Source: Lytechinus pictus
Taxonomy: Eukaryota
DNA length: 64,000 nucleotides
Assembly (NCBI RefSeq): GCF_037042905.1
Contig: NC_087251.1
Span: forward strand, 186,001 to 250,000
Direction of reading: 5' to 3'
Shown here: positions 1 through 64,000 of the stretch, piece by piece
Layout of the letters: each line of letters starts with the position of its first letter
Position numbering within the stretch: the stretch's first letter is position 1
Notes under the pieces: model-generated
Told to the model about the DNA's origin: nothing
The model's database searches: none
The model's input: only the letters and a program-made list of their open reading frames with translations
Translations under genes and position numbers: made by a program

Positions 1-1065
1 TGGGAAAAGTCCTTTAGAACATCTATACATAAAAAGTCCCATTTCATACTTATACATATCGAAAATATTTAAAATTTTAAGTGAATGAAAAATAGGATAA
101 GAATGGGTGTAAAAAGGGGAGTTGCTTATAATTCTGACTGCACGTTTTTGAAGTTTATGTAATCTCTCTAAATAAATATTCGCAGTACTTTCCCAAGCAA
201 GAATGCCGTAATTTAAAAATGGTGAAATAATAGCATAATACAGTATCTTTAAAATATTTGGTGGAAATTATGCAATTTGTACAATATGCCTATGTTCTTA
301 GATATCTTATTGCAGATGGCATCAATATGATTTAACTACATTAAGTTATTGTCAATTATGACACCAAGAAATTTCAAAAATAAAACTTCACTTATTATTG
401 AATCACACAATTTTATATCAATTTCATTAGAATTTATTTTCTTATTGTAAATATCATAAAGTTAGTTTTGGAAGCATTGAGGGATAATTTGTTAAAGTAT
501 AACCAATCGGTAACCTTCTGTTATTCCTCATTAAATTCTGTTTGTAACGTCTGTAAATCTTTGTGGGACATGAATATACTGGTGTCATTAGCGAATAACA
601 TATATTTAAGTTTACTGGACACATTGCACATGTCATTATCATATAAAAGGAATAAAAGAGATCCAAGTATCGAACCTTGGGGCACTCCACATCGTATAGA
701 TTTCAATTCTGATTTAATTCCATTACATAATACATATTGTTAGCGATTAGATAGATAATCTTTTAACAAGTCTAAAGTAATTCCTCTTATTCCATATGCA
801 TATAGTTTTTGTAACAAAATATTATGATCTAATGAATCAAATGCTTTTCGCAAATCTATAAATAAACCTATCAATATACTCTTATTATCAATTTCATTTG
901 TAACTTTCTAAAATAAAATCAAGTAATGCTGACGATGTGGAGTGCCCCGCTCTAAACCCATATTGGCTATGGGTAAATATTATTGCACTTATTGATCATA
1001 TAAACATTTTTAAATTAATTTAGAAAAAACAGGTAAAATAGAAATGGGACGGTAATTGGACAATA
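1..1065 (-). mobile_element. Decayed L2/CR1-group LINE reverse transcriptase fragment
   Basis: Frameshifted motifs NYRPISILPVFSK, QYGFR, FIDLRKAFDSLDH, GVPQGSILG, LFANDT. Confidence 0.9.
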
Positions 1066-1185
1066 GTAAATGCAGAGGCTTTAATAGGAGGAAATTATAA
1101 TTTGTTTACAAATTTTCGGCATTACTCCTATTTGTTTAAGATCGGTATGCTTGATCTGTAATGAAAATCATAAGTCAGAAAAAAT

Positions 1186-1259
1186 TGGAACCAATGGGAT
1201 TCGAACCTGCCATCTACTACTTTCCGGGCAGCGACTTAACCACCAGGCTATTCTGGTTC
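1186..1259 (-). pseudogene. tRNA-like sequence (tRNA pseudogene or tRNA-derived repeat)
   Basis: Minus strand A box TAGCCTGGTGG, B box GGTTCGAATCC, complementary ends GAACCA/TGGTTC, followed by a T run; T-stem poorly paired. Confidence 0.5.
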
Positions 1260-3278
1260 ACGGCTAAGCCACGATGAACTGGAATTCAAATACCCTCGAT
1301 ACTATCTATTGTCCACGGCGGACAGCATTCGGATACTAATGAGTCAGAAAGAAGAGGATCGAGGTTATAATAATAATTTGAATATGTAAATATACCTTCG
1401 TTACTAGGTTAAGATGTGTCAAAATACTAAATAATTTGTTTTTGTCTTTTGGGGGCTATGATAATTTTTCCACGACCATGCTGGTAACTGACATTACGGT
1501 AACTGACTTTACACTTAATTTGCCGTAGAGATAACACATGGAAGTCAAATGTGTGGAATCATTGTATTGTATCTTCTGTGCAGGGCTTCAAATGAAAGTG
1601 AGCTTGACGTGGAAGTATACCTGAGTTTCTAGGAACATTTTAATGAAAAACTTTTTCTTTTTCTTAATTCCTTTTCTTTGATTTGAACATTTTATTATTA
1701 CCTGTTGGTAACTGACATTACACATTAACATTTACCAGTGCAGATATGATTTTCAAAGGCATAATTTTCTTGGTAATTATATGTAAGGCTTTTTAAAATC
1801 ATAAAAGTTTCATAATACTTCACATTTTAAATTATCAAAAGATAAGAAATGTATGTTTTACTTACTCCGGGGGGGGGGGGGGGGTCATAGCAGCTCCATG
1901 TATTCCTATAGTAATTTAATATTGCATTGACTGTACACATGGATTTTTCTCATTATACACCCATTTACATATATTCATCAGTTTTATGTTGACTTTTTAA
2001 ACCTTTTCCTTCTCCAACCTCCCCCTCCCCTCAATAAGGCAAAAGGGATAAGGGTACTCCTCCCCTAGGCTACCCCTCCCCCAAATCTCATGCAGCCATG
2101 TAGTTTTATTGATTCATATTCTGGTCAGTGCAAGCAAGGCTTGTTCATATCTGTCGGATTTCAATTTTCTTCATAATTTGTTTAATCATTTTGATTGCTA
2201 ATTTTTTTTCAAAGCCGTCAACAAAAAATAAACTCAAGCTTTTAAACTGAAAGTGAACTATTTGTAAATTACAAAAAAAGACATACATCTGTAGTTTTAG
2301 TACATCCATGCAACATTGATCAGAACTGTCAAATTTCACTTTTCATCTATACTTGTAAACCCAAAACAAAAATTGTATCACATATCTACACTACTAGCAG
2401 GTATAAAAACCAGGAATTTACTTTTAGCCCGGCAATGCTCAAAAGAATCCTAGAAACCATAAAAGGGACCCTGCAAACCCCCATTCATTGCAATGTTAAG
2501 CTTATCAAATGTTGCAGATTTTAGGCAATAGGTTGGGAAAAGTACCCCTTCCGCCGAAAAATGAAAAATAAAAAAATAAAAATTTTGTCTGATAATACAA
2601 ACAATTAGGTACTTGGTAAGTACATGTACATATGCAAAAAAAATTCACAGGAATTTTGTTTGCATGATTGGAATGCAACTTCCTTTATAATTTCATATAG
2701 TAGGGGAGACCGGGGTTAGTCGGAACATGGGGTAAGTTGAAACATTGTATTTTTCTTTAACGTCTTTAAATAAATTTCTGCAATACTGCCCTCAAGTTAT
2801 TGTCATTATCAACGGCCATCCACCATATTACAGACAACACATGTGCAACAAGCCTGGTGAAGTTAGAAACAAATTTTTGTTTTTTGACCTTCTGAGTAAA
2901 TTTTTTCTCATTCAGAAATGTTTGATTATCTCAGAGAAGTTTACAGATCAAGTTGGCCAGTTTAGGGGTATAATAGACACTTATACCAAGCTACAAAATG
3001 AGGTTATTAATATGCCATGGTGAAGTCCCTTTTTTGTGCTGTAAGCTTATAAACGTCAAATGAGCCTCCGGGGTTAGTTGGAACAAAATTGAAGGGGTTA
3101 GTTGGAACATGTTCCAACTTACCCCAAACATTATTATGAATGAAAATATTGGATATGAGAAAAAAAAAAAGTATTTCACACTCTTCTGAACATGTATTGT
3201 ATACCATGCTTGTTTTGTTTATCAGTTAGGTCTGAGTGTGCATTTAAGGCCTATTGTAGGCACCTAATGCAATGTTAA

Positions 3279-3880
3279 CCCTTATCAAAGGGGGGGGGGG
3301 GGTCAATTTGAGCCCCCCTCAAGAAATTTTGTCAATACGCCGTCGCACAAATTTTTTTGATTACACTGCTAGCTGACTTTTTACTTTCAAGTCTTGCGCA
3401 TCATTTGAGACCAAATTTGTGATGCCTGTGTGCGCGGTTTCAAAATTACGCAACAAATTGTATGTGCATGTTCGGACCCAAAATTGTTCAAAAAGGTGAT
3501 TCCATGTACAAGGTCAATGCAAATTGTGTTTTTCAACCAAAAGTCATAAATGTAGGATTATTTTTTACTTTTGCTGGTTCAAATAGATTCATTTTATGCT
3601 ATTTATGATCGCAAAAGACTCCTGACAAAGTCCATCGGAAAAAACAAAGTTCGAAAAAAAAAAATACATAAGAAATTATATTTTTTGCATTTTTTGGTGG
3701 ATATTTGTTATAAATGTGAAAATTGATACTCTCACCAAAAATTCTATTAGCTTAATAAATAGAGTTAAAGGCAAAAACATACAAAAAAAACAAATTTCTG
3801 GAAAATTTTATAATCAATTATGAAAAAAAATAAAAACAATCAATTTTTGTCTTATATTTTGATGCAGAAGTACATGAAAT
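3279..3880 (-). mobile_element. Partial piggyBac-like MITE
   Basis: TTAA|CCC terminus; similar to the reverse complement of the right part of 46118-46859. Confidence 0.65.
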
Positions 3881-3979
3881 TGCTGATAGTACACTTAATT
3901 GCATGTAAACTCAAACGCACCCAAATATGCGGAATTCTACTACACAGTCTGCTTGCGTGAGTGGCTGTATAATAGAAAA

Positions 3980-4306
3980 CATAAAGTTCAACGAATCCAC
4001 ACTTTAATATTTTGAACTTGAATAAGATAAAGCAAATAGGCTAAAACCATGTAATATTACAGTTTTAAGTAGTTTTAGTATAATTCTTACATAAAGTTCA
4101 ACGAATCCACACTGTAATATTTTGAACTTGAATTAGATCAAGCAAATAGGCTAAAACCATGTAATATTACAGTTTTAAGTAGTTTTAGTATAATTCTTAC
4201 ATAAAGTTCAACGAATCCACACTTTAATATTTTGAACTTGAATAAGATAAAGCAAATAGGCTAAAACCATGTAATATTACAGTTTTTAGTTTTAGTATAA
4301 TTCTTA
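3980..4306. repeat. Tandem repeat, 110-bp unit x3
   Basis: CATAAAGTTCAACGAATCCACAC recurs at 3980, 4090 and 4200. Confidence 0.95.
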
Positions 4307-4980
4307 ATTGACCATGCAGTGTTCCAACTTACCCCATACCATGTTCCAACTTACCCCGATATGGGGGTAAGTTGGAACGTTTGCGATAGTCTTGTTCAAG
4401 GTGGATTTTTTCAGTAACCATAATAGAGTTAAAAATTTTATGGGGTACATTTGAAGCCCTTAGATATATGCTTCAAGCTGATATATTGATTGTTTCTCGA
4501 ATAAAATCTATTTGGATTTTACAGCCATTTTTGTCAAAAATGTTCCAACTAACCCCGGTCTCCCCTATTCCTTGTGAACTATACCTTTTAAAAGTCAATA
4601 GCAAGCTCCTTCTGGTGTGATTTAACTGAGTAAAAGACTTGAATAACAAGTACATGTATACAATATTTCTTCACCATATAATTGACTACATTTGCATTTC
4701 ACTATTGGTAATCAACGTTTTATCATGGTAACTGACATTAAATCTGGGTAACTGACATTACATTTTCCAATTGGTAACTGACGTTACACATGTTTAAAGG
4801 TACCCTATGGCTTGATTGTTAATTGATTATCTTTAATTTTGGTGTAGAAGGGAAGGGTGTTACCTAAGGAGGAAATCTACCAAGTTTCATATAATATATC
4901 CTCTTTTCTGGGAAATGAGAAAAAAAAAGTTCATGTTTTTTGTTACTGACGTTACATACCATATATATCACATACTTCAT

Positions 4981-6580
4981 ACAACAGCGAATTTGGCCGA
5001 GACAATGATGTACAGGACTCTTCCCCAGCTGCATTAAACCGTATTTGTTTTGACGACATTTTCTGGAAACTGCATAGATCTGCATATTATTGATATGTAA
5101 CTTCTTCAGATTCTAACAGCCAGAACTAGGAGCCAAATGTGACAGCTTTCAAGTGTTTAAAATCAACATTACAGATGATTGCTCTGTGTGAGTAAGTGCT
5201 TTGATTTCTACAGTCCCATCTATACCATTTGATGTTATGAGCTTGCCTGGTTATGTGTGAATGAACTGGCTGGGGCCTAGATCTATGCCAGAACTCAATT
5301 CGTGATTCGTTTTACCTTGATTAACTTACTATTACTGCCTCTTCTTGCAAATTGACTATGTCTACTAAAACAGTCAAGGCTGTAATGGCTGAGCTTTTTG
5401 AAAAAGAAGAGTTTTTCCAGGCAATCTCAGATGGTGTGGAGAAAAAACTTGGTACTATTTTAGACAGGCTTACTCAACAAGAAACTTGTATTGCTGAATT
5501 GGAATCGCGTTGTAAAGTGAGGGATGTCAAGATACGTGACCTTGAGTTGAAACTGAGTAATTTGGAAACGAGATTTGATAAGATGGAAAGTGAGATGATG
5601 GATGTCCAGAATGGTAGAGACCAACGGGAGCAGCAGCTTGAATATGTGAAGAAAGAGCTTCAAAACCGAAATCAGGAAGTCGGTGACCTCAAACGCAGTA
5701 TGAATTCTTTGGAACAGTATTCGCGTCGAAATTGTGTGAGGATTTTTGGAGTCAAGGAAACGAATGGAGAGAATACTGATAAAATTGTTTGTGATGTTGC
5801 ACAACAAATCGGAGTAGATCTCGATGCAAGTGACATAGATCGCAGCCACCGTGTAGGGAAACCCCCAGCTGATAAGGCAAAGAGCAGGGGTATCATCGTA
5901 AAATCTTTAACCTAAAGACTCTGAAAATGCCTGATATATATGTATACCAATGTGCAATATTCATGTATTTATGTATCCACAAATTATTACCAACATCTAT
6001 TATTTCATATTTCCAACTGAACAGAAATATTCATGAATATTAAACTAGGCATTCCAATAATTTTCACTTTCCTTTAACAAAAACTTCAACCTACCAAAAT
6101 ACAATTTTTTATAAAGGTCCATTAATTTGGAATAAATTACCAATTACAATAAGACAGAGTCCAACGCTGAATACTTTTAAAAGAAAAATGAAATCTTTAC
6201 TATTACATAAGTACCTCTAAAATGTAACAGTTTGATATTTTAAATAAGAAATGTATGTCTGTGTGTTTGCGGGTGTTTGATTACGAATGGTGTATGTGTG
6301 TTGATGTTGATGTATGGGTGTTTGATTTAAATGTACTATTTTCAATTAATTTTACTTTGCAACTTTTAATCAACAATTCAATTTTTAAATCTTCTGATCT
6401 GTATGGAGATTGGCTTTTAATATAAGGCTCTGCCTTTCTGCCTCTCCTAATACTTTCATTTGTACATTTGTATTATTTGTTTTATATGTTTTCTTTATAC
6501 TCCTTTATATGTGTGTATATATCTACATTGTTATATGTTTTTTAATGAAAGTATTGAATAAATGAAATGAAATTAAATGA
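4981..6580 (+). mobile_element. Internally deleted LINE (L2/Crack-like): 5' UTR, partial ORF1, last codons of ORF2, 3' UTR and (GAAAT)n-like tail
   Basis: ORF 5352-5915 has a coiled coil plus LEQYSRRNCVRIFGV and DIDRSHRVG (L1-type ORF1 RRM); ~6100-6220 FYKGPLIWNKLP...FKRKMK; boundaries defined by the empty site in copy B. Confidence 0.85.
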
Positions 6581-6865
6581 AATATTTTTTTGAATGAATG
6601 GTGTTTCATTCTACGGGATTTTATAAAGTGTCATAATAGCAAGCTAAATCACAGGGGAAAACATCATGATCAAACCTGTTCTTAAAAATCTGTCAAAACA
6701 AAATATGTATCAATATACCATTTTCAACACTAATTTGTATCCATTTTGAAATAAAAAATGGCTGCCAGAGTTTCGGGTCTTGTATTATTGAAAAACATAA
6801 AGCATTTGACATGAATATCTATTTGAGTTTTTTTGCCTCTGTGTCCATCTGTGGTGAAAATGCCC

Positions 6866-8087
6866 CCCAGTACCTTCTCTCTATCCCACTCTCTCCTCCA
6901 TTCTTCTGATAGTATCAATGGTATTTACCCCAGTACATTCTCTCTATCCCACTCTCTCCTCTTTCTTCTGATAGTATCAGTAGTATTTACCCCAGTACCT
7001 TCTCTCTATCCCACTCTCTCCTCCATTCTTCTGATAGTATCAATGGTATTTACCCCAGTACCTTCTCTCTATCCCACTCCCTCCTCTTTCTTCTGATAGT
7101 ATCAGTAATTTTTACCCCAGTACCTTCTCTCTATCCCACTATCTCCTCCATTCTTCTGTTAGTGTCGGTGGTATTAACCCCAGTGCATTCTCTCTATCCC
7201 ACTCCCTCCTCTATTCTTCTGATAGTATCAGTGGTATTTACCCCAGTACATTATCTCTATCCCACTATCTCGTCCATTCTTCTGACAGTTTAACCCCAGT
7301 ACATTCTCTCTATCCCACTCTCTCCTCCATCTCCTGATAGTATCAGTGGTACATGTACTTACCCAGGTACCTTCTCTCTATCCCACTCTCTCCTCCATCT
7401 TCTGATAGTATCAGTGGTATTAACCCCATTACATTCTCTCTATCCCACTCTCTCCTCCATCTTCTGATAGTATCAGTGGTATTAACCCCAGTACATTCTC
7501 TCTATCCCACTCTCTCCTCCATCTTCTGATAGTATCAGTGGTACTTACCCAGGTACCTTCTCTCTATCCCACTCTCTCCTCCATCTTCTGATAGTATCAG
7601 TGGTATTAACCCCAGTACATTCTCTCTATCCCACTCTCTCCTCCATCTTCTGATAGTATCAGTGGTACTTACCCAGGTACCTTCTCTCTATCCCACTCTC
7701 TCCTCCATCTTCTGATAGTATCAGTGGTACTTACCCAGGTACATTCTCTCTATCCCACTCTCTCCTCCATCTTCTGATAGTATCAGTGGTATTAACCCCA
7801 GTACATTCTCTCTATCCCACTCTCTCCTCCATCTTCTGATAGTATCAGTGGTATTAACCCCAGTACATTCTCTCTATCCCACTCTCTCCTCCATCTTCTG
7901 ATAGTATCAGTGGTATTAACCCCAGTACATTCTCTCTATCCCACTCTCTCCTCCATCTTCTGATAGTATCAGTAGTATTTATCCCAGTACATTCTCCCTA
8001 ACCTACTCTCTCCTCCATCTTCTGATAGTATTAGTGGTACTTACCCAGGTATCTTCTCTCTATCCCACTCTCTCCTCCATTCTCCAG
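6866..8087. repeat. Minisatellite, 62-63-bp unit, ~19 copies, derived from exon end plus splice donor
   Basis: Unit CCCAGTACATTCTCTCTATCCCACTCTCTCCTCCATCTTCTGATAGTATCAGTGGTATTAAC; the last unit overlaps exon 8045-8217. Confidence 0.95.
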
Positions 8088-8217
8088 ATGATTCTTTCTG
8101 TCTTGACATCCTCTGCTGTTCTACTTCATCTCTCTCTTTCCTCCATACTTCATAATCCCTCCTTTCCTTGCCGGACATAGCCATTGACATCTCCATTTTG
8201 CTTCTGGGCGGACCATA
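8045..8217 (-). CDS. CCDC9: Host gene internal exon (173 nt, phase 0-2), conserved DUF4594-like core
   Basis: tttttttgttcag|TAT...GG|gtaagt; YGPPRSKMEMSMAMSGKERRDYEVWRKERDEVEQQRMSRQKESSGEWRREWDREK matches the CCDC9 pattern MTGRERxEYxxWKxERExIDxxRL...GxWRREWDxEK. Confidence 0.9.
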
Positions 8218-9674
8218 CTGAACAAAAAAATTTTAAAAGGAGATATAATTACATCAACATATCATTCTAATGTAACAAATATCATATTTTAAGCTATAGC
8301 CCTTTGCCTTTTCAAAAGACTTAGTATATTTTTCTACTGGCTTTAACTCAAGAAGTGTAGCATTTTGTGCAGTCAAAGAATCAATTCTACCAAGGGATCG
8401 TTTCATTAAAATTATGTTAAAGTTATGCATGTCTTTATGAATGATGGGTTACATCAAGCCAGGTGGGTTTATCGAATTCATTTTAAATCACATCTAATCA
8501 TGATTATGTTGATCAACATAATGCAGCTGATAGTGCAAAGCAAAGTATTTTCCACAAACAGAAGGACAGTCATACTTCTTTGAAAATCAGAATTACTATT
8601 GACCATGCATTTTGGCATTGCATATACATGTATGAATCATTTATAAATTTATGCACATCTTTATGAACTATATGCACAAACCCTTCCCTCTTCCTAGATA
8701 TTATATTTTAATGAGTGACAGGCATGTTGGAATTAAAAAAAAAAGCATTACGGACATTACAGACAAATTTGTCCACTTTCTTTAAGTGGTGGGGATCACA
8801 TGTTAGTGGAAATATTTTGTATTCATTTTACCTGAATTGTAAATAATTCACATAAAAAAATGTTGCCAAAGCATTATGATTTATTTTCTATTTTAGGGAT
8901 TGCCAATTTGAGGAATTTTTTAGGTGTAAACTGGCACTTTCTTAGATTACTGATTTTTCTATTTTACTGGAAGAAAAAATAATTATTTATGTCTGTAATC
9001 GAAAACTGATCTATAAATAACATTGCATTTCAAATTTCGACTTTGAATATCCAAAAATGTAATATAAGAGAAACGTTGTGGACATTACACTTTTTGTACA
9101 CTCGTGTAGCCATAGCATAACCTAACTATACACTAATAACCAACTTCTATTCTTATTGAAACTAATGTACATGTATATTATTCATCAAACATTCAATATG
9201 ACATTAAGAGCCATGATAGGATGCTTTTTCTTTCTCCTCATTTCAGTTTCCCAGTCCTGTACAAATTAATGCAGTCTTGAAAAGAGTCAGAAACTTTTCA
9301 GATATTACATTATACATTCTGCTTCCATGTCAGTTTCGAAGTAGATATAGTTTCTGTTAGTGATAGGTAGCTATTCTACACATGACTTTTCTTCCTCACT
9401 GTACACAAACATGAAAACCAAATGTGTGGATCTATGTATTTAAAAAAACATGCGCCATCAGTGCAATAAAAATTGAAACAGAACATACAATTTTATATTT
9501 TGCTATTGAAAGGAAATGTTCCAAATCGATGTTAAAGTGGTGTTTGTTACACAATCTGAGCAAATGATCACATATAATGATCAATCTAATCAAGCTATGA
9601 TCAAGAATTATAAAGCTTTATGTTATAAGGCCTTCGAAGCAAACTACCAAGTAAACCTCTAATATCTTTGAAAA

Positions 9675-10745
9675 TACACTTGCTGATTGCTTTAATTTAT
9701 TTTCAATGCTAAAGAGCATGTTTTTATTTGTCTCCTCACACTTAAGTGATTGCTCTAGTTTATTCCAATTCTAAAGAGGATGTTTTTTTGTCTCGTTACA
9801 CTTAACTGATTGCTCTATTTTATTTCCTATTCTAAAGAGGATGTTTATTTGTTGTCTCGTTACACTTAACTGATTGCTCTATTTTATTTCCTATTCTAAA
9901 GAGGATGTTTATTTGTTGTCTCGTTACACTTAACTGATTGCTCTATTTTATTTCCATTCTAAAGAGGGTGTTTACTTGTTGTCTCCTTACACTTAAGTGA
10001 TTGCTCTATTTTATTTCCAATGCTAAAGATGTTGTTTACCTGTTGTCTCCTTACACTTAACTGATTGCTTTAATTAATTTCCAATGCTCAAGAGGTTGCT
10101 TACTTGTCTCCTTACACTTAAGTGATTGCTCTATTTTATTTCCAATTCTAAAGAGGATGTTTATTTGTTGTCTCGTTACACTTAACTGATTGCTCTATCT
10201 TATTTCCAATTCTATAGAGGGTGTTTACTTGTTGTCTCCTTACACTTAAGTGATTGCTCTATTTTATTTCCAATGCTAAAGATGTTGTTTACCTGTTGTC
10301 TCCTTACACTTAACTGATTGCTTTAATTAATTTCCAATGCTCAAGAGGTTGCATACTTGTCTCCTTACACTTAGTGATTGCTCTATTCTATTTCCAATGC
10401 TAAAGATGTTACCTGTTGTCTCCTTACACTTAACTGATTGCTTTAATTAATTTCCAATGCTCAAGAGGTTGCTTACTTGTCTCATTACACTTAAGTGATT
10501 GCTCTTTTTTATTTCCAATGCCAAAGAAGTTGTTTACTTGTTGTTGTCTTACACTTAACTGATTGATTTAGTTTATTTCCAATACTGAAGAGGTTGTTTA
10601 ACTTATTGCTCTAGTTCATTTCCAATGCTACAGAGGTTGATTAACTGATTGCTCTAGTTTATTTCCAATACTAAAGAGGTTGTTTAACTGATTGCTTTAG
10701 TTTATTTCCAAAGCTAAATAGGTTGTTTACCTGCTGTCTCCTAGG
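9675..10745. repeat. Minisatellite, ~58-62-bp unit, ~17-19 diverged copies, derived from exon end plus splice donor
   Basis: Unit TTACACTTAACTGATTGCTCTATTTTATTTCCAATGCTAAAGAGGTTGTTTACCTGTTGTCTCC; the last unit overlaps the exon boundary at 10731. Confidence 0.93.
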
Positions 10746-10940
10746 AGGCCTGCCTCTACTTCTTGTAATGTTAGATCTGACATCATCCATAGTAGGTCCT
10801 CCCCAGTTCCTTGGATTCCTTCTGTTATTATCATGTTGGTCATGGTGTGGTACAGGTCCAAATCGTTGAGGATCATCTAGAAAGCCTTGTGATGACCGTG
10901 GGTGTTGGAGCTGACTAGCATCTTCATTCCCTGCTGCTTT
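10731..10940 (-). CDS. CCDC9: Host gene internal exon (210 nt, phase 0-0)
   Basis: ttctttctctgcactggcag|AAA...CAG|gtaaac; encodes FLDDPQR and RRNPRNWGGP motifs typical of CCDC9/CCDC9B; nearby alternative AG acceptors exist. Confidence 0.85.
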
Positions 10941-13662
10941 CTGCCAGTGCAGAGAAAGAATCACCAATTTATTTTATGTCATACACAAGTTGACCGCCTC
11001 TGGCAGTCTGGCCTGCATCAAGTGATTCAATATAGCAGCAGTGCTGACTTTGAAAACAACTATTGAATTATTATTTCATTTGACCTTGATCATGTGACAT
11101 AAGACTTGTGCAAGATGATGTGACATTTGATTACACTCGAATCCACATTTCATGAACTAGATCAATAAATGTTCAAGTAATGATGGCAATTAAAAAATTC
11201 CCTCAACATGGCCAGAGTTCACTGACCATAAATGAACTTTGACCTTAGTAACATGATCTAAAACTCAGAAGGATGTTTACTGATACTTGATTACTCTTAT
11301 GTCCCAAGTTTCATGAACTAGATCCATATACTTTCAAAGTTATGATATTTCAAAAACTTAACCTTGGTTAAGATTTTGTTGTTGACCCCAAATTACTTTT
11401 GACCTTGGGGTCATTCCAACTGGATTCACCCAGTGGTTGCACCCGACCCTTTCAGTTTTTGTTGTAAATTGGTACACATAAAATTCACCATGGCCCACGC
11501 ATAAAACAAAAAAATTAGTTCAATCGGTCCGTCGGTTTTCGTGCTACGGCCCGCCCTTTTCTCATTGTTTTGACAAAAATGGGCGCGACCTTCAACTTTC
11601 AATGGCCATTGCGTCGTAACGTGTTGACCAATTTTCACGAAACTGGTACCATTCAAAAGGAAATTCAGAGAGGAATCCAAAACATGCGTTAAATAATGTA
11701 TTGGAGCGATTTATAAGGTCATGACCTTTGACCTTTACTTTGACCTTGAGTTTGACCCCCGGACAAATAATTTTTATACTTGATTTTCGTGTATGTTAAT
11801 CATTAGTAATATTAACAAAATATATTAAAACCAATGATGATATTTTATTTCTTCACATTTTAAAACTCTTCCAAAGATACCAATTATCTGATCTGAAATT
11901 TCACTCTAGTCCCACATTCTGATATTCATGTTAGTAAAGTGTTTTCAGTACCATGATATATGATTTCTTCCAATCTTAAGTTACAGTATGCAAACAGATG
12001 AAAAGAAATTAAGCTTATCAGTTGATAAATGAAACATTAAACATTTATGCTTATGAATACATGTAGGTACCTGTTTAGGTATTTTGATATTGATATATAT
12101 AGGCAATATATAATAACTCAAAATCTGCTGGGAACTGCAATATCCTGCTTTCTAGTCAGCTGTACTCCCCAAAGTGAAAACATCCTTGAGATCCTTGAAG
12201 CATCAGCATTGGATACATTCGTTATAATGATGATGCTAGAGATGGATGATCAATTGGACAGATAGTATTGTATCTAGCTACCCAGCAGGTATCCTTTTTC
12301 ACTGCCTCCCCATTGAAAAAAAGACAGTATCTACATTTTGCATAAGTTGAGATATTAAGCATTTTGTGTTTTCCAAAGCTGCTCAATACTATTTTATTTC
12401 TTAGTATTCTTTAATCATCAAATTGTTGAGTATATGCCTATTTAAGGCTCCCTTTTTTTTTTTTTTTAGATATTGAAGAAATGTACCGTAGATAGGCCTA
12501 CTCTTGGAAAGTCGAAGCGAATGCTCGGTTTCTCCATGGAAAGATGCAGTACATGTATCTACAGATGGACCAAAATTCCATTCAGTTTTATTATCACTTG
12601 CTTCATTAACCATGAAATAATTTGTCATTGTGTATTTAAAGGGGAAAATAATACCTTAGACACACTGAGGGCACCCTGATAAAAATGAGTTTAATTAACA
12701 TGTTCTTCATCTGTGGGTACTGCATTTTTCCATGGGAAACTGAGTATTTGCTTCAAATCTACATGTACATTTACACAAATATCTCAAATCATAAAGACAA
12801 CACTTGTATGTTTGGCCTGAAATAGGCATTCTACAATTTGATGATAAAGGAATAATTGAGAAATAAAATAGTATGCAGTGACTTATAAAAATGTTAATAA
12901 TAATATCTTATCTTGTGCAAAATGTAGATACTGCATTTTGCCGATTACTTAAACGTTGCTATTCAGAAAGCAATTAGGAAAACTGGATGTGTCATGTGAA
13001 AAAAGTGGCTAACTGTCTACTCTTCTGAAAAAAAAATGAAAAAAAAGTCAGACACTGCGTTTTTCCATAGGGGTGCAGTGTAAAGATGGATAAATGTAAC
13101 TGCTGGATAGTTAGAAACAATATTATCTCTCCAATCGATCATCCATCTCTAACACCATCATCATCAAGAATGTATGATGCTTCAAGGATCTGAAGGATGT
13201 ATCCACTTTGGGGGAGTACAGCTGACTAGAAAGCAGGATATTGCAGTTCCCAGCAGTTTTCTAATAATTTTTCGGACATTACAAGGAGGCGTGGCTAAAA
13301 ATGTCGCTTTAGCTGACGTGGTAATTTCGGGAGGGGGCAAAAGCCAATTTCTAACAAGTTAGCATTCTTCTTCGTGGAGTCGATTGGAAAGCATCTTTCA
13401 TCTCAATTCACCTGTCTTGTGCAACATACTTCCTGTATTTTTGTTATCCGTTCGTTGAACTCTTTAGTTGTGATCCTTCTAATTGTCATTCTAACCCATT
13501 CATATATCTTAAAGAACGCTTCGCAGTTGAGAATTTATTCTTTTTATCTGGGAACATACCTGTATATTTGTGTTTATATCCGTTTGTTGGACTTTTGAGC
13601 TGTTAGGAGTCATAGTTTGCTCTAAGGACTTTTCAATTTCGCCACCCCTGCATTATTCAATC

Positions 13663-14704
13663 ATGCCCAAGGTTAAGCCAGGCAAAAAGTTAAGTCAGAG
13701 GAAGTCTACTCGTCGTTCGGTCGGAGATGCCGCCAGCCAGCCTTCTCCTGTCGACCTCGAGACAGACGTCGGCCAAGTTTTTAGTTCTACGCAGAGCCCA
13801 GCTGCTGGAAGTTCGGCGTCGACAACCAACGGTGAGTTCGGGACAATGGGGGGCTCCTGGCCTCTTGTGACTTCTCCACAAGGTCATTCCCCAAATTCAA
13901 TATCAAGCTCCCTCTTCTATCCCTCCTGCCCCTGTAGTTGAGGGGCCAGATATGCTTAGCTGCGTGTGTGATGATTTGGGTGGGGAGGTGCCTTCCAGTG
14001 TTAAGGAGAAGATTTGGAAAGGTGAATTTGTAGAGTTAGGTGGATTACTAAAAAGGGAAAGCTTAAGTGAGGAAAGTTCCCAGTTGCAGGCCTTCAGCCT
14101 TTGTGCCACCGGGTCCGCTTCAATGCTTCGCCCCCAAAGCAAGGCTCCGGTGATCGCCAGCATAGAACAGTGGACATCTGCGTTCCTTATTTACGCGTCT
14201 ATATACTTGGAGCGACACTGTATGCGTGCGCGCGAGCTCCTCAAGTATATGGATATCGTTCGCTCTATTGTGCGTTTTGGGGGTTTCAATTGGCGGGCCT
14301 ATGACATTCAATTTCGGTAACGTCAGGCCCGTCATCCACATCGTTCCTGGGCTGTCATAGACACCGAGCTATGGCTGACAGTAGCTTCGACGCCCGGTCG
14401 AGCAGCGTTTTCGTCTTTTGGGGGTAACCAGCCCTTTCGGCCATACGACCGGTCGTTTCGGCGAGGTAGTTTCCCATCCTCAGGATATGCCAATAGACAA
14501 GGGGCAATTCGGGCCCCTGGCGCCGCGCCTGCCCCATTCCGCTCCTCACCAGTCTGTTTCGCCTTTAATGCTGGGTCATGCCAACGCACCGCCTGCCGTT
14601 ATGCTCACCGGTGCGGAAAATGCTCCTCAGCAGCGCATGGCTCACACGCCTGCAACTCTGCCGCTGCAATTGCCAAACAGAAGCCTAGCTCCAACTCCAA
14701 TTAA
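13663..14704 (+). pseudogene. Ngaro gag-like ORF with frameshift and internal stop
   Basis: VKEKIWKGEFVEL, IEQWTSAFLIYASI, WRAYDIQFR*; C-terminal CFAFNAGSCQRTACRYAHRCGKCSSAAHGSHAC double zinc finger. Confidence 0.85.
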
Positions 14705-16240
14705 ACTTGGCAGCATGCTCCCATTTCTTAGACGGCACCATAATCAACATAATGCAGCTTTTCTGATTTCTGGTTTTAGGTTTGGTTTTTCATTGGGTTT
14801 CACAGGCGAGCGTCGCTCTGTGTTCTCGCGTAATTTGAAATCTGCTCGGGAGCATAGGGACATGCTGTTGGAGAAAGTTGGTAAGGAAGTTAGTTTAGGG
14901 AGAATGTCAGGTCCTTTCCAAGACCCGCCTTTCGATAACTTTCGCTGCTCCCCGGTAGGGCTCGTCCCCAAGCAAAATCCGGGAGAATTCCGTCTAATTC
15001 AGCATCTATCTTCTCCTCGGGGGGCTTCGGTTAATGATCACATTGATTCCGATTTATGTTCCGTGAATTACACTTCATTTAACAAGGCGGTTGATCTCGT
15101 TGCTCGCTTGTGCTCTCATGGGAAAAACCGATATAAAATCCGCTTTTCGCTTACTACCAGTGAATCCTTCCGATTTTGACCTTCTGGGGTTTTGCATTGA
15201 TGGCGCGTATTACTTTGATAAATGCTTGCCAATGGGCTGCTCAATTTCATGTGCCCATTTTGAGCGTTTTAGCACTTTTCTTGAGTCATGTTGCCGTGAA
15301 ATTGCGAATTCAGAGCAAATTTTGCATTATTTGGATGATTTCTTTTTCGTTGGCGCAACACGGCAGGAATGTCGTTCCTTGATGTATCATTTTAAGGCAA
15401 TGTGCGAGATTTTTGGCGTCCCGATAGCGGAGGAGAAGACTGAGGGGCCCGTTCCCACTATCATATTTTTAGGGCTTGAAATCGACGCGGCTGAGCAGAG
15501 AGTTCGGGTACCCAAGGAGAAAGTAGACGTGTTACAGGCAATGCTCATTGATTTTAAGAAAGATAAGCTCTCGTTGCGGCAGTTGCAGTCGCTAATTGGC
15601 AGCCTTGATTTCGTGTGTAAAGCCGTGGCTCCCGGAAGAGCCTTCCTAAGGAGACTTATCGATCTTACTAAAGGGGTCCGCACCCCAAACCACCGGATAA
15701 GGCTTTCACGTGGCGCGAAAGAGGACATGCAATGCAGGCCTGGCTTACGTTTCTGTCACAGTTATGTTTTCACACTCAACATGGGTAACTATTTTCAGTT
15801 CTTTACTGACGCTGCGGGTAGCAATGGCTTTGGTATATCCTTCCAGGATAAGTGGGCTCAAGGGAGATGGCCAGCTGAAATACTGGAGAAAAATTATTCC
15901 ATCGCTTTTCTAGAGCTTTTCCCAATAGTAGTCGGTATACGTATGTGGGGGGCTCTTCTAGCTAATTCTAAGGTCTTATTTTGGTCAGATAATCAAACAG
16001 TTGTTCATGTTGTTAATTCCTTAACTTCGAAATGTCCTAGTGTAATGAAACTTGTTCGTTTGCTTGTAGTTCTTTGTTTGGAACATAATATTATGTTCAA
16101 AGCACGTTACGTGCCGGGCTCTCGCAATGAAAAGGCTGATGCCCTCTCTCGTTTTCAGATGGACAGGTTTCACAGGTTAGCACCAGGCGCAGATCTGGCT
16201 GGCAGCAAGCTTCCCGCCCATCTTTGGAGCAGCTTCATAG
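14683..16240 (+). pseudogene. Ngaro reverse transcriptase / RNase H, frameshifted near 15110
   Basis: SPVGLVPK, FRLIQHLS, KTDIKSAFR, LPMG, HYLDDF; RNase H TDAA, FLEL, SDN, ADALSR. Confidence 0.92.
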
Positions 16241-16970
16241 AGAGAGAGAGCATCTGTTGTTTTCTTCGCGGGCGCCCGGCACTCATCATACTTATAGGAA
16301 CGCTTGGTCTGTGTTTAAGCAGTTTCGGCTGCAATATCATTATGATATAAGTACATGTATACGTCCTGACATTGAGCAGGTCGCTCAATTTATTGCTTAT
16401 CTATCCTGGAATGGGTATGCGGGGGCAACAATAAATACATATATATCAGGCCTGGCTTTTACGATGCAAACATTGGGTTGGCCTGATGTGACTGACGCGT
16501 TTGTAATCCGGCGGCTGGTAGACGGGTGCAGGCGGAAAAATGCTCGCCGTGATACCCGGTGTCCCATAACCCTGCCTATTCTCAAATCCATCCTAAATTC
16601 ATGCGTTAATACGTATGATTTGGCATTGTTTCGGGCTGCCTTTCTAATCGCTTTCTTTGGTTTTCTTCGAGTAGGAGAGTTCACGTCTCGATCTAGGCAT
16701 GAACCCGTTCCTTTATCAGAAAAAGATGTTATTATTCAAGGGATGGGTAATCAAGCAAAATTGCGCATTGTGATTGCGAAGTCTAAAACAGATCAAACTG
16801 GACGTGGATGCACGATTTTAATTCCACAGAATGTTGTTTCGTATTTATGCCCACTTCGCGCTGTAAATGATTACCTCGCTCTGCGGAGCTCGGTCGGCTC
16901 TGCCTTTTTTCGTCTCTCTCTCTCTCTCGCTTGTTGCCATGGTGACGGCGATGGTTATCTTACCCGTTAA
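16224..16970 (+). pseudogene. Tyrosine recombinase, C-terminally truncated
   Basis: RCPIT, AFFGFLRVGE, SKTDQ, LCP motifs; HxxR and catalytic Tyr region not found. Confidence 0.9.
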
Positions 16971-19839
16971 TAGTTCCATGGGCGCAGGCAGACTTGCTCG
17001 CCCACTGTTAGTAGATTGTGGTCTTTGCTACACTCATCGTGTTTATGGTAACTATGTACCCCCCCTTTAGAATGTACAATTGGTGCCGCTGTTTCTTTCC
17101 TTTTCTCTCTTCCATGTGCAGTTATTTGGAGTCTCAACGTGGGTTGTGTCAGCATTCCACGGAATCGTACGAGAGGAAGTGGACAATTCACGTTTCGCTG
17201 ACGCGGGCAGTCCCGCATTAGTTGGGGGCGGGCCCTCACTACTCGGCACGTGGCCGGGTCCTAAAACTCAATACATCCGCGAACAGGAGGACACTTGATT
17301 TCTTTGTCGCGGAGCGAAATCACTAGAGTAACAGCTGTTTTACCTCCGTCGAGCACTCGCTGGCTCGGACGTCGCGAACGGTTGGAACTTTTTTATGAGC
17401 AGATGTTATGACCTGAATACCTTATCCAGAACTCACACGTGGTATCATCAGATCTCAAGTCCTTACTACAAACTTCACTATTTAGTTACTAAGCCCCGCC
17501 CCCCCCCCCCCCCCCCCGCCTCTCCTTTATCTTAGGGCTCTTCGCAAGTGGACTGAATGAGCATGAATCCTCCTAGATGGTTTAATTGGGCGTCCCTGTT
17601 CGTTTTATGCACCCCCCCCCTTTTCCCAGCTTCTTAGCGTGGACCTTGTGAATACAGCATGGTTTGAACTATTGGCATCATATTGCGTTGTGGCGGCGGG
17701 CTGACGATGAGTCATCCCGTTTGGCGGCATTCCATTTTTTGCCACAACACATTATGATTCTTCACTTATTTTGGGCTTCTTGAGATAATATTTTTCATTT
17801 ATTTAGACCAATTTCGTATATTCCACTCCTCAGGTTATAATGTGAACGGGGCTTGGTTCGTCACCCGATTTGGATGAGGCCACCAGCGAATTCCATTTCG
17901 GACCGAACATTAACGTTGCCTCGTTCACATTCTAGTTCAGGGCCGTTGGTGGGGCTTCTGAGCACTAGTTTCTGTTTTAAAAGTTTTCCTGCATAAGCTC
18001 GTGTTGCAAACGGGAATCTTTGCTTCGTAGCTTTGCAGATGGAATTTTACGTTGCCCACATTTGGCCAACATGACAAACTGGTGTCTTTGTCATGAATGT
18101 GGAGATAGGTTTAATAACTTTAATTTTTCGCATATGACACATCTCAGGAGGCTTTACGTTTATATTATTATGTTTTGATTGTTGCATTATATTATGTTGG
18201 CTTTATTTGACAACACATCATTTTACATTTCGGTATACATCATTTGGAAGATGCTTTTCAGAAACAATTTTTATTAAACTCCACGGAAACTGCATTTACT
18301 CGCCTCTCGTGTATTTTGTCTGGGTTGAGATAATGAGTTATTATATATTGCCCAATATGTTATATATTGCCCAATATTATATATTGCCCAATATCAAAAT
18401 ACCTATTCATGAGCATAAATGTTTAATGTTTCATTTATCAACTGATAAGCTTAATTTCTTTTCATCTGTTTGCATACTGTAACTTAAAATGGGAAGAAAT
18501 CATATATCATGGGACTGGTAAACACTTTACTAACATGAATATCAGTATGTGTGACTAGAGTGAAATTTCAGATGAGATAATTGGTATCTTTGGAAGAGTT
18601 TTAAAATGTGAAGAAATAAAATATCATCATTGGTTTTAATATATTTTGTTCATATCATACTAATGATAAACATACACGAAAATCAAGTAAAAAAATTATT
18701 TGTCCGGGGGTCAAACTCAAGGTCAAAGTAAAAGTCAAAGGTCATGACCTTATAAATTGCTCCAATACATTATTTGACGCATGTTTTGGATTCCTCTCTG
18801 AATTTCCTTTGAATGGTACCAGTTTCGTGAAAATTGGTCAACACGTTACGGCGCAATGGCCATTGAAAGTTGAAGGTCACGCCCATTTTTGTCAAAACAA
18901 TGAGAAAAGGGCGGGCCGTAGCACGAGAACCGACCGACCGATTGGACTAATTTTTTTTGTTTTGTGCGTGGGCCATGGTGAATTTTATGTGTACCAAATT
19001 ACAACGAATTCTGAGAGGGTCGGGTGCAAAATTGCACATTCATTAGGTGAATTGGCATGGAATGACCCCTTGGTCATGTGACTTGAAACTCGCAAAAGGA
19101 TGTTCAGTGATACTTGATTACTCTTGATGTCCAAGTTTTATGAACTAGACCAATACACTTACAGAGATATGATGGTAATTTAACAAATACCCCCAACATG
19201 GCCAAAGTTCATTGACCTTAAATGACCTTTGACCTTGGTCATGTGACCTAAAACTCACACAGGGTATTCAGTGATACTTGATTACCCTTATGTCCAAGTT
19301 TCAAGAATCAGATTCATACATTTTCGAAGTTATGATGGTAATTCAACGGATACCCCCAATTCGACCAAAGTTCATTGACCCTAAATGACCTTTGACCTTG
19401 GTCATGTGATGTGAAACTCAAGCAGGATGTTCAGTAATTCTTGATTAACCGTATGTCCAAGTTTCATGAACTAGGTCCATATATTTTCTAAGTTATGATG
19501 ACATTTCAAAAACTTAACCTTAGGTTAAGATTTTGATGTTGATTCCCTCAACATGGTCTAAGTTCATTGACCCTAAATGACCTTTGACCCAATTCATGTG
19601 ACCTAAAACTCAGGCAGGATGTTCAGTAATACTTGATTAACCTTATGGCCAAGTTTCATGAACTAGGTCCATATACATTCTAAGTCATGCTATCATTTCA
19701 AAAACTTAACCTTCGGTTAAGATTTGGTATTGACGTCGCCGCCATCGAAAAAAAAAAAAGCCATCGAAAAAGCGGCGCCTATAGTCTCACTCTGCTATGC
19801 AGGTGAGGCAAAAAATGACAATTTACAGTAAATAAATGA

Positions 19840-21175
19840 CTACACATACTTCGGATTAAGAAATTTGCTTCAATTTTTTTTTAAAGGAATTAACTGACTT
19901 ACAATCAATTATATCTTGTGTCTAATGGATTTCATAACATTATTAGTTTTAACAGGCAAAAGTGATACAAATCGTTAAAACGGGTGTTGTGATGGTGAAT
20001 TTGGCGATTGAGAGTAAACATTCCATGGACATCAAGAGGTAATTTATTCTGAATATAAAGAAAACCCAGTAGAGTAATAGAGAAATAATACAAATCAAAA
20101 ATATTAAGAGATTCAAGTTTTCTTAACAGTGGGGCAGAGTGAGCATGATAATGACATCCCATACAATTACGAAGGGCTTTTTTCTGCAATTTAAATAATT
20201 TGTCTTATTTTGTTCGATTACAGTTTCCCCAAACGGCAACACAATAGTTAAGATATGAGAGCATGAAAGAACTGTACAGTAATACTTGTGCAGAAGATGG
20301 AAGGGAATATTCTAATTTTTACAGGATACCAATACATTTAGATACTTTTTGAGTGACTTTTTGTATAAGGGTTTCCCACTGCATATTGTAATCGATATAT
20401 ACACCAAGAAAATTAACACTATTTACTCTATTAATTGGAATTTTGTCAATATTAAGTAGTAAATCATTTAACAAATTAGAAATATGAGACTACCTCAAAG
20501 GTAATATAATTCGTTTTCCTAGGATTTATTTAAAATTTGTTCGCTTTGAACCATTTTGATACTTTATCTAATTCAACATTGATATCATTTTGCAAATTAA
20601 GATTGTAAGGTTGGTTGTATATTAAAGTGGTATCATCGGCATACATAATGTAGTCAAATTTATTAGAGGAATGTATGTAGAGATCATTGATATAAATTAA
20701 AAATAATAGCGGGCCAAGAATAGATCCTTGCAATACCCTATGCGTGATATTAGAAAAGTCTGATGTACTATTATTAAAAACAACATATTGGGATCTATCG
20801 AGAAGATAACTTTTGAACCAGGAGAGAGGTAAGCCCCTAACCCCATAGTGTTCTAATTTGGAAAGAAGTATTTTGTGATTTTTAATTAACAACATCAAAA
20901 GCTTTAGAAAGGTCCATGAAAATTCCAATGCAAAATTTGTTTGTATGAATGGCTGTCAAACTCTATCTTGTAATTCTATCAAAGCATGTGCAGTAGAGTG
21001 ATTTTTTCTAAACCCATATTGCGAATCAGTGAGAATTTTATTATTTAAACAAAATGAATATAATCTATTATAAACACATTTTTCAAGCAACTTAGAAATA
21101 AACTGTAGTATTGATATAGGCCTATAATTATCAAATTTATGAGGGTCATCTTTTTTAAACACTGGTTTTCTTAGA
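19840..21175 (-). mobile_element. Decayed L2/CR1-group LINE RT fragment
   Basis: NYRPISIL, QYGFRKNHST, LQGSILGPLLFLIYINDL, YADDT, AHSAPL. Confidence 0.9.
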
Positions 21176-22391
21176 TATTTCAAGTTTATCCAGGACCTGG
21201 GGGGGCATTCTGAAAAGTCTCATAAGTTTCCACTTAACTTTCCTCATAAGTTACCCATTTAATGGAGCGCTAATGTACCTCCAAATTCGTATTCTGAAAA
21301 CTCTATTAGCGCTCAATAACTCCCTTTAGGCCACTCCCCTACTGAGCCGAATTAGCCAATCAAATGCGCTCTTTCTAAAATTTTCTACTAGCGCGCAGTG
21401 TTTCTTCACTTTGCTGGCTTCCAGCTGCTGCAGGTGCACTGCACCACGATCTTAATAAAAAGAATTTTTGCTGAAAAATAATGCTAAAAGCATTTGCATC
21501 GGAGATTAGACGTTTGTTATGTTGTTGAAGTTAACTGTTGTCTTGTCCCTTTCTCTCTCATTTATTGTACCTTTGTGCTTTTCTCTTTTTTTTTCGAACG
21601 CGTTCTGATTTTCACATCCACTTATTTAAATCCATTTGTAGTTACACTTTTTTGTTACAATGTTTTATTTGCCTCTGTCTCGGGGCCCTGATCGGGGGGG
21701 AGGGGGGTCTTCTTTAACTTAATTCCTACTTATTTTAAAAATAAGTAATGTTGTATAAAATCGGATCAAAAATCAGATCGAAAATCGGATCGGCAGTTAA
21801 GCTTCTAAAATCGAAATCGAATCGAAAATTGAATCGGCAATGTTTAAAAACAAAGGAATACATCAAAATTTTGTTCGCGGACACGCGCATCTTCCTCACA
21901 AAGTCACAAAGACAAATGCATTGGAATGGAAGTCGCCAACATGCGCGATTGTTTGGAACATGTTTTAAAGGGGTTTTGAGGTGTTATTGCTTTAAAATAA
22001 ACCGAGTGATTTTTATTAGAAAGACAAACGAAAGATGCATCTTCCGAGCAAAGGCGCAAAGGAAAATAAAATGAAAATAATTCTCATAGATCACAGGTTA
22101 ATGAACGATCGGCGGGACATCTTTTATAAGTATTTTTAGGTGCTAGCGATTTAGAATTATTGGAATGATCTCTTGATCTCGTACGACGCATCATCTTAAA
22201 GTCGCAAGTGCAATTAAAATGTAGAAAAGTTGCAAGCACGCGCGATGATTTTGAACATGTTATTAAACTGTTTTGGGGAGCTAGCGTTTTCAAATCAATT
22301 AATTACTATCTTGAGAAATGAACTTTTGATATCTAGGAATAAATATAAAAGAAGCATCTCCCGACGAAGTTGCAAAGACAAATTAATTGAG

Positions 22392-23180
22392 GTTGAGAAG
22401 ATGTATATCATCATAAACAATGTAAGAGTGTAACGCAATGAGCTCCGTCAGTAGTACTATCTTTAAAAGTTCACGGCGGGGTCCGCTATCACCACGTGTA
22501 AGAGTGTAACGCAATGAGCTCCGTCAGTAGTACTATCTTTAAAAGTTCACGGCAGGGTCCGCTATCACCACGAGGTTGAAGAGAAGATGTATATCATCAT
22601 AAACAATGTAACAGAGTAGCGCAGTGATGTCCGTCAGTAATACGACCTTTAAAAGTTCACGGCGGCGTCCGCTATCACCACGTGGTTGAAAAGAAAATGT
22701 CTATCATCATAAACGATGTAACAGAGTAGCGCAGTGATGTCCGTCAGTAATACGACCTTTAAAAGTTCACGGCGGCGTCCGCTATCACCACGTGGTTGAA
22801 GAGAAGATGTATATCATCATAAATGATGTAAGAGTGTAACGCAATGAGCTCCGTCAGTAGTACTATCTTTAAAAGTTCACGGCGGCGTCCGCTATCACCA
22901 CGTGTAAGAGTGTAACGCAATGAGCTCCGTCAGTAGTACTATCTTTAAAAGTTCACGGAGGGGTCCGCTATCACCACGAGGTTGAAGAGAAGATGTATAT
23001 CAACATAAACAATGTAAGAGAGTAGCGCAGTGACCTCCGTCAGTAATACGACCTTTAAAAGGTCATGACGGCGTTTGCTATCACCACGAGGTTGAAGAGA
23101 AGATGTCTATCATAATAGAGGAGGTAAGAGAGTAGCGCAGTGATCTCCGTCAGTAATACGACCTTTAAAACCTTTAAAAG
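22392..23180. repeat. Tandem repeat, ~110-bp unit with higher-order AABB-AABB organisation
   Basis: Two unit variants (GTGTAACGCAATGAGCTCC vs GTAGCGCAGTGATGTCC); the first A unit of each block lacks ~34 bp; block period ~406 bp. Confidence 0.9.
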
Positions 23181-23249
23181 CCATACAAGCTCAACGTTTG
23201 AGAAGAACTCAAGAGGTTGTAAGATTCGGATTGAAGGTATTAATCATCC

Positions 23250-24615
23250 GTAACCGGAGGGATGATAATTGCCGATGATCAAAAAACGATCCGATTTTGT
23301 TGAAAATTTCGACAAGAATCGTGATCGGAAGACTGAAACTTGTACGGTTCAGTAAGTGATCAATCAATCAAACTGAGAAGGCAACAGCGGGGCTAATAAA
23401 AGCCACGGTCAAGTCACCGGCTTAATAATTTAAGCCAAGCCGCAACCATGCAAACGTAAGGAATGCGAGATATCTCAGAAGCCCCCGCGTGGGAGAAAGC
23501 GCCCAGAATTCGATATCTGTCTCAAATGCGTGAGGGCAGAACATCTGCAGAATTCTGATAGAGAGCTGTGGCAGGACGTTTCCAGCGGTCCGATAAGGAC
23601 ATGGAACGACAGAGAGTAAGGTTGAAGTAAACCACTCGTAAGGCAGTCAATGTGTCGAGAAAAGCGACTGAGTGCCATCCTGTTAATAAGAAAATGCCAC
23701 GGACCTGCTGTCTATGTAAAATAGAACAGTCTGGTCAAAACAGCTCAAACGGGCGTGTCGGAGAAAATACGCGGCACGCATCACAACATAATAAGTGTGA
23801 TAGACAGCGCGATCGAGAGAGGACCCCGGATCCCCTTTCTCCCGTACTAAATAAAACACCCGCCCGAGGGTGCAGTGCCTGCGGCGGGAGAGGTGGGAGG
23901 TGGTTTGGCTGAAGCCACCATCGCAAGAGAGGGCCCGTAAAGCTAGGCTGCGATGGATGTCCGCTGAGCAGAGCAATCCCTAGCCGCAGCAAGCGTACGC
24001 CAGAGGTGAGCTGGCGAACAATGTCTCTGTCATGATCTTACGTGTAAACGATGATCAAGAGATGTCGGTCAAGATGTTCTGAACCAACAGACATCGCCAG
24101 ACATGATACCTCAACAGTTAGGTTCCCAACGGAATCGAGTGAGGTAACAATGGCCCTGTCCTATCAAGGTTAGGGACGGAATCTGGCTAAGAGTGTCTAA
24201 GTCCTCGCTTGACGAAACAAGCGGAAGAGTAAGGCAACTTGAGGAAAATAATCACCAATATTTCCCTCAGTCTGCGATGAGAACCAGTTGTTTACGAAAA
24301 CAGCTACAAGGCCTGGGTTTCTGGTGATCGCAAGGGCAAGCACCGCAGGCGCCGGTTGCGACAGCATGGAACAGTCCGATATCGGTAAGATAAGGAGTTA
24401 CGAGAAGCTGCGGGGGGCGGCACAAATGACGCCCTAAGCAGCGGGGGATGAGAATCTAAGCTTCTAAAAAGAAGAACTCCAGTAAAGTAAATCACTTTCA
24501 TGGAGGGACTCATCCACAGTCGGCCCGAGAGAAAGTGGGTCGTGGTGATCGTGGTTAGACAGGCATGAATATACATACACACACGCATACATTTTATACA
24601 TAAATGTATATCCAA

Positions 24616-24647
<32 letters not shown>

Positions 24648-27600
24648 GCATGCACGCAACATCTATCCACGATTACATCATCCTCGGTCGCGCAGTGACC
24701 ATGGCCACATACATTACATGGAAGGAGGATGAAAGCAGCCTGCGAGGCAACTTGAGTGTGCCGAGTGAAAAAGCTTCTAAATAAGAAGACGACTCGACAA
24801 ACGGGCACGGTAAATGCATCGACCGTAGCCCACTCCACACAAAAAGGAGACGGCGGAGACGCCCGCAAGCTTGACCCACATAGAGGGCAGTCTATAAGAT
24901 AGACTGTTAGAGCTCGACCGATGGCTTGGCGGCGGACAGTTTGGTGTAAACTCGCCGACCCGGCACGGTGGGTGCGCCCAGGAAGTAGGCATAGAAATGC
25001 CGACAGAAAAGCCTGGGGCTTTAAACAAGCCTGAACGCACGTACACAGCCAACAATCTAATGAGATATACGGCTGTTTCTTTCTTCCGAGATGATGCTTA
25101 CCCGACCGGGAAAGACTCGGGGAAGAAGCTATGAATGTCAACAGGAGGGGGTATCTAGCATATAAATAGCCGATTCCCTCCAGGTGTTCGGTGCGGGTGC
25201 TGCCGGCGGGGTCCGGGGGGACGACCGATGATGGCAGCTCGGGCAGGGCTCGTACGAGCCGCCCGAATATGAGATAAATAGGTTAAAAATAACCATAATG
25301 CACCGGGTGGTGAAGGCATAGCGATTACTAAGTATAGGTGAACTATTAATCGCCGTGACATTCAGATCCGATATTCATGCTCATAAGCTCGGAGAGCTAC
25401 GAGATATTGAGACATACCGCTGAGCGGTGATGGTGCTAATATCGGAGTCGCCCTCTCTACAGCGGCGATCGCTGGAGGACTGGTGTCTGTACTAGCCCTG
25501 ACTCAAACCTTACAAGAGTAGGATTTAAAGGTAAAGACAGGGCACCCTTACTTTCGTATAGAAAGTGAGGTTCAGGCAAAAAGCTGACGGTCCCGTCGCC
25601 TGGGCGGACGGTCCGCGGGCGTGATAGGTTGCCCTCTCAAAGGCAGCCAAACATTCTCACGAGAGAAGGACGGTATGCGGTATGTAAGAAATTCTTACCT
25701 CCAATCTACAGGCCCGCCTAGGGGGTAGAATGGAGAGAGTTACCGCTGAAAGAGCCGTCGCCGTAAGTGAAACTTGACGTAGAGGGCGAATTCGGGAGTA
25801 CCTGCATATTAATGGGGGATACCCATGCAGGTGAACTCGCCGACGGCTCCCCGGGGTGCGGGTTGGCGGGAGAAATCTCAATCCGCTCAATACCCGACAC
25901 CGGCAATAAGACCGACAAAAAACAGCAAAGCGGCTTCAGCATCCAACCAGCGATTTCGGGAGCTTGCCGACTTACTGGGTGAGACCCATACGTCGGCAGC
26001 ACCTATACATATCGAGAATTCACCTGTGTGGGTGAAAGGGCCGGCAATTTCATAAAAAAGAGCCGGCGGTTGGTGCGAGGCTGCTGACAAAGCTCGGCCG
26101 TCGCGTAGCGGCGGTCTTATAATGACGGAGAATACGAGGGTAAGAACCCGTAATGCTCGGGGACGTATAGATGCAACCTGTACGGATGCAACGTCCAGCC
26201 GTCGGTCACCGAGAGCTTGCCGACATGTTGATGCTTGAAAGCTGTATGTCGGAAGCACCTGCATAGAAACGGGGGTCACCGTGTAGGTGAACAGCGTTTC
26301 AATAAATGCCCGGCGTGAGAGGGCAGGTGACTGCTTTAACCGCGCAGTGCTTAGCACGGCGGCTGAAGCTGATATGAAGCGTGGGGGAATTACCCGCACT
26401 GCTCGCGGGTGTGTGAAGCAACATGAGAGTTGCGACGCCTGACCCACAATTATCGGGAGTCTGGTGACATAATGGGGGGCTACGCCCGTATGTCGATAAC
26501 ACCTGTGTATTAGCGGGGATTTCCCTTGCAGGTGCGTGAGCCGGCGAATCATGATATTGCCGGTGACTCTCTGAGGTGTGAGATGGCGAACGTCTGCTTG
26601 ACCTGCCCAGTGCTCGACACGGCGGTTTTAGCTGACAGGAGCATGAGGATAAAGATCCGTGATACTCGAGGGCGTTCTGTTGTAACATGAAGTTACAACG
26701 CCTGGCCATCGGCACAAGAATCAGAAAGAAAGGTCTGCCCGCAAAGCGGGATTAGTGACCTAGAATTTCTTCTTCTTCCTCTTCTGTGCGGCCCCCGCCG
26801 GGGGGCAGAAGAGGGCACAAGAGACGGGGAGGGGGACGTGATATCTCGCAAGAGAAAAGTCACCCAAATCTGATCAAGCCGTTCAGGCACATGAACGCAA
26901 TTTCATGGTTCCACCTTTAAGGGCGCGTGGACGCGATTCCACGGTTCAACCCTGATCAGTTAATCGTGAGATTGACGGGGTCGAGCTCACGTTTATCTAG
27001 CGACTAGGTGCTGGTAGCCCTTTGCTAATGCTCCCTGACAGAGACTGACAAAGCATCGAGCCTAGTCTGTGCCGGGAAAAGAGTCCCACGCTCTTAACCC
27101 GGACTTGTCGGACCCGATAGCCGGTGGGTCAAGCAGCCCTGGAGGAGTGAGGTTTTCTATACTAGTACAACACTCCCGAAATAGGTTCAGGTCCCGTCGA
27201 GGGAGCCTTGGCTATCACCTTTCAGGCACGTGGCCGCCGCGCCACGGTTCCACCCTAAAACGCTCGGACATGTGGGCGCGGTTCCACCCTCTTGGGCACG
27301 TGGACGCGACTCCACGGTTCCACCCTTCTTTTTCCAGGGCACGTGGACGCAAACCACGGTTCCACCCTATATAGAGCCCTATGCAAAGGGTCTCACTCTC
27401 TTGCCCTCATACTCACCGCCGCTGATCACAGGGACAATACCATGTCTGGTTCTCTCCCAGCGGCAGGTTGGAGTCATCAAGAGATGAGTCGAACAGCTCA
27501 TCTACCTGGTAAGTTCTTAACCTGAAAGAACAAGTAGGGGCGAAAACAGAGAGGGGGTGGAGGGGTGGGTGGGCAAGAAAGGTGACAAAACAAGATCCCT

Positions 27601-28900
27601 TCCAGAAATTATTAATAATAAAATTAATAAGTCAGGTAATTAACAGGACCACCTTCTTAACATGAGTTATGAGAACAAAGTTAAGAAGCTCAAGTGAGAA
27701 ATTACACGAGCGGGCAGGGCTCGACATGACGTTAATTAATTAACAAGTGGAATGCCTCTGGCCGTCTCACCTGCATCACGCGATTCAATATAGCAGCAGT
27801 GCTGAGTTTGAAAACTACTATAACTCGCACAAGATGTTCAGTGATACTTGGTTACTCTTATTTCCACGTTTTATGAACTAGACCAATACACTTATAGAGA
27901 TATGATGGCAATTCAACAAATACCCCCAACGTGGCCAAAGTTCTTTGACCTTACATGACCTTTGACCTTGATCATGTGACCTGAAACTTGCACAGGATGT
28001 TCAGTAATACTTGATTACTATTATGTCCAAGTTTCATGAATCAGATCCATAAACTTTCAAAGTTATGATGGTAATTCAACAGATACCCCCAATTCGGCCA
28101 AAGTTCATTGACCCTAAATGACCTTTGACCTTGGTCATGTGACGTGAAACTCATGCAGGATGTTCAGTGATACTTGATTAACCTTATGTATAAGTTTCAT
28201 GAACTAGGTCCATATATTTTCTAAGTTATGATGACATTTCAAAAACTTAACCTTAGGTTAAGATTTTGATGTTGATTCCCCCAACATGGTCTAAGTTCAT
28301 TGACCCTAAATGACCTTTGACCTTGGTCATGTGACATGAAACTCAGGCAGGATGTTCAGTAATACTTGATTAACCTTATGGCCAAGTTTCATGAACTAGG
28401 TCCATATACTTTCTAAGTTATGCTGTCATTTCAAAAACTTAACCTCAGGTTAAGATTTGGTGTTGACGCCGCCGTCGCCGTCGCCGCCGCCGCCGCCGTC
28501 GCCGCCGCCGCCGTCGCCGTCGGAAAAGCGGCGCCTATAGTCTCACTCTGCTATGCAGGTGAGACAAAAACAGAAAACGTCTAAGTCCAAGACAAAGAGC
28601 AGGATCAGCTAAGAAAAAAAACACAAGGATTTTTTTTTTTTTTTTTTTGTTCTTTTTGACAAAGGTCGAAAAAGAAAACAAGTAAAAATATAGCTAAATA
28701 TGTCAACAACGGACACTTTAAAAGGGGCAAAGTGGGAGTGTACTTAGCTATACGTCTGATCACGGCGGCAGGCGAAAGTAAAAGAGGAAATGGACGCCTA
28801 TTTGCGTGATGATCTTGGGATAGTGCGTGCGTAGGGAGATGCTACGCGCGCACAGGAAAAACTGTGTACTTTTATTCGGCGTGCAAGTTAATCGTAATGA
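23250..28900 (-). mobile_element. Highly decayed DIRS1-like retroelement, copy 1 (limits approximate)
   Basis: GC-rich; minus-strand remnants RISH*IVGCV, SMPTSWA, SSSNS..YRL in the order expected for a DIRS1 YR C-terminus (~24850-25560); paralogous to ~47390-49740. Confidence 0.6.
27742..28570 (-). mobile_element. Complete HINE/DINE-1-like element copy 2
   Basis: Subterminal IR GTCTCACCTGCAT (27764-76) / ATGCAGGTGAGAC (28553-65), adjacent partial hairpin, (GCC)n microsatellite, ~180-bp core repeats, A-run flanks. Confidence 0.8.
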
Positions 28901-28954
28901 ACTAGCAAATCAAATGAGTATATCCCAGTTATTGATAGTAAATATGAGTCTTAC

Positions 28955-29035
28955 CCCTCTTTCATATTCCTCCCTCATGGCCTGTATCTCAGCCTCAACT
29001 CTGTCATAGTTTTCCTTTCTTTTTGATGAATAGTC
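28955..29035 (-). CDS. CCDC9: Host gene internal exon (81 nt, phase 0-0), coiled-coil segment
   Basis: ctttttcaacag|GAC...GGG|gtaaga; DYSSKRKENYDRVEAEIQAMREEYERG resembles the CCDC9 helix (EWEERRRQNIEKMNEEMEKIAEYER-like). Confidence 0.8.
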
Positions 29036-29309
29036 CTGTTGAAAAAGAATAGAATTTAAAAACTAGATAAATAGAAAAAAAAATCAAAACTTATTTCTAA
29101 GCCTCCCATTGCTACTAAACAAAAAGTCATTAGTTTAAATCTATTCCACAACTGAAGATAGAAACAAACACAAAATCCATATCAATCTATAAAACTTGTG
29201 TTGATTTGATAATCATATTGATGATTACCATCAACAAGAACAATCTTTAAAATATTTATCATCAACCTGCCAGCAGCATCATTATAATCATCATCCTTTA
29301 TTATTTCTA

Positions 29310-30651
29310 CAGTGCGTATAAAAAAAACGGGACAGATTTGAAAAGTCTATATATTTTGGTGTAAATAGGTGCTCTAAGGTCTTATCTTTCAAATGCAATT
29401 AAAAAAATAAACTTTGTTCATGCTTGAGCGAACACGGGACGTTTTTGTTGGGGATTAAAAAAGAGGCTTGCGCCAGAATTGCAGAATATGAGTAATATGA
29501 AGATCAGACTTCTTGCTAATCAGGAGACTTCCTCTTGACCTTTCATTATCTGTGCCACAATTTTCGAATTATGCTGTCAAATTTTATTTACAAATTTATT
29601 TATTTACTTGAATTATTTTGTTTTTTCATTTAAACTTCTCTTACCTTTTAATTTTCCTTCATAAGTAACTGAGAAGAGAAGATTTTTTGTCAACCCAAGC
29701 AAAAAGATTTGCATTATTAATTGGGAAAACTTGTGATTATTCAAATCCTTTTATTAATGTGAAAAAAATTATGTTATGTACATTTAAAAGACATGAATCT
29801 ATTTTTCAAGGGGTCATTGATTCCTTGACCAAGTTTAATTGCTTGACAGGAAACACAGGAAGGGATTCATGTCTTTCAATGACAATGGTGTATCGAGTCA
29901 ATTTTGAAGGAGCTAGATATGGCAGATCGGGTAAAATGTATTAAAAAGTTGTGAGCGAGCCAAGTGAGCACGCAAATATTCCCACTTTTTTATTACATTA
30001 TCAAATTTTGTGATAGATTTTGACATAATATTCAAAAAATAATATCATATTTTACTTTCTATCTTTCCTTTTATTTCCTGTCCACTTTTTTTCTTGGTCA
30101 TGATTTTTTTTTAATTAAGGGGGTTGGGGAGCATCCCAAGCCCCCGCCCATCTGTTTGGCACTGTTCAAAAGGCACCATAACCTTTGTAGCACACGATGA
30201 AAGGATTTGAAAAAAAATCCAGGCTCTCCCATACTTCGGTTGAAACAAAATTGTTTTAGCTTAAAGAAGGAATATTCAAAGCTAACAGAGAGCATATTAA
30301 AAAGAAACAGAATAATTCAAGCAAATAAATAGATCTGAAAATGAATTTTGACCGCATGATTTGAAAATTATGGCAAAGATAATGAAAAGGTTAAGAGGAA
30401 GTCTGCTAATTAGCAAGAAGTCCGATCATCATATTTATAATTTCATGCCATTTTGGCGCAAGCCTCCATTTTAACCCCAGACAAAAACATTCCGTGTTCG
30501 CTCAAGCATGAACGAAACTAAAAAATTTTAATAGCATTTGAAAGATAAGACCTTAGAGCACCTATTAACACCAAAATATAGACATTACAATTTGAAACAA
30601 AAATTGTATAGACTTTTCAAATCTGTCCCGTTTTTTTTTTTTTACGCACTG
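29310..30651. mobile_element. Non-autonomous Tc1/mariner element
   Basis: TA|CAGTGCGTA...TACGCACTG|TA; imperfect TIRs of more than 200 bp. Confidence 0.9.
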
Positions 30652-31879
30652 TATAGAGAAAAAAACATGTAATAGACATTCAAAACTTCTTAGAGGTTTT
30701 TTCAAGTTTTCATCATAGATAAAACTCTGATATTAGAGTCATCCTTATGTCTCCGAGTTGGAACATGATAATGACCGACCACTTTCTGCTTCAAATAATG
30801 TTCAGTCAATGAACTTAATCTTTTCTTGGAATTGTTTACCTAACGATCACCATGTAATATTGCTATTGAAAAAAAAAAAAGTGTGTTTGCACTTCTATGC
30901 TTTGCATATTTTAAAAAGATGCATTAAGTCTCAAAAAAGTAAATTGAAAAGCAGTGGATATTTAAAAAAAAAAAAAAAACAGAGACATCAATAAAAGATA
31001 ATAGGATGATGATTAATGATAATGGTAATGATGATGATGATGGCAACGATGATTTACCAACAAGAACAATTAAAAACAAGGTGGTTCACGAACAAGTCTT
31101 GCCTGATTTCCTGATCGATAAAATATGTATTATGATCTTTTGACCCCTATATAACGTTCCTCATGAACACATGTGTGGTACTACAAAATGATCATTTGCA
31201 CCAAGTGTAAGCACAATTCGTGAGTTTGTAGAATCTATCGCTACCTGCACAAAGTCAATTGATTTCCAGGTTTCGGAGCGTCGAATGCGCCAGCCAATCA
31301 CGACCGTGTTACCATTTTCGGTTAATGATGAACTAAAAAAATTGTAACACAAACGTGATTGGCTGGCACTTTGTATGCTTAAGCTGCAAAATAAACATGG
31401 CGACGATTGAATGATCTCAGTCACAACTTGAGAAACTTGTTGATTTATAGATATTCCGAGGGTAAATGGTGAGATTCAAAATGAGACTTGTGTACTTCTG
31501 TGATGAGTTACAATCATGTCTTACACTACACAGTACAAATCATACACATTAACGTTATATTGGTAAGCAATTTCAGGTATCGGGTATTGATTTTTCTACC
31601 CGGGTACCTGAGGCTTCCGGGCGGGACCCGGGTACCCGGGTTTTAGTCCCAGCCCTATCTCTGCCAAACTTCGTTCAGGCGAAACAAAAACGTCATCCTG
31701 ATCAGCACCATCATCATCACCATTACATACCAAGCAAGGTGCTCAAACACTCCTCCCCCTGCTTATCTACTGATATTGACGATAACCACTTTCAAAGAGG
31801 TCCTTTCAACTCCTGGATCTTTTTCAATTCATGCATTTCTTAGTAAATGCACCATTAAAGTTCATTACCATGAGAGACT

Positions 31880-32561
31880 TGTGGGTCAACAATTATTTCC
31901 TAAGACATAAAAGATAGCATGGTGCAGGGAAGAATATAATAATCATTAAAACGATAACCGAGGTCCTAGCAAATCTTAGGAATATAAAAACTGCCATTAA
32001 CCCTATTTCACTGGCCTTTGTATGCTACAGCCAAAGAAAAGGCTGAGGCCCTTAATGACCAATTTCTGTCAACATTCACTCTAGAAAGTAGTCAAACATT
32101 GCCTCTAAAGATAGCTATCAGTGCCCACCAATAGGGCACCTACATTTCCATAGGACTGGTGTGGAAAAGCAGTTGAGACAGCTGAATCCATCCGAAGCAT
32201 GTGGTCCAGATGAAATCCCACCAAGACTTCTGAAACTTTTATCCCAAGAAATATCTCCTGCCCTCTCTTTCTTGTACCAGCAAAGCTACAACTCTGGTGT
32301 TACCCCATCACACTGGAGACAAGCGCTTGTTGCCCAGTACACAAGTCAGGTGACAAGAGTGAACCTTCACAGCATCGCCCTATTTCACTCATATGCTGTA
32401 AAGTCACCAGGACCTGTTGTTATAGGAACAAACCCAGCTGTATTTAGAGAGGCCGCACTGCCATTCATCCGCGTGATGCAGCCTCCTGTTGGGTCTCTCA
32501 TGATGTAAACCAAGAGGCAGTTTTTACTTGCATGGTGCACACTCACTTTTAATGTATATAA
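31880..32561 (+). mobile_element. Internally deleted LINE fragment (its 3' UTR probably resumes at 34894)
   Basis: KAEALNDQFLSTFT, LNPSEACGPDEIPPRLLK, WRQALV. Confidence 0.8.
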
Positions 32562-34893
32562 GGGCATTTTCACCACAGATGGACACAGAGGCAAAAAAAT
32601 CAAGTTGATATTCATGTCAAATGCTTTATGTTTTTTAATAAAACAAGACCTGAAGTTTCTGAGACAAAATTTTTTTCCGACTCTGGCAGCCATTTTTATT
32701 TCAAAATGGCTGCCAAAGTATGGATACAAATTAGTGTTGAAAATAGTATATTGATACATATTTTGTTTTGACAGATTTTTAAAGAACAGGTTTGATCATG
32801 ATGTTTTTGCCTGTGATTTAGCTTGCTATTATAACACTTTTTAAAATCCCATAGAAAGAAACACCAGTAATTCATTCATCTGATAAAAAAACATTGATGA
32901 AGTATGTGATATGGTGTGTAATGTCAGTTACCAAAAACATGAACTTTTTTTTCTCATTTCCTGGAAAAGAGGATATATTATATGAAACTTGGTAGATTTC
33001 CTCTCTAGGTAACACCTTTCCCTTCTACACCAAAATTAAAGATTACCAATTAACAATGAAGCCATAGGGTACCATTAAATATATGTAATGTCAGTTACCA
33101 AGTAGAAAATGTAATGTCAGTTACCGAGATGTAATGTCAGTTACCATGATAAAATGTTGGTTACCAATATTAAAATGCAAATATGTGGTCAATTTTATGG
33201 TGAAGAAATATTGTATACTTGTTATTAAAGTCTTTCACTTTAAAAGTCACACCAGAAGGAGCTTGCTATTGACTTTTAAAAGGTATAGTTCACAAGGAAT
33301 ACTATATGAAATTATGAAGGAAGTTGCATTCCCATCGTGCAAAAAAAATTACTATGAAATTGTTTTGTACATGCACTTACCAAGTACCTAATTGTTTGTA
33401 TCAGACAATTTTTTATTTGGCTTTCGGGGGGGGGGGGGGGGGTAGGGGGTCCTTTTCCCAACCTATTGCCTAAATCTGCAACATTTTTTAGCTTAACATT
33501 GTGATGAAGGGGATTTCCAGGGTCCCTTTTTTAGTTTCTAGGATTCTTTTGAGCATTGCCTCGATAAAAGTAAATTCCTGGTTTTTATACCTGTTAGTAG
33601 TGTGGATGTGTGATACAATTTTGTATTGGTTTACAAGTATAGATGAAAAGTGAAATTTGACAGTTCTGATCAATGTTGCATGGATCTACGTACTAAAACT
33701 GTTTTTTTTTCTAATTTACAAATAGTTCAGTTTCAGTTTAGAAGCTGAAGTTTATTTTTTGTTGACAGCTTAAAAAAGAAATTAGCAAAGAAAATGATTA
33801 AACAAATTATGAAGAGAATTGAAATCCGACAGATATGAACAAGCATTGCTTGCACTGACCAGAATAGAAATCAATGAAACTACATGGCTGCATGAGATTC
33901 GGGGGAGGGGTACGTGTAGCCTAGGGGAGGAGACCCTTATTCATTTTGCCTTTTTTGAGGGGAGGGGGAGGTTGGAGAAGGAAAAGGTTTAAAAAGTCAA
34001 TATAAAACTGATGAATAAATTATGGGTGTATAGTCAGAAAAGCCATGTGTACAGTCAATGCAATATTAAATTACTATAGGAAAACATGTAGCTACTATGA
34101 CCCCACCCCCCTCCCAAGTAAGTAAAACATACATTTCTTATCTTTTGATAATTAAAAATGTGAAGTATTAAACTATTATGAAACTTTTATGATTTTAAAA
34201 AGCCTTACATATAAGTACCAAAATAATTATGCCTTTGAAAATCATATAGCACTGGTAAATGTTAATGTGTATTGTCAGTTACCGACAAGTAATGATAAAA
34301 ATGTTCAAATCAAAGAAAGGAATTAAGAAAAAGAAAAAAAAATTCATTGAAATGTTCCTAGAAACTCGGGTATACTTCCACATCAAGCTCACTTTCATGT
34401 GAAGCCCTGCACAGAAGATACAATGCAATGATTCCACACATTTGACTTCCATGTGTTATCTCTATGGCAAATTAAGTGTAATGTCAGTTACCGTAATGTC
34501 AGTTACCAGCATGGTTGTGGAAAAATTATCATAGCCCCCAAAAGACAAAAACAAATTGTTTAATATTTTGACACATCTTAATCTAGTAACGGAGGTATAT
34601 TTACATATTCAAATTATTACTCTATCTACTCAGGGACATGAGATATTTTAATTTTAATGAACACCCTGAAATTGCATGTCCTTTTGCGTAATGTCAGTTA
34701 CCGACACATTTTTGCTTGCTGATGCGTACAAAAATGTGGTTACATAGGAAAACTTAGTATCAGAGTATACAGCAAGGTTCACTTTATTAACTCTATCAAA
34801 AGCAAACTCCCATCATTTGTTGTTTTAGAGATACACACAATGAAAGGTGTGAAAACATTGTGCCGTGTAATGTCAGTTACCGTGAAAATGCCC
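32562..34893 (+). mobile_element. Complete non-autonomous DNA transposon (Sola2-like), copy B
   Basis: 12-bp TIR GGGCATTTTCAC/GTGAAAATGCCC; 4-bp TSD ATAA (32558-61, 34894-97); many GTAATGTCAGTTACC motifs. Confidence 0.85.
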
Positions 34894-34944
34894 ATAAGTG
34901 AAATTTCAAATTACCTCACCATGGCACCTTGCACTGATACTATT

Positions 34945-37515
34945 TCTCCTATAGGATAACGTTGGTAGATTTAGTTTCTTCAGTCGTTCCATGTAGCTCA
35001 AGTTCTTCAGATGTGGAATTAGCTTGGTTGCTCTACGTTGGATTTTTTCCAGTTTTATGATGTCTTTCTTGAGATAGGGGTGCCATACACTACTGCAGTA
35101 TTCTAAAGATGGTCGTATGATTGACTTGTAAAGTTGAACCAGACCTCTTTCATCCAAGTTTGAGAAAGTTCTCTTGATAAGTCCTAAGAGGCGGTTTGCT
35201 TTGGCACAAGCTTTGATCACATGTTTAGAAAATTGCAAATTGTTATCAAAAGTTACTCCCAGGTCGTTTTCCTCTGTCACTTTTGGAATTTCAGAAGTGT
35301 CATCTGGTACTAGTAGGTAGCTCATACCTGGATTTTTTCTTCCAATAGACATTACTTTGCATTTCTTCTGGTTGAAAGTTAACTGCCAGTCTCCTGCCCA
35401 CGACGAAAGGTTGAACAAATCATCTTGTAGGCTTACGTTATCATCTTCGTCACGGCGAGGTGCATACAGTTTTGTGTCGTCTGCAAATAATTTTACTACA
35501 GAGTTCTTAGAAATCACATCCGGAAGATCATTAATGAAGATAATAAAGAGGGCAGGGCCGATAACACTACCTTGAGGAATTCCACTGGTCACCTCACATT
35601 CCTTGGACAGTGCTCCATCTACTATCACCCTTTGTTTGCGATCAGAGAGAAACGCTTTGATCCATGTCCATACTTATCCTTGAATTCCATATCCTTGTAC
35701 TTTTGTGAGGAGTCTAGTATGGGGAACACTATCAAATGCTTTGCGGTAGTCCAGGTAAATGCAATCGACTATATCCTTTGCATCAAGGGCAGTACTCCAA
35801 TCATTTGTGACTTCCAGTAGTTGGGTAGTACAAGATCTTCCTTTCCTGAACCCGTGTTGATGAGGCGTTAGTAGCTTATTGGATTCTAAGTGATCCAATA
35901 TCTGATCCCTAACAATTGTTTCCATAATCTTACAAACGACACTTGTAAGACTTACAGGTCGATAATTCTCTGGAACATTTTTCGGTCCCTTTTTGTGAAT
36001 GGGCACCACGTTAGCAGAACGCCACAAGTCAGGGATCTGTCCTGTAATCATTGAGGTGATGAAAATATCTACTAATACTGGGGCTACCATCTCCTGTAAT
36101 TCCTTTAAGATCCTAATATGAATTCCATCAGGACCTGGAGATTTGTCTTGGTCCAGACGTCTTAGTATTTTAATTATAGCTGAACTGTCTATGTGGATAT
36201 CAACTAAGGGATCCACGAAGCATCTGTTCTTGAACTGTGGAATTTCCAAAGTATTTTCAACAGTGAAAACTGAGCTGAAAAACTTATTAAAAACTTCTGA
36301 TTTCTCTTCATTGCTTTTGGCATAAGATCCCTCAGCATTTATCAAAGTAGGTATTCCTAACTTGGATTTTGTCTTGCTGTGTATATACCTCCAGAAACTC
36401 TTTGAGTTGTGCTTGATTTCAGATGAAAGTTTTTTTTCAAAGTCCCTTTTAGCACTGTTAATCTTTTTTGTTGCTTTGTTTCTCATGGTGGTATATATAG
36501 CTCTGGATTTGACCGTATTTCTTTTCTTGCGTCTGTCCCTCTGAAAAACATTCCATGCTTTATGTTTATCTTTAATTGATCTCTTCACTTCAGCATTCAT
36601 CCATAGTGGTTTAGGTTTGCAATTTGTGGATACAAGTGGAACATATCTTTCAGTTAGATATGTCATAGCATTGACAAATGACGTGTATTTATCATCAACT
36701 TGATCACGATTAAAAACATCACAAAATATATCGTTCTTCCCGGCATCTTTCCTCATTTCATCGTAATAACCTTTGTAATACGCATGTCTATTCCTCTCTT
36801 GGGCTCACTACCTAGTGCTAAAAAAAGTTCAAAGGATATGGCGAGGTGGTCGCTTTTTCCAAGAGGGGCTTGGAGTTGGATATTGCTTATCATGTCTGGC
36901 TGGTTTGTAAGCACAAGATCAAGAATATTGCTCACTTGTCCTTCACGTAGCCTGGTAGGTTCTGTAACTAGTTGACTCATAAACATATCCTCTATACAAT
37001 CTATAAATCTGGAGCTAAAGTTCTCTATGGGATCAGAGGTTTTCGGCGGATTCCATGTCACTTGCGGGAGATTAAAATCGCCAACGACTAAGGTAAGTGG
37101 AAAGCCTAGCCCTTCGATCTACCTCAATAGACTTACTGTAGTAAGGATTCATTATTCTGAGCATGACTGTTCGGACTGCGATATATACATCCAATAAGTA
37201 TTGTAGGTTTACCTGGTTTTGGAGTAATACTGCACCAGATACTTTCGGCAAAATTATCACTTGTGAGAACCAAGTTTGCTTTTAGATCCATTTTAGTATA
37301 AATGACTACACCTCTTTTGCGAAATTCCAAATCTGGCAAGAACATGTCATATCGTGGAATGGCGTATTCAACATCTTCTATTTCCGTCCTGGAGAATTTA
37401 GGGCATATTTCTGACAAGGCGATAATTGCTGGATTTTCAGTTTCAATTCTACATATCAACTCATTTCTTTTGTTCATCAGAGAGTCAACATTGCTATAAA
37501 AACATTTGTAGGGTA
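34945..37515 (-). pseudogene. CR1-like ORF2 (APE endonuclease plus RT), frameshifted
   Basis: IALSE, CIYRSP, LDLVLTN, SDHLAI, SPGPDGIH, NYRPVSLTS, LDYRKAFDSVPH, GIPQGSVIGP, LFADDTK. Confidence 0.93.
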
Positions 37516-38913
37516 GTCATTGCTCTGTTTCAGATTCTTTATCTGATTCTGAGTCAGATCCACTTTCTTCTTCAGTTGGGATGTAATCTCCGAGGGTAAT
37601 GTCTTTCCTGGGACTATCGTAGATCAGGTTCACGCTTTCTTCTATATGAACTTGGGTGTTAGAGTAATTGCTTGGTTGACTACATTCCTTTTGACTACTG
37701 GCACTGTCCTTCGTAGCCTTTATTCTCTCACTATCTTGGTGTTTGAAAGACCTTGAAGACTTTGTGATCCTTCCTCTAAATATTCTGAGGTTCGTTTCGC
37801 CGTTCTCACGTCTACTGTGTAGTTCCTTCCTTAAGAGCTTCCTATCTTCTCTCTGTTGGAGTGTCAAGTCCGGTGAGATATAAGTGTTCTTCCACCTCTC
37901 TGAATTTCTAAGGTGTTTTGCATTCCTGAGAATTTCCCTCTTTTTCATCTGATTGGGATCATCTGACAATTCTATGAGAAGGACCCGATATTTGTCTGGA
38001 TTCCATCTTCCCAATCTAGTTACCTTTGCAATGTTCACGTCTGCTACTTTCACCCCTGCGTTGAGGATTTCCCTTACGGATGCAATATCATCCTGCTGCC
38101 TTATGTTGCGTACGTTACTTCCAGATTCTGAAACACCGAAAATAACAATGTTGTTTTTCCGCTTTTCTCTTTCTTCTATCTCAACTACTGATTTGGTGAT
38201 AACCTCAACCAAGCCTTCTTGACCATGTCTTTGATTGGGTTGGTGTGAATCAATCAAACTTGCATCATTCCTTGGTTCTGTACCTCCAGCAGCATAAGCG
38301 TAAGTCCGATACGATGATGATCTACCATGAGTAGGATGTGGTTGAGATTCACGCACCGGCAATCCTTGTATACTAGATATTGAGTCATGCATCTGTTTCA
38401 TGGCATTTTCTATCTTCTGATTCACCTCCTTTTTCATCCCTTCTAGTAAATTCTCAATATCTGTACATGTCGCTGGTGTAGTAGTGGATGGTCTAACGTT
38501 ATCCATACCCGCACCGGGCTTAGAGTGGGTGGACCTTACAGCTTCTCTTGCTCCTTTAATAGCCATTTTCTCACATTCTTTACAGAACCAATGACATTTC
38601 TCACCAGCTTTACTTCGAATTACATTGTAAACTTCTATGGTTATGTCTTGGCATGGTAAACACACCCATCGATCACAAGTTTCACACTCAATTAATTGTT
38701 TCCTTCCTGATTTCTTACAAAGCTGGCATACGAGTATCCCTAAATTAGACCCCAAAAAAGCCAATCTGGAAAAAAATTATTGGAAATGGTTTTTTGACTG
38801 ATTTGAGTAGGTATGGGTGTCAACATTTACCAAAAAAAAGTTAGGAGGAATACGGGTTGGGGAAAGTGCTTTTTTCAAGGTCAAAGGTCAATGACCTTTT
38901 CGTACATACTGTA

Positions 38914-40694
38914 CAGTGTGTTTCTAAAAAAAGTAAACCCAACTTCAACGGCAAATTTTCAGAAAACTAAAAAATATTTACACATTATTTTTTCATGGTT
39001 AGATAGTCCAATAAGTCCTCTGTCCAATTACATCACTTAGGTTATCTAACTCTCATGCATGACTGAGCATGATTCAACTTAGTGAATGGGTGTGAAATCA
39101 TCACTGTGGCAAGTTAGAATTGCACTTTGATTGGAAGTTCATCAATCAAATGACATAGGAAATGTCTGATTTCTTACGAGCATAGCTTAGGGATGTGTAC
39201 CCTCGACATGACCGCCATTCCTTTCGATACAACGCCTCCTCATGTCCCTGACAGCACGCCTGATCATTCCCTGATCTTGTCGTAATCGGTTCACCTCACC
39301 TGTTATCCGTTGCCTCAGCTCCTGAATTGTGGCCGGTGGGGTTTGGAACACTTTTCCTTCAAGAGACCCCCAAAGAAAGAAATCGCATGGTGTCAGATCT
39401 GGTGAACGTACAGGCCACTCAACTGGGAAATGAAGAGCAATGATGCGATTGCCAAAGAGTTCAGTCAAATGATTCCTCACAGCAATAAGTCTGTGGGCTG
39501 GGGCCCCATCCTGAGCCCACCAGGCCCTGCGGAATGCTCCACATCGTTGTCGGGGGAAGATCTGTTCCATCTCAGGCACAATAAAATTGTTCAGCATGTC
39601 AAGGTACGCCCTGCCATTGATGTTGCCTTCAAAAAAGTAAGATCCCACCAATGAACCATCGCCACAAAGACCAATCCAGACACTCACTTTCTCCCTGCTC
39701 ATGTTCTTATTAAAAGCATATCCCGGTGGATGATGGAGTTCAGCATACTCGTGCTCATTGTGGGTGTTTACCATTCTATCCATGGAAAACGTTGCTTCAT
39801 CCCCGATGGTAAAAAACTGGAGGAACTGTCGATCTCGGTTGCACCGGTTCACAAACCATTAAATTGAAGTCGTCTGGGAAAATCAGCTGGTAGAAGTTGG
39901 TGCTGAACATGAACATGATATGGATGGAGATGCAAATCCAGTCTTGCTATTCTGTTAAAAGTTGCGCGTGGTATTCCAGTATCATTTCTCCTGGTGCTTA
40001 TGCGTGGGTTGGCTTGGATGGCCTCTCTTACCACTTGGATGTTTTCAGCAGACCTCCCAGTTCGTCTGTGGCCAGAGTGTCCTTTATTCCTGTTCAAACT
40101 GGTTCCGTGATTAGCATACTTTCTCACATTGTACCAGATGGCTCTTTTTGTTGGAGGCTGCCTCTCGGGGAACTGCACCCGAAAAGCCTCTTGAACTTCC
40201 ACAAAACTTCTTGTTTCCTGGTATCGAGTTACCAGGAATACTCTCTGCTCAATTGTCAACTGTACTATGTTTGGAAAGCATGTGAAGTGTGCCTGTATCA
40301 GGAACAACCTTTGCTGAATTTGTTATGTAATCATAGGCCTAACATGTGACAAAAATTTAACTTCAAATAGGCCCTGAATGCATGACAATAGCAAGAAATA
40401 ACTTGCCAAAGTGATTATTTAATCATAGGCCTAACATGTGACAAACATTTAACTTCAAATAGGCCTTGAATGCATGACAATAACAAGAAATTACTTGCCA
40501 CAGTGATGATTTGACACCAGTTCACTAAGTTGAATCATGCTCAGTCATGCATGAGAGTTAGATAACCTAAGTGATATAATAGGACAGAGGACTTATTGGA
40601 CTTATCTAACCATGCAAAAATAATGTGTAAATATTTTTTAGTTTTCTGAAAATTTGCCGTTGAAGTTGGGTATACTTTTTTTAGAGACACGCTG
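38914..40694 (-). mobile_element. Tc1/mariner transposon, DD41D (rosa/Visitor) type
   Basis: TA TSD; ~200-bp TIRs CAGTGTGTTTCTAAAAAAAGTA; transposase in two frames. Confidence 0.93.
39187..40270 (-). pseudogene. DD41D transposase, frameshifted near 39850
   Basis: N-terminal HTH (LTIEQRVFLV...FRVQFP); IGDEATF, QDGAPAH, WPVRSPDLTPCDFFLWG; 41 residues between the 2nd and 3rd Asp. Confidence 0.9.
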
Positions 40695-43600
40695 TATAAT
40701 GGTATCTCTGAGATAGAAAGGCGCAGGTTGGTGATAATGGTGTCAAAATGCACAGATTCTTACCAGAATATCAAATAGAATAAAATTAATGACCTAGAAT
40801 GCACATTCACCTATAAAATTCAAGGTCAAAGCCTTTCAAAAGGTCAAGGACCTTTTTTACATTACATGTATATACCATACCGTATAATGGTTTCTCTGAG
40901 ATGATAAGGTACATGCCGGTGATCTTGGTGTCAAAATGTACAGATTCTTACAAGAAGATCAAATAAAATAAACTTAAGTACCTAGAATGCACATTCACCA
41001 ATAAAATTCAAGGTCAAAGCTTTTCAAAGGTCAATGACCTATTTACATTATATACCATATACTGTATAATGGTATCCCTGAGATGAAAAAGCACAGGTTG
41101 GTGATCATGGTGTCAAAATGCACAGATTCTTACCAGAAGATCAAATAGAATAAAATTAAGTACCTAGAATGCACATTCATGCATAAAATTTAAGGCCAAA
41201 GGTCAATGACCTTTTATACTATATATACCATATTATATAATTGTATCTCTAAGATAAAACGGTGCAGGTTGGTGTTCTTGGTGTCAAAACACGCATATTC
41301 TTACAGGAAGATAGAATAAAATTAAGCATCGAGAATGCACATTCACCCATAAAATTCAAGGACAAAGTCCTTTTAAACATTAGATAATAATAATGGTATC
41401 TATGAGATAAAACACCGCGGCAGGTTGGTGATCTTGGTGCCAAAATCCAAAGACTTGTACAAGAAGATTAAACAACACTAAAATAAGTATAAAGAATAAA
41501 CTTTCACCCTTGAAATCCTAGATCAGAGGAAATATACAATCTATATGACATAAAAATAACCAAAAACAATATCTTTTGTGTTCATATTTTATATCTGAAT
41601 AATGTAAATAACCATGGCTAATTTGTAATGAAAACATGGAGGTTTCATAATTTCGGTCTGAAATAATGAAGGCCATGGAGAATGTATTTAGGGGTCAGAG
41701 GTCAATGAGCCCTTTCCAAAATATCAGTGGAAATTAAGTAAAAAAAGTTGATGACAAAATAACACTTTTTCATATACTGCGATGCATTGCCAAAAGCACT
41801 GAAAAAATAAATGAAATCAAGTATATAATTTGAAATGATTTTTATCTTAAGTAGCAGCATTTAATGCATCATTATATCTAAATCAAGGTTGTCGTGTCTT
41901 TTCTCTCCAGCGATAGGCCACTCACCTCAATGCTATAATAAATAGTATAAACTATTAGCTTAATCTTCTGAAAATGGATAGGACAGGTCTAACTCTCATG
42001 TCACAGCTAGCATCATCTGAGAGCATTTCCATACAGCAGAGGGATGATGATGATGATGAAATGAAGGCCATCATTAGAGCTGCAGCTTCTGTCATACATG
42101 TAGTGAATTACATTATATATCAACTTCAACAAAGGTGAATTCCCGTATTATTATTAATTACCTTTCATCAGTTCATTGCGAGCTGCCAGAATCTCTTGTG
42201 ATGCTAATGCTGCAAGACAAAACTTCATCTGCTCTCTGCCGTACGTCACCCATGATGCTATTTCTACTAGGTATCAGTTTGTACAAGGATCATGTTTTTG
42301 GTCCAGAACAACCGATTGTTATCATGCACAAATTAGGCATATAACAATGAAATTCAAAAGGAGATAATAGCTTACAAGTACACATCCATCGACCTAACAA
42401 AACTCCTACAGCACCACTTCCAGTTCTTGAGAATCAAGCTGTGCAATTATCAGTAATAATATAGATCCTGGTCTGATATCCCTTGACAGAATGTAAGGCT
42501 TTCATTGAATGGGCCAGATCAAAGTCTTGAAAATGTCAGAAGGTTTTCAAGAGTTCAATTACTCTTTGCTGAAGTTGAGACACTTAACTTCATCTATGAC
42601 AAAAGCTGCTGCTCTAATGATTGCCTTATTTTAATTCTTCGTCATTGTCCCTGGCTATATGAAAATGTTCTCGGATGATGCTTGCCATAAGAGTTAGGCC
42701 TATCCTTTCCATTTACAGATTAAGTTATAGTGTTATAGTATTGATTGTAGCATTTGAGGTTAGTGACCTATCGCTACAGAGAAATTGGTACCTTGATTTA
42801 GATTTATAAAATGCATATCTAAATGCTGCTACTTTAGGTAACTTCACCATTGTCACCATTTCAAATTATATCACACATGATTTTTTTACACTTTTGTCAA
42901 TGCATTACAGTATGTTATATTAAAGAAAAAGTGCTATTTGATCCAATTTTACCTCGAACTTGTATTTTGACATCATCATTGGTCAAGGATTCAACTATTA
43001 AATATGTGTTCTTTTTCCACGCAGGTCAGTCTTTTTCCCATCAGAATCACTATACCTACATGCCACAATCACGTTATATCGACCTATTTACTTAAATTCC
43101 CTGACGTTATTGACATAGTTGATTGACCTTTAACTCCTGAATATATTTTCCATGGCCATTTTTATCCTTATTTCAGAGTGAAATTATTAGACTTCCAAGT
43201 TTTCATTACAAATAGTTATCTTTCTTTCTATTATTCACAAATAAAATGTGAATATAATGGATTAATTTCTTTTTTGGGGGAATCATGCATGGATATATAA
43301 ATATTTATCAACTTTTGACCTTTGACTTTGGATATTGGATTATTCTGTATGATTATTTTGAGTCTTTTTTATCTTCAAAATCACCAACATGCAGCGTTTT
43401 ATCTTAGAGATACCTTTATACGATATATAGCCTATGTGAAAAGGTCACTGACCTTTGACCTTGAACTTTATGGATTAGTATGCATTCTAGGTGATTAACT
43501 TTATCTTATTTGACCTTCCTGTAAGAATCTGGGAATTTTTATACAACGATCACCAACCTGTGCCGTTTCATCTCAGAGATACTATTATACAGTATGATAC

Positions 43601-45744
43601 ATAATGTAAAAAAGGTCATTGACCTTTGAAAGGTTTTTACCTTGAATTTTATAGTTTGATGTGCATTCTGGGTACTTAATTCTATTTTATTTGATCTTCC
43701 TGTAAGAACCTCTGCATTTTGACACCAAGATCACCAACCTGCACCTTTTCTTCTCAGAGATACCATTATACCGTATATGGTATACAATGTAAAAAAAAGG
43801 TCATTGAGCTTTGAAAGGTTTTGACCTTGAATTTCATTCATTTGATGAATGAGCATTGTAGGTACTTGATTTGATTTCATTTGATCTTCTTGTAAGAATC
43901 TGTGCATTTTGACACCAAGATCACCAACCTGCGCCTTTTCATCTCAGAGATAGCATTATACCGTATATGGTATATAATGTAGAAAAAGGTCATTGACATT
44001 TGAAAGGCTTTGACCTTGAATTTTATAGTTTAATGTGCATTCTGGGTACTTAATTCTATTTTATTTGATCTTCCTGTAAGAACCTCTGCATTTTGACACC
44101 AAGATCACCAACCTGCACCTTTTCATCTCAGAGATACCATTATACCGTATATGGTATACAATGTAAAAAAAAGGTCATTGAGCTTTGAAAGGTTTTGACC
44201 TTGAATTTCATTCATTTGATGAATGAGCATTGTAGGTACTTGATTTGATTTCATTTGATCTTCTTGTAAGAATCTGTGCATTTTGACACCAAGATCACCA
44301 ACCTGCGCCTTTTCATCTCAGAGATAGCATTATACCGTATATGGTATATAATGTAGAAAAAGGTCATTGACATTTGAAAGGCTTTGACCTTGAATTTTAT
44401 TGTTTAATGTGCATTCTGGGTAATTAATTTGATTTTATTTGATCTTCCTGTAAGAACCTCTGCATTTTGACACCTAGATCACCAACCTGCACCTTTTCAT
44501 CTCAGAGATACCATTATACCGTATATGGTATATAATGTAATAAAGGTCATTGAACTTTGAAAGGCTTTGACCTTGAATTTCATGGGTGAATGAGCATTTT
44601 AGGTACTTGATTTGATTTTATTTGATCTTCTTGTAAGAATCTGTGCATTTTGACACCATGATCACCAACCTGTAATATTTTATCTGGGAGATACCATGAT
44701 ACAGTATATTTAAAAAGGTCATTGACCTTTGACCTTGAAAAAAAGCACTTTCCCCAACCCGTATTCCTCCTAACTTTTTTTTGGTAAATGTTGACACCCA
44801 TACCTACTCAAATCAGTCAAAAAACCATTTCCAATAATTTTATTCCAGTTGGTTACTAATTACGGGATACTATACAAGGGAAAAATCTTCCACATCAGCT
44901 TTGTTTCCCTTCTTGGACTTTGTCTCAGATTTTTTATTGCTAGAAGTAGAACTGATTACACTTGATGATCCCCTTTGGCTTTTGCCAGCTCTCCCTTTCT
45001 TCTCATGTTTAACGTTAGATCCTTGCTCAGTGAGAATAATACGCTTGGTTTTATTCAATGATGCTGTGCTATTTGAAGATGCCGATTCATTCACTCTAAT
45101 CTCTGAGTCTGAAGTTTGATCATTGATTAAGTCTTTGGTTATCTCTTCATTTTCACATTTTTTCTCACTTTTTCCGAATGGAGAAATTCTTGTAAGAGTT
45201 TGCTGTATTCTATCCATGGTAAATAAATGAGGACTGTCACTAAATAACAAATTCAGTAGGAAGAGAAAAAAATATCGGATACAAAGTACCACTCACGTTC
45301 CCTTGTGCGCGTCGTTATTGCGGATCCAGCTGACTGCAGGCACCGGGCAACGGCCGGCGTAGGTGATTGTGACGACCCGCTCGATGTCTGTGCCTATAGA
45401 TGAATCCGCGACACTGCGACGGCAAATTTGCAATCCAGTATAATCCTTGCGAATCTGAGCCAATCCTTCGTGAAAAATCACTTCTAAAGCAAGAGCAGAT
45501 CCTGTTTCACACTAAAAGTGATTTATTTCCAAAAAAATCCAGTACGAGAAGATCAAAAATCTAAAATTTTCCGAGAGTTTTTTTTTTCCACACATACGTC
45601 CGCATCCACCATGCTTTTTTGTTGATGAACCAATTGTGCAATCACCTGCAGCACGAAATAAATCTATTCAAACCAACAAAAGTAAAGGTAATCTTACATC
45701 AATATTTTTGGTTTAAAACACAATCAGCATTGATTTTGTATATG

Positions 45745-46045
45745 AAATCATGAAAATACTTACTGAATTTCTTATTTACAAAATAACTACATACATCCCT
45801 TTAATCTATGCATATTCATCCACATAAATGGCTACACCGAAGACAACACACAAAAGTCCTTGCACGGCATTCATCTCCCCCCGAGCGGCACGTCCAGTCA
45901 CTCATGCATAGAGACTCCATCATCCTCTTACGAGCACGAACACTGAGACACGTTGCCTTGCAAGATGAGGGGCCAGTGGGAGGGTTTAAAGGGATGTATC
46001 CAGTTATTTCGTAAATAAGAAAATCAGTAAGTATTTTCATGATTT
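45745..46045. mobile_element. Small inverted-repeat element (MITE-like)
   Basis: ~60-bp imperfect inverted repeats AAATCATGAAAATACTTACTGA / TCAGTAAGTATTTTCATGATTT. Confidence 0.55.
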
Positions 46046-46117
46046 ACTATCAATAACTGGGATACATCCCTGTATGCTAGACCAACATGGATTCAACCGT
46101 GGGGAGGCATGTCTTAG

Positions 46118-46859
46118 CCCTAAATAGACTGGGCTATTTCGATGCCTAAGAAGACTGGGGGGGCTGATTCAGCCCCCCCTTATGATCTCGGCCGTCGATT
46201 GCGCGATCGCGATGAAAATTGGCATGCGCGTTACCCATCGCATTATCAACAAAACTATAATATCAATTTCTGCGAAAAATCTCATTGGTCATTAATTATG
46301 CTAATTTATGCGTAAACAAGTTTGCTCTAATTAATGAAATAATAAACCTAAAAATGCTAATTTTTGCTTCACATACTCTAGATAGGCATCTGATCAAATT
46401 TATTTCTCAAAAATTTCAAAAAAAAACATTTATTTTCTTATATGTATTCTATTGTTTTCTAAATTTCTTATGTATTTCTTTGTTTTTTGACTTTTTGTTT
46501 TTTATTGTTTTTTCAATGGAAATTGTCGGAGACTTTATTTTGACCATAAACAAGATAAGATTTATTTATTTCAAGCAGTAAAAGGAAAAATAATGATACA
46601 TTTATGAATTTTGGCTAAAAACACTATTTGCATTGGATTTGTACACAAATGCACGTTTTTGAGTAATTTTGGGTCTGCATGCACTTACGAAATGTGGCGT
46701 AATTTCGAAACCGCGTACCCGGGGGTCACAATTTCGGTCTCAAAAGTTGCGCGAGACTTGAAAGTAAAAAGCCAGCGAGCGACGCGGTCAAAAAATTTCA
46801 AGCGGCGGATTTTTCGCGAGAAATGTTGAGGGGGATCAGCCCCCCCAGTCTTCTTAGGG
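46118..46859. mobile_element. piggyBac-like MITE
   Basis: TTAG|CCCTAA...AGACTGGG and CCCAGTCT...TTAGGG|TTAA termini. Confidence 0.8.
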
Positions 46860-46863
46860 TTAA

Positions 46864-49745
46864 GCAAAAAGTATGCAAGGGAACAGGGCTGAGGAGGGAA
46901 AACTTTTCTCCTCAGATGAAATATCTTTCAAGGGAAAGACAGGAAGTGTAGGTGGAGTGCCAAAAACAGCCCTCAAATGTCATCAAATGGAGAAATCTTG
47001 AAAAAGGAGACATGACGATCCAATACTCATGGTATCGTAGGCCTCTGCCCTCGTATTGGAAAGAGCGCGTTGCGCCTGCTGAACTAAATGCAACAACAAA
47101 TCAGCGTGAATGTTTCAAAAGAAAAAGACAAGGGCTGAACAGATTCGGGAACTCACATTGTCTAATCGAAAACCCCGACTGGTCATCAGACTCTATCTTT
47201 AGAAGGCATGGGGTCTGAAGGGGAGTTAGAAAACTCCAGTGAACAAAGCGGCTTTCGGCTACGATTATGCCAAGCCGTATCAACGCAAACGAAAAGAAGG
47301 CAAAACATCTCAGATGCCCCCCCCCCCCCCCCCCCCCCATACAGGGGAAGGCACCCAGAAGCAGACCTCTGTCTCATTCGCGTGAGAACAAACCACCTGC
47401 GATTTGCGACTATGTTCCCGATGGGAACGAGTGAGGTAATGATCGGCCCTACCCTGTCGAAATCTCCTCGCCCAAATAGGTGGGCGGAGGAGTAGAGCGA
47501 GGTGAGAATAAAATCACAGATACACCTCAGAGTCTGTGACGAGAACCAAGTTGTTTAAATAAACAACAGCCACAAGGCTTGGTTACTCCGGTAGGCTGCT
47601 ACGGTGGTGATCACACAGGTGAACACCCCAGGCGCTGGTCACAGAGCGAACAGGAAGGCACGATATCGGCACTGAACGTATGTGTCCCGTAAGTCATGGA
47701 AGGCAACAAGGACTGACGCCTCACGCGACGGGAGGATGAGGGCCCAAGCTTCCATTCGGAAAGCGCTGGTGAAGTGAAGATCACTTTCGTGTTGGGGCTC
47801 ATCCTCAGTTTGCCCGAGAGATAGGGGGTCACAATGTCTCAGCTCAAGTTTGATGACAGACAGCCTGGTGGGTGTTTCATGAAAGTTGTCAGCACTGACT
47901 AAATTGTCAGTGCTGACAATTTCAGTGAAATCCTTGGTTTTGATTGGCTGAAAGGCACTGGCTCTGACTGTTACTATGGTAACTGTCGGAGAAAGACAAC
48001 TTGTCAGTGCTGACAACTTTCATGAAACGGAATGTTCGGGCCAACGGCCTAGCGACAGGCAGCCCACTCCTGCCCCTGCCACCAAGGGAATGTTAACCTG
48101 TGGTCTGGTGTGGGCTCGCCGGCCGGACAGGTTGAGTGTGCCCAGGGGGCAGGCATCAAGGTGCCAAGGGGCGGGAGGCCTGGGGCTTGAAAACAAGCCT
48201 GAACGCCTGTATGCGGCCATCAATCTTCATCACAGATGTGGCCGCTACTCTCTTCCAAAGAAGTGCTTATCCGACCGGGAAAAGCCCAGGATAAAAACAC
48301 TGAATGTCCACTGGAGGGATATCTAGCATAGAAATAGCTGATTCTCTCTGGACGTTCGATGTAGTTGTAGCAAAGATAGTTAACCACAACCTTGGCGCAC
48401 CGAGCAGCGATACCTTAGTGATACTAACAAAAAGTAAGCTATCGACCGCTGTGACATTAAGCTCCGATATTTGTGCTCGTCGGCTCCGCAGAGCTCCTAG
48501 GTAAATAGTGAGCCTGACCGCTGAGCGGGAATGGTGCTCATATTGAAGAGCCGACCTCTCTAAAGCAGTGACCGCTGGAGAACGGATGCCTATACTAGCC
48601 CTGACTCTAGCGAGTTGGAGAGAGTAGGACATAGAAGCCCAACGGTAGTGTAAGAGATTCTTCCCTTCAATCTACGGGTCCGCTCGGGGTAGATGTGAGG
48701 GAGTTACCACTGAAAGAGTCGGCGCCATGATCAATTCATGTCCAGACTCGGGAGCCCGCCAACAGACTGCAGTGAATCTAGAAAATCGGAAGCACCTGCA
48801 TATCAACGGGAGTTACCCATGCAGGTGAGTGGGCCAGAGATTAATAAGCATCGCCTGCGGACATGCTGGGATGAGACCCGCATGTTGGTAGCACCTGCAA
48901 ATTAGCAGGGTGAACACCCGCGCAGGTGAATGGGCTGGCGATTTCATAGAAAAAGCTGGCAGCTCTCCAATGAGAGAGATGGCGTGAGTCTAGTTGATTA
49001 GCTCGGCACCTGGAATGGAGGCCAGGACTGACAGAGAGCGTGAGGTTATAGACCCGCACTGCTAGAGAGCGTGTTGACGTAAAAAATGTGACGCCAAGCC
49101 ATCAATTATCGGGAGCCTGTCAACATGGTGGGGCTGAGACCCAAATGTCGGTAGCACCTGCATACTAACGGGGGTCACCCGTGCAGGTGAAAGGGCCGGC
49201 GATTCCATGGAAATGCTGGTGACTCTCCGAGGTGCGAGATGGCAAGTGTCTGCTTGAACCGTCTGGTGTCTACATGGCAGCTAAAGCTGACAGGGAGCGT
49301 GGGGGAACAGACCTGCACGGCTCGTGGGCGCGGTTCCAAGTTCCAGCCTCCTGGGCACGTGGACGGACTCCACGGTTCCATCCTTCTTTTCTCAGGGCAC
49401 ATGGACGAGATTCCACGGTTCAACCCTTTTTTTTAGTGCCCGACGCAAAGGGTCTCACTCTGTTGCCCTTTTACTCACCGCCGCTGATCGCGAGAAAAGT
49501 ATACAAGCCTGGCTCTTCCCCAGCGGCAGACTTGGGATCATCAAGGAATGAGTCGAAAAATGCTCATCTACCTAGTAAAGTTCTTAACCTGAAAGAACAA
49601 AGAGGAAGGGCAGGGAGGGGGTGGACAACAAAAGGTAGACAAAACCAAGGTACCCTTAAGGAAAATATTAATATTAACATTTCTGATAATTAAGCAGGAC
49701 AAGTCTTCTTAAGACTTGAGTCCAAAGACACAAGATAAGAAAAAA
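46864..49745 (-). mobile_element. Highly decayed DIRS1-like retroelement, copy 2 (limits approximate)
   Basis: Collinear similarity to 24120-27670 (GTTCCC..GAGTGAGGTAA, AAACAAGCCTGAACGC, GACCGGGAAA, TTCTTAACCTGAAAGAACAA). Confidence 0.6.
47868..48030. mobile_element. Short palindromic MITE
   Basis: GTTTCATGAAAGTTGTCAGCACTGAC / GTCAGTGCTGACAACTTTCATGAAAC. Confidence 0.75.
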
Positions 49746-49747
49746 AA

Positions 49748-52590
49748 CCAAGTGGAACGCCTCTGGCAGTCTCACCTGCATCACGCAATTCAATATAGCA
49801 GCAGTGCTGACTTTGAAAACTACTATAACATAATTATTCACAAAAAGCCCCATTCATATAATGATACAATACTACGTTCAAGCCTTGAAATAAGAACCTG
49901 TGAGCCGGGGGCAATTTTTTTTTTTAATTGCCCCTGGCTCAAGGGCTTTTTACAGGAACCGGGGGCAATTTAAAAAAATATATATAACGGTGAACCACAC
50001 CGCAAATTTGTTTATAGTTAGCGCAGCTCCTGCAATTTTTTAATTAGTACATGAATAGCATATGCTAAGTATTTATAGGCTTATTAAAACATTTAAGAAA
50101 TCAGATTTAAATGTTTAAGTGTGTTTTGACACCCTCACTCCACATCCCCTTTACAACCAAACATACATGGGCTTATTTATTTTTCATCTTTAATGAACCA
50201 CGATCAATGAACCCCCCCCAAAAAAAAAAAAATCTAAATAAATGAATTTTAAAAAAAATAAAAAGAGAGATGGAGGAAGAGAGAATTCAGATCAAATAAT
50301 AAAAATTTAGAAAGAAAGAAATAATTTTTAAGGTTTTTCATGGTTAGAATCACGGGTGTGGGTGAGTGTTTGTGTGTGATTGTGACTGTGAGGTGCACTT
50401 GGATTGCATATAAATTATGTTAAAGAAATGAAGAAATGAAATCAATAAATAACTCAGTCTATTCAAATTCCAGCACATAGCCACAGGCTATGTACATGTA
50501 TTGTAGGTTCACGTACCTTAAGTTTTTCACAAGTTATTTGAAAACGCAGATCTCCACAGAAAATGCCTTTCATTCTGGGAGAGTCTAAATTTGGTGAAAA
50601 TGTATTCATACATAACTTAAATATTCATCACAATGAAGAAATCATAAAGTTTTTTGACAGTTTTCAAAAATTAACATAAAATCTAAATTCTATCTGAAAC
50701 GGAAAATCACCATCACTTAGGCCATTACTGATAGAATTCTCACCCAGGGCTCTGGCAGAGAACATGAGCTCAAACTGGCTTGCTAACACCACACTCAAGT
50801 GCACGGCGTCCTCCTATTTTTTTTTTTAGATGGAGCCCTGTTTGATGATTTATTGTCTGATATTTACCCCTCTCCAGGAAAGAAATTAAAAAGCTACAAT
50901 TCACAACTATAAGCTAAGTGATTTTGGATTATTAAGGCTCCGTTTTGACAAGCAAAGTCTGCGACTGTGAGGATAAAAGACTCGCACATCGTACGTATGT
51001 GCTGTGAACAGGGATTTATCTCCTGTGCAATTCAAATTACTATATCGCAGAATTGTGATATCCCAACTGGAAATGTGTGCATTAGAAATTGCACATGGTG
51101 AAGTATGGAAAAACCGCTACCGGAAGCACGCGCGCACATGTATTACAGAAAAAAAAAGACGGACGTAGCTCACTTTTCATGGTACAGAAAAAAAGACGCA
51201 CTTGGCAATTTTAAACTGTGTTTATCGTGAATAGAAAGTTACTTGATTTTGGCTTTACAGATATTTAAATTACATGTATGATATGGCTTCACTGCTCACT
51301 CACGGCGGGCGCAATAACCTGGAAAATATTTGCGCCCGGTCGTCAAAATTTTGATGATTTTGGGGCTTTATGGGCGCAATTGATGGCTTTATGAGCGCGA
51401 ATTTGGGCTCAGCGCCCGCTTATTTCAAGGCTTGACTACGTTCATTGAAAATAAATGACATTTGACCTTGATCATGAGACCTAAGACTTTTCAGTGATAC
51501 CTGATTACCCCTATATCCACATTTTATAAACTACAAACTTTGAAAGTTATGACAGCAATCTAATAATTACCTCCAAAATGGCCAAAGTTCAATGACCTTT
51601 GACTTTGGTCATGTGACCTGAAACTCTCATGAGATATTCAGTTATACTTGATTAACTTATGTCCAAGTTTCTTGAATCAGATCCATAAACTTTCAAAGTT
51701 ATGATGTCCAAGTTTTATGAACTACATGTAGATCCATACACTTTCAGAGTTATGATGGTTATTCAACAAATACCCCCAACATGACCAAAGTCCATTGACC
51801 TTGGTCATGTGACCTGAAACTCGCACAGGATGTTCAGTGATACCTGATTAACCTTATGTCTCAGTTTTATGAAAAAGACCAATACACTTACAGAGTTATG
51901 ATGGTGATTCAACAAGTACCCTCAACATGGCCAAAGTTTATTGACCTTTAGTGACCTTTGACCTTAGTCATGTGACCTGTAACTAGCACAGGATGTTCAG
52001 TGATACTTGATTACTCTTATATCCAATTTTTATGAACTAGACCAATAAACATTCAAAGTTATGATGGTAATTCAACAGATACCCACAACTTGACCAAAGT
52101 TCATTGACCCTAAATGACCTTTGACATTGATCATGTGACTTGAAACTCATGCACAATGTTCAGTAATACTTGATTAACCTTATGTCCAAGTTTCATGAAC
52201 TAGGTCCATATATTTTTAAGTTATGATGACATTTCAAAAACTTAACCTTGGGTTAAGATTTTGATGTTGATTCCCCCAACATGGTCTAAGTTCATTGACC
52301 CTAAATGACCTTTGACCTTGGTCATGTGACCTGAAACTCAGGCAGGATGTTCAGTAATAATTAGTTAAACCTTGTGGCCAAGTTTCATGAACTAGGTTCA
52401 TATACTTTCTAAGTTATGACGACATTTCAAAAATTTGCCCTTGGTTAAGATTTCAATATTGACAGTGCCACTGCCGTCGCAAAAGTGGCGCCGGCGCCTA
52501 CATAACTTTCTAAGTTATGCTGTCATTTCAAAAACTTAACCTTCGGTTAAGATTTGGTGTTCACGCTGCCGTTGGAAAAGCAGTGCCTAT
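49748..52590 (-). mobile_element. HINE-like element copy 3, interrupted
   Basis: Same end sequence and core repeats as 27742-28570. Confidence 0.75.
49879..51434. mobile_element. Non-autonomous hAT- or P-type element
   Basis: Perfect 16-bp TIR CAAGCCTTGAAATAAG; perfect 8-bp TSD ACTACGTT (49871-78, 51435-42). Confidence 0.92.
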
Positions 52591-52717
52591 AAAAACCGAA
52601 GTTTTTTTTTAATATTAATTAAACGAAACAATGACATACATTAAATAAGAACAAGGCTCCGATTTATAAGTCAACAAGACAAGGAAGCCCAACTGAAAAA
52701 ATCTTTTTTTCTATTAA

Positions 52718-53300
52718 AGGAGAATGAAACCCTTGAAACCAGCTGAATCCATATCAAAGAGAAAAATCAAAGAAACATATTGTTGAAAGTTTGAGGAAAA
52801 TTGAATGAATAATAAGAAAGTTATGAGCATTCGAATATTGAGATCACTAGTGCCATGTAGATCCTCCCAACGGCAATGCGACCAAGATCTGTGATATCAC
52901 ACACGTACAACTCCCTCATTACATTAGTACTTATTTCACTTATATTCTCACTTTTATAGAGTCTATCACAAGGTGAGGTGTTCTCTTTATGAGATGACAA
53001 GTACAGAGGTTTCACAACATTATATCATTGATGAATCGTTTGTCATATGATTAGAATGAGCAAAAAGAGATGTTTTGGGGTATATTTTCAGTGTCCAAAT
53101 GGGAGAGTTGTACGTGTGTGACATCACAGATCTTGGTCGCATTGCCAATGGGAGGATCTCCATAGCATTAGTGATCTCGACATTCAAATGCTCATAACTC
53201 TTTTCTTGCTAGTCCTATTTTTCTCAAAGTTTTGTTGATCTTATTCTTTGATTTTTCTGCTTTCACAAAAGCTAACTTGCTCCAAGAGTTTCATTCTCCT
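52718..53300. mobile_element. Kolobok-like MITE
   Basis: TTAA|AGGAGAATGAAAC...GTTTCATTCTCCT|TTAC; ~200-bp imperfect arms. Confidence 0.8.
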
Positions 53301-53679
53301 TTACAGATAATTATCGCTAATTAAACAATAAAAGGCTTTGAGGAACAAAGTCCGAAGACAATCCAAGAAGACCAACTGAAGGAACGAAATTTCATTCAGG
53401 GGAGAAGACCATCTGTAAGAAAAAAATTCGAAGACGGGAATGAACAATCACACGGCTTAATTGATTCGATAACAAAGGGTAGTTAATAAATAATACAACA
53501 ATATTGAATAACACCCTTTCGAAGAAACATGACAGCAAGTCTTCATAAGACTGAAAAGGGCTACTTTTTGCATTCCGGGTGCTCTTTTCAAATGCTACGT
53601 TTTTGTATTTTGAGGAATACCTGTTCACTTATTAAATGAATTATTACTTATTGTTTAATATTGTATGATTTCTAAAATT

Positions 53680-54400
53680 ATTTTTTTCATGCTTAGAATC
53701 TTGGATGTGGGTGTGTTTGTGTGGTTGTGACTGTGAGTTGAACTTGGATATAAATGAATTCAATATCTAATTTCTATTCCAGTACAATAACCTGTACTCA
53801 GCCATGTAATAAAGGCCCACATACCCTAACTTTTCCTGAAGTTATTTGAAAATGCAGATCTCCAAGAAAATTGCATTTCTCTATGGGGGAGTCTAAATTT
53901 GGTGAGAATGAACTCATTAATAACTTAAATATACATGACAATGAAGAAATCATCAAACTTTATTGGCAGTTTTGAATAATATACCCGAAATGTAAACTCT
54001 GTCTGAAACAGAAAATCACCATCATTGAGGCCTTTACTGAGCAAATTGTCCCCCAGAGCTCTGGCAGAGAGACAGAGCTCAGACTGGCCTTGTAAAATAG
54101 ATTGAGCCTTATTTGATGATTTACTGTCTGATATTTAACTCATCCCCTAGAAAAATAAAACAAATGATTTTTAAGTTATAATTACCAAATAAGATAAGTT
54201 ATTTTGGATGTTACTAGGCCGTTTTGAAAAGCAAAGCCGAATGACAACTCACCAATTCGAGGTTACTAGACTCTGGGATTTATTTCCTGTGTAATTCGAA
54301 TTATTTTATCACAGAATTGTGATATCTGTAGGGGAAAATGTGCATTAGAAATTGCACATGGTGGTAGTCATAATGGACCCCTATACTGCAACCGTTTCCC
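53680..54400 (+). repeat. Diverged paralog of the internal part (~50330-51110) of the hAT/P-type element
   Basis: Shared AAGTTATTTGAAAA.GCAGATCTCCA, GAGTCTAAATTTGGTGA, TGTGCATTAGAAATTGCACATGGTG. Confidence 0.8.
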
Positions 54401-55146
54401 GACCGTTGCGTTGATTTCTTTTTCATACCATGTGTACCGGTATGGAAAAACGTGGTACAGAAAAAAGACGAAACTTCGGAATTTGAAACTGTGCTCCTCG
54501 CCATTTCCAAGACTTGTTCATGATTTTGAGTGCGGATTATTGATTATTTTTAAATGGTAAGCGGAGCTCGAGCATGTGGCGCTCGTGGGCCGCTGAGTTG
54601 TTATCGCTCGGCAATAATTTCGGGGGCAACATTAAGATTTTATGTCGCCCCCGAAAGCATGATTTTGGGTGATTTCGAGGGCGACTTTATGCATTTTCCG
54701 GGGCAAATTCGCCCGCCGCCCCCGTGTATTTTTTCGCTGACACTAACAACGAATGGTGAAAGGAGCGCAAGAGATATGGGGGAGGAGCTATTGAGCTCTC
54801 CACCCGTGCGTTGTGTAAAGGCAAACACAAGCTCAAAAATCGATTTTGGGGTTGACATGTATAAATAGTCACACAGCATCGTAACGTTAGGTCCGATTTT
54901 CACAAATATGTTGTCGAAAGACCTGCAAAACTTGAAGAGTAACATAATATTGTTCAGCAGCATAGTCGCAAACTTTGTTGATTGCATGGTGTTATGTACA
55001 CTACAGCTGTCGACCAATCTCCAAGGTTTAATGTGAAAGAGTGACGTCACAATAAGAGCGCAACATGTGCTCATGTATTATAAACATACAAATATCATCC
55101 AATATCATACTACAAAAATGAAAAGATTTGAGGTATAATGACGAAC

Positions 55147-55278
55147 CTGTGATTTATCGTCCCATGCCGTTCTGACACTCCTTCCATCATTGCCTCCACC
55201 TCTTCCTCTTCCTCTACCTCTACCTCTTCCTCTGCCACGCCCGCCTTGTCCTTGCTCTCCCATTGGTCCTCCAGATCC
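55147..55278 (-). CDS. CCDC9: Host gene internal exon (132 nt, phase 0-0), RG-rich segment of CCDC9-family protein
   Basis: Minus strand ttgactgcag|GGA...CAG|gttcgt; translates GSGGPMGEQGQGGRGRGRGRGRGRGRGGGNDGRSVRTAWDDKSQ; splices in frame to the 29035 exon; the RG run followed by D-x-KS resembles vertebrate CCDC9 as I recall it. Confidence 0.8.
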
Positions 55279-56899
55279 CTGCAGTCAACAATCAATTGAA
55301 AGCACACACCCCATTAAAAAATGCATGATATTGACATCCTTGTTTGTGATCAGAGTTAAAATAGTCTCAGGGTGTTTGGTTCAGAAGAATTTGATAGTCA
55401 AGACATGGGAAACCCAACAGGTGTTAAGTCTGATTCTCTTTGTCAAAATCCCTCTCAAAAATGAACATGAAGAAGGTACATTAAACTATCCACAATTTTT
55501 TTGCCTTCATTCCAAGTTTGATTACATATTTTCTTGTTTACTAATTGGGAATGGACCAAGTCAATTTCTCAGTTCATTCTGGTAAACTTGAATATTCTTG
55601 GAAGATTTTTCAATATACATGTATCATCAAAAGACAATAATTTCCAAAACATAAGAACACAGAAAATGTATTGAAACATAGGGGCAAAGTTTACACCCAT
55701 TCATTATAATTGGATATAATATATAATAAGATATACTATGAAATTTTTTATTATCTAAAACATTACAAAAGCAAGATCAGACAGATGACCTTTGACCTTT
55801 GAATGATGCAGGAACAAAGATTAGTAGAAGAAATAACATGCTTAACAAACTAACAAACAAAGACATAACTCCACATGACACCTTTAGACTCCTTGTGCCA
55901 TTCCCTGTACTCGGTATAAACAAAACTTGTGGGAAAGATGGATATAATCATTGCCAATTAAGAAATTCTTTCAACCACAATAAGGAAAAGAATCATAAAA
56001 AAAAAGTTTTCCACTGCAAAGGAATACTTTTTGATTTAGTTGGGGGGGATGCATGTACATGTATGTTTTATTTTCATTTCGAATTGATGTAAAAGGTCTG
56101 TTTATGGTACCATTTTGAGGGTATGGTCTTAAAAGTAATTTTAATTCAAGTTTCACAAGAATTTTGACAGTTATTTTGAATTTTCCTTAATTTTATTATA
56201 TTCTCATTTCACTACTGACATATTAGGAATTATGTACGGGCACTGTAATAATCATTTATGTTCCCTAAAATTTTTGTAATCAGCACATGGATGAATATAA
56301 TTTCAGGTCATTAGGCAAAGGTTAAAATCATATTTACTTTATTTTTATCAATTATTCCGCCATATCAACCCAGATAAATACCAAACTAGAATCTTTAAAA
56401 TATTTGTTCCACCGGACATTTTATAAGGCTGCAAAAAATGTCACATATTAGTAATGATGAACGGGCATCATAATCACCATTTATTTTCAGGCATGTTTCA
56501 AGGTTATGAGCAAGCAGCTGATGTCATCCCCACATATTCTTTCGTATTATGAAATTATGATTATGCAAATTGTTTCCTCCATGAAAGTGAAAATTGGATT
56601 GAAAACTGATTTAATGTGTAAGATAATCATTGCTGCAACTTATTTTGTAATAATGGAGACTGCACACATGGATGAAAATATGAAATAATGATTTCATGTA
56701 ATAACATAAGAAAAAGGATAGTGGGGAAATGTCATCAGCCCTGAATATTCAAGATGGCTTACGTATAACTGTTTTCACAAAATAATTTGTTCTCCAATTT
56801 TGATGAAATGTCTAGCATTCTGCTTGGTGAATTTTAATCTACTTAGTTAGATTATTATTATTTATAATTATTTTCAGCCCGGAGTATCCCTTAAGAGCT

Positions 56900-57705
56900 C
56901 AGCCACGGATCAAGCGATCACGACAAAAATTTGTATGATAGCTGAGAATGACACAGTTTACGCACTTGCATAATTGCACTAAATATTTTATTCTACATTA
57001 ATTATGCTAATTTATTCATGAAATCAAACTGTTTTCTATAATTCACTACAGCTCCGAGAATGCTAATTTTTTGTGAAATTTTTTAGCAGTTTCAACTATC
57101 ATAAAGGAAAAATCTTGGTACCAGAACTGATTTCTTATGTATTTGATTGGGGGTTTTCTTAATTTCTTATGTATTTCTTTTCTTTATTTCTTTAAACAAA
57201 ATTCATCGGCGACATTATTTCAGCCATAAATAGTATTGAATAAATGGCTGTTGTAAATATACGTAAAAATAATCAATAATTTATGGATTCGTCGCCTTCC
57301 CGCACAAAGGCCATTAGTGCGCACTGCACGTCGCCTTCCCCCGGAAGGGCCGTTATCATGCAGTGGACAGTACACGCTAACGGCTTTTGTGCGGGAAGGC
57401 GACGTGCAGTCCGCGCTAACGGCCCTTTCGCGGGAAGGCGACGCGTAGTGCGTTCTAACGGCCTTTGTGCGGGAAGGCGACGAATTGTAGCTGAAAACAC
57501 AGTTTGTATTGACTTTGTAAATGAAATCACGTTTTCGAGTGATGTAGGGTTTGACATGCACTAACAAAATGTTGCATTCCTGGCATCACAAAGTTGGTCT
57601 CAAAATTTCAGTCAGCTAGCATGACGTTAAAAATTTTTGTGCAGCAGATTTACCCAAAAAAAATGTTGTGGGGCCATCACCCCCCCCCCCCCACCCATAT
57701 TAGGG
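56900..57705. mobile_element. Decayed piggyBac-like MITE copy
   Basis: Similarity to 46200-46859; ends TAGGG|TTAA. Confidence 0.6.
57287..57485. repeat. Palindromic element made of 39-bp units (2 forward, 3 inverted)
   Basis: CGTCGCCTTCCC repeats facing GGGAAGGCGACG repeats. Confidence 0.85.
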
Positions 57706-58584
57706 TTAATAGACAATTTCATACTTTCTGCAAAGCATAATTCAATGCAAATAGTTCAGTATGCTACAGTACTACTTATCATGCTATTAGTTTGCCATAC
57801 ACTTTAACCAATCCTTGTGCAATTCAATCTTACAAAATTGATTGAAGCTAGATTTATACATAGCTGTTAATGTTGTACATGTAAAGAAGAGGTTGAAAGG
57901 ATGATTTTTTTTTCTCTTCTGAATAAGGACTAAGAAAAGTAATTCAATAGAAAAATACCAGTAAGTACAAAAATGCAGAAAAAAAGAGACAAAAAAGAAG
58001 TAAACAGATCTAGTAATAAATAAAACCAAACAATTTGTCCCACTAAAAACCAAAACAAAATTATCAATATTGCAGGGTTTTTAAAAACTACTCATTTGCG
58101 GATTTTGACGAGCCAACTGTTTTACAATAAATAATAAAGCTGACATCTTAACAAACATGTTCAATTGCAACCATTTCTTGGTAGTGTTCACATCAAATAA
58201 AGAATAGGGAGAATGTAACCAATACCCAAAATGTCCTATATCAGGAATGTGAGAGGTTTATGAAATGCTAAATTGCAGTTGATTTGACAAATACATGTAC
58301 AATGTAGATATGCAAAATAGACAATAAAGCAAAATTTGAAGCAGGAGGAAGAGGATGATTGAAAAGTCAAAAGACAGCACTGTTGTACTACAAGTTTCAA
58401 CAATATTGCAGACTGAGCCACATACATGTAAGAATTGAAAAGAGTATCTGATTAAAATTTTATGTTAAAAAAGAAAAGAAGCTTTAGAAAGGACAAAGTA
58501 AAAGTGATCATATTTCATTTTAGATGTGTGGGCTACTCAAGTATAGACATTTATTATTTTTTTAATAGAAATTCTAATTGTTAA

Positions 58585-60533
58585 AGGAGAAATATATTGA
58601 TTATGAATATGGCCTTATTATATATCAGTGGAAAGGTAATGATGTGAGGATTACCATTAGGTCATTCAAAAATAACGAAAATAATACATAAGGTGGAAAT
58701 CGCCGATTAAAAAGCGCTAAAATGCCTCTCCGAAATATGCCTCGCATCGGTCTCTGAATTGACTCGAATTTGATGACGTCACTGTCTGTACGAGAGGCGT
58801 GATTGGCTCTCCCACGTCAAGCTCCACTTGCATGCAAAACCTGTTGCGAGGGTACGTTTTCTCCACACTGACACTGAATACTTCGATCATGAAATGAAAG
58901 AAAACCCAGAAATTTATCTAGATTTGGATTTTCAAATTGATGATTATGAAGATGAATGATGATAAAGTTTCTAACTCTAGAAAAACAAAGTGACGTGGAT
59001 GGTGGTAAATTAAGGGAATTACGCCGGTGATGATGAGTAAGACAATTCAACTTGCAAGCCGATTCGCTACCAACGCATGCAGCTGCTAGCTGCACCGCGG
59101 GTCAAATCCATGAAAATGAATTCCATGCAGCATGACCACATCCAGACAGAGTCTCTTTCCTTTATCAACAACATAATGAGAAGGAAAATAATAAAATAAC
59201 TGTACTTACATGTACAAATAAGTGAATATATCCGAACCTAGGCTGAAGGTAAATAAACTCAAGGAATAGCAGCAGACGATATGCACCGACGATGAATTTC
59301 ACGTGGCTGGAATAGATTGTCACTCGTTCTGTTAGATAAAATTTATATCTCATTATTTTGACTAAATTACGAAACTCGGATAATTAGTATTCTACATAAA
59401 AATTAAGTAACACCTGGTACTATTTTTTGAATTACAATAAAATATTTTTGAAGCAAAGAAATTGAGGTAAATTAAAATAAGATATAAAAGATCATCCACT
59501 TAGCCGCATGCGATTGTAAACAAACAATCAAAAGCACATGGCCAGCTAGCTCCACTGAACTGAAAATACGTATTTTCAGTTCAGTGGCTTGCTCGCCCAT
59601 AGAGTTGGAGCGTAGCTTTATCCAACTCTATGTGCTCGCCTTGCTGATTGTTTACAATCGAATGCGAGCTAGGCGGATGATCTTTTATATCTAATTTTAA
59701 TTTACCTCAATTTCTTTGCTTCAAAAAGGTTTTATCGTAATTCAAGAAATAGTACCAGGTGTTACTTAATTTTTATGTAGAATACTAATCCTCCGAGTTT
59801 CGTAATTTAGTCAAAATAATGAGATAGAAATTTTATCTAACAGAACGAGTGACAATCTCCCAGCCACGTGAAATTCATCGTCGGTGCATATCGTCTGCTG
59901 TTATTCCTTGAGTTGATTTACCTTCAGCCTAGGTTCGGATATATTCACTTGTTTGTAAGTACAGTTATATCATTATTTTCATTCTCATTATGGTGTTGAT
60001 AGAAGAAAGAGACTCTGTCTGGATGTGGTCGTGATGGAATTCATTTTCATGGATTTGACCTGCGGAGCAGCTATCAGCTGCATGTGTTGGTAGCAAATCG
60101 GCATGCAAGTTGAATTGTCCGACTCATAATCACCGGCGTAATTCCCCTAATGTATACCTCTATCCACGTCACTTTGTTTTTCTAGAGCTAGAAACTTCAT
60201 CATCATTCTCTTCATCTTCATAATCATCAATTTGAAAATCCAAATCTAGATAAAATTCTGGGTTTTCTTTCATTTCGGGATCGAAGTATTCAGTGACAAT
60301 GTGGAGAAAACGTACCCTCGCAACAGGTTTTGCATGCAAGTGGAGCTTCACGTTGGAGAGCCAATCACGCCTCTCGTACAGAAAGTGACGTCATAAAAAA
60401 TCCCCAATTTCGCGGACATAAATTCTGCGTGTTTGAAGCATTCAGAGAGAGAACTTTAAACTATCAATTAACTGAGTTCCATCGGTCTCCATGATAAATG
60501 ATTTACACCATCGTGTTTTCCTTATTTTCTCCT
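58585..60533. mobile_element. Kolobok-like element containing a 1.6-kb internal palindrome (58774-60393)
   Basis: TTAA|AGGAGAAA...TTTCTCCT|TAAA termini; ~770-bp inverted arms. Confidence 0.6.
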
Positions 60534-61199
60534 TAAATTTGATATATGATTCTCCATTTTTATGATTTTCATTATAGTTCTACTTTAATCATTATTATTA
60601 AAACAAAAGCAGAAAAAGCTTATTAATCATCATGAAACAGAAAAGATTGTGAAACATGAATGGTGGACAACATGTATTTAAAATCAAACAGCTGATGTGA
60701 ACTTGTCTTCATAAGATGCTGAACAATATGTGGAGACATTTATAATAAATGCTCTTCACACTACTTCAAGGAGCCACAATGCAAATTGTAAGGTTCAACA
60801 GGCTTGTCATCAGATTGTAAAGGTCAATATTAGAGTATAACTATGAGTGGAGGTAGGAATAATAGTAATGTTATATAACCAAAATGAGGGTAGATGCATG
60901 AAGGATGGATGGAGGGGTGTATACCTCACCATGCATTGGATTATGTACCTTGTGACGAGGGCTCTCCACACCCAGAGAGCAATCATTGGGGAACGTAACT
61001 ATCAAAGTCTATAGAGAAATACATGTAGTAACAGTGGAATAACCACAAACAGGAAGAAAGGATAAATAAAGGTATAAGTAGTACATTAAATGAAAGGGAA
61101 AATATTGGAAAAATGAGAATTTGGTATCATGGCCAGACTTAATTACGTAGTGGCATTGTTCTCTGGGATACAGAGCTGCTGTACCATCCATCAAATGCA

Positions 61200-64000
61200 A
61201 CCTTTTCTTTTTTTTGCGCCTCCATAGAGGTAGCCTCTTTCATTTAGGGCTCTGTTCATTTTGTTGATTTTTGCCTTATTTTTAGGTTATCTTGAATTTA
61301 GTTGTTAACACTGTACTCTGTATATGTCAAGGATCTTGCTAGACCTTTTTCATTCAATATTTTGGTGATTTAGCTCAGTACTTAGAAGTTGTATTTTATG
61401 TATCATATCTGAACTTGCTCAACACTGCCATTTTCAGTGTCCTGTGTTGCACTCATGCCTCTATTCACTGTCTATTTTACTTATTGTTCAGGCAGTTCAG
61501 TTTGTACTTCACTTCTGCCTCTTTAATCACAGACAGTAGTGACATTCCATCTACAATGGAGGGGATTAAGTTCCTTAGGTTCTTCTTTTGTGTATCATTG
61601 ATTGTATTTCTTTTGAATGTTAACCATGTATTCACTCTGCCTTCTGATGCCAGAGATAGGCACCTGAAGTACTGTAGTAGGCCTATTGCTTACTATAGCA
61701 ATACAAGTGCCTGTTTTCAGTTAGCCATTTTATTATCAGGTGATATTCATATGAATCCAGGCCCACGCTATGAAGTTGATTCATTTAAATTTACTAATGA
61801 ATATTGTAACAGTTCGCAGTCAGATCGTATTCAATATGATGTTCATACTCTCCATCAGTTAGATAGGAAGCCTTTTCATCATCTTCCTCTGTTTGGAAAA
61901 GGATTTGTGACCTTGGTATCCGCCGACATGGTCCTACTCATCGCGGACACAGGTGTATGGTCTCAAGGCCGCATCCCCTTCCTTCGAGGCCTACTGGTAC
62001 TCATCTAGGTTTATGGAATGCACGATCCTTGACAAACAAGATTGATGTAGTGACTTCTTTGATCATAAATAATGATATTGATGTACAGTGTATTAGTTAT
62101 CAGTGAGTCTTGGTTTTCAGGTGATCACAGAGATGACCCTACTCTTGCGCAGTTGAAATTGTTCCTTCCAAATCACACCATTATCAATCGTCCCAGGAAG
62201 ACTAGGGGAGGAGGTATATGTGTCCTCTATAGGTCCACACCACGTTGTGTTGTAAATGAAACCTTCAATTGTTCCTCATTTGAATTTTTTGGATCTAACC
62301 GTCCATCATTTACCGCCCACCCCAATCCTCCCGGCACACTTCTTCAAGTGGTGATTTTCTTGAAGAGTTTCTCACTCTTCTGGAAAGTGCTGCTGTGGAT
62401 GTTCATCATATTCTTCTTGGTGACTTTAATATTCACGTGGATGATTCTTCAGACAATTTTGCTAGATCTTTTCTTAATGGAGTGGAAGCCCTTGGATTCC
62501 AACAACACATCAACGGGCCTACACACAAGGCTGGTCATACACTCGACCTTGTCCTTAGTAGAAATTCCGAAGATATTATCTCCCAGCATAGCATTTCACC
62601 ATCTCTGCCATCTGATCACTCTGCTATTATTTGTACTATTAATCTCAAAGGGCCCCAAAACCCCAAGAAGAAAGTGACTTTCAGGAAACTTTCTAACATT
62701 GACCCTAAATATTTTAGTCTGGATGTTAAAGGATTCCTTTCAATTTCCCTCTTGCCCATCTGAGGCAGCTTCTCTGTATAACGACTGTCTTGGTAAACTG
62801 ATGGACAAGCATGCCCCTCTGCAGACTGTGACTGTTACAGTTAGACCAAAAGCTCCCTGGTTCTCTGCTGAAATTAGGGAGGCACGGCGACTGAGGCGAC
62901 GCGCAGAACGTCGAATGATGAAGTCTGGCCTGCAGGTTGATAAGACGTTATATCGTCAAGAATGCGAAACCTACTTACAATAGCATCACTGATGCCAAAT
63001 CAAAATACTTTAGGTCTGAAATCGCTAACGCCGACTCCAAACAGCTATTCAGTATTGTACAGAAACTCTCCACCCCCTCTCAGTCCTCCATTTATCAATT
63101 GGCTACTCAGTCACCTTGAGAAGGAATTCTCCATCACTGTAACTATCCTGAAATGGATTCGCTATCATCTTCATGGTCGTTCCCAAGAAGTAATCATTAA
63201 TGACACGCTTTCTGAACCATTCCCTCTGATTTGTTGAGTTCCACAGGGATCTGTAGTCGGCCCACTCCTTTTTATCCTTTATACCAGTCCAATTTGAGGA
63301 GGCGCGATAGCTCAGTCGGTAGAGCGGGGGAATCGTATTCTGGTGACCCGGGTTCGATTCACACTTGGTGAGCTAGTGCCCTTTGGTAAGGCATTAATCC
63401 TCATTACCAGGTCCTTCGGAGAGGACCTTAAGCCGTCAGTCCTCTGGTTGCTGGCTTACAAGCATTCATGCTTTCTTAGCAATCAGGTAAAAAATCCCCA
63501 CCAATCAATCAATCAATCAATCAATCAAAAATCAATCAATTTCCAAACCCATAGAATCTCACCAAGGTGTTCAGCATGTAATGTATGTTGACGACACACA
63601 AATTTATGTTACACTTAAACCCAATGCGAAGGCTGAAGCAGCCCAAAAACTTCATAGCTCCTTTGAGGGCATTAAGGTTTGGTCTCATAACAGACTCTGC
63701 CTTAATGAACAAAAATTTTAGATTGTACACATCACTTCAAAATACAAAAAACACTACTCCATTACCCGATTTATATATAATGTTTCCATGAAGGGTAGTG
63801 AGTGTGTATGTGAACTTAGTGTGATCATTGACAACAATCTTACTCTTCAAGATCATATCAAGCATATCTGCAGGTCTGCGTCATACGGTATTTTCAAAAT
63901 TGGAAAGATTAGGAAATTACATGACCGACCCACAACTGCCAAACTAATACATAATTTGTTTCCTGTAAACTAGATTACTGCAACTCAATATTTTCCAACC
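61200..64000 (+). mobile_element. Decayed L2-like LINE with N-terminal 2A-like motif, APE and partial RT
   Basis: LLSGDIHMNPGP, GLWNARSL, ISESW, RGGG, LGDFNIH, GHTLDLV, SDH, PWF, VPQGSVVGP, YVDDTQ. Confidence 0.9.
63296..63540 (+). mobile_element. tRNA-derived SINE inserted in the LINE RT region
   Basis: A box TAGCTCAGTCGG, B box GGTTCGATTC, central hairpin GGTCCTTCGGAGAGGACC, (CAAT)n tail, CAATTT at both flanks. Confidence 0.9.

Follow-up and report, generated by a model that had tools for sequence, protein, structure and literature searches.

A minisatellite built from an exon end and its 5′ splice site in a sea-urchin PDZ + DUF4594 gene: a likely neutral junction-spanning array

When the end of an exon, its 5′ splice site and the start of the following intron are repeated many times behind the true splice site, are the additional donors used by the cell, or are they passengers of a tandem amplification? 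This question is raised by a minisatellite, here called array 1, that directly follows one exon of a sea-urchin gene on the minus strand of the DNA analysed (a stretch of 64,000 nucleotides, referred to as the window).

Five exons of the host gene were mapped in the window, all of them on the minus strand:

8045..8217, minus strand: exon B, 173 nt, ending in phase 2; supported by PF15266, protein identity and RNA reads spliced at both ends
10731..10940, minus strand: exon A, which precedes exon B, 210 nt, phase 0, donor CAG/GTAAAC; 66% identical to residues 458-539 of the S. purpuratus protein P0001
28955..29035, minus strand: a further upstream exon, free of junction arrays
55147..55278, minus strand: a further upstream exon, free of junction arrays, its limits deduced from the sequence
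60925..61008, minus strand: a further upstream exon, free of junction arrays

Exon B matched the Pfam family DUF4594 (PF15266) with an E value of 3.7e-12 and 47.3 bits, the gathering cut-off being 27, and was 93% identical to residues 539-597 of P0001, a 1049-aa PDZ + DUF4594 protein of S. purpuratus (Strongylocentrotus purpuratus) and the sole hit among 6 candidates in a search for longer proteins. On this protein similarity, the host is identified as a sea-urchin PDZ + DUF4594 gene. We take DUF4594 to mark the CCDC9 family and the host gene to be CCDC9-like; a literature search for the term DUF4594 found no paper. The exon after exon B was not found within the 64-kb window, and the intron downstream of exon B must therefore be longer than 8 kb.

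Tandem Repeats Finder placed array 1 at 6865-8080, with a period of 62, 19.6 copies, 88% matches and a score of 1852, the top score among the arrays of the window with a period below 100. The array, the true donor and the element that borders the array at its distal end are as follows:

6865..8080, minus strand: array 1, a 62-63-nt minisatellite, each unit consisting of exon end, donor and intron start
8039..8047, minus strand: authentic 5′ splice site TGG/GTAAGT (GT at 8044-8043), where RNA reads leave the DNA
6591..6865, minus strand: interspersed repeat, 275 nt, 82% identical over 315 columns to 32562-32874

On the minus strand, 20 anchors were found, namely the end of exon B itself (u0) and 19 more units, most of them 62-63 nt long, with u11 (68 nt) and u12 (53 nt) as exceptions. 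Columns -34 to -1 of the unit correspond to the end of exon B and the columns from +1 onward to the start of the intron, with an exonic share of about 35-45 nt. The repeat unit thus straddles the authentic exon-intron boundary of the host gene, a junction that is backed by RNA reads. Outside the arrays, only chance matches of 11-12 nt to the units of array 1 were found in the 64-kb window, and within this window array 1 consists of local, head-to-tail, minisatellite-sized units. Unit 19 stops at its donor position, where the interspersed repeat starts, which the first-pass annotation had not noted, and both copies of that repeat (6591-6865 and 32562-32874) open with the same motif. The repeat is about 300 nt in length, and its end coincides exactly with the donor position of unit 19; its insertion probably cut the distal end of array 1. 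A weak tblastn extension had raised the sequence behind unit 19 as a candidate for the next exon, which was rejected because this sequence is the interspersed repeat and the RNA joins elsewhere.

Within the array, four units carry a pseudo-donor that is identical in sequence to the true donor:

7729..7737, minus strand: pseudo-donor of unit 5, +1 at 7734
7667..7675, minus strand: pseudo-donor of unit 6, +1 at 7672
7543..7551, minus strand: pseudo-donor of unit 8, +1 at 7548
7357..7365, minus strand: pseudo-donor of unit 11, +1 at 7362

All four match the true donor from -3 to +6, each is preceded by the same 34 exonic bases except for one or two, and the nearest lies 310 nt from the true donor. 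The 18 complete pseudo-donors comprised GTAAGT (4), GTTAAT (7), GTAAAT (4), GTTAAA (1), GTAAAA (1) and ATAAAT (1). GT was retained in 17 of the 18 complete units and the full donor in 4 of them, the GT having been lost in unit 1; the G at +5 was gone in 14/18 units and the A at +3 in 8/18. Compared with the donor consensus, the true donor matched 7 of 9 positions and most units matched 4-6 of 9. Read-through past the true donor meets an in-frame TAA at 8043-8041. The first-pass annotation of this DNA, made from the sequence alone, had described units of some 36 exonic and 25 intronic nucleotides repeated about 19 times directly past the true donor at 8044, intact donor copies near 7734, 7672, 7548 and 7362, GTAAAT or GTTAAT in most other units, and immediate truncation of the protein upon read-through. 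Each of these statements of fact on array 1 was borne out: the division of the unit is about right, the four positions are exact, and the two degenerate forms account for 4 and 7 of the 18 units, respectively.

A lack of excess conservation at the donor positions among units had been named there as one result that would count against a function. No such excess was found. Across the 18 complete units, the majority base was held at 0.88 in the donor columns (-3 to +6) and 0.94 in the other 36 columns, and identity to the exon was 0.76 in the donor columns versus 0.89 in the others. These differences were non-significant (P 0.08 and 0.10), and both trends run against excess conservation; the opposite candidate, that donor columns are less conserved than others, was rejected on the same values (P 0.08-0.10). 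Since the units are related by descent, the column counts are non-independent events. When the 13 distinct unit types were considered, the variant rate was 0.56 in donor and other columns alike; +3 and +5 were among the most variable columns, and the survival of GT (17/18) was no better than that of neighbouring columns. A purging of the donors nearest to the true one was considered as well and rejected: P was 0.33 for the absence of all four intact copies from the first 4 of 18 units, and 0.32 for the corresponding test in a second array, described below.

To see which donor transcripts use, raw reads of four RNA runs (X19-X22) were aligned to positions 7964-9745 only. X19-X21 represent organism A, the best-matching one, for which no differences from the exon were listed (identity was 99% or above in 11 of the 12 X21 reads), and X22 represents organism B, a relative that differs at 5 exon positions and may lack array 1. 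Sampling covered about 6% of each organism A run and 25% of X22 and yielded 10 (X19), 9 (X20), 12 (X21) and 23 (X22) aligned reads. The results showed loose read ends at 8044 in 8 reads of X21 and 12 reads of X22, that is, in 20 of the 20 listed junction reads, so that splicing at the authentic site is regular at this low depth. These loose ends translate as D-S-W-D-D-H-R-G-G, which is the continuation of the S. purpuratus protein. No junction was listed among the 10 aligned reads of X19. The junction between exon A and exon B was seen in 4 reads of X20 and 5 reads of X22 as loose ends at the acceptor; as these ends represent the end of exon A with an exon-specific base, exon A is likewise spliced at its true donor. 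Over 7964-8023 (unit 1), depth was 0 in all four runs, and over the adjoining end of exon B it was about 11.5 in X21 and 13.8 in X22. Because any transcript spliced from a distal donor must contain unit 1, the zero depth there bears on distal use as well. The aligned stretch also resembles the 100 nt that precede 7734, 7672, 7548 and 7362 (86, 89, 85 and 84% matching, respectively). The upper bound on distal-donor use is 31% in organism A (0/8) and 14% in both organisms (0/20), figures that come from libraries low in depth and with NMD unblocked, in which NMD would deplete a distal-donor isoform. No premature-stop isoform was seen in the 8 + 12 junction reads of these libraries.

Besides, 7 reads of X19 and 4 of X20 matched a 42-nt intronic patch at 8400-8441 at about 90% and were set aside. 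They have loose ends on both sides and an orientation opposite to the gene, and probably stem from another transcript or repeat.

Splicing factors often autoregulate via NMD, and array 1 could be conceived as such a switch: use of a distal donor would bring the stop at 8043 into the transcript and lead to its degradation, and the amount of a CCDC9-like, possibly EJC-associated protein would depend on how many donors are intact. The four donors identical to the true one and the immediate read-through stop, which would precede the new junction by more than 300 nt, agree with this idea. What makes it worth testing is the co-elution of human CCDC9 with the exon junction complex (PMC8111494); in addition, pseudo-donors are used in 6-16 and CBS (PMC1557585) and in ABCA7 (PMC5954066). 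These reported cases involve the nearest one or two copies, whereas the nearest copies are degenerate here, u1 being without its GT. The link of this DUF4594 gene to CCDC9, moreover, is putative. Together with the weakening of 14 of the 18 donors, the lack of excess donor conservation, the absence of reads over unit 1 in 4/4 runs and the placement of all 20 listed junction reads at 8044, this leaves the switch improbable. The earlier suggestion of competing or decoy donors, or of an NMD switch, is thus not supported by the junction reads and the unit 1 depth, both at low depth, although a rare isoform degraded by NMD may exist.

We consider it most probable, at roughly 80%, that array 1 arose by tandem amplification across an exon-intron boundary, as in the so-called mirage minisatellites, and is likely neutral. 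Neutrality is suggested by the observed transcripts, in which splicing takes place at the first donor and the copies are discarded as part of the intron. A single duplication across the boundary would have left exon B and its donor intact and added only intron; unequal crossing-over or slippage may then have expanded the array and homogenised its middle, after which most copies would have drifted to weaker donors and the interspersed repeat would have removed the distal end. In the reads, at low depth, the spliceosome takes the first donor. By analogy with human F7, the upstream-most functional donor would be expected to beat identical downstream copies, and distance would help the first donor here, with the nearest intact copy 310 nt away. 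All five mirage features that were looked for were found, namely a unit spanning the boundary, a local array, partial retention of the splice signals, regular splicing, and a concerted middle with diverged ends. Of the options named by the first-pass annotation, its last one, neutral slippage, fits best.

The history of the array is partly recorded in its units. Likeness was 95.6% among units 2-12, 87.6% among units 13-18 and 86.9% between unit 1 and units 2-12, and the exon end was 79% alike to the units. From this sequence pattern, the middle of array 1 is read as homogenised and its ends as older. At column -8 (8052, minus strand), G stands in 18 of 18 complete units and A in the exon, which argues against any current homogenisation of array 1 with the exon. 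In the reads of organisms A and B, the exon letter was the only one listed at this site. The exon codon here encodes Ile and that of S. purpuratus Val, which is fitted by the base G of the units; the array may thus preserve an ancestral exon base. As the simplest reading, the array would have been founded before the change in the exon, perhaps before the split of A and B, an alternative being a change in the founding unit. A search of representative proteins returned mainly PDZ proteins, and among the proteins compared the Ile/Val site is alignable only in P0001-P0010 and P0015, which form the S. purpuratus cluster, so that the ancestral state rests on a single outgroup.

The variation among units also bears on whether array 1, or its copy number, could be an assembly artefact. 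None of the listed runs contains half of the sampled words of the stretch, and the intron has no RNA coverage, both of which leave room for an error. On the other hand, the array shows 13 distinct unit types among 18, shared and nested substitutions, indels (in u11 and u12), ends that have diverged and, distally, an inserted repeat. Read stutter or contig overlap would not yield such variation, and the chance of an artefact is judged to be very small.

Directly behind exon A, a second array was found, which the first-pass annotation had missed and which is new in this analysis:

9675..10733, minus strand: array 2, likewise a minisatellite derived from a junction, immediately following exon A

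Array 2 consists of three 43-nt units followed by 14 units of 60-64 nt, the longer ones containing a donor-like site between roughly 12 nt from the end of exon A and the start of the intron. Two of its units, at 10292 and 10039, repeat the true donor CAG/GTAAAC. It holds 16 AATAAA and 4 ATTAAA in 1056 nt, which gives a density of A(A/T)TAAA of 18.9 per kb versus 2.2 per kb in the window, or about nine times as many, and its first AATAAA lies only about 20 nt past the true donor of exon A. In the reads seen, exon A is still joined to exon B despite this AATAAA-rich array.

These hexamers are relevant to another proposal, in which the donor copies load U1 snRNP and thereby suppress premature polyadenylation in a long intron (telescripting). 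The intron downstream of exon B, at more than 8 kb, and the retention of GT in 17/18 units would suit it, as would array 2, where donor-like sites are coupled with the high hexamer density. Yet the hexamer of array 2 simply belongs to the duplicated start of the intron, most units of array 1 match only 4-6 of 9 positions of the donor consensus versus 7 for the true donor, array 1 contains no AATAAA or ATTAAA, and the density in the intron past it, 2.0 per kb, stays at the background level. The U1-mediated protection from premature polyadenylation suggested by the first-pass annotation is not supported, and only a very small chance is assigned to it.

The presence of two junction arrays in one gene leads to the question of their origin. 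Echoes of the junction were found at 2 of the 5 donors (13 and 7 copies) and at 0 of the 5 acceptors of the gene in the window, and for at least two of the nine longer arrays to start on one of five donors P was 0.004 under random placement. Tandem duplication may accordingly start at splice junctions much more frequently than at random intron sites, owing to a mutational bias linked to transcription or splicing, a view that is compatible with neutrality; the amphioxus paper deems the phenomenon possibly general (PMC3087553). As the window was chosen for array 1, P was also taken for array 2 conditional on array 1, and was about 0.07. Furthermore, 6.5% of 1500 random positions in the window have at least 5 echoes, since repeats are common in it. 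Array 2 is suggestive only of junction arrays arising at non-random places, and we hold a splice-linked origin to be conceivable but tentative, with the odds somewhat against it.

If the bolder readings of both arrays were combined, the gene would possess an allele-dependent dosage dial, in which the distal donors of array 1 direct a share of transcripts to NMD, the donors and AATAAA of array 2 set a U1-dependent rate of premature polyadenylation, and both arrays stem from a duplication process linked to splice sites that is unusually active in this sea urchin. Were it true, the dial would occupy two consecutive introns of a likely exon-junction-complex partner gene; taken jointly, these propositions are highly improbable.

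Several other elements were observed in the window. A 196-aa open frame with a coiled coil lies at 5325-5912 on the plus strand, antisense in the intron behind array 1; presumably it is a fragment resembling a retrotransposon ORF1, and a search against Pfam gave only sub-threshold coiled-coil matches. In the intron upstream of exon A, frames at about 13800-17300 on the plus strand resemble, by eye, gag, reverse transcriptase and tyrosine recombinase, and are similar to pieces of a DIRS-type retrotransposon. The same intron contains a pair of inverted repeats at 12121-12448 and 12815-13260, 81% identical over 209 columns and 75% over 131 columns and spaced by about 0.4-1.1 kb. Dispersed elements with internal repeats of 163/192 nt and 184/188 nt were found at 19068-19725, 27822-28466, 51795-52203, 40692-41367 and 43453-44709; they are probably transposon-borne satellites and lie away from the exon boundaries of this gene.

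Array 1 is a further case of the junction-spanning minisatellites already described, and by itself it matters little beyond adding one more. A report of such arrays in echinoderms was not found in the open-access literature searched. The array offers a natural setting in which to study how 5′ splice sites are chosen outside mammals, as four intact donors are apparently ignored, and it touches the question of how mirages arise; the remaining interest lies in why arrays sit on splice junctions and in the AATAAA-rich array 2.

The closest likeness is found in amphioxus. As described in PMC3087553, the mirage minisatellites of the globin genes BflGb6 and BflGb9 have units of 10-160 bp, keep the splice signals in many but not all units, leave splicing undisturbed and show a homogenised middle with diverged ends, their mechanism of origin being called unclear. 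Adh3 and troponin C are mentioned as further amphioxus cases by citing papers (PMC3087553, PMC3902484), and in the PGBD5 gene two exons have such repeats, of 60 and 108 bp (PMC3902484). Allele length polymorphism is given as one of the features of junction-spanning minisatellites in PMC3087553 and PMC1557585. The sea-urchin array shares with these cases tandem units spanning a boundary, a unit length (62-63 nt) within 10-160 bp, partial signal retention, a homogenised middle with diverged ends, normal splicing and, as in PGBD5, more than one junction per gene. It differs in its host, an echinoderm, and in its 19 extra copies compared with 2-7 in the globin and PGBD5 cases.

Human minisatellites provide the second comparison (PMC1557585 and PMC5954066). 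In the 37-bp VNTR of F7 intron 7, the upstream-most functional donor excludes identical downstream copies, and in F7, LAMIN B2 and PDGF intron 4 the first donor alone is used, whereas in 6-16 and CBS intron 13 two pseudo-donors are also used (PMC1557585); no such use was seen at array 1. As in F7, the first monomer of array 1 lies across the boundary, the intron contains further copies of the donor, and splicing takes the upstream-most one. The F7 units, however, contain 4 exonic bases and identical donors, compared with about 35-45 exonic bases and 14/18 degenerate donors here, and the evidence for donor scanning comes from mammalian cells and not from sea urchins. In the 25-bp VNTR of ABCA7 intron 18, retention of one unit gives an NMD target, independent of VNTR length (PMC5954066). 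This VNTR resembles array 1 in beginning at a donor and in that splicing from a downstream copy yields, or at array 1 would yield, a transcript with a premature stop that NMD can target; in contrast to array 1, its unit starts at GT and use of the pseudo-donor has been observed, while no such isoform was seen here.
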